Assembly (NCBI GenBank): GCA_037440225.1
Contig: JBBIUN010000006.1
Location: 37,126-101,125, forward strand
From: Gemmatimonadota bacterium
Lineage (GTDB): Bacteria; Gemmatimonadota; Gemmatimonadetes; Gemmatimonadales; GWC2-71-9
Length of the DNA: 64,000 nucleotides
Direction of reading: 5' to 3'
Both the position numbers and the translations under genes were made by a program. Shown here one piece after another: positions 1 to 64,000 of the stretch. Numbering within the stretch: the stretch's first letter is position 1; every line of letters begins with the position of its first letter. The notes beneath the pieces are model-generated. The model had not been told where the DNA came from. It saw only the letters and a program-made list of their open reading frames with translations, and searched no databases.

Positions 1-1314
1 CGTCAGCACCGTGTGGGTCAGCGGCACGTTCACCTTCAGGCGCTGGTTGATCTTGTAGCGCCCCACCCGCCCCAGGTCGTAGCGCTTGGGATTGAAGAAC
101 AACCGCTCCAGGGCCGCCCGCGCGGTCTCCAGGTTGGGCGCCTCGCCCGGCCTGAGCAGGGCGTAGATCTGCTCCAGCGCCTCGGCTTCCGACGCCGTGG
201 GGTCCTTGGCCAGGGTGTTCTTGATGAGGTGCGACTCCCCCCGCGCCGAGGTCACCAGCACGTCCACCTTGAAGACGCCCGCCTTGAGCAGCTTCTTCTT
301 TTCCGCCTCGCCCAGCCCGCGGCCTGCCTCCAGCAGGATCTCCCCGGTCTCCGGGTTGGGCACGTCGAACGCCAAGACCGGCAGCTCTTCGCGCTCCCGC
401 ACCGTGACCGGCCGGTCTTCCTCGCGGAGGTCCAGCGTGGTGTAGCGAGCATACACCCGCACTGCCTTGACCCCGGCCCGGCGCAGGGCGTTGTACCGCT
501 CCACCGACAGCTCGTCGCCCTCCCGCGCCAAGGGCTCGCTCTCCGGCGCCTCGGGGTTGGGCACCGGCTCGGCGATGAGCTGCCCGATCACCTCCCGCCG
601 GAGTTCCCGCTCGTCGAACTTCGCGGTGAGATCCAGCGTCTTGGTGGCGTAGAACAACCGCAGAATGTCATTGTTGGTGCCGTAGCCGAACGCCCGCAGC
701 AAGGCCGTGGCCGGAAACTTCTTCTTCTTGTCAATGTGCACGTAGATGACGTCGTGGATGTCCACCGTAAACTCCACCCACGACCCGCGGAACGGGATGA
801 TCCGGGCGCTGTACAGCCGCTGCCCGTTGGGGTGCACCGTTTCCTCGAACACCACTCCCGGCGAGCGGTGCAGCTGCGAGACCACCACCCGCTCGGCGCC
901 GTTGATCACAAAGGTGCCCAGGGGGGTCAAGATCGGCAGCTCCCCCAGGTACACTTCCTTCTCGATGATGTTCTTGGGCCGCCTGCCGCCGCCTTCCAGC
1001 GCCTCCATCACCACCAACCGGAGCGTGGCCTTGAGCGGGGCGGAATAGGTCATGTCCCGCTCGATACACTCTTCCACCGTGTACTTGGGCTCCCCGACCG
1101 CGTACTTCACGAACTCCAACGAGTAGTTCCCGTTGACGTCGGTGATGGGGAACACCTCGCGGAAGACCCGCTCCAGGCTGATGTCGGCCCGCCCCCCCTC
1201 GCCGTCCGGGGACAAGAGCGCGCTGAACGACCGGGTCTGGACGTCCAGCAGGTGCGGCATGGGCATGACCGAGGGCAGCTTCCCAAACGAGATCACCGGC
1301 AGCGTCTTAGCCAT
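1..1314 (-). CDS. rpoB: DNA-directed RNA polymerase beta subunit, N-terminal 438 codons (gene continues beyond window start)
   Basis: Not listed in the ORF track because it is open at the window edge. My minus-strand translation from ATG 1314-1312 reads MAKTLPVISFGKLPSVMPMPHLLDVQTRSF...FPITDVNGNYSLEFVKY...ECIERDMTYSAPLKATLRLV. The codons at 60-1 read RYKINQRLKVNVPLTHTVLT. It follows rplL as in the conserved rplKAJL-rpoBC order. Confidence 0.9.
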   Translation of the reverse strand, partial: MAKTLPVISFGKLPSVMPMPHLLDVQTRSFSALLSPDGEGGRADISLERVFREVFPITDVNGNYSLEFVKYAVGEPKYTVEECIERDMTYSAPLKATLRLVVMEALEGGGRRPKNIIEKEVYLGELPILTPLGTFVINGAERVVVSQLHRSPGVVFEETVHPNGQRLYSARIIPFRGSWVEFTVDIHDVIYVHIDKKKKFPATALLRAFGYGTNNDILRLFYATKTLDLTAKFDERELRREVIGQLIAEPVPNPEAPESEPLAREGDELSVERYNALRRAGVKAVRVYARYTTLDLREEDRPVTVREREELPVLAFDVPNPETGEILLEAGRGLGEAEKKKLLKAGVFKVDVLVTSARGESHLIKNTLAKDPTASEAEALEQIYALLRPGEAPNLETARAALERLFFNPKRYDLGRVGRYKINQRLKVNVPLTHTVLT

Positions 1315-1438
1315 TCAGGACCTCACCCAGCACAAAGGGCCCCGCACCCGACTCCGTCCGCGTGCCGCACGGGAGTCAGTCGGGGCTCGCCAACCAACGC
1401 GTTGTCGCAAACCAGAAGCCAATCCGTCGCCCTTGACC

Positions 1439-1831
1439 CTACTTCAGCTCCACCGTGGCGCCTTGTTCTTCGAGCTTCTTCTTGATGGCCTCGGCTTCCT
1501 GCTTCGAGACGCCTTCCTTCACCGTCCCCGGCGCGTTGTCCACCAGGTCCTTGGCCTCCTTGAGCCCCAGCGAGGTCACCTCGCGAACCGCCTTGATGAC
1601 CTGGATCTTCTTGGGGCCCGCGTCCTTGAGCACCACGGTGAATTCCGTCTGCTCCTCCGCCGCCGCTTGGGCCTCGGCCGCGCCCGCCGCCGCCGGGGCC
1701 GCTGCCACCGGCGCGGTAATGGTCACATTGAACCGCTGCTTGAACGCCTCGATCAGCTCCGCCAGCTCGAACACCGACATGTTGCCGATCGCTTCCAGAA
1801 TCTCGTCTTTGCTCAAGGTCTGCGTTGCCAT
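1439..1831 (-). CDS. rplL: 50S ribosomal protein L7/L12
   Basis: 130 aa: [30 protein letters not shown], an Ala/Pro hinge, and a C-terminal domain ...[10 protein letters not shown]...[14 protein letters not shown]. Confidence 0.95.
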
Positions 1832-1857
1832 GCGTTGCTCTCTCTCGGAAACCGGGG

Positions 1858-2382
1858 TTAGGCAGCGTCACCGCGCTGCGCGCGAAGCGCCTCCAGGGCG
1901 CCCACCAACTGATACAACAGACCGTTCAACACGCCCACCAGGCCCGCCAGCGGCGCCTGCAAGGCGCCGGCCATCTGGCCCAGCAGCTCGGGCCGGGAGG
2001 GCAAATGGGCCAGCCGCTTGACGTCCTCCGGGCTCACCCGCCGGCCCTCCACCAGCCCCGCCTTCAGTGCCGGCCGCTCGAACTCCTTCTGGAACTCCGC
2101 CAGCACCTTGGCCGCCGCCACCGGGTCCTCATGGACGAACACCAGCCCGGTGGGCCCCCGGAAGACGTCTTCCAATCCACCTTTGGACGCCGCCTGGAGC
2201 GCCCGCAGCGCCAAGGTGTTCTTCACCACCACGTACTCGCCGCCCGCTCGACGGAGCCGGCGCCTCAGCTCCGTCATGTTCTTGACCTTCAGCCCGGTGA
2301 AGTCCGTCACGTAGACCGTCCCGGCCCGGCTGAGCCGCTCCGCCAGGCCGGTCACCACGCTCGCTTTTTGGCCCCGGTTCAT
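1858..2382 (-). CDS. rplJ: 50S ribosomal protein L10
   Basis: 174 aa starting [33 protein letters not shown] (L10 family). It sits between rplA and rplL. Its start overlaps the rplA stop (ATGA at 2379-2382). Confidence 0.93.
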
Positions 2383-3068
2383 CGGTACACCGCCACGTCC
2401 ACGGGAACGCCAGGGCCCATGGTGCTCGAAACCGTCACCGAGCGCAGGTAGCCGCCTTTGGCCGCCGCCGGCCGGGCCCGCACGACCGCGTCCATGAACG
2501 CTCCCAAGTTCTCGGCCAACTGGTCCACGGTGAACGACACCTTGCCGATGGGGGCATGCAGGTTGCCCGTCTTGTCCACCCGGAACTCGATCTTGCCCGC
2601 CTTGGCATCGCGTACCGCTTTGGCGACGTCCATGGTCACCGTGCCCGATTTGGGATTGGGCATCAGTCCCCGGGGACCGAGGATCCTGCCCAACGGACCC
2701 ACCTGCCCCATCAGGTCCGGGGTCGCGATGATCACGTCGCAGTCCAGCCAGCCGTCCTTGATGCGCTGGATGAACTCCGGCCCCACGTAATCCGCCCCCG
2801 CGGCTTGCGCCTCTTTGGCCTTGTCGCCCTGCGCCAGCACCAGCACCCGCACCTTGCGGCCGGTGCCGTGGGGCAACACCACCGTGCCGCGCACGATCTG
2901 ATCCGCGTGGCGAGGATCCACCGACAGCCGGACCGCCACGTCCACCGTCTCGTCGAACTTGGCGAAGGCCGCCTGCTTGACCGCCTCGACCGCCTCCCGC
3001 GGCGCGTAGGGCCGGTCCCGGCGGATCTTGGCCGCGGCCGCCCGGAATCGCTTGCCCGCGGTGCTCAT
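2379..3068 (-). CDS. rplA: 50S ribosomal protein L1
   Basis: 229 aa with ...[34 protein letters not shown]...[31 protein letters not shown], typical of L1. Confidence 0.95.
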
Positions 3069-3502
3069 TCGTCCACGATCTCCACGCCCATCGAACGGGC
3101 CGTCCCCGCGATGATGGCCATGGCCGCCTCGAGATCGTTGGCGTTGATGTCCGGCATCTTGAGTTCCGCGATCCGCCGCAACTGCGCTCGGGTCACCTTG
3201 CCCACCTTGTCCCGATTGGGCGTGGCCGAGCCCTTTTCAATCCCGGCCTCCTTGCGGAGCAACACCGCCGCGGGCGGCGTCTTGGTGATGAACGTGAAGC
3301 TCCGATCGGCATAAATGGTCACTTCCGCCGGCACGATCATGCCCGCCTGGGCTTGCGTCCGGGCGTTGAACTGCTTGCAGAACTCCATGATGTTGATGCC
3401 GTGCGGCCCCAGCGCCGTCCCCACCGGCGGCGCGGGCGTTGCCTGTCCCGCCGTCACCTGCAGCTTGACGACGGCCTGAACCTTCTTCTTGGGTGCAGCC
3501 AC
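3065..3502 (-). CDS. rplK: 50S ribosomal protein L11
   Basis: 145 aa: ...[36 protein letters not shown]..., the L11 signature. 4-nt overlap with rplA. Confidence 0.95.
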
Positions 3503-3585
3503 GAAACCCTACCTCCTTGCGCTCAGCCCCCTGAGCTCCCACGTTGCGCCCCGTGGTCGGGCGACGCCGGCCCCACAGGCTCCGG

Positions 3586-4128
3586 CTAATGTGCCTTCAA
3601 CTGCAAATAATCCAGCTCCACGCTGGTCGGCCGGCCAAAGAGACTCACACTCACCCGCACCTTCCCCTTGTCCGGCAGCACTTCCTCGACCGTGCCGCTG
3701 AAGTCGCTGAACGGACCATCGGTGATCTCGACCACCTGGCCCACCAAGAACGGGATCTCCGGCTTGGCCTCCGGCTCCTCGACCGCTTCCTCGATGCCCA
3801 GCAGCCGATTGACCTCCTCCTGCCTGAGCGCCTGCGGCGTCCAGTCTTGCCCCACGAACTTGATCACGCCCTGGATATTGTTGATGATGTGCGCCGTCTC
3901 TTGGTTCATCACCATCTCCACCAGGACATAGCCGGGGAACACCTTGCGCTCCACCGTCACCTTCTTGCCGTTCTTGATCTCCACCACCTGCTGCGTCGGC
4001 ACCAACGCCTGCCGGATGAGCTTCTGCTCCGGCGGCGCGGGATCCTGCTGGATCCGGCGCTCGATCAACGAGCGGACCTTGTTCTCATGCCCCGCGGTGG
4101 TCTGAATGGCGTACCACTTGTGCTCCAT
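3586..4128 (-). CDS. nusG: Transcription termination/antitermination factor NusG
   Basis: Lies inside track ORF 3586..4479. The credible start at ATG 4128 gives 180 aa, MEHKWYAIQTTAGHENKV... (NGN domain), with KOW motif VGQVVEITDGPFSDFSGTVEEV. Confidence 0.93.
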   Translation of the reverse strand: MEHKWYAIQTTAGHENKVRSLIERRIQQDPAPPEQKLIRQALVPTQQVVEIKNGKKVTVERKVFPGYVLVEMVMNQETAHIINNIQGVIKFVGQDWTPQALRQEEVNRLLGIEEAVEEPEAKPEIPFLVGQVVEITDGPFSDFSGTVEEVLPDKGKVRVSVSLFGRPTSVELDYLQLKAH

Positions 4129-4139
4129 CGCCGTCCCAA

Positions 4140-4421
4140 TCACGCGAACAACCGCGCCGGCAAGCTCACCAGCAAGAGCGAGAACACCCAGTCCATGAGC
4201 GCGATCACCAACCCCAAGATCACCACGAAAATGAGGATCACCACGGTGGACTTCTGGAGCTCGTCCCGGCTGGGCCAGGTCACCTTGCGCACCTCCGCGC
4301 GGACCTCGCCCAAGTAGCGCACCACCCGTCCCGTGGCCGCCCCGACCGGCTGCCGCCACCGCACCAGCGCCGCCACCCCCACCAGCGTGAGACCCACCCC
4401 GATCGCCAGCGCCAGCGTCAC
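4140..4421 (-). CDS. secE: Preprotein translocase subunit SecE
   Basis: 93 aa with a GTG start. ...EVRKVTWPSRDELQKSTVVILIFVVILGLVIALMDWVF is the SecE C-terminal TM signature. It occupies the conserved position between rpmG and nusG. Confidence 0.82.
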   Translation of the reverse strand: MTLALAIGVGLTLVGVAALVRWRQPVGAATGRVVRYLGEVRAEVRKVTWPSRDELQKSTVVILIFVVILGLVIALMDWVFSLLLVSLPARLFA

Positions 4422-4574
4422 CTACTTCGACTCCTTGTGCACCGTGTGCTTGCCGCAGCGAGGACAAAACTTCCTCCACTCGGCGCGCTCCGGATGCTTC
4501 CGCCGGTTCTTGGTGGTGAAGTAGTTCCGACTTTTACAGTCGGTGCATTCCATGATGATATTCTCGCGAGCCAT
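4422..4574 (-). CDS. rpmG: 50S ribosomal protein L33
   Basis: Below the ORF-track size cutoff. My translation is [50 protein letters not shown] (50 aa, CxxC...CxxC zinc ribbon). Its stop abuts the secE start. Confidence 0.85.
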
Positions 4575-4664
4575 GCTGACCCGTCATCCCTGGTCCAATA
4601 CCTGCCGTCGCCGCCCGAAGCCGCCTGCCCCCGCCCGCTTCGCCCCCTTCCCAACCTGCTACCA

Positions 4665-4737
<73 letters not shown>

Positions 4738-4742
4738 GGCAA

Positions 4743-4815
4743 AGCGGGCGACGGGACTCGAACCCGCGACCCTCAGCTTGGAAGGCTGATGCTCTACCAA
4801 CTGAGCTACACCCGC
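4743..4815 (-). tRNA. tRNA-Gly (anticodon TCC)
   Basis: Minus-strand cloverleaf of 73 nt. Acceptor GCGGGTG/CGCCCGC, D arm GCTC-AGTTGGTA-GAGC, anticodon arm TCAGC-CTTCCAA-GCTGA, T loop TTCGAGT. Confidence 0.9.
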
Positions 4816-4851
4816 GGAGACCCCGTTTCACCGGCTCGACCGGCCACTCCA

Positions 4852-4934
4852 TGGTGGGGGAAGGATTCGAACCTTCGTAGGCTAACGCCGGCAGATTTAC
4901 AGTCTGCTCCCTTTGACCGCTCGGGCACCCCACC
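4852..4934 (-). tRNA. tRNA-Tyr (anticodon GTA), long variable arm
   Basis: Minus strand, about 83 nt. Acceptor GGTGGGG/CCCCACC, anticodon arm GCAGA-CTGTAAA-TCTGC, long variable arm CGGCGTTAGCCTAC, T arm GAAGG-TTCGAAT-CCTTC. Confidence 0.88.
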
Positions 4935-5021
4935 GTTGCCCGCGCCGCTGCCGCCGGATGGGACCACCCCTCCTAGCCCCACGCCGTCCGTCCCACAAGC
5001 GCGCTCCCGCCCGGGTTACGG

Positions 5022-5094
5022 AGCTGACGAAGGGACTCGAACCCTTAACCTGCTGATTACAAATCAGCTGCTCTACCAGTTGAGCTACGTCAGC
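5022..5094 (-). tRNA. tRNA-Thr (anticodon TGT)
   Basis: Minus strand, 73 nt. Acceptor GCTGACG/CGTCAGC, D arm GCTC-AACTGGTA-GAGC, anticodon arm GCTGA-TTTGTAA-TCAGC, T arm AAGGG-TTCGAGT-CCCTT. Confidence 0.9.
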
Positions 5095-5186
5095 GCAAAG
5101 CCCGTTTTGCGCAGACTTTCATGTTAGCCGGGCTCCGCCGCTAGGTCAACGGGTAAGCCCCCCAACCCCCGCCGAGCCCACCACCC

Positions 5187-6617
5187 TCAGCCCCGCTTCT
5201 TCCACCGCGTGCCGGCGGGCGTGTCCTCCAGCTCCACGCCCCGGGCCACGACCTCGGCACGTATGGCGTCGGCCCGGGCGAAATCCCGCGCCCGCCGGGC
5301 TGCTTCCCGCTCCCGTATCCGTTCCTCGACCCAGACCCTCAACTCGGCGTCCACTCCCCCTGCCGAAGGCAAAAGATCCAGGGTCGCCATCACCCGGTCG
5401 AACACCGCCAGCGCGCCGGCCGCCCCGCCGCCCGCCAGGCGCCCGGCATCCAGTTCCCGATTCACGCTTCGCACAAACGTGAATACCGCCGCCACCGCCT
5501 TCGGCACGTTCAGATCATCGTCCATGCTCCGGCGGAACTCGGCCTCCAACTGCTGAGCCCCCGGCCCCGGCGGGCTCGAGGGATCCGAGGTGCCCGCGGC
5601 CGCGGCAACCAACCGCTCCCGGAACTCGCCCAGCCGCCGCACCCCCTCGGCTGAGGCGGCCAGGGCCTCGTCCGTGAAGTTGAGCTGCTGCCGGTAATGG
5701 GTAGAGCACACCAGCAGGCGAAACGCGGCCGGGTCCACACCTTCAACCCGTAAATCCCTCACCGTCAAGATGTTACCATAACGCTTGGACATCTTGGTTC
5801 CCTGCAACAGCAAATGCTCCCCGTGCACCCAAAACCGGGCAAACGGCTCGCCGGTCGCCCCTTCGGATTGCGCGATCTCGTTTTCGTGATGGGGGAAGAT
5901 CAGGTCCACTCCCCCGGCGTGCAGGTCCAGGGTCCGGACCCCAAAGGGGGCAATCGCTTGCAACGCCATCGCCGAGCATTCGAGGTGCCAGCCCGGGCGG
6001 CCGCGGCCAAAGGGGGCGTCCCAGGCGGCAGCCGCCTGTTCGTCTATGGGTTCGGCGAACTTCCAGAGGGCAAAGTCCCGCGCATCCTCCTTGGCATACT
6101 CGTCGCTCGACACCCTAGCCCCCGCCCTCAGTTCCCGGCGCTCCACCTGGGAGAGCCGCCCGTAGGCGGGGAAGCGCCCGATGGCAAAATACACCCCATC
6201 TTCGCCCCGGTAGGCCAGGCCCCGCTCGAGCAAGCGCGACACCAACTCGACCATGGGGCCTATGGACTCCGTCGCCCGGGGATAGACGTGGGCCGGCTTG
6301 ATGCGCAGGTAGTCCCGGTCTTCGAAGAACGCCCGCACGAAGGGCTCAGTGTGCTGGGCCAAGGGAACCCCGGCCTTGGCGGCGGCCGCGATGGTCCGGT
6401 CGTCCACGTCGGTCAGGTTCATGATGTGGAAGACCTCGTACCCCAGCCACTCGAGGTACCGGCGCAGCAGGTCTTCGAACACGAAGGTGCGGAAGTTGCC
6501 GATGTGGGCGTAGTTGTACACCGTGGGCCCGCAGGTGTACATGGTCACCCGCGGCGGGGCGAGCGGCACAAAAGGCTCCACCCGCCGGGTCAAGGTGTTG
6601 TACAGCGCAAGACTCAT
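5187..6617 (-). CDS. cysS: Cysteine--tRNA ligase
   Basis: 476 aa with the class I HIGH motif (NYAHIGNFR) and KMSKR motif, and CysRS-type N-terminus MSLALYNTLTRRVEPF. Confidence 0.95.
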   Translation of the reverse strand: MSLALYNTLTRRVEPFVPLAPPRVTMYTCGPTVYNYAHIGNFRTFVFEDLLRRYLEWLGYEVFHIMNLTDVDDRTIAAAAKAGVPLAQHTEPFVRAFFEDRDYLRIKPAHVYPRATESIGPMVELVSRLLERGLAYRGEDGVYFAIGRFPAYGRLSQVERRELRAGARVSSDEYAKEDARDFALWKFAEPIDEQAAAAWDAPFGRGRPGWHLECSAMALQAIAPFGVRTLDLHAGGVDLIFPHHENEIAQSEGATGEPFARFWVHGEHLLLQGTKMSKRYGNILTVRDLRVEGVDPAAFRLLVCSTHYRQQLNFTDEALAASAEGVRRLGEFRERLVAAAAGTSDPSSPPGPGAQQLEAEFRRSMDDDLNVPKAVAAVFTFVRSVNRELDAGRLAGGGAAGALAVFDRVMATLDLLPSAGGVDAELRVWVEERIREREAARRARDFARADAIRAEVVARGVELEDTPAGTRWKKRG

Positions 6618-7561
6618 CGGGTTGACGCCGAGGGCTCCTCGCTCCGGGCGCCCATGAGGGCGAGCAGGGCAGAATCTGCCAGGTGCAAGGTGCGCTGCGG
6701 GAAGGGAATTTCAATGCCGTCTTGATCGAACCGGTTCTTGAGCCGCCGCCTCAGTTCGCGTTCCACCTCCCATTGTTTGCCCGGCCGCACCGTGGCCACA
6801 ATCCGGATATTGACCGAACTGTCGGCCAGTTGCTCCACGCCCCAGACGGCGGGTTCCTCCAGCAGCCGATCCTTCCAGCCCGCATCGCGCCAGAACTCGG
6901 ATGCCACCTCCCGCATGACGTGGATGACCTTGTCCACGTTTTCCCGGTAGGCCACTCCCACGTCCACCACCGCACGGGCCCAACCCCGCGTCTTGTTGGA
7001 CACCATGGCAATCGAGCCGTTGGGGATGATGTGCAGCACGCCGCGGACGTCGCGCAGCATCACGACCCGCATCGTCAGGCGCTCGACCACCCCGCTTGCG
7101 CCGTTGATCTCCACCACGTCACCCACGCCAAACTGGTTCTCGAACAGGATGAAGAACCCGGCGATGACGTCCTTCACCAAGCTTTGAGCCCCGAACGAGA
7201 TGGCCAGTCCGGCCACCCCCACACCCGCCAGCAGGGGACCGATCTCGATGAAGAGATTGAGAATGGTGAGTCCAGCCCCGATGCCGATGGCGACGGCCCC
7301 CACGCTGTTGAGCAACTGCGCCAGCGTCCGGCCCCGTTGCTCCCGCTCGGTGAGCGTATTGGGATCGCCATCGTCCACGGCGCGTTCGATCCGTTGGGTG
7401 AGGAGCTTGAGCAGCCGGTAGCCCCCGTACGCCAGCAGCAGAATCCCCAGCACCTGGACAGCCCGCTCGAGGAGCCGGGCCATATCGAGACCCAGGCGTT
7501 CCCCGAGCCGGCTCGCGGAGCTGTTGGTCTGGCTCAGGACCTCGGCAAACCAGAAACGCAT
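6614..7561 (-). CDS. Small-conductance mechanosensitive channel (MscS family)
   Basis: Track ORF 6614..7591 begins at a TTG; ATG 7561 gives MRFWFAEV.... It has TM helices followed by ...GDVVEINGASGVVERLTMRVVMLRDVRGVLHIIPNGS (MscS beta-domain pattern). Its stop overlaps the cysS start (ATGA). Confidence 0.85.
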   Translation of the reverse strand: MRFWFAEVLSQTNSSASRLGERLGLDMARLLERAVQVLGILLLAYGGYRLLKLLTQRIERAVDDGDPNTLTEREQRGRTLAQLLNSVGAVAIGIGAGLTILNLFIEIGPLLAGVGVAGLAISFGAQSLVKDVIAGFFILFENQFGVGDVVEINGASGVVERLTMRVVMLRDVRGVLHIIPNGSIAMVSNKTRGWARAVVDVGVAYRENVDKVIHVMREVASEFWRDAGWKDRLLEEPAVWGVEQLADSSVNIRIVATVRPGKQWEVERELRRRLKNRFDQDGIEIPFPQRTLHLADSALLALMGARSEEPSASTR

Positions 7562-7862
7562 GGATGAGGGCTCCAACCGCAGACAGGACAAGGGGTTCCG
7601 GCAGGAAACCTAGAACCCCCGGGCGCGAGCGTCAACGATGCAGAAGACCACCGTGCATGTCCCCGCGGCGCAGCCTGGCGTTTCTACGCCCCGGACGCGC
7701 TCAGGCTGCCGATGCAAGCCTCGGCGGGATGAGTGGCAGGTTCCTAATCTGGCCACCGGGGTTGTCATCGTGGCGGGCTGGCTCGAAGCAAGCCTCGAAA
7801 GAGCCACGTCGTTTTCGGCGCCGGTCGCGCAGGCGCTCCCGCTAAAGGCCGGGTCACCTGGC

Positions 7863-8669
7863 TCAGGGGCCTCCCAGGAGGAGGCTTGTCACCATAGGCC
7901 CCAGCCACCAGGTGAAAAAGGCGGCAAGCCCTAGGCAGCACACCGGTAGCGCGAGGTGCCAGGCTCGCCAGTGCCGGCCGTCCAGTTCGCGAAGGCCTAT
8001 GCTCCACAGCGCCAAGCTCCACAGGCTCACCAGGTTGAAGCGCTGATTGAAGGAGAGGAGCCAGGGGGGCGAGTCGCCTGCCGGCCAGAACAACAGGGGG
8101 CCGGTGGTGAACCGCTGCGGCAAGCCCACGGCGTCTCCGGGGTGGGGCCTCGGGCCGTAAGCGGCAAGGTAGGTCACGGCCAGTTCGCCCACCCGTTGGA
8201 TCAAGAGGGGGGTAACGCCGAGCAGCAGCACGGCCCAGACGGTGCGCCTTCGCTCTTCGGCTAGGGCCAGAATGGGTTCGGCGGCAAGGGCGAGGATCGC
8301 GGCGGCCAGGACGACGGTCGGGGGAGGGATCAAGCGATCGGCCAGGATGATGCGGAGCAGGCCATCCCTCAGCGCCGAGTAGTGCATGTCTTGCATCACG
8401 TCTCCCGTGGGGGCGAGCGAGGCGCTGAGCAGGGCAAGCTGGCGGGGGAGCGTGCTGGCCCCGGCGAGCACGATCAGCGCCAGGACGCCGGCGGTCCACG
8501 CCATGGGCCGGGGTCGCGCGATGGCCTGCCGCGCGGCCTGGGGCGGATCCACGAGTACCAGACCGAGCAGTTTCATGAGATGACGAGTTCCTCCCAGTGT
8601 GCTTGGTGGTGGCGGAGGCGGTGGTGGCGGCGGCGACGACGTCCTATCTCCCCGGGCGCCAGGGTTCAT
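7863..8669 (-). CDS. Polytopic membrane protein (YIP1-like topology) with an N-terminal run of 10 prolines
   Basis: This is the C-terminal part of track ORF 7863..9593. ATG 8669 overlaps the upstream ABC ATPase stop (ATGA) and gives MNPGARGDRTSSPPPPPPPPPPSTLGG.... An alternative start, ATG 8576 (MKLLGLVLVDPP...), has a GGGAGGA 12 nt upstream. About 5 hydrophobic helices follow. Confidence 0.55.
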   Translation of the reverse strand: MNPGARGDRTSSPPPPPPPPPPSTLGGTRHLMKLLGLVLVDPPQAARQAIARPRPMAWTAGVLALIVLAGASTLPRQLALLSASLAPTGDVMQDMHYSALRDGLLRIILADRLIPPPTVVLAAAILALAAEPILALAEERRRTVWAVLLLGVTPLLIQRVGELAVTYLAAYGPRPHPGDAVGLPQRFTTGPLLFWPAGDSPPWLLSFNQRFNLVSLWSLALWSIGLRELDGRHWRAWHLALPVCCLGLAAFFTWWLGPMVTSLLLGGP

Positions 8670-9562
8670 GGGATCAAGAGATCCTCCAGGGCCCGGTAAC
8701 GCACGCGCGTGGCCGCCACGGGTATGTGCTCGGCGCGGCAGGCAGCCAGGACTTCTTCCAGCGTGAGGCTGTGGATGAGCGGAATGGCGACGCCGTCTCC
8801 GGTGCGCTGGGCGCCGGGGTAGCGGGCCAGCAGCCACTCGATGCGGGCCAGCGCCAAGCCGTTGAGCGAAAGTTCCGCCACGCGCTCTCGGAGCAGCACG
8901 GCGGTGGATACATCGGAGACCACGCGGCCCCGCGAGAGCACCAACACGCGAGTGGCGAGCCGTTCCAAAGTGCCCAGGTCGTGGGAGGCGAGCAGCACGA
9001 CGCGCCCGCCTGCTGCGAAGGCGGCAATAGCGTTCCGCAGGACTTTGGCCACCAGGGGGTCCACTCCGGCGAGCACCTCGTCCAGCAGCAACACCCGCGC
9101 GGCGAGCAGCCCCGCGGCGCCGAGGGCCAGCCGCTGGGCCATGCCCCGGGAGTATTCCCCGATGCGCCGCCCCACGAACTCCTCCAGTTGGCCGAACTCG
9201 ATGGCCCAGCGCACGGCCGCCACCCGTTGGGGCGGGGTGGCCGCCCGGTGGCTGGCGAGATAGGTGAGCCATTCCACCCCGCTCAATTCCGGAGGTGCCA
9301 GGGGAGGATCGGTGGCGAAGCCCACCAGGCGGCGCGCTTCGGCGGTGCCCGCGCGCAGGCCGCCCACCAGCACGGTGCCGGCGGTGGGTTGCAGGTCTCC
9401 GGCCAGCAGGCGGAGCAGCGTGGTCTTCCCCGCCCCGTTGGGCCCCACGATGCCCACGATCTCGCCGGCCTTCGCTTGGAAGGTGCAGGAGTCCAGGGCC
9501 AGCCGCCGTCTCGACCCGGAGCCGTAGGCCCGGCTTGCCGCTTGGCACTCGATCAGGTTCAT
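8666..9562 (-). CDS. ABC transporter ATP-binding protein
   Basis: Lies inside track ORF 8666..10030; ATG 9562 gives 298 aa starting MNLIECQAASRAYG.... Walker A GPNGAGKTT, signature YSRGMAQRL, Walker B VLLLDE. Confidence 0.9.
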   Translation of the reverse strand: MNLIECQAASRAYGSGSRRRLALDSCTFQAKAGEIVGIVGPNGAGKTTLLRLLAGDLQPTAGTVLVGGLRAGTAEARRLVGFATDPPLAPPELSGVEWLTYLASHRAATPPQRVAAVRWAIEFGQLEEFVGRRIGEYSRGMAQRLALGAAGLLAARVLLLDEVLAGVDPLVAKVLRNAIAAFAAGGRVVLLASHDLGTLERLATRVLVLSRGRVVSDVSTAVLLRERVAELSLNGLALARIEWLLARYPGAQRTGDGVAIPLIHSLTLEEVLAACRAEHIPVAATRVRYRALEDLLIP

Positions 9563-10287
9563 GCGCTCTCCGAAGCGGTACCCCGGGCTCCATACGGGCG
9601 CGAGAGCGACCATCCCGCGACCGCCACGCCGATTCCCGCCCACAGGGCGAGCATCAGCGGGTCCGACCACGCTCCGCCGGCCCACCAGCGCTGGGCGCGC
9701 CAAGGCAGCGGCAGCAGGTTCCAGAGCCAGACGACCACGTGTTGGACCGGAGGCCAGCCCGCGAGCACGGCGGCCATCTCCGAGGGCGGAGCGACTCCGA
9801 AGAATGCCGCCAGAAAGCCCAGGGTGGCAGCCGCCGAGGCGCCCATGAAGGCCGAGGCCGCCATGGTGCACGCGGCCATGGTGGTCGCGTACACGCTCGC
9901 GACCGCCATGAGGCGCGCCATTCCTACGTGGCCGGCTCCCAGGGCTGCCAGCCCCAGCGCGGCCACGAGACACACCGGGAGGACAGCGACGAGCGCCCCG
10001 AGCAGGCGGCCGGCCGGAGCCACCCACCAAGGCGATACGGTCATCCGGGCGGCGCCGAACGCCGGTCCCGGACTGATGAGCCGCGAGGCCGCGATGGCCG
10101 CCAAGATCGCACCAATCAATAGGACGGCGTTGGCAATGGCCCGCGGCGTGGGCTCCGTGGCGGCGGCGGTGGCCACGATGGCCAAGGCGAGCAAGGCTGC
10201 CAGCCGGGGGGCGCGGTGGCGCGTGACCAGGGCCAGGCCAAAGAGCACTTCGGCCTTCACGGCAAGCCGTGTCACCACGGCCGGCAC
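9559..10287 (-). CDS. Hydrophobic membrane protein, probable ABC-2-type permease partner
   Basis: 242 aa with about 6 predicted TM segments. Its stop overlaps the ATPase start by 4 nt (translational coupling). I recognise no family motif. Confidence 0.55.
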   Translation of the reverse strand: MPAVVTRLAVKAEVLFGLALVTRHRAPRLAALLALAIVATAAATEPTPRAIANAVLLIGAILAAIAASRLISPGPAFGAARMTVSPWWVAPAGRLLGALVAVLPVCLVAALGLAALGAGHVGMARLMAVASVYATTMAACTMAASAFMGASAAATLGFLAAFFGVAPPSEMAAVLAGWPPVQHVVVWLWNLLPLPWRAQRWWAGGAWSDPLMLALWAGIGVAVAGWSLSRPYGARGTASESA

Positions 10288-10348
10288 CGGCGGGTGGGGG
10301 GCCGTGGGCCCCCCACCCTCGCAGCCCAGTCGGCCGGTGAGCGATGGG

Positions 10349-10558
10349 TTACAAGATCTTGCACAGACCCCAACGAATCAGGTAGCACCATCCGCGAATC
10401 GCAATGACCCTTTCGGAGTTCGAGCTTGGAAAATCCTTGTCACAGGAATGCCAGGCGCTCACCAAGCAATCCCGCGCCGTCGCTGCGTCGGCGGGCGTGG
10501 GGGCCGGCAGGGCCCCCAGCGCGCCGACCAAAGTGGTTGTGAGGATCAGTTTCCGCAT
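10349..10558 (-). CDS. Small secreted cysteine-containing protein (69 aa precursor)
   Basis: MRKLILTTTLVGALGALPAPTPADA is a signal-peptide-like N-terminus. A ~44-aa mature part with 4 Cys follows (DCLVSAWHSCDK...GWCYLIRWGLCKIL). A strong RBS GGAGGGGG lies 7 nt before the ATG. Confidence 0.55.
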   Translation of the reverse strand: MRKLILTTTLVGALGALPAPTPADAATARDCLVSAWHSCDKDFPSSNSERVIAIRGWCYLIRWGLCKIL

Positions 10559-10698
10559 TGATACACCCCCTCCATGCCGAGCATGGTGTGAGGGCCGACC
10601 AGACTACGGTCCCCCTGTGGGACGGGGCTAACGTAGCACCGGGGATTCCGGGGAGCATCACCCTTTTTTACGGGGCCGTAGCGTTTTGTTGCAGCTCC

Positions 10699-10827
10699 TC
10701 ATGGCTTGGGCCCGGAGCGGGCCTCGATCGAGGCCGCCACACACAACGCGACCGAGACGGCCGCGATGCGGGAGAGCACGATGAAGAGCAGGAAAACGGC
10801 GAACCGCGCGACCAGCGCTGCGCCCAA
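10699..10827 (-). CDS. Possible 42-aa hydrophobic peptide just downstream of pspA (TTG start)
   Basis: Below the ORF-track cutoff. My translation is LGAALVARFAVFLLFIVLSRIAAVSVALCVAASIEARSGPKP. Codon third positions are G/C-rich like the real genes. The start codon is uncertain. Confidence 0.25.
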   Translation of the reverse strand: MGAALVARFAVFLLFIVLSRIAAVSVALCVAASIEARSGPKP

Positions 10828-10847
10828 CCTCGGGTCGCCAGGTCGGG

Positions 10848-11654
10848 CTACGGGCGGCCTTCGGACGGGCTGCTCTCGCCCCTAGCGGGCTTTTCTTCGT
10901 CCACCAGCTCGGCTTCCTGAGTGGCGCGATCCGGGCTCTCGCTGGTAGGGAGCTGGCGGGGCTCGACGCTGCCGGCGGCGGGCAGCAGGCCCATCTTCTG
11001 CTTCAACTCCAGGAGCTGTTGCTCGGCGTTGCCCCGGTATTCCAACTGCTCGAATTGCCGGGCCAGGGTGTCGCCGGTGAGTTCGCCCGCCAGTTCGGTG
11101 GCAGCCACCGCTTGGCGCTCCATGTCCTCGATGCGCTCGGCCATGCGTTCGAAGCTCTCGAAGGCCGAGCCGTCCGACATGGTGGACATGGTCTGCTGAA
11201 TCCGACCCTGGGCTTCGGCCCGCCGGGCCCGCGCGATCAGGATGTTCTTGCGCCGCTTGGCTTCCTCGATCTTGTCGTTGAGGTTCCTGAGCTGCTCCTT
11301 GAGCGCCTCGGTGTCCGCCTTGTGCTTGAGCCAGGTCTGGTGCAGTTCCTGGGCGTGCTGGAGATGCTCGTTGTGGCGCATGAGCGCCTGCTTGGCCAGG
11401 TCGTCGCGGTTCTCCTGCACCGCCAGCATGGCCCGGCGCTCCCACTCGTCGGCTTGCTGCTTCTCCCGCTCGACCTGCGCCAGCAGCTTTTTCTCGTCCG
11501 CGATCGCCGCCGCCACGTCCTGCTTCACCCGAGCCAGTTGGCTGCGCATGTCCATGACCAACTGCTCCAGCACCTTCTGAGGGTCCTCCGCGCGACCGAT
11601 TAGCGCGTTGATCCAGGACCGCACGACCAGCGACATCCGTTGGAAGATGCCCAT
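10848..11654 (-). CDS. pspA: Phage shock protein A / IM30 family
   Basis: 268 aa starting MGIFQRMSLVVRSWINALIGRAEDPQKVLEQLVMDMRSQL.... A long coiled coil typical of PspA/Vipp1. Confidence 0.9.
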   Translation of the reverse strand: MGIFQRMSLVVRSWINALIGRAEDPQKVLEQLVMDMRSQLARVKQDVAAAIADEKKLLAQVEREKQQADEWERRAMLAVQENRDDLAKQALMRHNEHLQHAQELHQTWLKHKADTEALKEQLRNLNDKIEEAKRRKNILIARARRAEAQGRIQQTMSTMSDGSAFESFERMAERIEDMERQAVAATELAGELTGDTLARQFEQLEYRGNAEQQLLELKQKMGLLPAAGSVEPRQLPTSESPDRATQEAELVDEEKPARGESSPSEGRP

Positions 11655-11704
11655 ACGACCTCACACTCCCCGTTGGCGTGTGCGCCCGCCGCGCCGGCGC
11701 CGCA

Positions 11705-11989
11705 TCACGCGTGGCCCGCGTCGGGACCCGCCGCCTGCCCCTGTGGCAGCGCGTCCGGCCGGCGCAATTGGAGCAGGGCCCGCTCGGCAAAGTCCATGCG
11801 CTCGGCCAAGTCCGTCAGTTCCGCCCTGAGCGCCGCCAGCTCCTCGGTGGTCTCCGTTTGGAACTCCTCGAATCGCCGGTCCGAGCCGGCACGGCCACCG
11901 GGACCGAACCGAATCCGGTCCGCCAAAGCCATCCCCAGGGGTGAGCGGGCCACCATCACCAGCGCAATGGCCAGAAAGATCCAACTCAT
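11705..11989 (-). CDS. Small membrane-anchored coiled-coil protein, paralog 1 (PspB-like architecture)
   Basis: 94 aa: an N-terminal TM helix (MSWIFLAIALVMVA), PLGMALADRIR, a coiled coil, and the MDFAERALLQLRR motif. GGGAGG lies 8 nt before the ATG. Confidence 0.7.
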   Translation of the reverse strand: MSWIFLAIALVMVARSPLGMALADRIRFGPGGRAGSDRRFEEFQTETTEELAALRAELTDLAERMDFAERALLQLRRPDALPQGQAAGPDAGHA

Positions 11990-12076
11990 AAGCTAACCTC
12001 CCGCACCGGGGGCGCCATCAGGCACCGCTTGCCGCGCAGGATCCCGGCATCCTACCCCGGGGGCCGAGCCCCACGG

Positions 12077-12388
12077 CTATCGTTCCCCCGGATCGGCCGT
12101 GGGGAGCCCGCCGGCCCCTCCTTGGGGGAGCCGGCTCCGCTCGCGCTGCTGGCTCAAGAGCCGTTCGGCAAAGTCGAGCCGCTCCTGCACCTCGGCCACC
12201 TCCTGGCGCAGCGCCTCGAGGTCCTCGAGGAGGGCCTGCTGAGCGTCGTGCACCCGCCGCAGAGATTCCTCCGGCACCACCGCTCCGGAGCGGATGCGAT
12301 CGGCGATCGCCCGGCCGATGGGCGAGATCGCCAGGAGAAAAAGCGACCCGCCGCCGAAAATGAGGACAATGGCGAGAACGCCTTCCAC
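12077..12388 (-). CDS. Small membrane-anchored coiled-coil protein, paralog 2
   Basis: 103 aa with a GTG start: TM helix, PIGRAIADRIR, a coiled coil, and LDFAERLLSQQRER..LPQ. Confidence 0.7.
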   Translation of the reverse strand: MEGVLAIVLIFGGGSLFLLAISPIGRAIADRIRSGAVVPEESLRRVHDAQQALLEDLEALRQEVAEVQERLDFAERLLSQQRERSRLPQGGAGGLPTADPGER

Positions 12389-12435
12389 GGCGCCTCAGCT
12401 CCTCCCGGGGGCAGCGACTCGGCCTCTCGCTCGCA

Positions 12436-12729
12436 TCAACTCTCCGCCGGCAGCTGGCCGCGCTCGCGCTGCTGAATCAGGAGCCGCTCGGCAAAGTCCT
12501 GCCGCTCTTCCAGCTCGACCAAACGCTGTTTCAGCTCCGCCAGCTCGGCCTCCAGCTGTGCCAGGCGCTCGGAGCCCCCCTGCACGCCCTGGGCGCGCGC
12601 CCCGGCGCGGTGCGCGATGGCATCAGCGATCGCCTTGCCCAACGGCCCGCGCAAGACGAGCACGGCCGCTACCACGGCCGCTACCGAGAAAAAGAAGGCG
12701 ATGGGAACCAAGACCTCGGGGCTGTTCAC
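12436..12729 (-). CDS. Small membrane-anchored coiled-coil protein, paralog 3
   Basis: Lies inside track ORF 12436..12783. GTG 12729 is preceded by GGGAGGG at 6 nt and gives 97 aa: VNSPEVLVPIAFFFSVAAVVAAVLVL, PLGKAIADAIA, a coiled coil, and QDFAERLLIQQRER..LP. Confidence 0.65.
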   Translation of the reverse strand: MNSPEVLVPIAFFFSVAAVVAAVLVLRGPLGKAIADAIAHRAGARAQGVQGGSERLAQLEAELAELKQRLVELEERQDFAERLLIQQRERGQLPAES

Positions 12730-12854
12730 GTCTTGCCCTCCCGCATGAGGGGCCGCCCGCGGCCGCCGGGCCAGCCACCGCATCCCCGTACGGCCGCTGT
12801 TTCAAAAAGTGTCACCCGGTTCGCCCCGGCGTAAGGGCATCGAGCGCTGTCGGC

Positions 12855-15806
<2,952 letters not shown>

Positions 15807-15934
15807 AGCCTTGGAAGGTAGGGGAGATCCGAAACCCCGGTCAACGCCGGGTCTCCGCCGGGGATCTCCTTGCCATAGCTCCCGTTACGCCATACTTTGG
15901 GCCTCCCCGTATTCCTTAATGTACCTGTGGGCGG

Positions 15935-16273
15935 ATGGCGATCGGGATGGCGGCTGCTGGCAGCACAGTGGTAGTTCTCACGACGCTCAAGACCGTCTCC
16001 CAGGCCCGGCGGCTGGTGCGACGGCTGGTGGCTCGCCGGCTGATCGCGTGCGGCACCATTCTTCCGGGAGCTTGGTCGCTGTACCGCTGGAAGGCTGGCG
16101 TAGAAGAAGAGCATGAGGTGGTGGTGCTGTTGAAAACGACCGGGCGGCGCTGGCGCGCGCTCGAAGCGGCCATCGTGGCGGAGCATCCGTACCAAGTGCC
16201 CGAGCTGCTGGCGCTGCCGGTGAAGGCGGGACTAGGCCCCTACGTGGCGTGGGTGAGAGCGGAGACGAGATGA
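15935..16273 (+). CDS. cutA: Divalent-cation tolerance protein CutA
   Basis: 112 aa: ...VVLTTLKTVSQARRLVRRLVARRLIACGTILPGAWSLYRWKAGVEEEHEVVVLLKT...HPYQVPELLALPV, the CutA1 pattern. Confidence 0.85.
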   Translation: MAIGMAAAGSTVVVLTTLKTVSQARRLVRRLVARRLIACGTILPGAWSLYRWKAGVEEEHEVVVLLKTTGRRWRALEAAIVAEHPYQVPELLALPVKAGLGPYVAWVRAETR

Positions 16274-17172
16274 ACCCTGCGACCGAGCGCCGCGCGGCGC
16301 GCCGGCGGCTCATGGCGGAGTGGGCGGCCCGGGCCCAGCGCCTGCTGGGGGCCGAGCCGGAGAGCGCAAGGATCGAGGAACGGCCGCCAGGCGGGAGGGT
16401 TTCGGCTCAGGGCAGCGAGACCACCCCAGGGATGGAGGCAGGGAGCCCCGCCCGGCGCTTGCCTTTCGAGCTGCTGGATGCGGCCGGGGAGCCTCAAGCC
16501 TTGCCGGAGCCGCCCGTGGTCCAAGCTGGGGCTGCTCCCGAGCCCCCGGAGCCCGACGAGCGCGAGATGGTACGTCAAGCGGCCCGGGATGCCGCCGAGC
16601 AGCGGGACTGGGCTCGAGCCTTGGAGCTGTACCGGCAGCTGCTGGAGGCCGACCCGGGGGACATGAAGGCGCGCAACAACCTGGCGTTGGTGCTGGAAGC
16701 TGCGGGGGATCACGAAGGAGCGCTAGAGGAGCTGGACCGCTGCCTAGCGCTCGCGCCCTCGAGCCCGGATGTCTTGATCAACCGCAGCGCGGTGTTGGGT
16801 TCGCTGGGCCAATACGCGGAAGCCGAGCGCGACCTCGCGGCCGTCTTGGAGCGGGACCCCGCCAATGCCGATGCCTACTTCAACCTGGGCGTGGTGGCGT
16901 CCCGGCGGGGGCGTTGGCGGGAGGCGGTGCGGTATCTGCGCCGCGCGGTGGAGCTGGACGGCGATCGGGCAGCGGCGCACTTCTACTTGGGCGAAGCGCT
17001 GAACAAGGTGGACGACTTGGCGGGAGCCCTCCAGGCGTATCAGCGCGCCGTCCACCTTCATCCCACGCATGCGCGGGCCTGGTACGGCATGGGGATTGTG
17101 CTCGACCGGATGAACCGGCCGGAGGAGGCCGCGCCGCTGTACCGCCGCTCCCGCGAGCTTTCCCGCCGGTGA
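16270..17172 (+). CDS. TPR repeat protein
   Basis: ATG 16270 overlaps the cutA stop (ATGA). There are at least 5 TPR-like units (...ARNNLALVLEAAGDHEGALEELDRCLALAP..., ...AYFNLGVVASRRGRWREAVRYLRRAVELD..., ...AWYGMGIVLDRMNRPEEA...). Confidence 0.8.
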   Translation: MNPATERRAARRRLMAEWAARAQRLLGAEPESARIEERPPGGRVSAQGSETTPGMEAGSPARRLPFELLDAAGEPQALPEPPVVQAGAAPEPPEPDEREMVRQAARDAAEQRDWARALELYRQLLEADPGDMKARNNLALVLEAAGDHEGALEELDRCLALAPSSPDVLINRSAVLGSLGQYAEAERDLAAVLERDPANADAYFNLGVVASRRGRWREAVRYLRRAVELDGDRAAAHFYLGEALNKVDDLAGALQAYQRAVHLHPTHARAWYGMGIVLDRMNRPEEAAPLYRRSRELSRR

Positions 17173-17672
17173 TCCGCGTGGTGGTGGACGACATCGCGTT
17201 CGTCGAGGCGGACGCGGTGATTCGTCCAGCCACGGCCACGCTGGAGCCCACGTCGGCGGCGCTGCGCCATCTGGAGCACGTGGGTGGGCCCGAGTGGGCG
17301 AGGCAGCTCAAGGTGCAGCAGGCGCTGGCGGTGGGCTCGGCGGTGGTGACCGGCGCGGGCGCCCTTCCGGTAGAGTTCGTCATTCATGCCGTGATCCGCA
17401 GTGCCACCGAGCCGGTCTCGCCGACTGGGATTCGGCGGGCCCTGACCAGTGCCTTGCAGCGGGCGGTGGATTGGCAGCTCAAGCGGGTCACGGTTCCTCC
17501 CTTGGGAACCGGGGCCGGCAACCTCAGTATAGAGGAAGCAGCGCGTATCATGGTGGACGTCTTGGCTCAGCATACTGCGGTCGCGGCCTACCCGGCCGAG
17601 GTGGAAATCGTGGTGGAGCGCGCGGAGGACGGCGCCGTCTTCGAGTCATTGCTCCGGCGGTTGCCGCAGTGA
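17169..17672 (+). CDS. Macro domain (ADP-ribose binding/hydrolase family) protein
   Basis: This is the C-terminal part of track ORF 16320..17672. GTG 17169 overlaps the TPR stop (GTGA) and gives 167 aa: VIRVVVDDIAFVEADAVIRPA...GSAVVTGAGALPVEFVIHAV...VTVPPLGTGAGNLSIEEAARIMV. Confidence 0.78.
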   Translation: MIRVVVDDIAFVEADAVIRPATATLEPTSAALRHLEHVGGPEWARQLKVQQALAVGSAVVTGAGALPVEFVIHAVIRSATEPVSPTGIRRALTSALQRAVDWQLKRVTVPPLGTGAGNLSIEEAARIMVDVLAQHTAVAAYPAEVEIVVERAEDGAVFESLLRRLPQ

Positions 17673-19213
17673 ACCGGCGCCGGCTGGCCGTCGGGATTTT
17701 GGCCGTCTGGCTCGGGACGCTGGGCTTTTGGCTCTGGCGGCAATACCGGCCGTCGCCCGCCGAGGTGGTGGCCGAGGCCGCGCGCTCGCTGGCACCGGGA
17801 GCCACCTACTACACGCTCTCGCTGGGCGGCCAGCAAATCGGATTCGCCTCCAACACGGTGGACACCTTGCCGGACGGCATCCGCGTGGAAGACCAGATGA
17901 CGCTGGAGATCCCGGCCATGGGGGAACTGCACCGGGCCGACGCGCGGACCGAAGCCCGGTTGTCCAGGGCGCTGGCGCTTCAGGCTTTCAGCGCCACCAT
18001 GCGAGGGGATCTGGGTCAGTTCGCGGCCAGTGGCGAGGTGCAGGGGGACACGCTGCTGGTGGTGGACCTCGTGACGGGGGGAAGCACGCAGCGGCTGAGG
18101 GTGGCGCTCAAGCGACCCATCGTGCTCCCCGGGCTGCTGCCGCTTAAGGCCACCTTTGGCCGGCGGCTCCAGGTGGGCAGCCGGTTCACGCTGCGGATGT
18201 TCGATCCCTTGCTGTTGGAGGAGCGCGACATTGCCATGCGGGTGACCGGCGATTCCACGTTCGTGGTGCCCGACAGCGCGGCCTACGACGGCGAGCTGGG
18301 TCGCTGGGTGCCCGCCCGCTGGGATACGGTCCGCGCCTGGCGGCTGGAGCAGAACCTGGGCGGGGTGGAGCTTGCGGCCTGGATTGACGAGCTGGGGCGG
18401 GTGGTGCGGGCGCAGTCGCCCGTGGGATTCACCATGGAGCGATCCGCCTTCGAGATTGCCCACGAGAACTTCAGGCGGCGCGAGGTGCAGGTGCCCGCCC
18501 TGGCCGCCGGGGACGTGATCAGCCAAACCGCCATTCAAGCCAACGTGCGCGTGGAGGGCTCGGCGCTCAGGCGCTTGGCGGTGCGGCTCAAGGGCGTGGA
18601 TCTGGGCGGGTTCGATCTCGCGGGTGGGCGGCAGCGCTTGGCGGGTGACACGCTGTTCGTTCGTTCGGAGACCGAGGGCGAGATGAAGCCCGCCTACCGC
18701 CTGCCGACGGCGGTGCCGTCCACGGATACGGCGCTGGCGGCTGCACTGGAGCCTGAGCCCTTGATCCAGAGCCTGGATCCGCGGATTCAGGCGCAGGCTC
18801 GGCAGATCGCCGGCCGCCGGCGCGATCCCCGGGAGGTGGCGGAGGCGCTCACCCGGTGGGTCTATGAGGAGCTGGACAAGGCCATCACGGTAAGCGTGCC
18901 CAGCGCGGTTCAGGTTTTGGAGTCGCGCCGGGGCGATTGCAACGAACACACCGTGCTCTACGTGGCCCTGGCGCGGGCGCTGGGCCTGCCGGCGCGCACC
19001 GCGGCAGGCTTGGTCTATGTGCGGGGGCGCTTCTACTATCACGCCTGGCCCGAGGTATACTTGAACGGTTGGGTGGCGGTGGATCCCACGTTCGGGCAAT
19101 TCCCGGCGGACGCCTCCCATCTGCGGTTCACGATCGGCGGGTTGGCCCGGCAGGTGGAATTGATCCGGTTGGTCGGCCGGCTCCAACTCGACGTGGTGGA
19201 CGCCAGCCAGTGA
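17669..19213 (+). CDS. Membrane-anchored transglutaminase-like cysteine protease family protein
   Basis: GTG 17669 overlaps the macro-domain stop (GTGA). It has an N-terminal TM helix (LAVGILAVWLGTLGFWLW). The C-terminal core is RRGDCNEHTVLYVALARALGLPAR...YYHAWPEVYLNGWVAVDP, a Cys-His-Asp arrangement. Confidence 0.8.
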   Translation: MNRRRLAVGILAVWLGTLGFWLWRQYRPSPAEVVAEAARSLAPGATYYTLSLGGQQIGFASNTVDTLPDGIRVEDQMTLEIPAMGELHRADARTEARLSRALALQAFSATMRGDLGQFAASGEVQGDTLLVVDLVTGGSTQRLRVALKRPIVLPGLLPLKATFGRRLQVGSRFTLRMFDPLLLEERDIAMRVTGDSTFVVPDSAAYDGELGRWVPARWDTVRAWRLEQNLGGVELAAWIDELGRVVRAQSPVGFTMERSAFEIAHENFRRREVQVPALAAGDVISQTAIQANVRVEGSALRRLAVRLKGVDLGGFDLAGGRQRLAGDTLFVRSETEGEMKPAYRLPTAVPSTDTALAAALEPEPLIQSLDPRIQAQARQIAGRRRDPREVAEALTRWVYEELDKAITVSVPSAVQVLESRRGDCNEHTVLYVALARALGLPARTAAGLVYVRGRFYYHAWPEVYLNGWVAVDPTFGQFPADASHLRFTIGGLARQVELIRLVGRLQLDVVDASQ

Positions 19214-19317
19214 GGCGGCCGGACGGCGGGGGGATGCCAGATCGGGGCCGGGGCCCTGTCCTTGGCCGTTCGATGTCGGGTTGCGGTGAACGGTAGGAGC
19301 AGAGAGCGCGCGCAGCG

Positions 19318-20076
19318 ATGATTCGGCTCGAAGGGCTCACCAAAGCATACGGTTCGTTCGTGGCGGTGGACCATATCGATCTCGAGGTCCCGCGCGGGGA
19401 GCTGTTCGGTTTCCTGGGTCCCAACGGGGCGGGCAAGACCACCACGCTCCGGATGATCGCCGGGATCCTGCGGCCCACGGCGGGCCGGATCTGGCTGGGC
19501 GGCGACGATCTGTTGGAGCAGCCCATGGCGGCCAAGCGCCGCCTCGGGTTCATCCCGGATCGGCCCTTCGTATACGAGAAGTTGACGGGCGCCGAGTTCC
19601 TCAGGTTCGTGGCCGGGTTGTACGGGCAGGACGGTGCGGTGGTGGAGCGCCGGATTGACGAGTTGCTGGAGCTGTTCGAGCTGTCGGTGTGGAAGGATGA
19701 GCTGGTGGAGTCGTACAGCCACGGGATGCGTCAGAAGCTCATCATCTCCAGCGCCCTGATTCACCGGCCTGAGTACATCGTAGTAGACGAACCCATGGTA
19801 GGGCTCGATCCCAAGGCGGCGCGGCTGCTCAAGGACATCTTCCGGCATTTCGTGGAGCGGGGCGGGACGGTCCTGATGAGCACCCACACGCTGGAGGTGG
19901 CGGAGGCCATGTGCGACCGGATCGCCATCATCCAGAACGGGAAGATCGTGGCCCGCGGCACGGTGGACGAGATGCGCCGGCAGACGGCGGCGGGTGACGC
20001 ATCGCTGGAGGAGCTGTTCTTGAGGCTCACCGGCGGCGAGGCAGGCCGGGAACTGGCCAAGGTCCTGGGAGACTGA
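19318..20076 (+). CDS. ABC transporter ATP-binding protein
   Basis: 252 aa with Walker A GPNGAGKTTT, signature YSHGMRQKL, Walker B YIVVDEP. Confidence 0.9.
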   Translation: MIRLEGLTKAYGSFVAVDHIDLEVPRGELFGFLGPNGAGKTTTLRMIAGILRPTAGRIWLGGDDLLEQPMAAKRRLGFIPDRPFVYEKLTGAEFLRFVAGLYGQDGAVVERRIDELLELFELSVWKDELVESYSHGMRQKLIISSALIHRPEYIVVDEPMVGLDPKAARLLKDIFRHFVERGGTVLMSTHTLEVAEAMCDRIAIIQNGKIVARGTVDEMRRQTAAGDASLEELFLRLTGGEAGRELAKVLGD

Positions 20077-21765
20077 GTGGGGCGCAGCATGCTGCGGTTG
20101 ATCCTGTATCCCAAGTGGCGCACGATGCTGGCCCGGATTCGGCAGGAGCGCGGCGGGGGAGGCGGCAAGATCCTGGTGGTGGCCGGCGTGGGGCTGGTCT
20201 TCTGGGTTTTCGTGTTCGGGGTGCTGTACCGAGTTCTGCGCTACTTCCGGGGGGTGGAAGACATCGGGCCCTTGCTGGCCGGGAAGTTGTTGGGGCTGGT
20301 GCTGCTTTCGTTTCTCTCCATCCTCCTGCTGTCCAACGTGATCACCGCATTGTCCTCGTTCTTCCTGGCGAAGGACTTGGACCTGTTGGTCGCGGCGCCG
20401 GTGGACTGGCTCGATCTCTATCTGGCGAAGTTGGGGGAGACTCTGCTCCACAGCTCCTGGATGGTGGCGTTGATGGCGATCCCGATTTTCTCGGCGTTCG
20501 GGGTGGTGTATCAGGGCGGGTGGTGGTTCCCGCTCGAGGCTTTGGCTGCCTTCCTGCCCCTGCTGGTGCTGCCCGCGGTGGTGGGGAGCGCGGTGACCCT
20601 GGTCTTGGTGAACGTGTTCCCGGCCCGGCGCACCCGGGATTTGCTGTCGGTCATCGCGGTGGGGGCCGCCGGAGGCGTGGTCTTGCTGTTCCGCCTGATT
20701 CGGCCGGAACGACTGGCCCGCCCGGAAGGCTTCAACAACCTGCTGGACTTCATCACGGTGCTCCGGACCCCGACGTCTCCCCTTCTGCCGAGCGAGTGGG
20801 CGACCAAGACCGTGATGGGGGTGCTGGTGGGGCCGTTCGACGGATTGCCGCTGGCCCTGCTGTGGAGCACGGCTCTGGCGTTCGTGGTGTTGGGGGCGTG
20901 GGTGCACCAGCGGCTCTATCCCACGGGGTTTACCAAGGCCCAGGAAGGGGCGGAGCGATTCGTGCACGGCTGGATCTGGCGAACCTTGTTGGATCCTGTG
21001 CTCCGGCGGGTGGATGTCTCGCGCCGGGAGTTCGTGATCAAGGACGTCAAGTTGTTCTTCCGCGACACCACGCAGTGGAGCCAGCTCATTCTCCTGGCCG
21101 TGCTGGTGGTGATCTACCTCTTCAACATCCGGGCGCTGCCGCTGTTCACCGGGGAGCGGGTACCGTTTTTCCTGGTCAGCATGGTCTCGTTCCTCAACTT
21201 GGGCTTGGCGGGGTTCGTGCTGGCCTCCATCGCGGCCCGGTTCATCTTTCCCGCCATTTCGTTGGAGGGGCGGCAGATGTGGCTGCTGCGCTCCAGTCCC
21301 CTGGATCTTCGGGCGTTGTTGTGGTCCAAGTACTGGACCGGCACCGTACCCCTCTTGGTGCTGGCGCTGATCATCACGGTGTTCACCAACGTGCTGCTCA
21401 AGGCGTCGCCCTTCATGATGGCCGTGGGGCTGGGCACCATCGTGCTGCTCACCGTAGCCATCAGCGCCTTGGCGCTGGGCTTCGGGGCGCTCTATCCGCA
21501 GTTCGAAACCGAGAACGCTGCCCAGATTCCCACCTCGTTCGGCGGCCTGGTGTTCATGATGACCACGGTGGCGTTGCTGGCCGTCGTGATCGTGATCGAG
21601 GCGGTCCCGGTGTATGCCTATCTCCGGGCGACGTACCGAGGCAACCCGATCCCCGTCAACGCCACCATGGTGGGCGCCTTCGTGGCGGTCGCGGCTCTGT
21701 GCCTTGCGGCCACGGTGATCCCGCTCAAGGTGGGGCTGCGGCGGATGGAGCAATTCGAGTTCTAG
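20077..21765 (+). CDS. Large polytopic membrane protein, putative ABC exporter permease
   Basis: 562 aa with at least 10 hydrophobic segments. It starts (GTG 20077, or ATG 20089) directly after the ATPase stop. Confidence 0.6.
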   Translation: MGRSMLRLILYPKWRTMLARIRQERGGGGGKILVVAGVGLVFWVFVFGVLYRVLRYFRGVEDIGPLLAGKLLGLVLLSFLSILLLSNVITALSSFFLAKDLDLLVAAPVDWLDLYLAKLGETLLHSSWMVALMAIPIFSAFGVVYQGGWWFPLEALAAFLPLLVLPAVVGSAVTLVLVNVFPARRTRDLLSVIAVGAAGGVVLLFRLIRPERLARPEGFNNLLDFITVLRTPTSPLLPSEWATKTVMGVLVGPFDGLPLALLWSTALAFVVLGAWVHQRLYPTGFTKAQEGAERFVHGWIWRTLLDPVLRRVDVSRREFVIKDVKLFFRDTTQWSQLILLAVLVVIYLFNIRALPLFTGERVPFFLVSMVSFLNLGLAGFVLASIAARFIFPAISLEGRQMWLLRSSPLDLRALLWSKYWTGTVPLLVLALIITVFTNVLLKASPFMMAVGLGTIVLLTVAISALALGFGALYPQFETENAAQIPTSFGGLVFMMTTVALLAVVIVIEAVPVYAYLRATYRGNPIPVNATMVGAFVAVAALCLAATVIPLKVGLRRMEQFEF

Positions 21766-21767
21766 CC

Positions 21768-22679
21768 ATGTCGCTACGGCCCGTGCAAAGGATCATCCAG
21801 TCGAGGCCGACCATCGAAGGGGCGGGCGTGCGCTTGCACCGGGCGTTCGGGTTTGGCGAGACCGAGGCCTTCGATCCGTTCTTGCTGTTCGACGACTTCC
21901 GCAACGACAATCCGGAGGACTTCCTAGCGGGTTTCCCCTGGCACCCGCACCGGGGGATCGAGACCATCACCTACGTGCTCAAGGGTACGGTGACCCACGG
22001 CGACAGCCTGGGCAATCGCGGTACGTTGGGGGCCGGCGACGTCCAGTGGATGACGGCGGGGAGCGGGATCCTGCATCAAGAGATGCCCCGGGGAGATCCC
22101 CAGGGACGGATGCACGGGTTTCAGCTTTGGGCCAACCTTCCCGCCTCGCTCAAGATGATGCGCCCGCGCTACCAGGACATTGCGGCGCGCGACATTCCGG
22201 AGATTACCGACGACGACGGGACGCGCGTGCGGGTCATCTGCGGGGAGTTTTGGGGGGCCAGGGGTCCGGTCGAAAAGGTGGCGGCGGACCCTCAGTACCT
22301 CGACGTGTGGGTGCCGCCGGGGAGGAAGCGGCGGCTGCCGGTGGCAACCGACCGGCACGCCTTCGCCTATGTGTTCGAGGGATCGGGCACGTTTCGGGAC
22401 GCTTCGGATCCTCGCGGGGTCATCACGGAGCAGGTGGGCGAGGCGGGTGTGGGGGGGACGGTGCGGGAGCCTGCCGGCAACCGTTCGCTCGTGCTGTTCG
22501 ACCGGGGCGATGAAGTCGTGGTGCAGGCGGGCGAGCCAGGGATCCGGTTCCTCTTGGTCTCCGGCCGGCCGCTGCGGGAGCCGGTGGCGTGGTATGGCCC
22601 GATCGTGATGAACACGCCGGACGAGCTGCGCCAAGCGTATGCCGAACTCCGCGAGGGGACCTTCATCAAGCACACCTGA
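21768..22679 (+). CDS. Pirin family protein
   Basis: This is the C-terminal part of track ORF 20115..22679. ATG 21768 gives 303 aa: ...GAGVRLHRAFGFGETEAFDPFLLFDDF...GFPWHPHRGIETITYVLKGTVTHGDSLGN... Confidence 0.9.
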   Translation: MSLRPVQRIIQSRPTIEGAGVRLHRAFGFGETEAFDPFLLFDDFRNDNPEDFLAGFPWHPHRGIETITYVLKGTVTHGDSLGNRGTLGAGDVQWMTAGSGILHQEMPRGDPQGRMHGFQLWANLPASLKMMRPRYQDIAARDIPEITDDDGTRVRVICGEFWGARGPVEKVAADPQYLDVWVPPGRKRRLPVATDRHAFAYVFEGSGTFRDASDPRGVITEQVGEAGVGGTVREPAGNRSLVLFDRGDEVVVQAGEPGIRFLLVSGRPLREPVAWYGPIVMNTPDELRQAYAELREGTFIKHT

Positions 22680-22724
22680 GGTTGCCTGGCCGGAGCCGGC
22701 CACCGGCGCCGGTGCTCCGGTGGC

Positions 22725-23579
22725 TCAGCGATGGATGACGTGACAGTTCTCGCATGCCGCGCCCGGATAGTGGGACGGGCTGAAGGTCCGGGGCAGCGGT
22801 CTTGCGCTCGAGGCTCGGGCCCAGGCCTCAGGTTCTGCAGCCGCGGCGGCGTTGTGGCAGCGGGCGCAGAGGAACGCCATCGCGGCATCCCGCAGGAGGA
22901 ATGCCTGCGGGGCACCGTGGAGCGCGTGGCAGTCGCCGCAGGAGGCGGCGCTATGCGCTTTCAATCCCGCCAGTTCCGGAGCGTGGCAGGATCCGCACCG
23001 GTCGAGCTGTTGGGCGGCCGAGACGACCTGCATGGTCGGGTCGTGAGGATCGTGACAGGCGGTGCACTCGATGGTGCCCGCCCGAGCCCAGGCTCCGGCT
23101 CCGGGAGCTTGCCAGGGGCGCGCTGCCGGAGCCAAGCGCCGCCCGGCGTGTGCGGCCCCTAGGGGGTGGTCGTCGGAGAGGTCGGGGCCGAGGTAGCGCC
23201 CGGAGCCCTGCGGCAGGCGGTCGGCATCCGGCTGGCGACGGCGCGTGGCCTCGTCGAAGTGACATCGGAGGCAGCTTTCGGTGACCGCTCCGGCGCCGGG
23301 GGCATCCACCGACAGCCAGGCGGTGGGCTGCCGTTCTCGTTCATCGGTTCGGAGGCTGTACTGGCCGGGCCGGCCCGGGTGGGATCGGTGGCAGGCGTTG
23401 CAGAACCCGGCGGGCGAGCCGCGCAGGACCGCGTGGCCGCCGCTGGGGCGCATCTCTTGGGCGGCGAGCCGGCCCGCTGTCGCCAACGCCGCGGCTGCCC
23501 ATGCCAGGCAGCGCAGCCGGGAACGCACCGCGGGGGAGGCGGTGCGCGGTGCCGTCGCGTTACGGGCGGGCTGCGGCAT
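22725..23579 (-). CDS. Heptaheme c-type cytochrome
   Basis: 284 aa with 7 CxxCH motifs: CNACH, CLRCH, CTACH, CGSCH, CGDCH, CARCH, CENCH. It has a hydrophobic signal-like N-terminus and the SDDHPL and CTACHDPH contexts also seen in the paired-CxxCH cytochromes of this locus. Confidence 0.85.
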   Translation of the reverse strand: MPQPARNATAPRTASPAVRSRLRCLAWAAAALATAGRLAAQEMRPSGGHAVLRGSPAGFCNACHRSHPGRPGQYSLRTDERERQPTAWLSVDAPGAGAVTESCLRCHFDEATRRRQPDADRLPQGSGRYLGPDLSDDHPLGAAHAGRRLAPAARPWQAPGAGAWARAGTIECTACHDPHDPTMQVVSAAQQLDRCGSCHAPELAGLKAHSAASCGDCHALHGAPQAFLLRDAAMAFLCARCHNAAAAAEPEAWARASSARPLPRTFSPSHYPGAACENCHVIHR

Positions 23580-24723
23580 CGGCCACGGGCGGTAGAGGCC
23601 CCACGAAGCCGTACACGGCGATCTTGCGTGGGCCGTATTGGTTGGTGACCCAGAGCAGATACTTGACCTCGAAGCCGGGCCGCGCGTACTGCCGGAAGTA
23701 GCTCACGTGGTCGTAGTCCACCACGACTTTGGCGGGCAGCACCATGTCCCCCGGCCCGTTGCCCGGCCCTCCGAAGAACATCAGGAGCCGTCCGTCGGGG
23801 CGAAACACCTGGACGTTCTCGAAGGCGGCATCAACCACATATACCAGGCCCTGGCGATCCACGGCCACGCCTTTGGGGCGCGTGAACGTACTCGGTCCCT
23901 GCCCCGGCCGGCCGATGGTTTGCACGTAGGCTCCCTCCGTGGTGTAGACCAGGACCCGCTGCTTGAGCATGTCGGATGCGTACACCCGGTGACCGGCCAC
24001 GTAGAGGTTGGCCGGAGCCGCCAGGCCGGCGGAGTCGGTGGCCGGGACGTCGGGGAAGTGGAACAGCGGCCGTCGAGTGGCCCGATCGTACACCCGCACC
24101 CCGAGTCCCGCTCCCAGGTGCGACACGTATATCCGCTCGCCGCTCACGAAGACGTCGGCGGGATTGCCGCCGTCTTCGTCGCCGAACGTCCCCTGGTAGC
24201 CGCCATCCGGGCCGTACACCACGACCTGCCTTCGGTGCAGGTCGGTCACATACAGGGTGCCGCGATCGTCCACGAAGCAGTTGGCCGGCCGCCGCAGACC
24301 GTGGGGATCTTTGGGCTGGAAGAAGGCGATCTCCCGGCGGGCCAGGTCCACCACGTCGAGACCTAGGATGTCCTGGTCGCAGACATAGGCCTTGCCGCGG
24401 TGCAGGGCCAGCCCGTAGGGCCGGGCGATGCCTTTGGCGCTGCGAGAGGGCCGCCCCACGATGCGGTCCAGCAGGGACGGTCCCTTGTCGGCAAGATCCA
24501 GCTCGGTGCTGAAGCTGGTCAGAAACTGGATGCGCGCCGTATCGGGCGGTGGTGGGTACACGGGGAGGTGCTCCGGTACCGGAGATCCGGCCCGCCCGCC
24601 GCAGGCCAGTGCCGCGACTGCCAGAGCGAAGGCTGCACCCAGCCGGGCACTGCGGAGGGCGGCCCTCGGGCTCTGGGGAGGAGCCTCGAGCGTTCTTGCC
24701 CGCGCCAGCCGCGTAACGTCCAT
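23560..24723 (-). CDS. NHL-repeat beta-propeller lipoprotein
   Basis: The track ORF starts at TTG 24750; ATG 24723 gives MDVTRLARAR.... Lipobox-like LAVAALAC. Repeated NHL-type units (RPANCFVDDRGTLYVTD, NPADVFVSGERIYVSH, RPKGVAVDRQGLVYVVD). 20-nt overlap with the heptaheme gene. Confidence 0.8.
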   Translation of the reverse strand: MDVTRLARARTLEAPPQSPRAALRSARLGAAFALAVAALACGGRAGSPVPEHLPVYPPPPDTARIQFLTSFSTELDLADKGPSLLDRIVGRPSRSAKGIARPYGLALHRGKAYVCDQDILGLDVVDLARREIAFFQPKDPHGLRRPANCFVDDRGTLYVTDLHRRQVVVYGPDGGYQGTFGDEDGGNPADVFVSGERIYVSHLGAGLGVRVYDRATRRPLFHFPDVPATDSAGLAAPANLYVAGHRVYASDMLKQRVLVYTTEGAYVQTIGRPGQGPSTFTRPKGVAVDRQGLVYVVDAAFENVQVFRPDGRLLMFFGGPGNGPGDMVLPAKVVVDYDHVSYFRQYARPGFEVKYLLWVTNQYGPRKIAVYGFVGPLPPVADAAARP

Positions 24724-24747
24724 GCGTCTTTGGCCTCTGGGACAAGG

Positions 24748-24775
24748 CAAGGGGCGGCCGCGCGGCCGCCCCTTG
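24748..24775 (-). terminator. 28-nt perfect GC-rich palindrome between the tetraheme and NHL genes (hairpin; attenuator or RNA-stability element?)
   Basis: The sequence caaggggcggccgcgcggccgccccttg equals its own reverse complement. It lies in the 81-nt intercistronic gap. No U-tract follows on the transcribed strand, so it is not a canonical intrinsic terminator. Confidence 0.35.
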
Positions 24776-24804
24776 GATCATCTCGAGCTAGGTCCGCCTT
24801 CCCA

Positions 24805-25440
24805 TCACTTGTTGTGGCACACCAAGCAGTTGGTGTCGTAGCCGGTGTAGGGCCGGAAGAACAACCCCGCCGTCCCCGGCTTGTGCGGGTCGTGGCAGGA
24901 ACCGCATTCCACCGTCTTGGTGCCTGTGCCGTACAGCCTCAGTCCGGCCGCAGCCACTTCGGTCGGCGCCCGCAGCCCGGTGTCCACCGTGTTGTCGTAG
25001 ACGATGCTCACCGGGTGATCATTGGACAGGTCCGTGCCGATCACGGCGTCCCCGGTCAGGTACTTGGGGATCGTGTCCTGGCCCGCGATCGTGCCGCCCA
25101 CCGCGTTGATCGCGGTCACCCCATCGTGGCAGCTCAGGCACGCCTTGGAGACGCCACTGGGCTGGCTGATGGTGTTGTCCAGGGTGCTGCTGCTGTACAA
25201 GGTGAAGGTTTGGGTGGTGAGGTCGTGGTTCCACAGTGGAGCGTCGGTGGACAGGGCGCTGTGGGCGGTGTGGCACGAGGAGCAGAGGCCGTACTTCTGG
25301 GTGACGGGATCCCAGAAGTTGTAGCTGCTCGACCCGTTGACGAAGTCGTGCTTGCTGCCGTCAATCTGGGCCCACACCCGCGGAGCCGCCAACGCCGCCA
25401 GTGCCAAGAGAGCGATCCAGCCCTTTGCGAGACGGTTCAT
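24805..25440 (-). CDS. Tetraheme c-type cytochrome (secreted)
   Basis: 211 aa with signal peptide MNRLAKGWIALLALAALAAPRVWAQ and 4 CxxCH motifs (CSSCH, CLSCH, CGSCH, CLVCH). It has SKHDF and SNDHPVS contexts. Confidence 0.85.
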   Translation of the reverse strand: MNRLAKGWIALLALAALAAPRVWAQIDGSKHDFVNGSSSYNFWDPVTQKYGLCSSCHTAHSALSTDAPLWNHDLTTQTFTLYSSSTLDNTISQPSGVSKACLSCHDGVTAINAVGGTIAGQDTIPKYLTGDAVIGTDLSNDHPVSIVYDNTVDTGLRAPTEVAAAGLRLYGTGTKTVECGSCHDPHKPGTAGLFFRPYTGYDTNCLVCHNK

Positions 25441-25531
25441 CTTCCTCCTCTCTCCTTTCGGTCGCGCTGCTGCAAGCAGCCGTACGGGGTCCCTGCGTAC
25501 TCCGAGCGAGGCCTAGTTTGCCATCCCCTGC

Positions 25532-25559
25532 TTGAAGGCGTGGTGAACCGTGGGTGAGA
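25532..25559. promoter_or_regulatory. Three hexamers phased at 11 bp (TTGAAG-n5-GTGAAC-n5-GTGAGA) in a divergent promoter region
   Basis: Read directly: hexamer starts at 25532, 25543 and 25554. The site is 92-119 nt upstream of the tetraheme start and 106-133 nt upstream of the hexaheme start. A related triple repeat lies at 31465-31492. Confidence 0.3.
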
Positions 25560-25664
25560 CGCAACTCACCGAGCGGCGACCTCTTGAGGCGCGCTTGAAT
25601 ACCGCTTCACGCCTGATTTAGCGATGAACCAAGCCGGAGGCAGTAGATTGGCGCACGGTGCGGT

Positions 25665-26570
25665 ATGCGGGCCAGACTCCGCGACATCCGGCTACTCTGC
25701 CAGGAGCATGCCAAGGGGGCTCTCCCCGCCGCCCTGGCGTTGCTTGCGCTCGGGGCCTGTGCCCGGGCCGCAGGCGTCCTGTTCGACCTTCCGCAGAACG
25801 CAGCACCGACCGCAGCGCCCGCGGCGCAGATTTCGCCCCCCGGCGTTCTGCGTGCGCCCGGCGCGCCGGATACCGCGAGGCCCCCTATTGAGGGGACCCT
25901 CGATCCGGACAGCACGCTCGCCCGCCTGCCCAGGCACGCCAACGGCGAGGTGGATTGGACCGCGGCGCTCGAGCAGGGGGTGATCCGGCCCCGCGACGCA
26001 GCTCCGGGGCTCGCACCGCCCGTCTATCTCGAGGGCTTCGGATACGACTTCGTTTTTCCGGGACCGGAACCCGATTTCGATGCCCGATTCCCGCACACCC
26101 GGCACAGCCCGTGGTTGGCCTGTTCCTCCTGCCACGGCGGCCTGATCCGCTACCGCGGCACTCCCATCACCATGGACCAAATTGCGAAGGGGGAATCGTG
26201 CGGCACCTGTCACGGCCCCGTAGCCTTCTCGCGAGAGGCCTGCGGGCGATGCCACCCCGGCATGCCGCCGGGCGAGTTCCGGGCCGAATTGAGCGACGAC
26301 ATCGTGCTGGCCCGGGCCGCCGACTCGGCGGGGGCCGCTGCCGCTTTCCCGCGCAGCCGGTTCGCGCACTGGGTGCACCGGATCCGGTACCGTTGCTCGG
26401 CGTGCCATGATGCCCTGTTTCCGATGCGCGCTGGCGCCGACACGCTGAAAATGGACGACCTCGCCGCGGGACGGAGCTGCGGGACCTGCCATAACGGGAC
26501 CTCTGCGTTCGGCCTGCTGGAGTGCACCCGGTGTCACGCGGCCTCCCGCCGCCAGGAGGGGGAGCGGTGA
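25665..26570 (+). CDS. Hexaheme c-type cytochrome lipoprotein (two c7-type triheme units)
   Basis: 301 aa with lipobox LALGAC and 6 CxxCH motifs arranged as two copies of F.H..H....CxxCH...M....G.sCGtCH....AF....CxxCH (CSSCH/CGTCH/CGRCH and CSACH/CGTCH/CTRCH). Confidence 0.85.
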   Translation: MRARLRDIRLLCQEHAKGALPAALALLALGACARAAGVLFDLPQNAAPTAAPAAQISPPGVLRAPGAPDTARPPIEGTLDPDSTLARLPRHANGEVDWTAALEQGVIRPRDAAPGLAPPVYLEGFGYDFVFPGPEPDFDARFPHTRHSPWLACSSCHGGLIRYRGTPITMDQIAKGESCGTCHGPVAFSREACGRCHPGMPPGEFRAELSDDIVLARAADSAGAAAAFPRSRFAHWVHRIRYRCSACHDALFPMRAGADTLKMDDLAAGRSCGTCHNGTSAFGLLECTRCHAASRRQEGER

Positions 26571-28483
26571 GGAGAGTGCTGGCGATCGCCGCGCTACTCG
26601 CGGCGGGACCTCGGGCCTTTCGGGCCCAGACGGTCTTCGTGTGGGATCGTTCGCGCAGCGAGGTGGGGGCCCGGGGGTCCGGCTCGAGCAGCGCGGAGGC
26701 CAGCCAGAACTCGGCACAGGGGTGGGTGAAGGTACGGGCTTATGGATCGCTTTTCAGCCCGGAGCTGTTGGCCTTCGGCATTGGGCTGCAGCCTGGCTTC
26801 ACCTGGACGCGCTATGCCTTCCCGCTGGGCGGGGGCGGGAGCGACGACCGGCTGCTGGGCACGGACGGGTACCTGGATCTCCTGCGCCACCGCGCGGTAT
26901 CCGGCTCCCTGCGCTGGCTTCGGCTCGCCCACGATCAAAACGGCCGGGGCGGCTACCTCGGCGACGCCACCGGCCGAAGCGCCACGCTCGAGTCCTCGCT
27001 TCGCTACGACAATCGCCTCATGCCGCTCCGATTCGAATACCGGGACGAGAGCTGGAGCCAGCAGTCGGTATTGGGAGGCGACGCGCAGCGCACGACGTCC
27101 TCCATCGAGAGCGTGCGTCTCTCGGGCCGGAACCGCAAGACCGGCTTCCAGCTCGAGCGGCGGGTCACCCGCGAGCCGGAGCCCCTTACCTACCGGCAGG
27201 CCGCGATCGAGAACCGGCAGAGTTGGGGCAAGGGCAGTCAATTCGAAGTCGTGGCCAGCGCGTTGGACCAGCGCAGCGTGCGGCTCGGGACGGCCTCGAA
27301 CACGCAGTGGGGGATGGGGCTCCACCTCCAGCACCTGCGCTCCGTCTGGAGCGACTGGTCGGTGGGCCGTTGGGGGAGCCGTGCGGGAGACCAGCGAACG
27401 GCCCGCACCGTAGCCAGTGGCGGAATCGGGGCCCAAATCTTGACCAACGTCACCGGTGGCATCGCCGGGAGCGTGGTCAGCACCCGCTACGATGGCTTGC
27501 AGGAAGTGAGCCGCCGCATCGAGTCGCGCCTGGCGGCGCGGGTGCGGTTGCCAGCCGGGGCCTGGCTCGGCGCATCGGCCTCCGCAGGGTACGAGCACCT
27601 CGCGATCTCTCGGGGCGAGGCCGCCTGGGTCACGGTGGTGGGCGAATCCCATCGGCCGGATGCCAGCGGGAGCTTCATCCTGAACCGGCCCGAGGTGGAT
27701 CCTGGCAGCATCTTGGTCACCGGGCCGGATGGCAGCGTGCTGGTCCGAGGATTGGACTACGACATCACCGAAGCCGCCGGCATCATACAGGTGGTTCTGC
27801 TCCCGGGAGCCCGGGTTGCGCCCGGGGCGCCGGTTGTCGTCAGCTACCGATTTCGGGTGGCCGCCACCGCGACGGCGCCGTCGTTCGTCGGCTCGTACAG
27901 CGCCGACTTGCAGATTCGCGGGCTCCGCGTCTACCACCGCGGCTTGATGCGCCACCCGCAGACCGAGCAAGCCGCGGATCCGGCCCTAGCCGGCGTGCCC
28001 GAGGTGGACTGGGTGACCACCGGCTCCCAGCTCGTCATCGCGAGCCGGCCGGTTCGCGCCACGGTGCAGGCCGAGCGGAACCGTCGGACCAATGCCGGAG
28101 TCCACGCTACGGTTTCTTCGGTGGGCGCGACCGTGGGCGCCTGGCCCCACCGCCGGGTCCGCGCATCCTTGCAAGGGGGATATCAACTCACCGAGGCGCC
28201 AGCCGGCGCGTACCGCCTCGCGACCGCCCGCTCCGCGGTGGAATGGCTACCAAGCGGGGCCTTGGTGCTCGAAGCAGCCTCGAGCGTCTGGCGCGCGCTC
28301 GAGCGAGACAGTGTGCGGCGGCGGGAGCTGGGGTTGGCCGGACGGCTCACCTGGCAGCCCGGGCTGCTGCGGGTCGTGGTGTCGTACCAAACCCGCGACT
28401 GGCGCGAGACGATCTTCATCGGGCCGGCGCCCCGCGCGGTGGGCAGCAGCCGCTGGGACATCGCCCTCATCCGTACGTTCTGA
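26567..28483 (+). CDS. Predicted outer-membrane beta-barrel protein (638 aa)
   Basis: GTG 26567 overlaps the hexaheme stop (GTGA) and is preceded by AGGAGGGGGAG. Signal peptide VRRVLAIAALLAAGPRAFRAQ. Many alternating-polarity strands rich in Y/W/R/G. The C-terminus is ...WDIALIRTF (terminal aromatic). Confidence 0.65.
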   Translation: MRRVLAIAALLAAGPRAFRAQTVFVWDRSRSEVGARGSGSSSAEASQNSAQGWVKVRAYGSLFSPELLAFGIGLQPGFTWTRYAFPLGGGGSDDRLLGTDGYLDLLRHRAVSGSLRWLRLAHDQNGRGGYLGDATGRSATLESSLRYDNRLMPLRFEYRDESWSQQSVLGGDAQRTTSSIESVRLSGRNRKTGFQLERRVTREPEPLTYRQAAIENRQSWGKGSQFEVVASALDQRSVRLGTASNTQWGMGLHLQHLRSVWSDWSVGRWGSRAGDQRTARTVASGGIGAQILTNVTGGIAGSVVSTRYDGLQEVSRRIESRLAARVRLPAGAWLGASASAGYEHLAISRGEAAWVTVVGESHRPDASGSFILNRPEVDPGSILVTGPDGSVLVRGLDYDITEAAGIIQVVLLPGARVAPGAPVVVSYRFRVAATATAPSFVGSYSADLQIRGLRVYHRGLMRHPQTEQAADPALAGVPEVDWVTTGSQLVIASRPVRATVQAERNRRTNAGVHATVSSVGATVGAWPHRRVRASLQGGYQLTEAPAGAYRLATARSAVEWLPSGALVLEAASSVWRALERDSVRRRELGLAGRLTWQPGLLRVVVSYQTRDWRETIFIGPAPRAVGSSRWDIALIRTF

Positions 28484-28636
28484 CACGTTCCGGCACCGGG
28501 CGGAGGCCCGCGGCGGCTGCCGCGACAGGGACTCCACTCATCTCTCATTGCAGTGCAGCCCGGCGCGAGCCACCGGGCACCGCGCCCGCCGGCGCTTCCG
28601 ACGAAACCCGTGGCTGGGGCGTTTTGACCAATCCGA

Positions 28637-30475
28637 CTAGAACCTGGTTCCGTGGTAATGGCAGGAGAAGCAGTTGGTCTTGGTGCCTCCCATGCTGCCG
28701 GTGTGGCAGGTATTGCACCACTTCCACCCGTTGACGGCGGTGTCTTTCACGTTGTTGTCCGTGATGGCGTAACTCCCACCTCCGTCGGGCGGGATGGGGA
28801 CGGTGCCGCTCTTGGAGTACACGGTATCCACCGCATGGAACAGGTTGCCCGAGACGTGCGCACGGTGGCAGGCCTCGCAGTTCATGAGGTCGCCCGCGCC
28901 CCATCCGTAGCCGCTCTTGAGCGTAGGGCTCCCGGTGGCCGCTCCCATGGCGTCGGTCGCGTGGGTGCTGCGCACGTTGGTTAGAGCCGTACTCGGCGGG
29001 GTGACCGTGGCGGGATAACTCCCGTCGTGACAATCCAGGCAGAACTCGGAGCGGAAGCTGACCCCCGCCATGACCTGTCCGGTTCCCGGCACGCGGCCGT
29101 CAGCGGGATCGGGATCGGTCTTCCAGGGCTGTGCGGCAGTGGCGCGGTGCGGGTCGTGACAGTCGGTGCACTCGATCTTAGCCCCGCTCGTGGTTTGGGC
29201 GGCGTACTGCACGTCGTGGCGGTCGTTCAGCCGCGTGTTGGCGGACGCTCCGACCGGCGCCGTGACCCACCGGACGGAGGTATTGAATTGGGCCGCCACG
29301 TTGGTCGCCGCCGGCCCGTTGCTGTCGTGGCAGTTGAAGCAGAACCCTTCTTCCTGCTCTGCGTTGGCGGGCGGGGTGGGCGCCAGGTCGGGGGGAGCCA
29401 GCAGCTTGCGTTTGAGCGAACCGTGCCCTGTGGCGTGGCAGCCGAAGGTGCCATCTCCGAAACAGCTGCGGTTGCCGGTCGCGTGCGCCGAAGTCGTCCA
29501 GGCCGCCGCGTCGATGGGGGGTCGGGTCACGCCGTCGCCGAATGGCACCAGGTTCCCGTCCGCCCCGTTGGCATCGTGACAGGCGAGGCAAAAGGCGGTG
29601 AGCTTGGCCGCTTGGGTGGAATCGGTGGCGGGGTTGCCAGCCAGCACGATGACCGAGTCGAGGTTCCCCGGGTAGTCCACGTTCCAGAGTCGCACCGAGC
29701 CTTGCTGGTGCCGGCTTTGGTCGTGGCACACCTGGCAGCGGGCCGCGGTCAGCGAATCGGGCGTGGGGACCTGGAGGTGATGGCTCGACCGGCTGAACTC
29801 GCCTACCACGGCGCGCCGCCCGCCCGGCGGGATGCCGTCGCCGTTGTCCTGGACCGTACTGTGGCAGTCGGTGCAGGTCCCGCTGGGCACGAAGCCGGCG
29901 TCGTGCCGGTGGCAGGTCTGGGTGCAGGTGCGGCCTGCCTCGTGCGTGTGATCGCCCTCGCTGGTATTCCGGTGATAGGCCGTTTGGGTGTGGCAGACCT
30001 CGCAGACGCCGTCGTAGACGCTGTCGCCGTCGGCGAAGGAGTGGGCCGTCGGTTGGCCGGCGTCCAGCCCCCGGCTTTCGAAGCGGACGCTCCGGCTCCC
30101 GCTGTGCGGGGTGACGATCACGGCGCGCACCAAGGCGAGATTGGTGAGGCCGGCGCTGTTGCGTTCGTAGTCGTGCGGGCTATGGCAGTCGGTGCACGTG
30201 GCCAGTTTGCCGCCGGCTTGGGTTTTGTGGACTTCGCGCACCGGGGCACCACCGCTGGGACTGTGACAGGTTTGGCAGAGCACTTCGCGCACCGCTTCCT
30301 TGGTCAAGTTCAGCCCCGGCGCCGTATGGACCTGGTGGCAGTTGGAGCAGGGGCTGTGCTGGCTGAAGAGCAGCAACGCCGGCAGGGCTCCGGCAGCCCC
30401 GGGCACGTGCGCGGCGGCTGCGGCGGCAGCGAGCGCTACCACGAGCCCCACCCCGAGGCGCACCGGCCGGGTCAT
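28637..30475 (-). CDS. Large multiheme c-type cytochrome (13 CxxCH plus 2 atypical motifs)
   Basis: Lies inside track ORF 28637..31048. ATG 30475 overlaps the upstream NHL stop (ATGA) and gives 612 aa with signal MTRPVRLGVGLVVALAAAAAAAH. Canonical CxxCH motifs: CSNCH, CQTCH, CTDCH, CEVCH, CTDCH, CQVCH, CLACH, CFNCH, CTDCH, CLDCH, CEACH, CNTCH, CFSCH. Atypical motifs: CTQTCH and CFGDGTFGCH. Confidence 0.85.
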   Translation of the reverse strand: MTRPVRLGVGLVVALAAAAAAAHVPGAAGALPALLLFSQHSPCSNCHQVHTAPGLNLTKEAVREVLCQTCHSPSGGAPVREVHKTQAGGKLATCTDCHSPHDYERNSAGLTNLALVRAVIVTPHSGSRSVRFESRGLDAGQPTAHSFADGDSVYDGVCEVCHTQTAYHRNTSEGDHTHEAGRTCTQTCHRHDAGFVPSGTCTDCHSTVQDNGDGIPPGGRRAVVGEFSRSSHHLQVPTPDSLTAARCQVCHDQSRHQQGSVRLWNVDYPGNLDSVIVLAGNPATDSTQAAKLTAFCLACHDANGADGNLVPFGDGVTRPPIDAAAWTTSAHATGNRSCFGDGTFGCHATGHGSLKRKLLAPPDLAPTPPANAEQEEGFCFNCHDSNGPAATNVAAQFNTSVRWVTAPVGASANTRLNDRHDVQYAAQTTSGAKIECTDCHDPHRATAAQPWKTDPDPADGRVPGTGQVMAGVSFRSEFCLDCHDGSYPATVTPPSTALTNVRSTHATDAMGAATGSPTLKSGYGWGAGDLMNCEACHRAHVSGNLFHAVDTVYSKSGTVPIPPDGGGSYAITDNNVKDTAVNGWKWCNTCHTGSMGGTKTNCFSCHYHGTRF

Positions 30476-31437
30476 GGCTTGCCTCCCAGCAGGTAACGCT
30501 CGATGCGCGCGGTCTTGTAGCTGGTGACCAAGGCTTCGCCTCCCGGGGTCACGACCACGTCGAGGGGCAGGAGGAGCTGCCCCGGCCCGTCGCCGAAACT
30601 GCCCAGGGTCCCGACCCGCGCCAGCGTGCTGCGGTCGAACGCCAGCACCTGACCCAAGAGGCCATCCACCAGATACACCCGTCCCTGGGCGTCCAGCGCG
30701 ACACCCTGGGGGCGCGAGAAGCCGCCGGTGCAACCCAGCATCCCGCAACTCCCCTTGCCGGAAACCGCCGCCACCAGGTGACCCTGGTAATCGAGGATCT
30801 TGAGGCTCGCGTACTCGCCGGCGGCGAGATCGCCGTAGTCGCTCACCAGCACCTGCTGCTGCGCCGAGTCCACTGCAAGGCCCGTGGGATGCCGCAACCC
30901 ACCGAGGGAGCCTCGCGGGCGGCCCTGGTAATCGAATACCTGAACGCTGCCTCCCTTGCCGTCCGCCACAAAAACCAGCTCGCGGGAGGCGTCCACATCC
31001 AGGTCCACCGGATCGCGCAGCAGCCCGTGGCCAAATTCGAAGCGCCACCGCCCGCTGGGGCTGAACACGTCCACCACGCTCCGGCTGGCGTTGCCCACGA
31101 AGATGTGGCCACCGGCCGCCGCGAGTCCCACCGCATGTCCCCGGACCGGGAGCGCACCCACCGGCGCCAGGGAACTCGGGTCCAACCTCACCACCGCCGC
31201 TCCGAAGTAATCGCTGACGAGCAGACTGCCGTCGGGCGTGCGCGCCAAGCGCACGGGGGAGCTGAGTCGGGAGGCAGCACGACTCCAGGCGAGGCGAAAG
31301 CCGAGGTCCGCCGCGGTGGGCGACTCGCTCCCGGCCGATCCCAGCCGTTCATCGCACCCCCAGGTGAGCCCGGCGGCAGCCAAAGCCAGGGCCGCGAGCC
31401 AGCGGATGGGGGACGGACAGCGCGGCGATAGCCTCAT
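30472..31437 (-). CDS. NHL-repeat beta-propeller lipoprotein
   Basis: 321 aa with lipobox LTWGC and NHL-like units (SPVRLARTPDGSLLVSD, DPVDLDVDASRELVFVAD, HPTGLAVDSAQQQVLVSD, RPQGVALDAQGRVYLVD). Confidence 0.8.
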   Translation of the reverse strand: MRLSPRCPSPIRWLAALALAAAGLTWGCDERLGSAGSESPTAADLGFRLAWSRAASRLSSPVRLARTPDGSLLVSDYFGAAVVRLDPSSLAPVGALPVRGHAVGLAAAGGHIFVGNASRSVVDVFSPSGRWRFEFGHGLLRDPVDLDVDASRELVFVADGKGGSVQVFDYQGRPRGSLGGLRHPTGLAVDSAQQQVLVSDYGDLAAGEYASLKILDYQGHLVAAVSGKGSCGMLGCTGGFSRPQGVALDAQGRVYLVDGLLGQVLAFDRSTLARVGTLGSFGDGPGQLLLPLDVVVTPGGEALVTSYKTARIERYLLGGKP

Positions 31438-31464
31438 CCAGAGCGCAAGATGCGCCAGCCTGCG

Positions 31465-31492
31465 GTGAACCCTCAGTGAAGTTGCGGTGAAC
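31465..31492. promoter_or_regulatory. Three direct hexamers phased at 11 bp (GTGAAC-n5-GTGAAG-n5-GTGAAC), candidate response-regulator operator
   Basis: Read directly: hexamer starts at 31465, 31476 and 31487, and TGCGGTGAAC is repeated exactly 22 bp apart. The site is 28-55 nt upstream of the NHL start and 165-192 nt upstream of the response regulator start. Confidence 0.35.
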
Positions 31493-31656
31493 GAGCCTTG
31501 GCGCTCTCGAGGAACGGGCGGGGCTTGCCGCTGCTTCGATCCGGAAGCGCCTTCGGGTCTCTGGCGGATCCAAAGGGAGCGCCCTAGGCTTGAGAGAGCC
31601 AGGGGGACCTGGCGACTCGGGATCGTCAGGAACGCCCTCGGGGTAGCAAGGTCGCG

Positions 31657-32325
31657 ATGCGCATCCTCATCGTCGAAGACGACCCGCAGCTACGCGAGAT
31701 CGTCGCCACCGCCCTCCGGGAGGAGGGCTACGAAGTGGTCACGGCCTCCTCGGTTCGCGAGGGGCGGGAGCGGGCCGTGTTCGGGGCGTACGGGCTCTTC
31801 ATCTTGGACATCATGCTTCCCGACGGGAGCGGCGTCGAGCTGTGCGCCGCGCTGCGCGATGCGGGAATCGCCACGCCGGTCCTGTTGCTCACCGCCCGGA
31901 ACACGGTGGACGACAAGGTCGCGGGGCTGGATGCCGGAGCGGACGACTATCTGCCGAAGCCGTTTGCGCTGCGCGAGCTGTCCGCCCGGGTCCGGGCGCT
32001 CCTGCGCCGTCCGCCCTCGGTGCAGCCCTCGGTCGCCCGCATTGCCGACCTCGAGGTGGACCTCCGCAGCCGCCGCGTGCGGCGTGCCGGCCGGGACATC
32101 GCGCTGACCGCCAAGGAGTTCGCCCTGCTCGAGTGCTTCGTGCTGCACCGGGATGCCGTCCTCGACCGGGCCACGATCACCGCCCACGTGTGGGACGAGA
32201 ACCACGATCCCTTCACCAATACGCTCGAGGTCCTGGTCCGGCGGCTGCGGCAGAAGATTGACGACGACTTTGCCCCCAAGCTGATCCACACCGTGCGCGG
32301 CGCCGGATACCGGTTCGGCCCCTGA
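31657..32325 (+). CDS. OmpR/PhoB-family response regulator
   Basis: 222 aa with a receiver domain (MRILIVEDD..., LFILDIMLPDGSG, ...DDYLPKPF) and a winged-helix C-terminus (...LTAKEFALLECF...IHTVRGAGYRFG). Confidence 0.93.
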   Translation: MRILIVEDDPQLREIVATALREEGYEVVTASSVREGRERAVFGAYGLFILDIMLPDGSGVELCAALRDAGIATPVLLLTARNTVDDKVAGLDAGADDYLPKPFALRELSARVRALLRRPPSVQPSVARIADLEVDLRSRRVRRAGRDIALTAKEFALLECFVLHRDAVLDRATITAHVWDENHDPFTNTLEVLVRRLRQKIDDDFAPKLIHTVRGAGYRFGP

Positions 32326-33644
32326 TGGACCCCCTCAAGCGCCTCCGCCTGCGGCTGACCGCCTGGTACGTGGGGACGTTCACGGTGGTGTTGGTGTTGC
32401 TCGGCTCGGGACTGTTCATCGCGCTGTCGGGCCAACTGTCCGGGGACCTGGACCTGCGGCTCGAAACGGCGGTGGCGGCGGTGCGCCGCACGATGGACGT
32501 CCGGGCGGCCTTCGGCACCGCACCGGAGCAGGCCCTGCGCGAGGCCGTGGCGGAAAACGCGGGGCCGGAGCGCTTGCTCTATCTCTTCGATGGAGCGGGC
32601 AAACCCCTCATCGCACCCAACCCCGTGGATCCGCGCATCGCGGCGGCAGCGGTGGACGCGGTCAACGAAGAGGATGCCGTGAGCGACGAATTCCGCACCT
32701 CCAGCCGCCAGCGCTGGAGGCTCTACGCGGAGCCGATTCTCTTGGGCGACGGCCAGGGCTTCGCCCTGGTGGCATTGGCCGACGCCACCGGATTCCAACG
32801 CCAGTTCAGCCGCCTGGTCCAGACGTTCATCGCCGCCGCGCTCCTCGCCTTGCTCCCGGTGGGCTTGGGCGGCTATCAGATCGCGCGCGTGTCGGCAGCG
32901 AGCGTGGAGCGGGCCATGGAGCGGTTGCGGACGCTCACGGCAGACGCGGCGCACGAGCTGCGGACGCCGGTATCCGTGATCCGGGGTCACGCCGAGCTGG
33001 CGATCCAACGGGAGCGCGATGCCGCATCCTACAGCGCCGCCCTGCAACAGATCGCCGCGGAAGCCCAACGCCTGGGCCAGCTCCTCGACAACCTCCTGAT
33101 GCTCGCCCGCGCCGAGGCCGGCGAGCGGCCCAGGCAACGCCGCCGGCTGTTCCTCGACGACCTTGCCGATCAGGCCGTGACCAGCGCCGCGGTGCTCGGC
33201 ACCGGGCGCGGCGTCCGCGTGTCCCTGGGACGGTTCGAGGAAACCCCCGTCGTCGCCGACCCGGACCTGTTGAGGCAGATGCTCATGATTCTGTTGGACA
33301 ACGGCATCAAGTTCACGCCCAGCGGCGGATCGGTCCAGGTGCACGTGTTCACCGAGCAGCATCATCCGGTGCTCGTGGTCGAGGACACCGGCATCGGGAT
33401 CGCACCCGAACACCTGCCGCACGTCTTCCAGCGATTCTACCGGGGAGATCGCAGCCGAAGCGGCGTGCCCGGAGCCGGGCTGGGATTGGCCATCGCCCGG
33501 TGGATTGCCGATCAGCACGACGCCACGATCAGCATCCACTCGGCGCTCGATCACGGTACCCGCGTCGAGGTCCGATTCCCCCCTCCCCCCGCACCGCCAT
33601 CCGAACAGCCACCAGCAGCCACAGCGCCAAGCAGCCAGGCCTGA
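32325..33644 (+). CDS. Sensor histidine kinase
   Basis: 439 aa with two N-terminal TM segments, the H-box DAAHELRTPVSVIRG, and N/G boxes (LLDNGIKFTP, VEDTGIGI, GAGLGLAI). The start overlaps the regulator stop (TGATG). Confidence 0.9.
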   Translation: MDPLKRLRLRLTAWYVGTFTVVLVLLGSGLFIALSGQLSGDLDLRLETAVAAVRRTMDVRAAFGTAPEQALREAVAENAGPERLLYLFDGAGKPLIAPNPVDPRIAAAAVDAVNEEDAVSDEFRTSSRQRWRLYAEPILLGDGQGFALVALADATGFQRQFSRLVQTFIAAALLALLPVGLGGYQIARVSAASVERAMERLRTLTADAAHELRTPVSVIRGHAELAIQRERDAASYSAALQQIAAEAQRLGQLLDNLLMLARAEAGERPRQRRRLFLDDLADQAVTSAAVLGTGRGVRVSLGRFEETPVVADPDLLRQMLMILLDNGIKFTPSGGSVQVHVFTEQHHPVLVVEDTGIGIAPEHLPHVFQRFYRGDRSRSGVPGAGLGLAIARWIADQHDATISIHSALDHGTRVEVRFPPPPAPPSEQPPAATAPSSQA

Positions 33645-33828
33645 GCGGACCTTGAGGACCGGCGGTGACCGACCCGGGGCGCAACTTCCTGCGCCGCCCG
33701 GTTGGTGCGCCGCTTGCCTCCCGCCATTCGCTGTCAGCCTGCTGTAAGGATGAGCGCGCGACTGTCATCGTAGCGTAAGCTCAGCGGACTATGCTTCGGC
33801 GCGTCATCCCACAGGACCCGCAGCATCC

Positions 33829-34713
33829 ATGCTGGCCGTGAAGCTGTTGAGCCTGAACATCTGGGACCTCCCAATCCCGCTTCCCGGCGTCAATCACCGG
33901 CGGCGCCGGAAGGAGATCTTGCAGCGCGTCCCGCAGCTCGGCGCCGATGTGGTGCTGATCCAAGAAGCCTTCCGGCCAGCCTTCAAGCTCGAGCTGCGCT
34001 GGGCGCTGCCCGACTACTACGCAGATCACTACCTGGCCGGCAGCCAACGCCGCTGGGGTGTACGGTTCGACGCCTCCGGCGGCTTGCTCACGCTCTCCCG
34101 TTGGCCGGTGCTGCGGTCGCGCTACCAGCCGGCCCGCACGTTTCCCGGCATGCGGTGGGACGAACTCCTGGGCTCCAAGGGCTGCCTCCTCACGCTGCTA
34201 CGGACTCCGGCCGGACCGCTTTGGGTCGGCAACGTGCACTTGCACGCGGGAACCGGCCGGAGCGCCCGGCAAGCTCGCGTGCTGCAAGTCCGGCACCTGC
34301 TCCGAGCTTTGCCCCACCACGAGAGCGGCAGGTTGCTACTGGGCGGCGACTTCAACATGGATCCGGCAACCGAGCAGCTCGAAGGGCCAACCGGCTTGGA
34401 CCTGTTGTTCCAGGCCGGCTTTCGCGAGGTGGCCGGTGCGGTGGGAGGTCGCCTTGCCACCGTGGTCCAGCGTCGCAACCGCTACGCACGGTACTGGCCG
34501 GGGCGGCATCCGGATCGCCGGTTGACGCATTTCTTCTGCCGGGGCGGCGGCATTCGGCCGGTGCCCGGCAGCGTCTCTGTGTGTCTCGATGATCCGCCGG
34601 TATCGGACCACTTCGGCTTGATGGCCCACTTCAAGTTGGCACCGGCAGGAGCCGTGCCGCGGACCGCCGGCGTCGAGCGGCAGGCTGCCGGCATCGGGGC
34701 GGGCGCGGAATGA
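33829..34713 (+). CDS. Endonuclease/exonuclease/phosphatase (EEP) family protein
   Basis: 294 aa with SLNIWDL, VVLIQEAF, GNVHLHAG, LLGGDFNMDP and VSDHFGL, the EEP catalytic motif series (sphingomyelinase/inositol-phosphatase-like fold). Confidence 0.8.
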   Translation: MLAVKLLSLNIWDLPIPLPGVNHRRRRKEILQRVPQLGADVVLIQEAFRPAFKLELRWALPDYYADHYLAGSQRRWGVRFDASGGLLTLSRWPVLRSRYQPARTFPGMRWDELLGSKGCLLTLLRTPAGPLWVGNVHLHAGTGRSARQARVLQVRHLLRALPHHESGRLLLGGDFNMDPATEQLEGPTGLDLLFQAGFREVAGAVGGRLATVVQRRNRYARYWPGRHPDRRLTHFFCRGGGIRPVPGSVSVCLDDPPVSDHFGLMAHFKLAPAGAVPRTAGVERQAAGIGAGAE

Positions 34714-35180
34714 TGGACGGGGACGGGGGCCGGGACGGATCGGCTGCCGGACGGCGGCGGGAGCGGTCGTCGCCCGCTCCAGCGGTCGGGGGCTGGCTCG
34801 GGGGTCGCGCCAGTGCCGGCTTGCTCGTGGCAGCCTTGACCATCGCCATTCCCCGCCTGCCGGTCCGGGCCCAGCAAGGCGACACAACCCGGCACGCGGC
34901 GCCCGATACGACCGCCGCCGAAGTCGTGCCCGTCACGGAGGCCTATCCCGGACTGCTGCAGCGCGCCAAGGTCAGTCCCGCCGCGGCGGTACGGGCGGCG
35001 CTGGCCAAGGTCAAGCACGGAAAGGTCGCCGCGGCGCAGATCGAAGAAAGGGGGCAACGTCTGGTGTACGTGCTCACGGTCGAGGATTCCAAGGGGCGAC
35101 CCCGAGAGGTCTTGGTGGACGCCGAGACGGGGCGCGTCTTGTCCAATCGCAAACTGTCGCGCATCGAATCCCAAGGCTAG
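34710..35180 (+). CDS. PepSY domain protein (secreted or anchored)
   Basis: 156 aa. The start overlaps the EEP stop (ATGA). It has a hydrophobic segment LLVAALTIAIP. The C-terminus ...AAVRAALAKVKHGKVAAAQIEERGQRLVYVLTVEDSKGRPREVLVDAETGRVLS fits the PepSY pattern. Confidence 0.6.
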   Translation: MMDGDGGRDGSAAGRRRERSSPAPAVGGWLGGRASAGLLVAALTIAIPRLPVRAQQGDTTRHAAPDTTAAEVVPVTEAYPGLLQRAKVSPAAAVRAALAKVKHGKVAAAQIEERGQRLVYVLTVEDSKGRPREVLVDAETGRVLSNRKLSRIESQG

Positions 35181-35183
35181 CGC

Positions 35184-35873
35184 ATGGCCATTCTCTTCGA
35201 TTTCGGGGGCACGTTGGACGCCGACGGGTTGCGGCTGAGCTTGCGGTTCTACCGCGCGTTCTGCCGCGCGGGCGGGCGGTTGCCGTTCGCCGAGTTCGAG
35301 TCCCTGTTCCGGGAGAGCGACCGGCGGCTGGCCGCGATGCCGGGGATCCGGCAGGCGGGCTGCCGGGACACCTTGGAGCTGCAAAGCGACCTGCTCGCCC
35401 GCCTCCTGGCCGACGCGGGGCACGACGCCGACCGCCGCGCCCTGGTGCAGCCGGTGCACGCCGGCATCCTGAAGATGGCAGCTCGCAACCGGCCCCTGCT
35501 CGAAGGGTTGGCCCGGGAGCACCGCTTGGGCGTGGTGTCCAACTTCACGGGCAACCTGACTGCCTGGCTCCGGGATCTCGATCTGCTCGCGCCCTTCGCC
35601 GTGGTGGCGGATTCCGCCGTGGTGGGCGTGGAGAAACCCGATCCCAGAATCCTCCGCCACGCCCTCGGTGCCCTGAACGCCGAACCCGCCGCGACGTGGA
35701 TGGTGGGCGACAATCCCTGGCACGACTTGATGCCCGCTGCAAAGATGGGGCTTGCGACCTGCTGGCTGGCACCGCCCGAGGACAGCCGCACCTGGCCTGG
35801 TGGCGTGCCCACGGCGCGGATCAGCAGTCTCACGCAACTGCCGGCCCTTCTTACGACCACATGCACGGCCTGA
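35184..35873 (+). CDS. HAD-superfamily hydrolase (phosphatase-type)
   Basis: 229 aa with motif I ILFDFGGTLD, motif II VVSNF, and motif III/IV ...VGVEKPDP...MVGDNPWHDL. Confidence 0.8.
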   Translation: MAILFDFGGTLDADGLRLSLRFYRAFCRAGGRLPFAEFESLFRESDRRLAAMPGIRQAGCRDTLELQSDLLARLLADAGHDADRRALVQPVHAGILKMAARNRPLLEGLAREHRLGVVSNFTGNLTAWLRDLDLLAPFAVVADSAVVGVEKPDPRILRHALGALNAEPAATWMVGDNPWHDLMPAAKMGLATCWLAPPEDSRTWPGGVPTARISSLTQLPALLTTTCTA

Positions 35874-36562
35874 TTTTGGCGGGTGGGCTTGGCAGTCGCC
35901 TCGCGGCGGACGGGGTCGTGGAGCCCAAGGCTTTGGTGCGCATCGGAGGGCGGCCGCAGTTGGCGCGGCTGTGTGACACCTTGGAAGTGCTGGGCTGCTC
36001 GACCATCACGTGCCTGGTCCGTGAGGGCGTCTCCGCGGCGACGGCGGTGGGCTCGAGCCCGGGGAGACGCGTTCTCTCTTGTGCCACCCCATCGTCGCTG
36101 CACACCCTGGTGCTGGGCTTGGAGGCGGTCCCTCCGGGCCCGGTCTTCTGCTCCATGGTGGATACGGTGATGCCGTGGGAGAGCTGGCAGGCTGTTTGGT
36201 CGGGTTGGATCAGGGCCAGCGCCGACGGGGTGCCCGCGATGGTCGCGGTGGCCCCGCGCTCGCCGCGAGAGGAGGCTCCCTTGTGGGTGAAGCTGGACGG
36301 CGCCTGCCGGGTCACCCACATCGGGGCCGGAGCCGCGCCGGCAACGTGGTGTACGGCAGGTGTGTACGGAATCGCGCCCCCGGCCAGGCGGCTTGCCGCC
36401 GTGGCCGCGGCGGAAGGCGTATCGCGCATGCGAGGCTTCCTGGCCCGGTTGGTTCGCGCCGGGCTCGAGATCCTGGCGATCCCGGTCGCCCGGGCGCTGG
36501 ACCTGGATCGCCGCGCCGATCTCGACGAAGCGAACGCCTGGGCGCCCGCGGAGGTGCCGTGA
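35861..36562 (+). CDS. Nucleotidyltransferase (NTP_transferase family)
   Basis: This is the C-terminal part of track ORF 35696..36562. ATG 35861 gives 233 aa starting MHGLILAGGLGSRLAADGVVEPKALVRIGGRP (the GGxGxRL nucleotide-binding signature). Confidence 0.7.
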   Translation: MHGLILAGGLGSRLAADGVVEPKALVRIGGRPQLARLCDTLEVLGCSTITCLVREGVSAATAVGSSPGRRVLSCATPSSLHTLVLGLEAVPPGPVFCSMVDTVMPWESWQAVWSGWIRASADGVPAMVAVAPRSPREEAPLWVKLDGACRVTHIGAGAAPATWCTAGVYGIAPPARRLAAVAAAEGVSRMRGFLARLVRAGLEILAIPVARALDLDRRADLDEANAWAPAEVP

Positions 36563-37413
36563 GACGCGCCGTCGCCCTGTACCGCAGTGCCGCGTATTCC
36601 CCGCGGCAGCACTTGCAGAACGACCGGGCCATCCTGGATGCCGTGGTGGAACAGCTTCGGATGTTCGGATGGAGGGTGCAGCCCGTGGCGGAGGACGAGG
36701 TCGCCTCGGGCCGGCTCCCTCCTGCCGAACTCTATCTCAACATGTGCCAGGGACCGGACGCGGCGCGCCGACTCCAAGCCTTGCTGCCCCGGGGAGCGCC
36801 GTGCATCAACGCCCCGGAGGCGGTGCTGGCGTGCCATCGCCACCGCCTGGTGCGGCGGCTGTCGGCGGCCGGTGTGGCCTTTCCGCCGACGGCGCTGGTG
36901 CGGACCAGCGGGCCGGGCGCGGCGAGCTCGCCCACGCATCTGGTCACCGCCAACGGCCATCCGGTTTGGGTCAAGCGCGGTGACGTGCACGCCCAGGCAC
37001 CCGAAGACGTGGTGTGCGTGCCGGTGAAGGAAGTCGGGCCCGCGATCGCGCGCTTTGCGCGGCGCGGCATCGGCACGGTGGTGATCCAGGCGCACGTGCC
37101 GGGCCCGGTGGTCAAGTTCTACGGCGTCATCGGCCGCCGGTTCTTTCACTGCTACGCCAGCGATCCCCGGGAGGGCGCCCTGAGCGCGGGGGACATCACC
37201 CGGCTTCACGAGCTGGCGGAACACGCCGCGCGCGCCCTCGGCCTTGCGGTCTACGGTGGCGACGCCGTGCTGGCCGCGCCGGGTTCGCCCGTTCTCATTG
37301 ATCTCAACGACTGGCCCAGCTTCGCACCGGTGCGCGCGGCGGCTGCCGCAGCGATCGCCCGCTACGCCCACCAGCGTGCCACGCGAGGGTACTACGCATG
37401 CTCGACACGTTGA
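36559..37413 (+). CDS. ATP-grasp fold protein (ligase or inositol-phosphate-kinase-like)
   Basis: GTG 36559 overlaps the previous stop (GTGA) and gives 284 aa. It shows ...WVKRGDVHA...VVIQAHVPGPVVKFYGV...YGGDAVL...VLIDLNDWPSF, the ATP-grasp strand/loop pattern. The substrate is unknown. Confidence 0.5.
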   Translation: MRRAVALYRSAAYSPRQHLQNDRAILDAVVEQLRMFGWRVQPVAEDEVASGRLPPAELYLNMCQGPDAARRLQALLPRGAPCINAPEAVLACHRHRLVRRLSAAGVAFPPTALVRTSGPGAASSPTHLVTANGHPVWVKRGDVHAQAPEDVVCVPVKEVGPAIARFARRGIGTVVIQAHVPGPVVKFYGVIGRRFFHCYASDPREGALSAGDITRLHELAEHAARALGLAVYGGDAVLAAPGSPVLIDLNDWPSFAPVRAAAAAAIARYAHQRATRGYYACSTR

Positions 37414-38729
37414 CTCGTCTCGAGGTCCCCGGGCCCCGGTCCCGGGCCGTCTTCGACGCCGAAGCACGGTACTTGGCTCCGGGTACGCAGAGTGTGGCCC
37501 TGTTCAGCCGGTTGTGCATCGAGCGTGGCGAGGGTGCCGTGCTCTACGACGTGGACGGCCGGCGCTACATTGACCTGATGGCCGGGGTGGGGGTGGCGAG
37601 CTTGGGCTACGCCCATCCTCGCTACGTGGCCGAGCTGACCCGGCAGCTCGAGCGAACCCACGTCGGGAGCTTCACCACCGAACACCGGGCCGCCCTGGTG
37701 GAGCTCATCGCTGCCATTACGCCGGGCGATCTCAACCGGACCCAGCTCTACAGCAGCGGAGCGGAGGCGGTGGAAGCGTCGCTCCGCCTGGCACGCGCCG
37801 CCACGGGCCGCCGGGAAATCCTGGGATTCTGGGGCGGCTTCCACGGCAAGACCGGCGGCGTGCTGCCGCTCTTGAGCGGCAGCTTCAAACACGGCTTGGG
37901 CCCCCTGGCGCCGGGTGCCTACAGCGCCCCGTATGCAAGCTGCGCGCGCTGCGCGTTCGGCCAAACCTTTCCCGAGTGCGGCTGGCGCTGCGTGGACTTT
38001 CTCCGGCACAAGATCCAGGCCGAGACCACCAACGACGTGGCCGCCATCGTGGTGGAGCCCATTCAGGGGACGGCGGGCAACGTGGTCCCCCCCGACGGAT
38101 ACCTCCGCCAGCTTCGAGCGCTCGCCGACGAGATCGGAGCGCTCTTGATCTGCGACGAAATGATCACCGGGTTCGGGCGAACGGGGCGGATGTTTGCGGT
38201 CGAGCACGACGGGGTCCTGCCCGATGTCCTGCTCGTAGGCAAGGGATTCGGAGGCGGATTTCCGGTCAGCGGCATCGTGGCGCGAGAGGGGATCGCCTTC
38301 GCCAAACCGTGGGCCAATCCCAGCGGCAGCTCGTCCAGTTACGGCGGCAATCCCCTAGCCGCCTGCGCCGCCCGCGTCACCATCCAGACCATCATCGAGG
38401 AAGGGCTGGTGGACCACAGCCGATCCCTGGGCGAACGCCTGCTGGCGGAGATGAAGCGATGGGAGGGAAGCATCCCCATCGTGTCCGCCGTGCGCGGGCG
38501 AGGTCTCTTGATCGGCATGGACTTGGTGGTCCCGGGAACCGACCGCCCGCTCGACCGGCAACATACCCGCCGGATCTTCGACGCCCTACTCGCTCGCGGG
38601 GTGATCGCCATGATCTACCAGCCGCAGGTTCGCATCAACCCGCCGCTGGTGATCACCGAGGAGCAGGCCTTCGAAGCCCTGGCCGCCATGGAGGAGGTCT
38701 TGCGTGAAGCCGCCGACCGCCTGGGCTAG
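37398..38729 (+). CDS. Class III pyridoxal-phosphate aminotransferase
   Basis: 443 aa with ...GFHGKT..., ...LICDEMITGFGRTGRMFA..., and ...LLVGKGFGGGFPVSG (PLP lysine context). Confidence 0.9.
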   Translation: MLDTLTRLEVPGPRSRAVFDAEARYLAPGTQSVALFSRLCIERGEGAVLYDVDGRRYIDLMAGVGVASLGYAHPRYVAELTRQLERTHVGSFTTEHRAALVELIAAITPGDLNRTQLYSSGAEAVEASLRLARAATGRREILGFWGGFHGKTGGVLPLLSGSFKHGLGPLAPGAYSAPYASCARCAFGQTFPECGWRCVDFLRHKIQAETTNDVAAIVVEPIQGTAGNVVPPDGYLRQLRALADEIGALLICDEMITGFGRTGRMFAVEHDGVLPDVLLVGKGFGGGFPVSGIVAREGIAFAKPWANPSGSSSSYGGNPLAACAARVTIQTIIEEGLVDHSRSLGERLLAEMKRWEGSIPIVSAVRGRGLLIGMDLVVPGTDRPLDRQHTRRIFDALLARGVIAMIYQPQVRINPPLVITEEQAFEALAAMEEVLREAADRLG

Positions 38730-39591
38730 CAAGGGACTCGAGATCGAGGAGTGGGCCGACCGGCGGTTCTTCCGCCCCCTCGGCTTCCGCGTGGCCGCCG
38801 CGCTGGCCCCCACCCGCCTGTCCGCCGACCACGTCACGGCGGCCTCTTTGCTGCTCGGCCTCGTGGCGGGCCACCTGTTCGCCTACCAGGCGTGGTGGTG
38901 GAACGCCGCCGGCCTCGCCTTGTTCGTCGGGTCCGACCTGCTCGACAGCGCGGACGGACAACTGGCGCGGATGCGCGAGAGCGCGACCCGCTGGGGCCGC
39001 CTGCTCGATGGCCTCGCGGACAATGCGCGCTTCCTCAACCTCTATCTCCATCTGCTCGTCCGCTTGTGGCGCGCCGGCTGGGGATGGGAAGCAACCGCGC
39101 TGGTGGCCGCGGCGGCGATCAGCCATTCGTTCCAGAGCGCCGCGGTGGATTTCGTGCGTAACGCCTATCTCTCGCTGGGGTTGGGCCGCGCCAGCGAGCT
39201 GGATCTGCCCGGAGAGATCTCGCCCGCCCCCGCGGCGCCGTGGGGACGACGCGCGGCCCGATGGCTCTACGCGGGCTACTTGCAGCGCCAAGCGCTCTTG
39301 TTCCCGCAGACCGTCGCCCTGGCCTCCTCGCTCGGAGAACGGGGCCTGCCGCCATCGCTGGCTGCGGCGTGGCGCCAGGAGCAGGCCGGGGTGCTCGCCG
39401 CCACCGCCTGGATCGGGCAGAACATCCGCTGGGCCCTCCTCGCGGGTACCGCCTGCCTGGGCTGGCCCGCCGGGTTCTGCTGGGCCACGGTGGGACCGCT
39501 GAACGCGGTGCTGGCAGCGATCCTCCTGGCGCACGAGCGGCACGCCCTCCACCTGAGCCATCCGCTCCGGCCCGTGATCTCGGATGCCTGA
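38704..39591 (+). CDS. CDP-alcohol phosphatidyltransferase family membrane protein (copy 1)
   Basis: 295 aa with a GTG start. The motif DLLDSADGQLARMR...GRLLDGLADN matches D-x2-D-G-x2-A-R...G-x3-D-x3-D, and there are multiple TM helices. Confidence 0.8.
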   Translation: MKPPTAWASKGLEIEEWADRRFFRPLGFRVAAALAPTRLSADHVTAASLLLGLVAGHLFAYQAWWWNAAGLALFVGSDLLDSADGQLARMRESATRWGRLLDGLADNARFLNLYLHLLVRLWRAGWGWEATALVAAAAISHSFQSAAVDFVRNAYLSLGLGRASELDLPGEISPAPAAPWGRRAARWLYAGYLQRQALLFPQTVALASSLGERGLPPSLAAAWRQEQAGVLAATAWIGQNIRWALLAGTACLGWPAGFCWATVGPLNAVLAAILLAHERHALHLSHPLRPVISDA

Positions 39592-40633
39592 GCTTGAGCG
39601 CGTGTACCGGGGCGCCATCGTGGGCTTGGGAGGAGTAGCCCGGCACGCTCACCTTCCGGCCTACTTGCACTACCCCGAGGTGCGGCGCCGGCTCCGCCTG
39701 GTGCTGGCCATGGACGAGAGTCCTACCGTATCTCCTCTCGAGGCCCTCGCCCTGGTGCACAGCCGCAGCGCACTCTTGGCCCGCGGGCCGCTGGACTTCG
39801 TAGATATTTGCACGCCCACGGCCACCCACCTCGAGCTGGCGACCTGGGCGCTGGCCCAGGGGTTCCACGTGCTGTGCGAGAAGCCCGTGGCCACCAGCCG
39901 CGCCGAGGCTTCCGTCATTGCCGCCGCGGCCGCCGCCGCCCAGCGGGTCGTGGTGCCCTGCCACCAGTACCGCTACAACCCGGCCTGGCGCACCCTGCGC
40001 CGGTGGCTGGAGGAGGGGCGCATCGGGCGGTGGCACCTGGCGCAATTCGAGGTCCATCGGCCGGCCGCGGACGCCGCTACGGCAGTCTCGGGCACGCCGT
40101 GGCGCGGCCAGCGGTGCCGCGGGCTGGGCGGGGTGCTGCTGGACCATGGCACCCACCTCCTCTACCAGCTCACCGACCTCGCCGGACTGCCGCGCTCGGT
40201 GCGAGCCTGGACCGGGCGCCTGCGCCACCCGGAATACGACGTGGAAGACACGGCGCATCTCTTGCTCGACTTCGGCGACCGGGCAGCGGTGTTGCTGCTG
40301 ACGTGGGCCGGTCACGGGCGCCAGAATCGCATCCGGTTCGTCGGGGACCGGGGAGCTATCGAGTGGTCGGGGGGGCTGTTGGCCCTGGAGGGCGACGGCC
40401 GGAGGGAGGTGCTCGACTTCACCGCGCAGCTCGATAAGAGCGCCTACCACGCCTGGTTTGCCGAACTGTTCGCCATCTTCGCCGACGCCATGGACCGCGG
40501 CGAGGGTGCCAGCCATCTGGCTGACATCGCGCGGGTGGCCACCCTGCTGGAAGCCTGCTACCGGGCGGCCGCACAGCCCGGCGTTCCGGTGCCCACGCCG
40601 GCGATCACGGAACCCGTCCAAGAGGTGGCGTGA
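39584..40633 (+). CDS. Gfo/Idh/MocA family NAD(P)-dependent oxidoreductase
   Basis: 349 aa with an N-terminal Rossmann region (GAIVGLGGVARHAHLPAY), ...VLCEKPVA..., and a C-terminal alpha/beta domain. Confidence 0.85.
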   Translation: MPELERVYRGAIVGLGGVARHAHLPAYLHYPEVRRRLRLVLAMDESPTVSPLEALALVHSRSALLARGPLDFVDICTPTATHLELATWALAQGFHVLCEKPVATSRAEASVIAAAAAAAQRVVVPCHQYRYNPAWRTLRRWLEEGRIGRWHLAQFEVHRPAADAATAVSGTPWRGQRCRGLGGVLLDHGTHLLYQLTDLAGLPRSVRAWTGRLRHPEYDVEDTAHLLLDFGDRAAVLLLTWAGHGRQNRIRFVGDRGAIEWSGGLLALEGDGRREVLDFTAQLDKSAYHAWFAELFAIFADAMDRGEGASHLADIARVATLLEACYRAAAQPGVPVPTPAITEPVQEVA

Positions 40634-40649
40634 GGCGCCGGGCGCTCTC

Positions 40650-41087
40650 ATGACCATCGTCACGCACGTGCTCGGCACCGCCCTCGGCGTCCAGGTGCTC
40701 GGACTACGAGGCCGGGATGCCTACCTCGCCTATGCCTTCGGCGTCGCCGTGGACCTCGACCACGTGATCAAGCTGCCCCGGTACCTCAAGGCGGTGGGAT
40801 GGGCCAACCGGCGGGGCTACTACTGGCGGTCGTCGCTCCAAGAACCGGTGGCGCTGCTCTGGATCGTGCCGCTGTCCTTCCTGTTGGGCACAGCCGTCCC
40901 GACCGTCTTTTTCTTGCTGCACCTGGCCCTGGACTACCTGGTCAGTTACGAGAAGATGCCCTGGTACCCTTACAGCCTGCGCGTCACACGGGGGTGGCTG
41001 GTGGCGCTGCCCGACCGGGTGAAGGAAGGCGTCCTCCTGGCGGTGTTCGCGTGCTCCAACCTTTTCCTGCTCTGGAATCGGCTCTAG
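40650..41087 (+). CDS. Small polytopic membrane protein (YdjM/DUF457-like metal-dependent hydrolase?)
   Basis: This is the C-terminal part of track ORF 40458..41087. ATG 40650 gives 145 aa: [17 protein letters not shown]...[12 protein letters not shown]...LHLALDYLV. His/Asp-rich loops lie between TM helices. Confidence 0.45.
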
Positions 41088-41662
41088 GCCGCGTCCTGCG
41101 ACCGCTGGTTCGCGCGGCGCACCTCAGGGCCGGGCTTTCCCCCAACCAGGTCACCTGGTTGGCGTTCGGCGCCAGTGTCCTGGCGGCCGGGACCATCGCC
41201 ACGGGCCAGGTCCTGCCCGGCCTCGCGCTCATGGCGCTGGGGCAAGTCCTGGATGCGCTGGACGGAGCCATTGCCCGGGAGTTCGATCTGGCCTCGCTCG
41301 CGGGGCACCGGCTGGACACGGTGCTCGATCGGGCATCCGAGATCGCGATTTTCGCAGCATGCGGGTGGTCCGGGCTGGCATCCTGGAAGCTCGTGGCCTT
41401 GGCGAGCTATGCGGTCTTGCTGGTCACCACGGTGGCCGACCGAGCGCGCTGGGATCCCGGCGCCAAGCGCGTGGTGCTGTATCTCGGTCTCTGGTTTCCG
41501 TTCCCCGCCCTGTTCACCGCCATCGTGGTGGCGAACTTGGCAGGCTTCGCGATCGCCCTCCTCCGGCTCGACCTCGAGTTTCAGCACCGCATGGATGCGC
41601 TGGGCGGCGACCTCGATACGGTCGCCTCGCGCGCGGCTCGGTGGAGAGAGGATCGGGGCTGA
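41051..41662 (+). CDS. CDP-alcohol phosphatidyltransferase family membrane protein (copy 2)
   Basis: This is the C-terminal part of track ORF 40799..41662. The motif is [12 protein letters not shown]...[13 protein letters not shown]. The start is uncertain: GTG 41051 gives a 37-nt overlap with the previous gene, and CTG 41096 is an alternative. Confidence 0.68.
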
Positions 41663-41798
41663 ACGACGGGTAGCTACGCGGGTTCGCCCCGGCCCACGGG
41701 CCGAGGTGATGCACCAGACACTTGGCGATGGCAAGCCCTAGACAGCAGAGCCCAGCAGGCGCTGGTGGCCGCGGCGGAGGCTTGGGGGTGGCAGGCTG

Positions 41799-42362
41799 CT
41801 ACGCCGCGATCGCGCCCCCGCACTGGGCACAGAACTTGGCCCCATCCAAGAGCGGGGCCCCGCAGTTGCGGCAGCGCGCGGGAGCCGCCGGCGCCAGCAG
41901 CGATCGGCCGCAGCGGGAACAAAACACCGCGTTGGGCTCCGGCCGAGGCCCGCAGGTGGGACAGGTCCTCGACGCCGATTGCCGAGCCCGGCGAATGAGT
42001 TCCTCGGCGCGCTCGCTCACGGAGGCGGAAGCCCCCCGCCCGGCAGGTCCCGCCGCGGCCGTCCCTCCGGCCGGCGCCTCCTCCTCCGCCCGAATGGCGG
42101 CAATGGCCTCCGATTCGTACTTGGCCTTGAGCCGCCGGTAGTCGTCTTCCGAGAGTTTGCCGGTGGCCCGATCGAACTCGATCTCTCGAAGCGCCAAGAG
42201 CGAGCGCACCTTGGGCGAGTCGGACTCCGCAGGATCGCCGAGGTCCACATCGTCTTCCGCTGCGGGAACGGCCGCGCTCCGGGGCAGGACCAAGGGCTCC
42301 AGCACCAAGGCCAGCGCAGCTAGGGCTACGAGGAGGCCCGCCACCAGCTCCCACATGCTCAC
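41799..42362 (-). CDS. CcmI-like N-terminal module fused to double zinc-ribbon C-terminus
   Basis: 187 aa with an N-terminal TM helix and LALREIEFDRATGKLSEDDYRRLKAKYE (a CcmI/CycH N-terminal-like motif). The C-terminus has CPTCG...CSRCG...CRNCG...CAQCG. 4-nt overlap with ccmH. Confidence 0.5.
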   Translation of the reverse strand: MSMWELVAGLLVALAALALVLEPLVLPRSAAVPAAEDDVDLGDPAESDSPKVRSLLALREIEFDRATGKLSEDDYRRLKAKYESEAIAAIRAEEEAPAGGTAAAGPAGRGASASVSERAEELIRRARQSASRTCPTCGPRPEPNAVFCSRCGRSLLAPAAPARCRNCGAPLLDGAKFCAQCGGAIAA

Positions 42363-43018
42363 AGCTCCAGCCGCTCGAGTTCGGCCTTGAGGCGGGCGGC
42401 ATCTTCCGGTGGCAGCGTGGAGCCCGCCTCGGAGTCTCCGCCCTCCGGAGAGGCGCCTCCAGCCGCCGCCAGCCTAGCCCCACGCTTCCGAAGCAACACC
42501 CACGCCAGCACCGCGCCCACCAGGGTGATCAGGATGCCGGGCACCAAGTAGCCGGCCAAGTTGAAGCCCACCTTGGGCGGGGCCATCAACACGGACTCGC
42601 CGTACTGGGCCACGAAGGCGTCCAGGATCTCCTGCGCCGATTTCCGCTGCTCGACCAGCTCCACCACTCGCCGGTGCATGGCGGGCGAGGTTTCGCAGGT
42701 GAAATCCGTGGTGCGGCAGGTGTACACGCTGAGGTTGCAGCCGCAGGTGCAGCGCAGCTTCTCCTCCACGCCGACCACGAAGGGATCATTCTCGTACTCG
42801 CTCACGCGGGTGCGGAGCTTGCCCGCGCGGCTGGGGTCCCAGAGTTCCCCCACCAGGGTGTCGGGTGCCGCCGGCTGCGGGGACGGCGCGTCTCGAAGAG
42901 CCGCCCTGGCGGCCCCACCGGCCTGGCGCGCCGCTTGCGGGGCAACGAGGACCGGCAGCGCGATCGCCAGCACCCCCCGCACGAGGTCTCGTCGCGACTG
43001 GCTCAGCGACTCACTCAT
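42359..43018 (-). CDS. ccmH: Cytochrome c-type biogenesis protein CcmH-like (atypical Cys motif)
   Basis: 219 aa with a Tat-like N-terminus SRRDLVRGVL. KLRCTCGCNLSVYTC...EILDAFVAQYGESVLMAPP, followed by a TM helix, fits the CcmH family layout. The usual LRCxxCQ motif is replaced by LRCTCGC. Confidence 0.7.
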   Translation of the reverse strand: MSESLSQSRRDLVRGVLAIALPVLVAPQAARQAGGAARAALRDAPSPQPAAPDTLVGELWDPSRAGKLRTRVSEYENDPFVVGVEEKLRCTCGCNLSVYTCRTTDFTCETSPAMHRRVVELVEQRKSAQEILDAFVAQYGESVLMAPPKVGFNLAGYLVPGILITLVGAVLAWVLLRKRGARLAAAGGASPEGGDSEAGSTLPPEDAARLKAELERLEL

Positions 43019-45053
43019 GACCTTCCCAGCCGGTCCCCGTCAGCGTGACGGCGTAGCCGGGAAGGGCCCGCCGCAGCGACGCCTTGGTGGGAGCGGCCCC
43101 AGGCCACATCACGATGACCCCGCCCAGCACCAGGATCGCCCCGCCGAACCAGACCCACCAGACCAGCGGGTTGATGGTGAAGCGATAGACCGCTTCCTCT
43201 GTACCCGCCACGGAGCCGGCGAAGACGATGTAGAGGTCCTCGCGCAGGTCGCTGCGGATGGCGGCCTCGGTGGACGGGTTGAACTGGGGGCGGTTGAACG
43301 AATCCACGTACTGGCGTTTCTCGCTGCTCATCACGCCTAGCCGTTTGCCGTCCCGCTCGACCTCGACGCTGGCCGCGGTCACGAACCGGTTCAGCCGCTC
43401 GTACTGCGAGATCCCCAAATGGGTGAAGGTATATACGTGGCCGTACGGGGAGCGCATGGACGTGGATTCCCCCGGCTTCAGCGAGGCTTCCATTTCCCGC
43501 TTGAAGGCCAGGCCCGAGAAGGCCACGAAGTAGGTGACGATGCCCAAGTGCACCACGTAGCCGCCGTAGCGCCGGCGGTTCCGGGCCACCAGCCGGGCGA
43601 AGGCCAGGGGGTAGGCTTCCCCGTGCAGGCGATGCCGGGCGGACGTGCCCCGCCAGAACTCCTGCACAATGGTGGCCACCACGAAGGCCGCGAGCGAGGC
43701 CGCCACCCCGGCGTAGAAGTCGCTGTAGCGAATCAGCACCAGCACCAGCGCCGTGGCCAGCCCCATACTGACCGGGATGGCGAACTGCCGCTTGAGATTC
43801 TGCGGGCTCGCCTTGCGCCAGGCGATCAAGGGGCCCACGCCGGTCAGCGCCAGCAGGGCCAGGCCGATGGGGATGTTCACCTGATTGAAGAACGGCGGCC
43901 CGACCGTGACCTTGGTCCCCCGCAGCCACTCGGACAAAATGGGGAAGATGGTGCCCCAAAAAATGGAAAACGCCATCCCCACCAGCAGCAGGTTGTTAAA
44001 GTAGAAGCTCGCCTCCCGCGACAACGCGCTTTCCAACTGAGCCTCGCTCTTCAGTTCGGGCAGCCGGGTCCACAGCAGCCAGCCCAGGAAGATCGCGGTG
44101 GTCACCAGGAAGATCAGGAAGAAGTATCCCACGTTCGACTGGGCGAACGAGTGGACGCTGGAGATGATGCCGCTCCGGGTGATGAACGTCCCGAAGATGG
44201 ACAGCATGAACGACAGCGTGATCAGGGAGACGTTCCACTTCTTGAGCATGCCCCGCTTTTCCTGGATCATCACCGAGTGGAGGAACGCGGTCATGGTGAG
44301 CCAGGGGAGGAAGCTCGCGTTCTCTACCGGGTCCCAGGCCCAATATCCGCCCCAGCCGAGTTCCACGTACGCCCACCACATGCCCAGCGTGATGCCGATC
44401 GAGAGGAACGTCCAGGAGAGCAGGGTCCAGCGCCGGATGGCGTGCAACCAGCCGGTGTCCAGCCGCCGCGAGATGAGGGCCGCCACCGCGAAAGCGAACG
44501 GCACCGCGATGCTGATATAGCCGAGGTAGAGCATCGGCGGGTGGACCACCATGCCAGGATTCTGGAGCTGGGGATTGAGACCGTTGCCGTCCTCGGGCGT
44601 AAAGGGCAGCCGAGCGAAGGGGTTCGCGGCAAAGACCATCACCGCGACAAAGAACAGCGTCACCCCAGAGGTCACCGCCGCCACGTAGGGCATCAACGGA
44701 TCGTAGCGCCGGGGCGTGAGCCACTGCGCCGCCGCCGCAAAGATACTGAGCACGAAGGCCCAGAAGAGCAGGCTCCCCGCCTGGCCGCCGTAAAAGGCGG
44801 AGACCGTGTAGACCGCGGGCAGGTTGCGGCTGGTGTACTCGGCCACGTACGCCACGTTGAAGTCGCGGCGCAACAGCGCGGTGAGCAACGAGGCGGCCGC
44901 CACCGACAGCAGACCCAGCAAGGCATAGGTGGCCCGCCTGGCGCTCTGGATCAGTTCCGGCCGGCGGCGAATACCGCCCAGGACGCCGGTGGCCGTCCCC
45001 CACAAGGCCACCAGCAACGCCAGCCACAGAGCGATTTGGCCTAGGGTCGTCAC
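43011..45053 (-). CDS. ccmF: Cytochrome c heme lyase subunit CcmF
   Basis: 680 aa polytopic protein with the WGGYWAWDPVENASFLPWL tryptophan-rich (WWD-like) motif. Confidence 0.93.
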   Translation of the reverse strand: MTTLGQIALWLALLVALWGTATGVLGGIRRRPELIQSARRATYALLGLLSVAAASLLTALLRRDFNVAYVAEYTSRNLPAVYTVSAFYGGQAGSLLFWAFVLSIFAAAAQWLTPRRYDPLMPYVAAVTSGVTLFFVAVMVFAANPFARLPFTPEDGNGLNPQLQNPGMVVHPPMLYLGYISIAVPFAFAVAALISRRLDTGWLHAIRRWTLLSWTFLSIGITLGMWWAYVELGWGGYWAWDPVENASFLPWLTMTAFLHSVMIQEKRGMLKKWNVSLITLSFMLSIFGTFITRSGIISSVHSFAQSNVGYFFLIFLVTTAIFLGWLLWTRLPELKSEAQLESALSREASFYFNNLLLVGMAFSIFWGTIFPILSEWLRGTKVTVGPPFFNQVNIPIGLALLALTGVGPLIAWRKASPQNLKRQFAIPVSMGLATALVLVLIRYSDFYAGVAASLAAFVVATIVQEFWRGTSARHRLHGEAYPLAFARLVARNRRRYGGYVVHLGIVTYFVAFSGLAFKREMEASLKPGESTSMRSPYGHVYTFTHLGISQYERLNRFVTAASVEVERDGKRLGVMSSEKRQYVDSFNRPQFNPSTEAAIRSDLREDLYIVFAGSVAGTEEAVYRFTINPLVWWVWFGGAILVLGGVIVMWPGAAPTKASLRRALPGYAVTLTGTGWEGHE

Positions 45054-45056
45054 GAC

Positions 45057-45461
45057 TCAGGCCTTGGGCACCGACTCATACCGCGAGCCGCACTTGGCCA
45101 ACAGCGTCGTCGCCCGGAACGTGCCATCCGGCATCAGGCGCCCCTCGACCACCACGTCCACGTTGTCCGTGAAGGTGTCGGGCGCGAGCCCCCGGTATAC
45201 GACGGGATAGGTCTGCTGCCCGTCCGTCACCTGAAACGTGATGGTCTGGGAAGCCACGTCGCGCCGAATGCTGCCCGCCACCACTCGGGCGCCGAGTTTG
45301 ACCCCTACGTTGTAGAACGAGGGATCCGCCGCCACCCGGCCGGCCAGTTCGGTGGGCGTCAAGAAATACACCCCGGTGTCCTTGATACCCGAAGCCATGA
45401 GATAGCCCACCGTACCTACCACCAGGGCCGCGCCAATCAGGATGCGAGTGCGTGCGTTCAT
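45057..45461 (-). CDS. ccmE: Heme chaperone CcmE, Cys (CxxxY) variant
   Basis: 134 aa with an N-terminal anchor and an OB-fold body (...GVKLGARVVAGSIRRD...VVVEGRL...). The C-terminal motif LAKCGSRYES sits where classical CcmE has LAKHDE.Y. Confidence 0.88.
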   Translation of the reverse strand: MNARTRILIGAALVVGTVGYLMASGIKDTGVYFLTPTELAGRVAADPSFYNVGVKLGARVVAGSIRRDVASQTITFQVTDGQQTYPVVYRGLAPDTFTDNVDVVVEGRLMPDGTFRATTLLAKCGSRYESVPKA

Positions 45462-45556
45462 AGCTGCCGCTCACAGGTGCCGGACACGCCGGCCATCACG
45501 GTTGACCGTTCTTCCGCCTGCAAGGATACCATGGAGGTCCCCAGCTACGCTAAAGT

Positions 45557-47059
45557 CTACCCCAAGGAAGCTTTATTTGCATCCCTGGCCCAATGCAGCG
45601 CGGTCGCCACCGCCCGCCGCCACTGGCCGTACGCTGCCTCGGGGCGGGGGCCGGGTTCGAACCACTGATACCGGCGCGCCTCGAGGAAGTCCTCCGGACG
45701 CTGCCAGACGCCTCCAGCCAGCCCGGCCAGACCGGCCGCACCCAGCGCGGTCGTTTCCACCACGTCGGGCCGACCCACGGGCACCCCCAAGAGATCCGCC
45801 TGAAACTGCATGAGCCAGGCATTGGCCGCTGCGCCACCATCCGCTTTGAGTTCCCGGAGTTCTACCCCGGAAGCTTGCGCCATGTGCTCCACCACATCCC
45901 GCGTGCTGAAGGCCATGGCCTCCAGCGCGGCGCGAACCAGGTGGCTGCGGGAGGTGCCCCGGGTAAGGCCCACGATCATGCCGCGGGCATCGGCTTCCCA
46001 GTGCGGTGCCCCCAGTCCCACGAAGGCCGGCACAAAGCAGACCCCGCCGGTATCCGGCACGCTTCGAGCCAGCGCCTCGGTTTCGGCCGCGCTGGCGATG
46101 ATCTGAAGGCCGTCGCGGAGCCACTGCACCGCGGCGCCCGCCACAAAGACCGAACCCTCCAAGGCCTCGATGGGCTCGCCGCGAGGCCCCAAGGCCACGG
46201 TACGCAGCACCCGCGCCTGGCCGGCCGGGGTCGGGGCGCCGCCCACCACCATCAACAAGAAGGCGCCGGTTCCGTAAGTGCACTTGGCCTGCCCCGGACT
46301 CCAGCAGCCCTGACCCCACAACGCTGCCTGCTGGTCCCCGGCGATCCCCCCGATGGGCAGTTCCAGCCCAAAGTGCTCCCCTTCCGCGAGCCCCACCACC
46401 CCGGAAGACGGCCTGATGTCGGGCAGGGCGGCCCGCGGCACGCCGAAAAGCGAGAGGAGTTCCGGATCCCAGTCGCGGCGCCCGAGATGGTAGAGCAGGG
46501 TGCGGGAGGCGTTGGTATGATCGGTGGCAACCACCCGGCCGCCGGTCAAGCGGGCGACGAGCCAAGCATCAACCGTGCCGAAGACCACCTCGCCGGCCGC
46601 GGCCCGCTGCCTAAGGTCCGGAACGGCTTCCAGCAGCCACTCGATCTTGGTGGCCGAGAAATAGGGATCCCAGACCAATCCGGTGCGGCGGGCGAGGAAC
46701 GCGTCGCCCAACCGGTCTCGCAGCGCCTGACACCGCCCGGCCGTGCGCCGATCCTGCCAGACCACAGCCCGCTGGAGCGGCCTGCCTGTGGCACGATCCC
46801 AGACCACGACGGTCTCGCGCTGGTTGGTGAGACCCAGGGCCACGGGACGCTGTCCCGCCCGGCCGAGGGCCTCGCGGCCGGCTTCCAGGGTGGCGCGCCA
46901 GATCTCCTCGGGGTCGTGTTCCACCCAACCCGGCCGGGGATAATGCTGGGGCAACTCCCGATACGCCCGCGCCAGCACCTGGCCGTCCTGGCCAACCACC
47001 AGAGCGGTACTGCCCGTGGTGCCTTGGTCCAAGGCGAGCACGCAATCCATGGTCCTCAA
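45557..47059 (-). CDS. glpK: Glycerol kinase
   Basis: 500 aa: ...VLALDQGTTGSTALV...GWVEHDPEEIW...GDQQAALWGQ..., FGGY kinase family and GlpK-type. Confidence 0.95.
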   Translation of the reverse strand: MRTMDCVLALDQGTTGSTALVVGQDGQVLARAYRELPQHYPRPGWVEHDPEEIWRATLEAGREALGRAGQRPVALGLTNQRETVVVWDRATGRPLQRAVVWQDRRTAGRCQALRDRLGDAFLARRTGLVWDPYFSATKIEWLLEAVPDLRQRAAAGEVVFGTVDAWLVARLTGGRVVATDHTNASRTLLYHLGRRDWDPELLSLFGVPRAALPDIRPSSGVVGLAEGEHFGLELPIGGIAGDQQAALWGQGCWSPGQAKCTYGTGAFLLMVVGGAPTPAGQARVLRTVALGPRGEPIEALEGSVFVAGAAVQWLRDGLQIIASAAETEALARSVPDTGGVCFVPAFVGLGAPHWEADARGMIVGLTRGTSRSHLVRAALEAMAFSTRDVVEHMAQASGVELRELKADGGAAANAWLMQFQADLLGVPVGRPDVVETTALGAAGLAGLAGGVWQRPEDFLEARRYQWFEPGPRPEAAYGQWRRAVATALHWARDANKASLG

Positions 47060-47291
47060 GCATCGGCTCCGGGCCGCGAGTACGCAACCCAGCCCGTCAC
47101 GGTGGCTTCACGACGTTTTCATTCTCGAGGGGGTAGGCTGGTCTGGGATTGACCGGAGAGGACGCGGCCAGCGCAGGGCCATGGCGAGCGAGGGCCCGGC
47201 CGGCGGTGTGCGGCGGAGCCCCCAGTGCACCGCCACCCTGGCGGGTTCGTGCCGGCAGTCCCCACGGATCATGAACCAACGGGGGTGGGCA

Positions 47292-47816
47292 ATGCATCCA
47301 CCAAACGAACAGACGGCGATCCCGGCGTCCTGGGAGCGGCGGATCCGATCCCTGGCGCTCGGCATCTTGGTCCTGGCCCTGGGGGTGCTGGCGGGAGCCG
47401 GGGCTCGGGAGTCGAATGCATCGCGGTCCGTGGTGTTCCTCCAGCAAGGCTCGGATGCTCGGCAGCCGATCGCCTTGGCCGGCGCGCAGCGCGACGCTTT
47501 TCTCAAAGAGATGCGGGCCATGCTGGCGGCGATGCAGGGTATGATGGACGGCGCCGCGCGGCTGGACGTGGCGCGCATCCGGGCCATGGCGCAGTCGGTG
47601 GGAATGAGTTCGATTGCGGGCCGCGACACCGCGTTGACGGGGCGCCTGCCGGAGGCTTTTCGGCGGCAGGAGATCGAAGTGCGGTCGGCCTTCGACGCGC
47701 TGGCCGATGCGGTGCGGGGGTTCACCGCGCGGGACACCACGCTGGCCTATCTCTCGCGCATCGCGCAGCAGTGCGTGGCCTGCCATGCGACCTACCGGCT
47801 GACGACAACGCCCTAA
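47292..47816 (+). CDS. Class II (cytochrome c'-like) monoheme cytochrome, membrane-anchored or secreted
   Basis: This is the C-terminal part of track ORF 47016..47816. ATG 47292 gives 174 aa with hydrophobic LALGILVLALGVLAGAGA. The body is predicted helical, with a single heme motif near the C-terminus (QQCVACHATYR). Confidence 0.6.
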   Translation: MHPPNEQTAIPASWERRIRSLALGILVLALGVLAGAGARESNASRSVVFLQQGSDARQPIALAGAQRDAFLKEMRAMLAAMQGMMDGAARLDVARIRAMAQSVGMSSIAGRDTALTGRLPEAFRRQEIEVRSAFDALADAVRGFTARDTTLAYLSRIAQQCVACHATYRLTTTP

Positions 47817-47872
47817 CCGGGTACCTTTGAGCCGGCCCCAACCCTCGGACCGCATTCCGGTCAGGCTGGCTC

Positions 47873-48526
47873 ATGTCCCTGCTCTCGACTATCCGGGCGC
47901 TGCTCACCTTAGGTCGGGGGGTGACCCGGGGTTTACCGGACCTCACCCCCGCCGACGATCCGATCGCCTTCTTCCGGCGCTGGTTCGACGAAGCCAAAGC
48001 CGCGGGGATTTACTTGCCCGAAAGCATGGCCGTGGCCACGGCGACCCCTAGCGGGGCGCCCGCGGCCCGGATGATGCTGCTCAAGGGCGTGGATCAGCGG
48101 GGCTTTGTCTTTTTCACCAACTACGAGTCCCGCAAAGGAGCCGAACTCGCGGCCAACCCGCGTGCGGCGCTGGTGTTCCACTGGGCCGTGCTGGAGCGCC
48201 AGGTGCGGGTAGAAGGAACCGTCGAAAAGCTTTCCCCCGCGGAATCGGAGGCGTACTTCCGCAGCCGGCCGCGCGGCAGCCGGCTGGGCGCCTGGGCCTC
48301 TCGCCAGAGCGCCCCGCTCGCCAGTCGCGCCGAGTTGGACCGGCGCTTTCGAGAGTTCGAGGCCCAGTTCGCCGGCCGGGAGATCCCCCTGCCGCCGTTC
48401 TGGGGCGGGTTCCGGCTCGAGCCCCTGGTGATCGAGTTCTGGCAGGGCCGGCTCAATCGCTTGCACGATCGGCTGCGCTACACCCGGCAGGGCGGCGGTT
48501 GGTTGGTCGAGCGGCTTTATCCCTAG
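47873..48526 (+). CDS. pdxH: Pyridoxamine 5'-phosphate oxidase
   Basis: 217 aa: ...[22 protein letters not shown]...[33 protein letters not shown]...FWQGR.NRLHDRL.Y. Confidence 0.93.
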
Positions 48527-48874
48527 AGCCCTGCACCGGAGCGGCCGCCCGCTCGGCGTCATGGTCCACCCTGCCAAATCAGGCTCCCCCGGCTGCCGCC
48601 CCCGCAGCAGATCGGCCACCCGCTCGGTGTCACGGTCGGGACTCGCCGCGGCGTGGGGCCGGGGGGAAGAGCCTCCTGAACCGCCGCACGCTCAGGTCCA
48701 AGCGGCCGCGCGCCGGGACCGTGCCCCAGGCCGCGCGGACCACATGAGCCGTGCCCAGGGAGGGCCGGAGTGCCAGGCCCGTTCCCAGTCGGCTGCAGGT
48801 GGCGGCGGCGCGGTGTCCAGGGAAGGCCGGAGCGGCAAGGCCCAGTGGAACCCGGACACAGCCCGGGCCCTGCG

Positions 48875-49936
48875 TCAGATGCCTAGCGCCGCGATGGCAG
48901 GGCCGAAGGGCGGCCTGAGCACACCCCGGTCCGTGACGATGGCGGTGACCAACGCTGCCGGCGTGACGTCGAACGCCGGGTTCCAGGCGTTCATGCCCTG
49001 GGGACCGCCGGTGATCTCGCTCGCTCGCCGCTCCTCGATGGGAATGGCCTCGCCGGTGGGGCTCGCCGGATCGAACGTCGAGCGGGGAGCGGCCACATAG
49101 AAGGGGAGGCGGTGGCAGTTGGCCAGCAGCGCCAGGCCGTAGGTGCCGATCTTGTTGGCCACGTCCCCGTTGGCGGCGATGCGATCGGCGCCCACGATCA
49201 CCAGATCCACCTCGTGCCGAGCCATCATCCATGCGGCGGCCCCATCCACGATCACGCGGCAGGGAATCCCGGCCCGGGCAAGCTCCCAGGCGGTAAGCCG
49301 GGCGCCCTGGCCCAGCGGCCGGGTCTCGGTGGCGATCACGCTCACCGCTTTGCCGCGCTGATGGGCCACATACACGGCGCCGAGGGCGGTCCCGATGCCG
49401 CCGGTGGCCAGCATGCCGGCGTTGCAATGGGTGAGGATTCTCGCGCCCGGCGCGATGAGTTCTTGGCCGCACTCGCCGATGGCCTGGCACATGGCGGCAT
49501 CTTCATCCCAGATCGCTTGCGCTTCGGTTCTGAGGCGCTGGGCCAAGGCAGGCCCGGTTGCCCCTGAGCGCATAGCCTCGAGGCCGGCGCGCCGCATCCG
49601 CTCGATGGTATGGCGGAGATTGACCGCGGTGGGGCGAGCCGCGGCCAGCCGTCGGCAGGCAGCCTCGAGCCACTCGGCCGTGGGCCACCCTTGACAACTC
49701 GGCTGCGGCGGTCGAGCCTCGCCTGCCAGGCGGGATGCCTCCGCCGCGAGGCCCATGGCTGCAGCGATGCCGATCAAGGGAGCGCCCCGCACACGCAGCG
49801 AGCGGATGGCCTCGGTCATGGCCTCCACCGAGGCGATGGTGAGCCATCGGGCCTCTGCGGGCAGCGCGGTCTGATCCAACAGGCGCACCGAACCGCCCGG
49901 CCCCCAGGCGATGGCGTCCGTGTGGGAGGCTGGCAT
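48875..49936 (-). CDS. mtnA: Methylthioribose-1-phosphate isomerase (eIF-2B alpha/beta/delta family)
   Basis: 353 aa: ...LLDQTALP...VRGAPLIGIAAA...ILTHCNAGMLATGGIGTALG...VGADRIAANGDVANKIGTY... Confidence 0.9.
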   Translation of the reverse strand: MPASHTDAIAWGPGGSVRLLDQTALPAEARWLTIASVEAMTEAIRSLRVRGAPLIGIAAAMGLAAEASRLAGEARPPQPSCQGWPTAEWLEAACRRLAAARPTAVNLRHTIERMRRAGLEAMRSGATGPALAQRLRTEAQAIWDEDAAMCQAIGECGQELIAPGARILTHCNAGMLATGGIGTALGAVYVAHQRGKAVSVIATETRPLGQGARLTAWELARAGIPCRVIVDGAAAWMMARHEVDLVIVGADRIAANGDVANKIGTYGLALLANCHRLPFYVAAPRSTFDPASPTGEAIPIEERRASEITGGPQGMNAWNPAFDVTPAALVTAIVTDRGVLRPPFGPAIAALGI

Positions 49937-50088
49937 GCTTCCAAAAGTAGGGCCTGAACGAGGCTTCCGCTTGGCTTCATGAATCGCTTAGAACGGCTCG
50001 GCTAGCCTTTCGGCGAAGCGTTTTTGGGCGAGGCGCATGGCCCAGAGACGAGAAGGGCGTTCTCTAAACTCGGGAGGAGCGAGATCTT

Positions 50089-51363
50089 ATGTATGCACTT
50101 GCTGCGATCGGACTTACGGCCCTGGTATCCCTGGCCGCCCCCACGGAAGGAGCGGCCGGCGGCGTTCCCGCCTGGGTGCGGGAGTATGCCAATGCCTACG
50201 CCAGCCGGGTCTCGAGCGCCGCGAGCCACGTGGAAGCGGCGGCGCCCATCCCGGCGTGGGCCCAGAAGTACAACCTGGACTGCTCGGCCTGTCACTGGCC
50301 GGCCGCACCCCGGCTCAACGCCATGGGGATCCGCTTCCGGTGGGCAGGCTATCGCATGCCGGATGAGATCGGCCAGAAGGTGGACGTCAAGGACGTGGGC
50401 CACTACGTGGCGATGCGGGGCCGGATGCAGTACGTCTATGACAAGACCCAGGGCCAGCCGGCCACCAGCGATTTCAATTGGAACGATGCCACCTTGTTCT
50501 TCTCGGGACCGTTCGGGAAGCACTATAGCGCATTCTTCGAGCTGGAACGCGAGGCCGAGGATGCGCTGGGACTGGTGGCGCAGATCGGCGGCCTGTGGGG
50601 CAATCAGGAGTCCTACGGCGGGGTGCGGACCGGCCTGATGCACTGGCTGCTGCGGGACGGCGTGGCGGGCTTCGACCGGCCCACCGGCATCCGCACGCCT
50701 TTGCCGCTGGCCAACCCGCTGACTTCCACCATCCCGTTCCGGTTCTCGAAGGACCAGCTCGGCGCGGAGGGGTTTTTCGTGACCGGGCGCAACCGGGTTT
50801 CGCTCGAGGTGCTGAACGGGATCAACACCGCGGGTGCGGGTGACGAGAAGGATCCCGATACCAACCGCGACTTCGTGGTGACGAACCAGTTCCTGTTCGA
50901 TAACAAGGGTTCGGGGATCACCGCGGTGGGCTATTATGGCCAACTGGTGGGCCTGGCGCCGTCGGATCCCGGCCTCAACTCGCACTTCTGGCGGCTGGGC
51001 GCGAGTGCCAACTGGATCGTCAAGCAGCTGGAGTTGATGGGCGGCGTGGTGTATGGCAAGGACACCGACCTGCCCAGGTCGGTCTCCCCGGCGGATCGCA
51101 CCGGACTGGGGTATTGGGCCTATGGCGGCTACTCCATTCCCGTGCAGCAGTCCCTCTGGACGCTGTATGGTCGCTACGAGTTCCTGGACCCCAACACCGA
51201 TGTCGCCGGTGACGGCAGCAAGCGCTTCGTGTTCGGCACGGTGCTGCCCGTGAACCTACCGGAGTATCTGCGGCTGGCGGTCGAATATGCCCACGATCTC
51301 AAGCAGGCGGCCGCCGCGCCCAAGCGCAACGGCCTGACGGCGGAGGTGATGCTGAACTTCTGA
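50089..51363 (+). CDS. Cyc2-like fused monoheme cytochrome-porin (outer-membrane barrel with N-terminal CxxCH)
   Basis: 424 aa with a signal peptide and a single CSACH in the context PIPAWAQKYNLDCSACHW. About 340 aa of alternating-polarity strands follow, ending ...GLTAEVMLNF. The RBS GGGAGGAG lies upstream of the ATG. Confidence 0.65.
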   Translation: MYALAAIGLTALVSLAAPTEGAAGGVPAWVREYANAYASRVSSAASHVEAAAPIPAWAQKYNLDCSACHWPAAPRLNAMGIRFRWAGYRMPDEIGQKVDVKDVGHYVAMRGRMQYVYDKTQGQPATSDFNWNDATLFFSGPFGKHYSAFFELEREAEDALGLVAQIGGLWGNQESYGGVRTGLMHWLLRDGVAGFDRPTGIRTPLPLANPLTSTIPFRFSKDQLGAEGFFVTGRNRVSLEVLNGINTAGAGDEKDPDTNRDFVVTNQFLFDNKGSGITAVGYYGQLVGLAPSDPGLNSHFWRLGASANWIVKQLELMGGVVYGKDTDLPRSVSPADRTGLGYWAYGGYSIPVQQSLWTLYGRYEFLDPNTDVAGDGSKRFVFGTVLPVNLPEYLRLAVEYAHDLKQAAAAPKRNGLTAEVMLNF

Positions 51364-51480
51364 TCGCCGGGCGGCCGGGCGAACTCAGGCCACGATGGCC
51401 CCTGGGTCGAGGCCCCCGTGGGCCGGCCTGGGTTCGCCCCGGGCGATCCCCCATCCCGTGCAGCATCGGAGCGAAGCCAG

Positions 51481-52215
51481 ATGAAGGTTCCGGAACAGGT
51501 ACCCCGGCTGAGCGCGGTGTTCGCCGTGGCGATAGCCGGATTGGTGGCGGCCCGATCGCTTCTCCTGCCTGAGACCTTCGGCAAGCTCGGTCATTACCGC
51601 GCCGCGGCGATTGACTCCGTCGCGGCCCGCCCTACGAAGTACGCGGGCCAGCAAGCCTGCGCTGCTTGCCATGACGACGTGGCCACGCGCCGGGCGGCCG
51701 GCAATCATCGGGGGGTCTCCTGCGAAGTGTGCCACGGGCCGGAGCAGGCTCACGTGGATGCGCCGCTCGAGGTCAAGCCCCCGGCGCCGCGGGACCGCGG
51801 CTTCTGCCCGTTGTGCCATGCGTACAATCCCTCGCGGCCCACCGGCTTTCCCCAGATTGACCCGGTGGCGCACAACCCGCTCAAGCCGTGCATCACCTGC
51901 CACGATCCCCATGCGCCGGTCCCTCCGGTGGTGCCGGGCGAGTGCAGCGCCTGCCACGGGCAGATCGCCCGCCAGAAGGCGCTCTCGCACCATGCCAACC
52001 TGCCGTGCACCACGTGCCATCAGGCGCCGCAGCAGCATAAGGTGGCGCCGCGCACGGTGCGGCCGACCAAGCCCACGGAACGGAGTTTCTGCGGCCGGTG
52101 CCACGCCGAGGGAAGCAGCGGGCCTCCGGAAGCGCCGCGCATCAACCTGGCCGAGCACAATCCCCGATACCTGTGCTGGCAGTGCCACTACCCTCACTAC
52201 CCAGAGGCTCGATGA
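51481..52215 (+). CDS. Membrane-anchored octaheme c-type cytochrome
   Basis: Lies inside track ORF 51418..52215; ATG 51481 gives 244 aa. It has an N-terminal TM helix (LSAVFAVAIAGLVAARSLLL) and 8 CxxCH motifs: CAACH, CEVCH, CPLCH, CITCH, CSACH, CTTCH, CGRCH, CWQCH. Confidence 0.85.
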   Translation: MKVPEQVPRLSAVFAVAIAGLVAARSLLLPETFGKLGHYRAAAIDSVAARPTKYAGQQACAACHDDVATRRAAGNHRGVSCEVCHGPEQAHVDAPLEVKPPAPRDRGFCPLCHAYNPSRPTGFPQIDPVAHNPLKPCITCHDPHAPVPPVVPGECSACHGQIARQKALSHHANLPCTTCHQAPQQHKVAPRTVRPTKPTERSFCGRCHAEGSSGPPEAPRINLAEHNPRYLCWQCHYPHYPEAR

Positions 52216-53024
52216 TGGCGGACGAAGCACCGCAACCGGACGGCGCTTCACGCGGGCTGCCGGTGGTGGATCGGCGGCAGTTCGTCCAAGAAGCGCTCAA
52301 AGCCTGCGCGGCAGGGTGCCCGGTGATCTTGGCAGTGTTCGCGCTGCCGGCTGCGACGGCTCAGGAGCCGGGCCGCGGCGGCTACGACCCGAGCGAGCAC
52401 TGGTATGGGATGGGGATTGACATCCAGAAGTGCATCGGCTGCGGCCGCTGTGTGGCCGCCTGCAAGGCGGAAAACGAGGTGCCGCCGGATGCCCACCATT
52501 TCAATACCTGGGTGGAACGTTATGTGATCCACGATGACGGCGAGGTCACCGTGGACAGCCCCAACGGCGGTTTTGATGGGTTTCCTCCTCCCGAGAGCGA
52601 GGCGGGCATTCGGCGGACCTTCTTCGTGCCCAAGCTGTGCAACCACTGCGCCAACCCGCCGTGCGTGCAGGTTTGTCCCGTGGGTGCCACGTTCAGTACG
52701 CCCGACGGCGTGGTGCTGGTGGACGAAGCCTACTGTATCGGGTGCCGGTACTGCATTCAGGCCTGTCCCTACGGGGCGCGCTGGTTCCATCCTACCAAGC
52801 ACGTGGCCGCCAAGTGCACCTTCTGCTACCACCGGCTGGTCAAGGGGCTGTTGCCCGCGTGCGTGGAGGCCTGTCCCACAGGGGCGCGGGTCTTCGGCGA
52901 AGTGGCCCAGCGGGCCACCCCGCTGGCCCGCTTCACGCGGATGAACGACATCCAGGTGTTGAAGCCCCATCTCAACACCAAGCCCAAGGTGTACTACGCC
53001 AATCTCGACGTCGAGGTGAGGTAG
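52212..53024 (+). CDS. Tat-exported 4Fe-4S ferredoxin subunit, NrfC/PsrB/DmsB type
   Basis: ATG 52212 overlaps the octaheme stop (ATGA). It has the twin-arginine motif DRRQFV and cluster motifs CIGCGRCVAACKAEN, CNHCANPPCVQVCP, CIGCRYCIQACP and CTFCYHRL...CVEACP. Confidence 0.9.
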   Translation: MMADEAPQPDGASRGLPVVDRRQFVQEALKACAAGCPVILAVFALPAATAQEPGRGGYDPSEHWYGMGIDIQKCIGCGRCVAACKAENEVPPDAHHFNTWVERYVIHDDGEVTVDSPNGGFDGFPPPESEAGIRRTFFVPKLCNHCANPPCVQVCPVGATFSTPDGVVLVDEAYCIGCRYCIQACPYGARWFHPTKHVAAKCTFCYHRLVKGLLPACVEACPTGARVFGEVAQRATPLARFTRMNDIQVLKPHLNTKPKVYYANLDVEVR

Positions 53025-53025
53025 G

Positions 53026-54216
53026 GTGCAAGGCTATATCTACCCCAACGAGTACGAGCTGCAGTGGAGCCTCTTGATCGTGTTGTACCCGTACATCACC
53101 GGTCTGGTGGCTGGCGCGTTCATCCTGGCTTCGCTGGAGCGGGTCTTCAACGTGAAGGAGGTCCAGCCCACCTACCGGCTGGCCTTGCTGACTGCGCTGG
53201 CCTTCCTGCTGGTGGCCCCGCTGCCCCTGCAGGCCCACCTGGGCCACCCCGAGCGCTCCTACGAGATCTTCCTCACGCCCAACCGCAAATCGGCTATGGC
53301 GATGTTCGGGTTCGTGTACGCGTGGTACCTGGCCGTGGTGTTGTTGCTGGAGATTTGGTTCGAGTATCGCCAGGACATGATCACGTGGGCCAGCCGGGCT
53401 TCCGGCCCTCGCCGCTGGCTCTACCGGGTGCTGACCCTGGGCTCCCGAGATCTCTCTCCGGCAGCGCTCCAGTTCGACGACGCGGCCGGGCGCTGGATCA
53501 CCATCATCGGCATCCCGTCGGCGTTCCTGCTGCACGGGTACGTGGGGTTCATCTTCGGATCGGTCAAGGCGAACCCCTGGTGGAGCAGCGTGCTGATGCC
53601 GGTGGTCTTCCTGTTCTCGGCCATCGTGTCGGGCATCGCCCTGGTGCTGATCCTCTATCTGCTCACCAGCCTGTTTCGCTCCCGTCCGGTGGACATGCGC
53701 TGCCTGGACAAGCTGGCCAGCTTCCTGTTCTACGCCATGATCGTGGACGTCTCGCTGGAGATGCTGGACTTCCTGCACCGGCTCTACGAGTCGGAAGAGT
53801 CCATCACCATTCTCTCGCAGATGATCGAGAGCCGGCTGTTCATCAGCCTGATCGTCTTGCAGCTCGTGCTCGGCACGCTCGTTCCCCTAGGCTTCCTCGC
53901 GGTGTTCTCACCGGCGCTGCACCGGGGTCTCGCCCGGGGGTCGGACGAGCTTCGGCGGCTGGTCTATCTGGTTGCGGCCGTGCTGGTGGAAATCGGCATC
54001 TTCAGCATCCGCTGGAACGTGGTGATCGGAGGCCAGTTGTTCTCCAAGAGCCTGCGCGGGCTCACGGTGTACAAGGTGGAGCTGTTGGGCCTCGAGGGCT
54101 TGGCCATGACCATCGCGCTCTTGGCGCTGCCGTTCGTGATCCTCTGGGTCTTGGCCAAGGTGCTGCCGCCGTGGCCGGAGCTGCGCACGGCCCAAGCCGC
54201 CCCCGCGGAGGGGTAG
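53026..54216 (+). CDS. NrfD/PsrC-family polytopic quinone-interacting membrane subunit
   Basis: 396 aa with a GTG start 1 nt after the NrfC-like stop. The N-terminus ...WSLLIVLYPYITGLVAGAFILASL and about 8-10 TM helices are typical of the NrfD family. Confidence 0.85.
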   Translation: MQGYIYPNEYELQWSLLIVLYPYITGLVAGAFILASLERVFNVKEVQPTYRLALLTALAFLLVAPLPLQAHLGHPERSYEIFLTPNRKSAMAMFGFVYAWYLAVVLLLEIWFEYRQDMITWASRASGPRRWLYRVLTLGSRDLSPAALQFDDAAGRWITIIGIPSAFLLHGYVGFIFGSVKANPWWSSVLMPVVFLFSAIVSGIALVLILYLLTSLFRSRPVDMRCLDKLASFLFYAMIVDVSLEMLDFLHRLYESEESITILSQMIESRLFISLIVLQLVLGTLVPLGFLAVFSPALHRGLARGSDELRRLVYLVAAVLVEIGIFSIRWNVVIGGQLFSKSLRGLTVYKVELLGLEGLAMTIALLALPFVILWVLAKVLPPWPELRTAQAAPAEG

Positions 54217-54240
54217 CGGGGGCGCCCGGCCACCGCGCCG

Positions 54241-54582
54241 CTAGGGCTTGGCCAAGCTCCGGATGTACTTGGCGATCGCCACGGCCTGTTCTTTGGTGAG
54301 CTTGCCTTTGAAGCCCTTCATCCCCGGGGCAATGCCGTTCTCGATGACGGCCACCGTGGAGTCCTCAGAAAGACCCTTGAACGTCGCCGGATCGGCGAAC
54401 GACTTGAGGTTCTTGAACATCTTGACCATTCCCGCCGACGGCACCCCTGCCTGGCCGTGGCAGGTCGCGCAGTTCGTCTTGTAGAGCGCCTGGCCGTCCG
54501 GTGCCTGAGCCGCGGCGCTGCGTGCGCTGAGCACGAGGGCCAGGCCCAGACCGAACCCGATAGCGAGCATCTGGCGATTCAC
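54241..54582 (-). CDS. Class I monoheme cytochrome c (c6/c553-like)
   Basis: 113 aa with a signal peptide. GQALYKTNCATCHGQ is the heme motif, and the distal Met region is ...IENGIAPGMKGF.... Confidence 0.85.
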   Translation of the reverse strand: MNRQMLAIGFGLGLALVLSARSAAAQAPDGQALYKTNCATCHGQAGVPSAGMVKMFKNLKSFADPATFKGLSEDSTVAVIENGIAPGMKGFKGKLTKEQAVAIAKYIRSLAKP

Positions 54583-54718
54583 GTGTCCTCCTTGCGGCTC
54601 TTACGTCACGGGTGTCATCGCGGCCTGCCCGAGCCAAGAGCCCCAAGCTCGAGCCTGCCGCCCACGCGGAGCCCGACCCCACCGTTCCACGCCCTGTGGT
54701 CCTTGGATCCGGTCTGGT

Positions 54719-55162
54719 TCACCGGCGGGTGGGCCGCAGCTCCTCGTGACAATTGAAGCACTGGAACACCACTTGCACAAACTGATAGTAGCTGGCGTGG
54801 AGATCGCCGTCCCGGGCGAACTTGGCCAAGAGGGCGGCCCGCCGCTGAAATTCGGCCTCGTTGATCGCCCCGGCCTGCGCCCCGCCCGGCACCACGCTCC
54901 AGTTGGCGCGCGCCGCGATCTCGACCAACTCGTCGGCGGCGCGCTGGACCGCGTTGAGATCCCCCTTGGCCAGGCCCCGGAGGATGATCTCCGCGCGGCT
55001 GACCTTCTCAAGCATCAGCCGGCGGAGCCTGGCCCTGGCCGAGTCCTGCTGTTGCGCGGCGGCCGGCGCGCCTAGGGGCGCGGCCGGCGCCCGAGGTCGA
55101 ACGGCAGCCGTCGCCACGGCCACCGCCGCGGCGAGGCAGATCACCTTAAGCTCGGTTCGCAT
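54719..55162 (-). CDS. Class II-like helical monoheme cytochrome (C-terminal CFNCH)
   Basis: 147 aa with a signal peptide and a helical body. The single heme motif is 10 residues from the C-terminus (FQCFNCHEELR), as in the cytochrome c'/c556 layout. Confidence 0.55.
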   Translation of the reverse strand: MRTELKVICLAAAVAVATAAVRPRAPAAPLGAPAAAQQQDSARARLRRLMLEKVSRAEIILRGLAKGDLNAVQRAADELVEIAARANWSVVPGGAQAGAINEAEFQRRAALLAKFARDGDLHASYYQFVQVVFQCFNCHEELRPTRR

Positions 55163-55226
55163 AGCTCATGCTCCTCAAGCGGTTGCGCCGTCGCGGACGG
55201 CCGCCTGCCATGGGCGTGCCGCGGCC

Positions 55227-55628
55227 CTAGCCGGCCTTGGGCTGGTGGCACAGCAGGCACTGCTTGTCGGTTCGCCCCTGGTGATCGGCCGGCACATCGG
55301 GCACCGCCGGCATCACCCCGACCTTGTGACACACCAGGCACGCGGTACGACCCTGCAACGCGTGCTTGATCTCGGGCGAGGCTTTGGTCTGCACGGCCCC
55401 GTCCTTGGCATGACACCAGAGGCAGGTCTCGTCGCCCCGGTCCTTATGGGTCGCCGGAATGTCTTTCGCATCTTCCGCAGCGCCCACCGCGTGGCAGGTA
55501 AGGCACTTCTCCTTTCCCGCCGCCTCATGGGCCATGACCGGCGGCTTGGCCGCCTGCCCTCGCGCCACCGCGGGTAGCCCCACCAGGGCCGCGATGCCTA
55601 TCAATCTGCCGAGAGTGCGGTTGGTCAT
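55227..55628 (-). CDS. Tetraheme c-type cytochrome, probable c subunit of the Rieske/cytochrome b complex
   Basis: Lies inside track ORF 55227..55823. ATG 55628 overlaps the cytochrome b stop (ATGA) and gives 133 aa with a signal peptide and CLTCH, CLWCH, CLVCH, CLLCH. Confidence 0.85.
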   Translation of the reverse strand: MTNRTLGRLIGIAALVGLPAVARGQAAKPPVMAHEAAGKEKCLTCHAVGAAEDAKDIPATHKDRGDETCLWCHAKDGAVQTKASPEIKHALQGRTACLVCHKVGVMPAVPDVPADHQGRTDKQCLLCHQPKAG

Positions 55629-56980
55629 GCGTTCCTCCCTTTGCTGCCGGATGAACCCGTGTACTCCCCTTTGCCGCCCGGTGCCCCCGCGTACTCGGCG
55701 CCCGCTGCCGCGAGCCCCGGATGCCCCTGGCGCGCTCCGGCGCGCCGCAGCCGCCATCGCGCCGCGCCGTAGGCCGCCCAGCCCGCCGCCAACGGGACCA
55801 CCGCGACCGCGGCGCGCAACCACGCCTTGGAGATCCCCAATTCATCATCGTAGGCCGCCAGGGTGAACACGCCGATCAGCGCCAGGAACCCCACACCCCA
55901 GGCGAGCCGCGCAGGATGCCAAGTGGGCGGCTCCAAGTAGTCCAGCTTAGCTCGGTTGGTGCGGTCCAGCCAGGGCAGCAGCGCGAGCCCCAAGATCACC
56001 AGGGCCGGCAGGAGAATCCCGCCGATCGCCTCCGAGCCGATGGTCGCGCCGAAGAGACGCACCTCCATCCAGCCCGGAACCAGTCGCAAGGCCCCATAAA
56101 TCCACATCAGGTACCAATCGGGCTTGACCGTGGGCGTCTCCGGGGCCGGCGGCCCGTAGAACTCCACCGGGTGGACCGGGAAGACCGTCCCCAGGAGGAC
56201 CAAAGCCCCACCCAGCACCAGCGCCAGCACGGCCATGATGACGGCCTGCTGGGGCCACAGGGGAATACCGATCAAACGCCCGCCGGTGCTGTACGCCCGC
56301 GCTGCCGGCGGCTCGGTGTGCTTCTGTTTGACCAAGATCACCAAGTGCAGCCCGATGCCCGCGAACAGCAACAGCGGCAGGAGCATGATGTGGTAGCCGT
56401 AGAACCTGGGGATGAGCGAGGAGCCGGGGAACTTGCCGGCAAAAACCAGGTCGGCCAGATACCCGCCGACCCAGGGTACCGACTTGGCGATGTTGTAGCC
56501 GATACCCGTGGCCGTCACCGAAAACTGGTCATAGGGGAGCAGGTATCCCACGAAGGCGGCAAAGATCGCGAGCCCCAAAAGGCCCAGCCCCACGATCCAG
56601 TTGATTTCGCGCGGCTTCTTGTACGCGCCGGTGAAGAACACCCGGAGCAGGTGCAGCACCAGGGCAGCCACCATGACGTGCGCCGCCCAGTGGTGAATCT
56701 GCCGGATCAGATAGGCTGCCGGAATCCGATCCAAGAGCATCACGCTGCCGTACGCTGCCGGGACCCGCTGGCCCTCGACTTCCACTTCCGCGGTGGACGG
56801 CTCGTAGAGGAACGCCAAGTAGATCCCGGTGAGCACCAGCACCAGGAAGGCAAACAGGGCGATTTCTCCCAAGAAGAAGGTGGAGTGAATGGGGAAGGCC
56901 TTCCTGAGGTATTTGCGGTAGGCCCGGTCCAGGTCCAGGCGCTCGTTCCACCAGCGCCCCCAGGCGGACTCGCGGCTCAT
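55625..56980 (-). CDS. Cytochrome b (fused b6 plus subunit IV-like) of a Rieske/cytochrome b complex
   Basis: Lies inside track ORF 55625..57247; ATG 56980 gives 451 aa. It shows ...IRQIHHWAAHVMVAALVLHLLRVFFTGAYKKPREINW...FYGYHIMLLPLLL...HLVILV..., the bis-heme His pattern of cytochrome b. Confidence 0.92.
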   Translation of the reverse strand: MSRESAWGRWWNERLDLDRAYRKYLRKAFPIHSTFFLGEIALFAFLVLVLTGIYLAFLYEPSTAEVEVEGQRVPAAYGSVMLLDRIPAAYLIRQIHHWAAHVMVAALVLHLLRVFFTGAYKKPREINWIVGLGLLGLAIFAAFVGYLLPYDQFSVTATGIGYNIAKSVPWVGGYLADLVFAGKFPGSSLIPRFYGYHIMLLPLLLFAGIGLHLVILVKQKHTEPPAARAYSTGGRLIGIPLWPQQAVIMAVLALVLGGALVLLGTVFPVHPVEFYGPPAPETPTVKPDWYLMWIYGALRLVPGWMEVRLFGATIGSEAIGGILLPALVILGLALLPWLDRTNRAKLDYLEPPTWHPARLAWGVGFLALIGVFTLAAYDDELGISKAWLRAAVAVVPLAAGWAAYGAARWRLRRAGARQGHPGLAAAGAEYAGAPGGKGEYTGSSGSKGRNA

Positions 56981-57552
56981 GCGGCGATCACTCCAATGGG
57001 CTCCTGGAAGCTTCCCGCGGCCACCACCTCGCCCGCGGCGTTGATCCGCACGGCGAGCTGCGGCAAGGGCCGCGGGGGCGGGCCGGCGACCACGGCTGCC
57101 CCGTGGCGCGGGTCGAACACCCCGGCATGACAGGGACAGTGCACGTGGGAAAACGGTGCCGCCGCCATGCCTTCGGGAGAAAACCGCACGGTACAGGCGA
57201 GGTGGGTGCAGATGGCGCTGTAGGCCGCGAACCCTTCGGCCGTCCAATCGAGGCGCGTGGGGGGCTCGTAGGCGTTAGGCTCCAGCCGGATCAGCATGAT
57301 GAGGTTGTCGTGGTTGCTCTCCTTCCCCTGCGGAAAGGCTAGCACGCCCTGGCCCACCGGCACGTTCTCCCGGGTGATCGCTTTCCCGGCGTTGGGGCCC
57401 ATGGCGAACACCAGGCGGTCGCCTTCGCTCACCGCAGCCTCGCCGGTGGACCGGCGCACCGCGCGGATAGAGGCGATGACCGAGCCCATGGCCGCGAGGG
57501 CGCCGAGGATGCTGGCGCCCAGCACCGACGTGGCAAACTTTCTCCGATCCAC
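56977..57552 (-). CDS. Rieske [2Fe-2S] iron-sulfur protein
   Basis: 191 aa with a Tat-like N-terminus MDRRKFATSVLG and cluster boxes CTHLACTV and CPCHAGVF. Confidence 0.92.
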   Translation of the reverse strand: MDRRKFATSVLGASILGALAAMGSVIASIRAVRRSTGEAAVSEGDRLVFAMGPNAGKAITRENVPVGQGVLAFPQGKESNHDNLIMLIRLEPNAYEPPTRLDWTAEGFAAYSAICTHLACTVRFSPEGMAAAPFSHVHCPCHAGVFDPRHGAAVVAGPPPRPLPQLAVRINAAGEVVAAGSFQEPIGVIAA

Positions 57553-57577
57553 AATCTCCCTCCCGTCGAAGCCCGAC

Positions 57578-58567
57578 TTACCAAGGCACCTCTTCGTCTC
57601 GATCCTGTTCGATGACCTCGGCGGTCATGAAATACCGGCGGTACAGCGAGACCGCTACAGCCAAGGTCCACATCCACCACGTGCCGGCAAGCCCCAGCAG
57701 GGCCACCGGCCCGGTGCCCAGCACCACCTGCCGGATGAACCACCCGGCGCCGAGCAGGGCGGCCAGCGCAAACACGGCGAGCGCGACCGTCGCCCCCAGA
57801 CCGGCGGCCGGCTCGGTCCGCTCGGGCCGAGGCTCCACGCCTTCGAGCCACACCGAGACCAACCCGATCACGCCGTACACCGCGAGGACCAAGACCCACG
57901 CCAGGAGCCCGATTTGGTACTCCGCCAGGTGCTCGGGTATGGCCCGCCGGCCCGCGGCGCTGGCGGCAAGAAAGTCGATCTGCGCGGTGGCGCGGTGGCT
58001 CTCGTGGTACGTCATGAAATCGTCCGCATCCGAGAAGGCCATCAGCACGGGCATGCTCCCGCGCACGAAGGGCCGATCATAGCGGTCGCCGGTGTCCAGC
58101 TTGCGGCGGAACTCCACGATCGTGCCGCCGGAGGACTCGCCCGCCCGGGCCTCGATCAAGTCGGCCCGTCCTGCCAGCTCCGCATCCGCTACGTGGCCGG
58201 CGGCGTCGTTGGCGAAGTTGTCCTGCACGTGCGAGCCGCCCGAGTCCACGTAGCCGATCACGATGTCGAAGCCCTGCATGATGGGTCCTTCGCCACCCCA
58301 TCCCACGGCCACCCACCCCTTGCCCGGCGCCTCCACCGCCATCCGGATTTCGTCGCCCTGGACCGACCAGCGAATGGTCATCCCGATGTCCTGGGCCCGG
58401 TACTCGTGCTGGTACTCGCCCGAACCCACTTGGCCGTCCACCGCCCAGGCACCCGTGCCGGGCGCGGGGCCCACGCGCAACCAGCCGAGGTCCAGCGCCA
58501 GCGCGGCCATGCCGAGCAGCGCGGCGACCAGCGCCGCCAGCGGCAGCCCGATGCTATTGCGCACCAT
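57578..58567 (-). CDS. DOMON-domain membrane protein
   Basis: 329 aa with a signal/anchor. ...MTIRWSVQGDEIRMAVEAPGKGWVAVGWGGEGPIMQGFDIVIGYVD...TIVEFRRKLDTGDRYDRPF...VLMAFSD matches the DOMON/DoH beta-sandwich pattern. About 4 TM helices lie at the C-terminus. Confidence 0.7.
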   Translation of the reverse strand: MVRNSIGLPLAALVAALLGMAALALDLGWLRVGPAPGTGAWAVDGQVGSGEYQHEYRAQDIGMTIRWSVQGDEIRMAVEAPGKGWVAVGWGGEGPIMQGFDIVIGYVDSGGSHVQDNFANDAAGHVADAELAGRADLIEARAGESSGGTIVEFRRKLDTGDRYDRPFVRGSMPVLMAFSDADDFMTYHESHRATAQIDFLAASAAGRRAIPEHLAEYQIGLLAWVLVLAVYGVIGLVSVWLEGVEPRPERTEPAAGLGATVALAVFALAALLGAGWFIRQVVLGTGPVALLGLAGTWWMWTLAVAVSLYRRYFMTAEVIEQDRDEEVPW

Positions 58568-58582
58568 ACCGCGTCTTTCTCC

Positions 58583-59350
58583 TCAGCGCCGCCGAAAGCC
58601 CGCCAGGATCGAATCCGCCCGGCGGCCGTGGGCCCCTGCGGCGAGCAACATCTGTTCCACCAGGTTCAGGTCGAACGAATGCCAGCCCTGGCGCGCCCGC
58701 TGCATGGTCTGGCGGGCCTGCTGCAACGGAGCCCGAGCCGCATCGCGCAGCCGCTGCTCCGGGGTGCGGTCCAGCAGCGCCTGGACGACGCCGATGGAGA
58801 AATCCGTCTGCTGGAGTAGCACCAAGAGATACCGCGCTTCCACCGGCGGTGTGGTCGGCAACCGCCGTTCGGGGTTGTGACAGGCCGTACAGGTCGCCTC
58901 CATCTCGCTCGGCGAGAGCACCTGGATCGCCATGGACCCATGGCAGGTGACGCAGTTGGGCCCCCGGCCCGTGGTGACCAGTTGGGTGTAATGCCGACTG
59001 CCGGAGAAAAACGCCAGCTCCTGCTGGTGACAGGAGCCGCAGGTTGCCGGAATCCGGGTGTAGTAGACCGTGCTCCGGGATTCGCGCGAGGAGTAAACGC
59101 CCCGGTGGGCCGCTGTTCGGTCGGTGGCGGTGGGGTCGCCGCCGTGACACTTGTCGCAGGTGGCACCCGCGCGCCCGTGCGGCGAGGACCGCCAGTCCCG
59201 GAACGAGTGCCCCGCGGCGGTCGTCGCCGGTAGCCGCTCGTGGCAGGAAACACACGGATTCGGGGCCGCAACCCGGCCGCCTCCTCGAGCGGCCTGAGCC
59301 AGCGACGGAAGAGCCACGAACAGCATGACTACCAGCACGTCCCTCGCCAT
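58583..59350 (-). CDS. Pentaheme c-type cytochrome with C-terminal helical domain (paralog a)
   Basis: Lies inside track ORF 58583..59722. ATG 59350 (MARDVLVVMLFVALPSLAQA) is preceded by GAGGCGAGG; ATG 59389 is an alternative. Heme motifs: CVSCH, CDKCH, CGSCH, CVTCH, CTACH. A heme-free Q/R/L-rich tail of about 90 aa follows. Confidence 0.85.
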   Translation of the reverse strand: MARDVLVVMLFVALPSLAQAARGGGRVAAPNPCVSCHERLPATTAAGHSFRDWRSSPHGRAGATCDKCHGGDPTATDRTAAHRGVYSSRESRSTVYYTRIPATCGSCHQQELAFFSGSRHYTQLVTTGRGPNCVTCHGSMAIQVLSPSEMEATCTACHNPERRLPTTPPVEARYLLVLLQQTDFSIGVVQALLDRTPEQRLRDAARAPLQQARQTMQRARQGWHSFDLNLVEQMLLAAGAHGRRADSILAGFRRR

Positions 59351-59421
59351 AGCACGCCTCGCCTCGTTTGGCCGTTCATCACGATGCATCTCGTCACCTT
59401 CATCACGCGTCGAGAGCCTCC

Positions 59422-60183
59422 TTAGCGCCCAGATCTCGCCGCCAGCGCCGAATCGGCCCGCCGGATGGCGGCCGCGGCATGGCGCAGCGCGTCGTCGAGC
59501 AGCGCCGCGTCGAACGCGTGCCAGCCCTGGCGCGCGCGGGCCAAGGCCTCGCGCGCCTGGCCCAAGGCCTGCGCCGCGACGTTCCGGCGCCTCTGATCCG
59601 GTCCCTGCGCGGCCAGAGGATCGAGCCTCCGGAGGCTGGAGTCGGTCTGCCGCAGCAGGGCCAATCGCTCCCGGGCCGCCCCCACGGCCTCGGCCCCAGC
59701 CACCCCGCCCGAGCGGTGGCACCCACCGCAGGCACTATCCAGCTCGCTTGCCGCGAGCACCCGAATCGCCATGGAGCCATGGCAGGTCACACAGGTGGGA
59801 CCGCGCCGCGTGGTAACGATCTGGCTGAAGTGCCGGCTCTCCATGAAAAACCCCAGTTCCTGCTGGTGGCAGGCCCCGCAGGTGGCCGGGATCCTGGTGT
59901 AGTTGACCAGGCTCCGGTACTCCCGCGACGGGAAGACGCCCTGGTGGGCCTGCGCCACCTCGGCCGCCGTGGTGTCCCCGCCATGGCACCGATCGCAGGT
60001 GACCACGCCCCCATGAGCCGAGGCCCGCCACTCGGCAAAGGAATGCGCCGCGGCTGCCCGTGCCGGCAACTGCTGGTGGCAGGTGACACACGGATTCTGG
60101 CCGGCCCCTTGGATCAGCCAGTCCGCGTCCTTCCCTCCCGGCAGGAGCGCTGCCGCCGCCAGCACAGCACCGAGCACGGTCAC
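59422..60183 (-). CDS. Pentaheme c-type cytochrome with C-terminal helical domain (paralog b)
   Basis: Lies inside track ORF 59422..60597. GTG 60183 is preceded by AGGGGG at 9 nt. Heme motifs: CVTCH, CDRCH, CGACH, CVTCH, CGGCH. It is collinear with paralog a (NPCV.CH..LPA..AA.HSF..WR.S.HG...TCD.CHGGD...YTRIPATCG.CHQQEL.FF..SRH...VTT.RGP.CVTCHGSMAI.VL). Confidence 0.85.
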   Translation of the reverse strand: MTVLGAVLAAAALLPGGKDADWLIQGAGQNPCVTCHQQLPARAAAAHSFAEWRASAHGGVVTCDRCHGGDTTAAEVAQAHQGVFPSREYRSLVNYTRIPATCGACHQQELGFFMESRHFSQIVTTRRGPTCVTCHGSMAIRVLAASELDSACGGCHRSGGVAGAEAVGAARERLALLRQTDSSLRRLDPLAAQGPDQRRRNVAAQALGQAREALARARQGWHAFDAALLDDALRHAAAAIRRADSALAARSGR

Positions 60184-60196
60184 CTGATTCAGCCCC

Positions 60197-60967
60197 CTAC
60201 TCCTCGCCCGGCACGGTCGCGTGGCAAGCCAGGCACATTTCCGCGTTCCGCTGCTTGAGCCGCGCGGCGTCGAAGCCGGGTCCGTGCGGGTTGAAGCGAC
60301 GGCTGCCTTGGGCCGAGTGGCACTGGAGGCAGTCCCGCTCGGCGTGGCAGGCCACACAGCTTTCCAGGCTCTGCCGCGCCGCCTGGCCGTGACCCGCGAG
60401 GAAGAACTGTTTGGCGTCGTGGTAGCCGCCGCGGAGCGTCCTCCCGGACGAGACCAAGCCGGCCGTCTTGTGGCAGGTGGCGCAGAACCCCGTGGTGCTG
60501 TGGCATTCGCTGCACGAGGTTTCGCGCGCGTAAGCCGCCGCCGGGTGCCGCGCGAGGAACTGGGCTGGGTGGAACCCCGGTGTGCCGGACCCCGCATCCG
60601 GCCGGTGGCAGCTCAGGCAATCGGACCGGACGTGGCAGGCAGCGCAGTTCTGCGGGGCGGCCGCGGCTTGGGCGGCGTGGCGGTCGCGAAAACCGCCCTG
60701 GTGCGAGGCGGGCGGGCGGCGCTTGATCTGCGCCAGACCGGGATTGTCCGGTGTCGCCGGCGGAAGCGCATTGGCCACTTCCGGGTTGCCGATGTGGCAC
60801 TCCCGGCAACTGTCCTGCGTGTGGCAGGTGGCGCAGGCTGCGGTGGACTTCCGAGCCTCGCTGCCGTGCCGCGTGAGGTAGTCGGGCTCGTGCTGAGCCA
60901 GGGCCCCCGAGCTTCCGCCCAGGGCCGCGCCGATCACGGCTGCCACTACGGCCACCGTCGCTTTCAT
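60197..60967 (-). CDS. Nonaheme c-type cytochrome (cytochrome c3-type repeats)
   Basis: Lies inside track ORF 60197..61078. ATG 60967 is preceded by GGAGG and gives 256 aa with a signal peptide. 9 CxxCH motifs include three CxxCH-x4-CxxCH pairs: CATCH/CRECH, CAACH/CLSCH, CSECH, CATCH, CVACH/CLQCH, CLACH. Confidence 0.88.
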   Translation of the reverse strand: MKATVAVVAAVIGAALGGSSGALAQHEPDYLTRHGSEARKSTAACATCHTQDSCRECHIGNPEVANALPPATPDNPGLAQIKRRPPASHQGGFRDRHAAQAAAAPQNCAACHVRSDCLSCHRPDAGSGTPGFHPAQFLARHPAAAYARETSCSECHSTTGFCATCHKTAGLVSSGRTLRGGYHDAKQFFLAGHGQAARQSLESCVACHAERDCLQCHSAQGSRRFNPHGPGFDAARLKQRNAEMCLACHATVPGEE

Positions 60968-62472
60968 TGTGGCCTCCTGCCTTCCGGCATGCGAAGGATG
61001 ACGGGGTGCAGGCGGCGGGTGTCGCTGCCCGAGGCGAGTTCGAGAGAGACTCCTACGTCGAGCCGGAGCTGGTTCCACGACAGCGCCCCGGCGTCATCGC
61101 GCCGGCGATCCTCGCTCACGCCCCGGGCGTCGCCGATCAGCCGCAGGCCGCGGGCGGCTTCGTAATCGAGCCGCAGGCCGTAGCTCCAGAGGCGCACGTC
61201 ATCGAACCGGTATTCCAGCGGGCGCGCGAGGCGGGCCCCGTCCACCGTGACCAGCAGGCCGTTCGTGGGGCGGTAGGTCGCTGCCGCTTCGATGGTCTGC
61301 GAGGAGGCGCCGGGCCCCAAGCCGCGCTCATAGGTGGCATCGAAGGACCAATTGGCAAAGCGCACCACGCTGGCGCTCACCGCGCTGCGCCAGCCGCCGC
61401 GCTCGCCGGGCGCCAGCGGGTTCGCCGCGCCGGCCTCGTCGAACCGGAACACCTCGCCCCGGGCCTTGAGGTCGAGACCCGGCAGGGCGCTTACTGCCAG
61501 CGAGCCCATGGCGGCGCTGTAGGCTGCGGGACTGAACGCGCCCCAAATGGTCCACAGATCGAAGTACGGCCGGTAGCGCCGCCCTTGGGCGGCGAGCTTC
61601 ACCTTGCCGTTCGCCGCCAGCACGTTGAGGGTGATGTCGGCCTTGCCCCATTCGCCCTTGGCGATGTCGTAGTCCCCGCCGCCCACCAGGCTGACCTCGG
61701 GCGAGGCCGCAAGCGACCAGTCGGCGCTCACGCGTTCGGAGACGGTGGCCTCGGCTCCGGAGCGGTCCTCTCGCTGGTAGAGCATCTGTCCCCTGAATTC
61801 GGGCAGGAACCACCGGATGCCGCCGGCCGCCACGAGCTGCCGCCGGTTGGGGAGGGAATCGCCCAGAGGATTCAAATCGAGGCTGGTGACGGGCAGGGGG
61901 GAGTTGCGGGCCAGCCCGTAGCCGCCGTAGCCGAACAGCGCGAGGGCTCGACCCAGGGGCCGCAGTTCCAGGCTGCCGCCGTCGAAGCCCACCCACCCCA
62001 ACCGACTGGCTTCATGGAGGCGGCCGGCCGTAAGCGAGACGGGGCCCCGCGTGTAGCCGGCGTACGCTTCGAGCAGTTGCAGACCGGGCTCGCTGGTGGG
62101 CCAATCCGTGCCGGCGAGGTCGGTGTTGGCCCGGGCCACGAGGTTGACCTTGAGGCCCGGCACGCCCAGCCCCCAGACGGTGGCGCTGGCCAGGGTGGAG
62201 ATCGGGGTGGCGGTGGTCGGCGGACCGGGCCGGAAGAAGGTGCAATACGTGGCCGCGGTGGCGCAGGAGACGGCGTAGCCGTCCGCGGTCCTGAGCCCGC
62301 CCGTGGGTGCGGGGGTCACGGCGGCGCGGAGCACGCTGTCGAACGCCAGCCCGCGAAAGCGCACGGCTTGCAGTCGGGTATCGAGACGCACGCGGTAGCT
62401 TTGCGCCGCTAGCGGCGCGGGCCCGACCACGCTCAAGGCCCAGAGTGCCGCGAGCCACTTGCGTCGTGTCAT
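60964..62472 (-). CDS. Predicted outer-membrane beta-barrel protein (502 aa)
   Basis: ATG 62472 is preceded by GAGGAGG. Signal peptide MTRRKWLAALWALSVVGPAPLAAQ. It has many amphipathic strands rich in G/Y/R/D/W. Its stop overlaps the nonaheme start (ATGA). Confidence 0.6.
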   Translation of the reverse strand: MTRRKWLAALWALSVVGPAPLAAQSYRVRLDTRLQAVRFRGLAFDSVLRAAVTPAPTGGLRTADGYAVSCATAATYCTFFRPGPPTTATPISTLASATVWGLGVPGLKVNLVARANTDLAGTDWPTSEPGLQLLEAYAGYTRGPVSLTAGRLHEASRLGWVGFDGGSLELRPLGRALALFGYGGYGLARNSPLPVTSLDLNPLGDSLPNRRQLVAAGGIRWFLPEFRGQMLYQREDRSGAEATVSERVSADWSLAASPEVSLVGGGDYDIAKGEWGKADITLNVLAANGKVKLAAQGRRYRPYFDLWTIWGAFSPAAYSAAMGSLAVSALPGLDLKARGEVFRFDEAGAANPLAPGERGGWRSAVSASVVRFANWSFDATYERGLGPGASSQTIEAAATYRPTNGLLVTVDGARLARPLEYRFDDVRLWSYGLRLDYEAARGLRLIGDARGVSEDRRRDDAGALSWNQLRLDVGVSLELASGSDTRRLHPVILRMPEGRRPQ

Positions 62473-62512
62473 GTCGCCTCCTCGCATCCCGCCGCCGGGG
62501 CGGGGCTCATGG

Positions 62513-64000
62513 TCAGCGATAGCCGAACAGCATCGAGTACACGATCAGCACCGTCAGCGTCAACCCCACGCCGAGCGCCGCGTAGGCGACCATCCGGAAA
62601 ATGCGTTCCACCTGCCACGGGTACGGATCCACCAGATGCTCCTCCAGCCGTCCTTCCCGCATCAGCTCTTCGTACTCGCGCGGTTTGTCGCGCCGCAGTT
62701 CTGCCAGCGATACCTGGCCAGTGAAGATCACCGGATCCATGGGGAACTTGTCCGGCCGGAAATGGGTGTTGAAAAAGTGGACGGTGAAAATGAACCCGAC
62801 CGCCAGCAAGGCTTCGTCGCTGTGGAGGATGGTCGCCACGTTCACCGTCCAACCGGGAAGCACCAGGGTGAAGATCTCCGGAAACCAGAGCATCAGGCCG
62901 GTGGTCCCGATGATCAGCATGCCCCAGAACACCGCGAAGTAATCGAACTTCTCCCAGTACGTGTAGCGGCCGTATCGGGGCCGCGGTCCCCGGCCCAGGA
63001 ACCACCTGACCGACTGGAAGAACTCGCGCAGGTCCTGCCGGTTGAAGACCAGCGAATCCGAAGCGGTGAGGTAGGCCCGCCAGCTCTTGCCCGAGCGCCG
63101 CTTCTTGCGCCAGACGTCCACCAGGTGCACCAGGAACACCGTGATCAGCGTCAGCGCCGCCAAGCGGTGCAACACGCCCGTAGTGGAGAAGCCTCCCAAC
63201 CAGGCCGACAGGCGCTGGGCCCACCCCATGTAGGAGAATTTCAGCACCATGCCCGTGAGCGCCAGGGCAAAGAAGCTCAGCAACATGATCAGGTGCAGCC
63301 GGCGCTCGAACGGTGCGAAGCGCTGATAGCGCTTCTCGGTCGCGGGCGCGGGATCCCGGTGGGGCCGCAGCTCCGGCGTACGCCACAGGCGCCACAACCA
63401 AGCCACGGTGTGCCCGGTGGCGAAGGTGAGCGTGCCCACCAAGAGGCCGGTCATCCCCCAGAAGGCCCAGAACAGATACGGGTACCGCCTGGCGTCGTGG
63501 TGGGTAGCGTGGGTGAGGTAGCCCACGAAGCGCCGGTTCACCCCGGTGTGGCACTGGGAGCACGTGGCCTGGATATTGCGCCGGGACAAGGTGGACCGCG
63601 GATCGGCGGGCGGCAGGATGCTGTGCGTGCCGTGGCAGTCGTAGCACTTGGCCGCGCCGAGGTCGCCTAGCCGGGAGACCTTGCCGTGGAAGGTGTCGAA
63701 GAACGTGGTGGCTTCCACCTGATGGCAGCGGCCGCACTGGTCCATCATCCGCAGCCGGAAATTGGCCAAGTCGGTGCGGCTGATGGTGTGGGACGTATGG
63801 CAGTCCTTGCAGGTCGGCAGCGGTATGTCCCCTTTGGGCTTGCCGATCCCCGGCCAGTGGATCGAAGCCCGGAACTGCTCCTCGATCCCATGGTGGCAGC
63901 GGCCGCAGGTGGCAGCCACGTTGGCCGGATGGACCGTGGAGCGCGGATCCTCGGGCGGCAGCTCGCCGTGGGCGGTGTGGCAGTTGATACACGTCGCCGT
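62513..64000 (-). CDS. Multiheme cytochrome c fused to a membrane cytochrome b domain (CbcL-like quinone oxidoreductase), N-terminus outside window
   Basis: The reading frame is open to position 64000 (TATCINCHTAHGE...). At least 6 CxxCH motifs are visible: CINCH, CGRCH, CKDCH, CGRCH, CYDCH, CSQCH. Then come 5-6 TM helices with conserved His (RRLHLIMLL, GVLHRLAALTLITVFLVHL, ATILHSDEALLAVGFIFTVHF), as in FdnI/HydC-type b cytochromes. Confidence 0.8.
   Translation of the reverse strand, partial: TATCINCHTAHGELPPEDPRSTVHPANVAATCGRCHHGIEEQFRASIHWPGIGKPKGDIPLPTCKDCHTSHTISRTDLANFRLRMMDQCGRCHQVEATTFFDTFHGKVSRLGDLGAAKCYDCHGTHSILPPADPRSTLSRRNIQATCSQCHTGVNRRFVGYLTHATHHDARRYPYLFWAFWGMTGLLVGTLTFATGHTVAWLWRLWRTPELRPHRDPAPATEKRYQRFAPFERRLHLIMLLSFFALALTGMVLKFSYMGWAQRLSAWLGGFSTTGVLHRLAALTLITVFLVHLVDVWRKKRRSGKSWRAYLTASDSLVFNRQDLREFFQSVRWFLGRGPRPRYGRYTYWEKFDYFAVFWGMLIIGTTGLMLWFPEIFTLVLPGWTVNVATILHSDEALLAVGFIFTVHFFNTHFRPDKFPMDPVIFTGQVSLAELRRDKPREYEELMREGRLEEHLVDPYPWQVERIFRMVAYAALGVGLTLTVLIVYSMLFGYR

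Follow-up and report, generated by a model that had tools for sequence, protein, structure and literature searches.

Four genes lying on the same strand at positions 50089–54216 of the window, the 64,000-nucleotide stretch of DNA analysed here, combine a predicted outer-membrane cytochrome-porin with a respiratory quinone module. As judged from its sequence and structural model, the first gene encodes a real, if divergent, fused cytochrome-porin of the Cyc2 superfamily. In our overall reading, to which we assign a probability of roughly 0.55, this porin was placed upstream of a periplasm-facing quinone-pool oxidoreductase and operates inward. The pairing of these two usually separate parts is suggestive but restricted to one lineage. 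All four open reading frames of the initial annotation, with their coordinates and features, were confirmed, and the locus is laid out as follows:

50089..51363, + strand: gene 1, predicted fused monoheme cytochrome-porin, 424 aa
51364..51480, + strand: GC-rich spacer of 117 nt between the gene 1 stop and the gene 2 ATG
51481..52215, + strand: gene 2, octaheme c-type cytochrome with a membrane anchor (a single N-terminal TM segment), 244 aa, 8 CXXCH
52212..53024, + strand: gene 3, 270-aa ferredoxin with four clusters (NrfC/PsrB/TtrB/DsrO type), exported by the Tat route; its ATG overlaps the gene 2 stop (ATGA)
53026..54216, + strand: gene 4, membrane subunit of the NrfD/PsrC family that interacts with quinone, 396 aa; begins 1 nt past the gene 3 stop
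54241..54582, − strand: convergent monoheme class-I cytochrome c, 113 aa, Pfam Cytochrome_CBB3 2e-13
54719..55162, − strand: 147-aa protein with a C-terminal CFNCH (its sole CXXCH) that weakly matches cytochrome c′ (Pfam Cytochrom_C_2 1.5e-4, under cutoff)
55227..55628, − strand: tetraheme cytochrome c, 4 CXXCH, Pfam Paired_CXXCH_1; its start overlaps the cytochrome b stop (ATGA)
55625..56980, − strand: cytochrome b of a bc-type complex, Pfam Cytochrom_B_N_2 1e-51 and Cytochrome_B 3e-30; its start overlaps the Rieske stop
56977..57552, − strand: Rieske [2Fe-2S] protein, Pfam Rieske 8e-7

The porin and the trio of genes 2–4 thus share an extended respiratory island with the Rieske/cytochrome b/tetraheme c complex and with small, soluble c-type cytochromes. 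Gene 1 adjoins genes for cytochrome c maturation as well as cytochrome partners, and multiheme clusters apparently better suited to outward transfer are found elsewhere in the window.

The cytochrome-porin and its kinship to Cyc2

The gene 1 product has a hydrophobic N-terminus (a candidate signal peptide) and ends in ...EVMLNF, with Phe as the C-terminal residue. The initial annotation was right that it contains a single CSACH but placed it about 75 residues in; it occupies residues 65–69 and belongs to the heme motif PAWAQKY-NLD-CSACH-WPAA-PRL. C65, C68 and H69 do not vary across the alignment (59 of 59 homologs), and neither do the flanking residues P55, P71, R75, L76 and N77. The AF2 model (pLDDT 86.9, pTM 0.81) is a barrel of 16 strands, where 16–18 had been anticipated, and Foldseek matched it to 16-strand porins, including OprO (4rjw), the template used for Cyc2.

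The Cyc2-like character proposed for gene 1 was borne out at the profile level. All 67 distinct, pattern-matched relatives share P-x-[W/F]-A-R-[K/R/Q]-[Y/T]+3+CxxCH+4+PxL, and hhalign aligned the gene 1 family to A2, a motif-positive Cyc2-type family that carries the exact published Cyc2 motif and counts Sideroxyarcus and Nitrosomonadales among its members, with 98.1% probability (E 1e-13, 220 columns). The homology begins within the heme domain, and an exhaustive profile search grades continuously into canonical PxFARKY proteins. The Gemmatimonadota/Nitrospirota subclade to which gene 1 belongs has the signature PAWAR[K/R]Y in place of the published PXFAR[Q/K][T/Y], and the window copy also carries Q at the nearly invariant R of the family, failing the strict filter at two positions.

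This departure from the strict motif, the lack of a family match for gene 1 in Pfam and NCBIfam, and the general and phosphate porins that head its structural matches would all suit an ordinary diffusion or anion porin, in which the CXXCH is incidental and no cytochrome is formed. We nevertheless regard this explanation as very improbable in view of the eight invariant residues, the start of the profile–profile homology in the heme domain, and the maturation genes and cytochrome partners next to gene 1.

The octaheme–NrfC–NrfD trio

Genes 2–4 are a tightly conserved, standard and self-contained respiratory quinone module of Gemmatimonadota, and occur together in all 46 related loci whose sequence extends far enough. 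That conservation, together with the invariance of C65, C68 and H69, shows that neither the trio nor the cytochrome motif of gene 1 is due to chance. All eight CXXCH motifs of gene 2 are invariant across 45 aligned homologs; its homologs number 2,208, and every named one belongs to Gemmatimonadota and is labelled ‘cytochrome c3 family protein’. Gene 3 displays a Tat motif (DRRQFVQ), four Cys-cluster motifs and a Pfam Fer4_11 match (3e-27), and its PDB matches include PsrB (2vpw_B, 7e-50) and ActB (6btm_B, 1e-20), of which only the C-terminal part aligns. Gene 4 matches Pfam NrfD (PF03916, 9e-35), has about 9–10 TM segments in a TM scan, lacks heme ligand motifs, and is 66–92% identical in related loci; a PDB sequence search with it gave no match. 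Scores of gene 3 against NCBIfam TtrB, DsrO, ArrB and NrfC were all under cutoff, those of gene 4 against NrfD and DsrP were far under it, and no NCBIfam equivalog matched the trio. The Pfam, NCBIfam and PDB comparisons thereby sustain the earlier description of an anchored octaheme cytochrome with an NrfC/NrfD quinone module.

The spacer that separates gene 1 from this module contains a long hairpin without a U-tract and a GGAG Shine-Dalgarno sequence ahead of the gene 2 ATG. Its predicted fold reaches −66.4 kcal/mol, yet the z value is just −1.75, and no terminator-like site was found in its 117 nt. The equivalent spacer of relatives ranges from 0 to ~177 nt. Because of the strong hairpin, co-transcription of gene 1 with genes 2–4 is only putative, which counts against their coupling.

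Synteny and the direction of electron flow

The trio was described in the initial annotation as hard-wired to the porin, which overstates the association. The porin is absent from all 44 octaheme-centred loci with enough room, and a complete 4.09-Mb genome contains the trio without it, so the trio has a porin-independent job. Conversely, of 80 species loci centred on the porin, just 3 have the trio in the vicinity. The porin family is most constantly accompanied by a monoheme cytochrome c homolog, found ≤0.8 kb downstream in 43 of 68 species loci; a Rieske gene is found upstream in 33 of 55, where a bc complex adjoins the porin-family gene. Among the 34 trio loci that exceed 7 kb, 17 also have Rieske/cytochrome b genes close by, which makes these genes the hub next to which porin family and trio alike are usually found.

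The four-gene synteny for which the initial annotation proposed a survey does exist elsewhere, although only within the window’s own porin clade: the porin–octaheme order recurs on five other contigs (L006, L009, L169/L170 and L171), with porin identities of 68–92%, and in L171 the stop and start codons abut with a 0-nt gap. In addition, three loci (L003, L021 and L024) have a porin-family gene beside a second, non-orthologous module composed of NrfC and an NrfD–cytochrome c fusion. As porin-family genes thus adjoin bc complexes as well as this second module, a link to the quinone pool is a family-wide theme.

In the reading we favour, genes 2–4 would form a quinone-pool oxidoreductase composed of an octaheme wire anchored in the inner membrane, an NrfC-type ferredoxin with four clusters and an NrfD-type quinone subunit devoid of cofactors, and in this lineage the porin gene would have been put immediately 5′ of the trio on the same strand. 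The direction of flow is not readable from sequence, as the initial annotation held; we infer that inward operation is most likely. A soluble extracellular reductant, e.g. Fe(II) and possibly Mn(II), would be oxidised at the barrel-embedded heme, and its electrons would pass to periplasmic or anchored c-type hemes, for which the monoheme cytochrome c at 54241..54582 is a candidate periplasmic shuttle. From there, they may proceed to a terminal oxidase or, alternatively, to the quinone pool via an NrfCD-type or bc-type module, at the expense of proton-motive force. The shared strand, the order kept on five further contigs, and the ATGA overlap and 1-nt gap inside the trio are consistent with coupling. 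To our knowledge, the phylum is not known for iron lithotrophy. All biochemically tested Cyc2 proteins (A. ferrooxidans Cyc2, Leptospirillum Cyt572 and PV-1 Cyc2) oxidise Fe(II) (PMC8406198, PMC7029218), but many homologs belong to organisms without known iron oxidation (PMC5566968), which counts against our reading. In the standard model of iron oxidizers, Cyc2 passes electrons to the periplasmic cytochrome Cyc1 and on to ACIII or bc1 (PMC5566968, PMC7029218), and the NrfCD module of Qrc is able to run as a quinone reductase coupled to the membrane potential (PMC6303296).

A less probable but serious alternative is that porin and trio are neighbours and not partners: the trio would be a general quinol:cytochrome c oxidoreductase of ordinary Gemmatimonadota respiration, the porin would deliver electrons through a soluble monoheme c to a bc complex or oxidase, and their adjacency would be a by-product of porin gene insertion into a cytochrome-rich island. 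The distribution counts given above favour this explanation, as do a 72% relative (L172), in which the porin is followed by a monoheme c and the octaheme gene is absent, and a pair of otherwise identical islands that differ by the presence (L007) or absence (L174) of the porin. Against it stand the order and strand retained on five contigs at 68–92% identity, the abutting genes of L171, and the recurrence of two other kinds of quinone module by porin-family genes, which suggests that proximity was selected for and is not accidental.

It is rather unlikely that the locus is an outward conduit, in which electrons would travel from quinol through NrfCD and the octaheme cytochrome to the barrel heme and a soluble acceptor (chelated Fe(III), Mn(III) or humics), much as in NetBCD–PdsA–MtrCAB. 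Known members of the Gemmatimonadota are heterotrophic and have no evident need for reverse electron flow, which speaks for such a conduit, but we know of no Cyc2-family member for which outward function has been shown, and the multiheme clusters seemingly fitter for this task sit elsewhere in the window. The NrfBCD-like NetBCD, whose genes accompany mtrCAB, acts as a quinol dehydrogenase (PMC8805035), and in a survey of marine Gemmatimonadota with Cyc2 and DFE matches, iron reduction and oxidation were not distinguishable (PMC11316326); Keffer et al., however, predict a restriction to soluble species for a narrow pore of 16 strands that houses only one heme (PMC8406198).

Comparison with known systems

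Gene 1 resembles A. ferrooxidans Cyc2, Leptospirillum Cyt572 and Mariprofundus Cyc2 PV-1 (PMC8406198) in its hydrophobic N-terminus, single CXXCH near the N-terminus with PxL four residues on, size of ~420 aa, 16-strand barrel, aromatic C-terminal residue, heme-region motif of identical register, homology at the profile level, and nearby genes for periplasmic cytochrome c and complex-III-type proteins. It differs in a ~25-residue N-terminal extension ahead of the motif and in the signature itself, in which Trp replaces Phe in most of the clade; with this and the R-to-Q change of the window copy, a screen with the published motif would miss gene 1, whose activity is only predicted.

The trio shares with ACIII (ActABCDEF; PDB 6btm, 6f0k, 6lod), a proposed acceptor of Cyc2-derived electrons in iron oxidizers (PMC5566968), a multiheme cytochrome with a TM anchor, a four-cluster subunit resembling NrfC and a periplasm-facing quinone subunit resembling NrfD. 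Gene 2, however, has eight hemes to the five of ActA and no detectable similarity to it, and gene 3 (270 aa against ~950–1040 aa) is without the molybdopterin-like ActB1 domain. As this domain, the second NrfD-like subunit and ActD and ActE are lacking, we rejected an assignment to ACIII, and the earlier label of a minimal ACIII-like acceptor does not hold.

The Qrc, DsrJOP and Nhc/Hmc-type modules (Duarte et al. 2018, PMC6303296) are also built from a dimeric NrfC/NrfD redox module and a multiheme partner in the periplasm, and Qrc demonstrates that electrogenic quinone reduction is possible for such a module. Their cytochrome subunits and host metabolism differ from those considered here; QrcC and QrcD scores are far under cutoff, and there is no equivalog match to DsrJOP (DsrO 179.7 bits, cutoff 200). 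NrfBCD/NetBCD by MtrCAB of Aeromonas (PMC8805035) likewise places a cytochrome–NrfC–NrfD module beside an outer-membrane heme conduit in a modular, mobile cluster. That conduit consists of a 26-strand porin together with decaheme cytochromes and carries electrons outward, whereas the present locus has a monoheme 16-strand fused porin and an octaheme cytochrome, and genes 3 and 4 score far under the NCBIfam NrfC and NrfD cutoffs. The initial annotation knew of no described system of this kind, which stands for the exact arrangement and not for the concept: the route from Cyc2 through Cyc1 to ACIII/bc1 (PMC5566968, PMC7029218) and NetBCD by mtrCAB (PMC8805035) are prior art, of which the locus represents a variant pairing in a Gemmatimonadota clade.

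A four-gene locus opening with a Cyc2-type fused cytochrome-porin

An ORF listing of the window, whose GC content is ~67-71%, confirmed four co-oriented genes with the boundaries given in the initial annotation:

50089-51363, + strand: gene 1, the porin; 424 aa with a hydrophobic N-terminus, a single CSACH and a C-terminus ending ...EVMLNF
51481-52215, + strand: gene 2, octaheme cytochrome starting at ATG 51481; eight CXXCH motifs and one N-terminal TM segment
52212-53024, + strand: gene 3, NrfC-type ferredoxin; ATGA overlap with the gene 2 stop, Tat motif DRRQFVQ and four Cys-cluster motifs
53026-54216, + strand: gene 4, NrfD-type membrane subunit; begins 1 nt past the gene 3 stop

The finer description also held: gene 2 begins exactly 117 nt after the stop of gene 1 and encodes a single-TM octaheme cytochrome, and the Tat signal, the four Cys-cluster motifs and the overlapping start of gene 3 are all present. 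The heme motif of gene 1 is indeed a single CSACH, located at residues 65-69 and thus slightly earlier than the position of about 75 assigned to it. The spacer between genes 1 and 2 (51364-51480) can fold into a long GC-rich hairpin (−66.4 kcal/mol) that lacks a U-tract and is not significant when compared to shuffled sequences (z −1.75; 14/200), and a promoter and terminator scan of this 67% GC DNA yielded nothing useful. In relatives, the length of this spacer ranges from 0 to ~177 nt.

Gene 1 has no match in Pfam or NCBIfam, and a profile of its family (A1) retrieved only noise from PDB sequences (E >1). A word-indexed search returned >300 homologs, all of them hypothetical proteins without a Pfam domain, and those with names belong to Gemmatimonadales and Acidobacteriota MAGs. 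In the AlphaFold2 model calculated on A1, which is of high confidence (pLDDT 86.9, pTM 0.81), a small helical region with the heme motif is followed by exactly 16 β-strands, in agreement with the ~16-18 strands expected of the proposed barrel. A Foldseek search of the PDB with this model retrieved the 16-strand porins BpsOmp38, PorB and Omp32, with OprO (4rjw) at rank 14; OprO and OprP are the templates reported for Cyc2 by its authors (PMC8406198).

Keffer et al. 2021 (PMC8406198) define Cyc2 by a signal peptide, one CXXCH, a 16-strand porin, a length of at least 365 aa and two motifs, AXPXFAR[Q/K][T/Y] preceding the CXXCH and PXL four residues past it; the filter for the published Cyc2 tree required PXFAR[Q/K][T/Y]. 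The length of gene 1 and its modelled 16-strand barrel agree with this definition. Its first 19 residues form a hydrophobic stretch (KD 1.64), a helix in the model, with no charged n-region. As in Cyc2, there is exactly one CXXCH near the N-terminus, which is invariant in 59/59 homologs; in view of this invariance, an incidental CXXCH in a plain porin was rejected as an explanation. The PXL element is present as CSACH-WPAA-PRL and is found in all 67 distinct pattern-matched homologs.

The strict PXFAR[Q/K][T/Y] motif, however, is replaced by PAWAQKY (F→W, R→Q). The consensus of the gene 1 clade is PAWAR[K/R]Y, and a few members, such as those in the relatives' loci L003 and L021, retain PAFARKY. 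The register is that of the canonical PAFARQT neighbour in L003, three residues ahead of the first Cys. When every fetched locus was scanned for the heme region, all 67 distinct matches followed the pattern P-x-[W/F]-A-R-[K/R/Q]-[Y/T], three residues, CxxCH, four residues, PxL; of the 78 matching sequences, 73 carry Trp and five the canonical Phe, and the window's PAWAQKY is the sole R→Q case. The A1 alignment (59 members) displays invariant C65, C68, H69, P71, R75, L76 and N77, many invariant barrel residues and a nearly invariant C-terminal Phe.

Two Cyc2-type genes stand in tandem in L003 (3953-10732, GCA_040960765.1): a Phe-type member of the gene 1 family with 393 aa (PAFARKY) and then a protein of 482 aa in which PAFARQT…CSSCH…PAL is canonical throughout. 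Upstream of them lie a Fer4_11 gene and one that fuses NrfD to cytochrome c (1,001 aa); the genome also harbours the four-gene block, on another contig (L006). With the 482-aa protein as bait, we obtained a motif-positive family (A2) with members from Sideroxyarcus (a genus of the Gallionellaceae), Nitrosomonadales and Rhodocyclales and the consensus AVPAFARQTGKACSxCHFQHYPALN. The hhalign comparison of A1 with A2 gave a probability of 98.1% (E 1e-13) over 220 columns that extend from the heme domain into the barrel. In BLASTP, gene 1 and the Sideroxyarcus protein align in the heme region alone (E 1e-7), as distant Cyc2 pairs likewise do (He et al., PMC5566968). HMMER, run exhaustively against 1.84 billion cluster representatives, produced 75 matches at E ≤1e-30, 402 at ≤1e-10 and 1,997 at ≤1e-3; on direct inspection, distant full-length matches carried the canonical MPNFARKY…CxxCH…P[RK]LN with PxL at +3 or +4. 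Considering the barrel model, the heme pattern, the homology of A1 to A2 and the reach of HMMER to canonical proteins, gene 1 is predicted to be a member of the Cyc2 superfamily that belongs to a compact Trp-variant subclade.

In a scan of one genome per species, this clade is overwhelmingly Gemmatimonadota, with outliers in Acidobacteriota and in Nitrospirota, the latter including one Ca. Manganitrophaceae MAG and one Nitrospira MAG. The Nitrospirota copies (L071, L075, L076, L080, L082, L083, L085) have the Trp motif IPAWxRKY...CxxCH...PRLN, and Cyc2 homologs in those Nitrospirota groups are already in the literature (PMC9040806). Because the MAG copies share the Trp motif, those Cyc2 homologs that others have considered in connection with Mn(II)-oxidising Manganitrophaceae may be members of the Trp-variant clade. 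In marine Gemmatimonadota, Cyc2 and DFE_461–465 homologs have been widely annotated (PMC11316326). A porin-family gene with a Rieske gene upstream also occurs in a MAG labelled Bacillota (L023, JBLMWC010000076.1), where an outer-membrane barrel suggests either mis-binning or a diderm lineage. The published PXFAR[Q/K][T/Y] filter would discard the large Trp-variant clade of Gemmatimonadota and Nitrospirota, so that the number of Cyc2-like genes may be underestimated in surveys that use it.

The octaheme–NrfC–NrfD trio

Pfam assigned Cytochrome_C7/Paired_CXXCH to gene 2 and, as anticipated, Fer4_11 (3e-27) to gene 3 and NrfD (PF03916, 9e-35) to gene 4. In NCBIfam, genes 3 and 4 resemble TtrB, DsrO, ArrB, NrfC, NrfD and DsrP, always below the curated cutoffs (TtrB, 201.7 bits vs 416; DsrO, 179.7 vs 200; NrfC, 144.9 vs 377.6; NrfD, 42.6 vs 347.6; DsrP, 41.9 vs 350), and neither gene reaches the cutoff of the named equivalogs NrfC/NrfD, DsrO/DsrP, TtrB/TtrC or QrcC/QrcD. 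The best solved relative of gene 3 is Thermus PsrB (2vpw_B, 7e-50); gene 4 has no match among PDB sequences. The dimeric redox module of Duarte et al. 2018 (PMC6303296) consists of an NrfD/PsrC-family protein with 8-10 TMH and no cofactors and a periplasmic partner carrying as many as four Fe-S clusters; the same study demonstrates electrogenic menaquinone reduction by Qrc. Gene 4, with ~9-10 TM segments, five His and one Cys, and gene 3 conform to this definition, and the pair is adjacent in 46/46 loci.

Gene 2 matches PDB sequences only in short heme-motif stretches of octaheme nitrite reductase and NrfH, and a fold search with its AF2 model (pLDDT 74.9) returned nothing significant (best E 0.06 over 51 columns). 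The cytochrome thus has no assignable solved relative. Its family comprises 2,208 homologs. Every named one is a Gemmatimonadota entry annotated as "cytochrome c3 family protein", and some of these entries come from 4.1- and 4.7-Mb contigs. None of the eight heme motifs varies across 45 aligned members. The trio of octaheme, NrfC and NrfD genes is a widespread, hitherto unnamed respiratory module of Gemmatimonadota.

Distribution of the porin and the trio in respiratory islands

The porin → octaheme order, for which a survey of synteny had been proposed, recurs in the window's own porin clade: in L169 and L170 (92% identity), L006 (74%), L009 (68%) and L171 (71%), where stop and start abut. 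L172 (72%) displays the common layout instead, in which the porin gene faces a convergent monoheme cytochrome c gene. The block of four genes is thus real and has been conserved repeatedly, but it is confined to this clade.

The two parts were also followed separately. An octaheme-centred set comprised 80 metagenome loci at 55–84% identity. Genes 3 and 4 lie downstream in 46/46 of the loci with room for them, a Rieske/cytochrome b pair is found in 17 of the 34 loci longer than 7 kb, and among the 44 loci that extend 1.4 kb or more upstream, none has a porin homolog. On a complete genome of 4.09 Mb (L173), the trio is beside cytochrome b, Rieske and two cytochrome genes, with no porin at that site, and L174 reproduces the island of another relative, L007, minus the porin. 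A porin-centred set of 80 species-level loci has a Rieske gene upstream in 33/55 and a monoheme cytochrome c just downstream in 43/68. The trio is nearby in only three of the 80: directly in L009, ~1.1 kb off in L010 and, as a divergent version, past Rieske/cytochrome b in L062. Four more loci (L016, L021, L024, L086) have a different NrfC-type gene near the porin, which in L003, and apparently in L021 and L024, is part of an NrfC + NrfD–cytochrome c fusion (1,001 aa) pair.

With a porin in 0/44 trio loci and the trio at 3/80 porin loci, the description of the two as "hard-wired" to each other is too strong. These synteny counts also mean that the trio certainly has a porin-independent job in most genomes. 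The block is a juxtaposition of two independently distributed modules in a respiratory island, the hub of which is the Rieske/cytochrome b complex. The window has this hub on the opposite strand, 1.4–3.3 kb downstream, and genes for a monoheme cytochrome c and a c′-like protein separate it from gene 4:

54241-54582, − strand: monoheme cytochrome c
54719-55162, − strand: c′-like protein
55227-55628, − strand: tetraheme cytochrome c
55625-56980, − strand: cytochrome b
56977-57552, − strand: Rieske protein

The cytochrome b stop overlaps the tetraheme cytochrome c start, and the Rieske stop the cytochrome b start, as ATGA (55625-55628 and 56977-56980), which indicates that Rieske, cytochrome b and tetraheme c form a putative translationally coupled operon. 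Unlike in most related loci, the window's cytochrome b carries no fused C-terminal cytochrome c domain.

Further genes for redox proteins and their maturation lie elsewhere in the window. A conserved five-part block at 57578-63919 (−) encodes a DOMON + 4-TM protein, a pair of paralogous cytochromes with five hemes each, a 9-heme cytochrome, a fusion of a 5-heme domain to cytochrome b561 and a 507-aa protein that has no Pfam match, heme motif or TM segment and is a candidate outer-membrane barrel; the block, which resembles a conduit of porin and multiheme cytochromes equipped with a b-type quinone subunit, is found whole or in part in L007/L010, L103, L124, L125 and L174 and partly in L003/L021. 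A second cytochrome cluster (22725-33644) contains three multiheme cytochromes (284, 301 and 803 aa), a pair of NHL/beta-propeller proteins (396 and 321 aa) and an ORF of 697 aa without a Pfam match; genes for an OmpR-type response regulator and a histidine kinase come next. Its mixture of multiheme and NHL-propeller proteins recalls, by analogy, the DFE-type clusters flagged by FeGenie in Gemmatimonadota (PMC11316326). Just upstream of the locus, at 43011-45461 (−), two ORFs of 680 and 134 aa resemble CcmF and CcmE as judged from their translations, and the TPR protein encoded at 16249-17172 resembles the CcmH/CycH TPR domain at a score below threshold (47.4 bits, E 2.5e-12).

Electron flow and relation to known systems

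The predicted outer-membrane-type barrel carries an invariant heme site, and the trio is a quinone module that faces the periplasm and includes an anchored wire of eight hemes. The bc complex and soluble cytochromes of the c type belong to the same island, and electrons would be exchanged among these components. The porin family adjoins one of three quinone-pool complexes, namely the bc type, the NrfC + NrfD–cytochrome c fusion or the octaheme–NrfCD trio, which argues that porin electrons are destined for the quinone pool. In this Gemmatimonadales clade, the porin and the octaheme–NrfCD module could constitute one operon and one physical pathway that dispenses with a soluble carrier. We consider this doubtful and put its probability at about one in five. 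The main rival of an electron exchange between porin and trio is that the trio is merely adjacent to the porin and performs its own porin-independent job, as the synteny counts show for most genomes; the recurrence of the order within the window's clade speaks against mere adjacency.

The biochemically tested Cyc2 proteins are all Fe(II) oxidases (PMC8406198, PMC7029218), and the published pathway leads from Cyc2 via Cyc1 to a terminal oxidase, or to bc1/ACIII for reverse electron transport (PMC5566968, PMC7029218). On these grounds, inward flow is favoured by roughly two to one; in that case the NrfCD module would act as a quinone reductase that consumes proton-motive force. Outward flow, the less favoured direction, has a precedent in NetBCD–MtrCAB (PMC8805035).

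The route of Cyc2 electrons to the inner membrane, be it bc1, ACIII or another complex, is still argued from co-occurrence and expression data of iron oxidizers, and a Cyc2-type gene directly ahead of an NrfCD-type module offers a concrete testable pair for this step. If the single pathway is true, four proteins would form a self-contained wire across the envelope that connects an outer-membrane heme with the quinone pool. This would be the first hard link in a genome to reveal which inner-membrane complex takes Cyc2 electrons, and it would provide Gemmatimonadota, a phylum not known for metal lithotrophy, with a minimal route for Fe(II)/Mn(II) oxidation or electrode activity. The significance is limited by the origin of the four-gene arrangement, which comes from MAGs only, and by the modular distribution of its two parts.

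The trio had also been likened to a minimal alternative complex III (ACIII), and as a claim of membership this is rejected on three defining features. ActB of ACIII fuses an N-terminal molybdopterin-like B1 to an Fe-S B2, whereas gene 3, at 270 aa, lacks B1 and aligns solely to residues 682–828 of the 949 in ActB (6btm_B, 1e-20), its C-terminal Fe-S part. ACIII has two NrfD-like subunits, ActC and ActF, plus ActD and ActE, whereas the locus contains one NrfD-family gene and no ActD or ActE, with no same-strand gene between gene 4 and the convergent cytochrome c. Finally, ActA is pentaheme, whereas gene 2 has eight CXXCH motifs and does not match ActA by PDB sequence or fold search. An identity of the trio with ACIII is thus ruled out by the missing ActB1, the single NrfD-like subunit, the missing ActD and ActE, and eight hemes instead of five.

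Both parts of the locus are of known kinds, one belonging to the Cyc2 superfamily and the other to the cytochrome + NrfCD modules, and the idea that Cyc2 is wired to a bc or ACIII-like complex has been published before. What is new is the Trp-variant clade that does not pass the published motif screen, the recognition of the trio as a widespread, so far unnamed module of Gemmatimonadota, and the clade-specific arrangement that places a Cyc2-type gene directly ahead of it.
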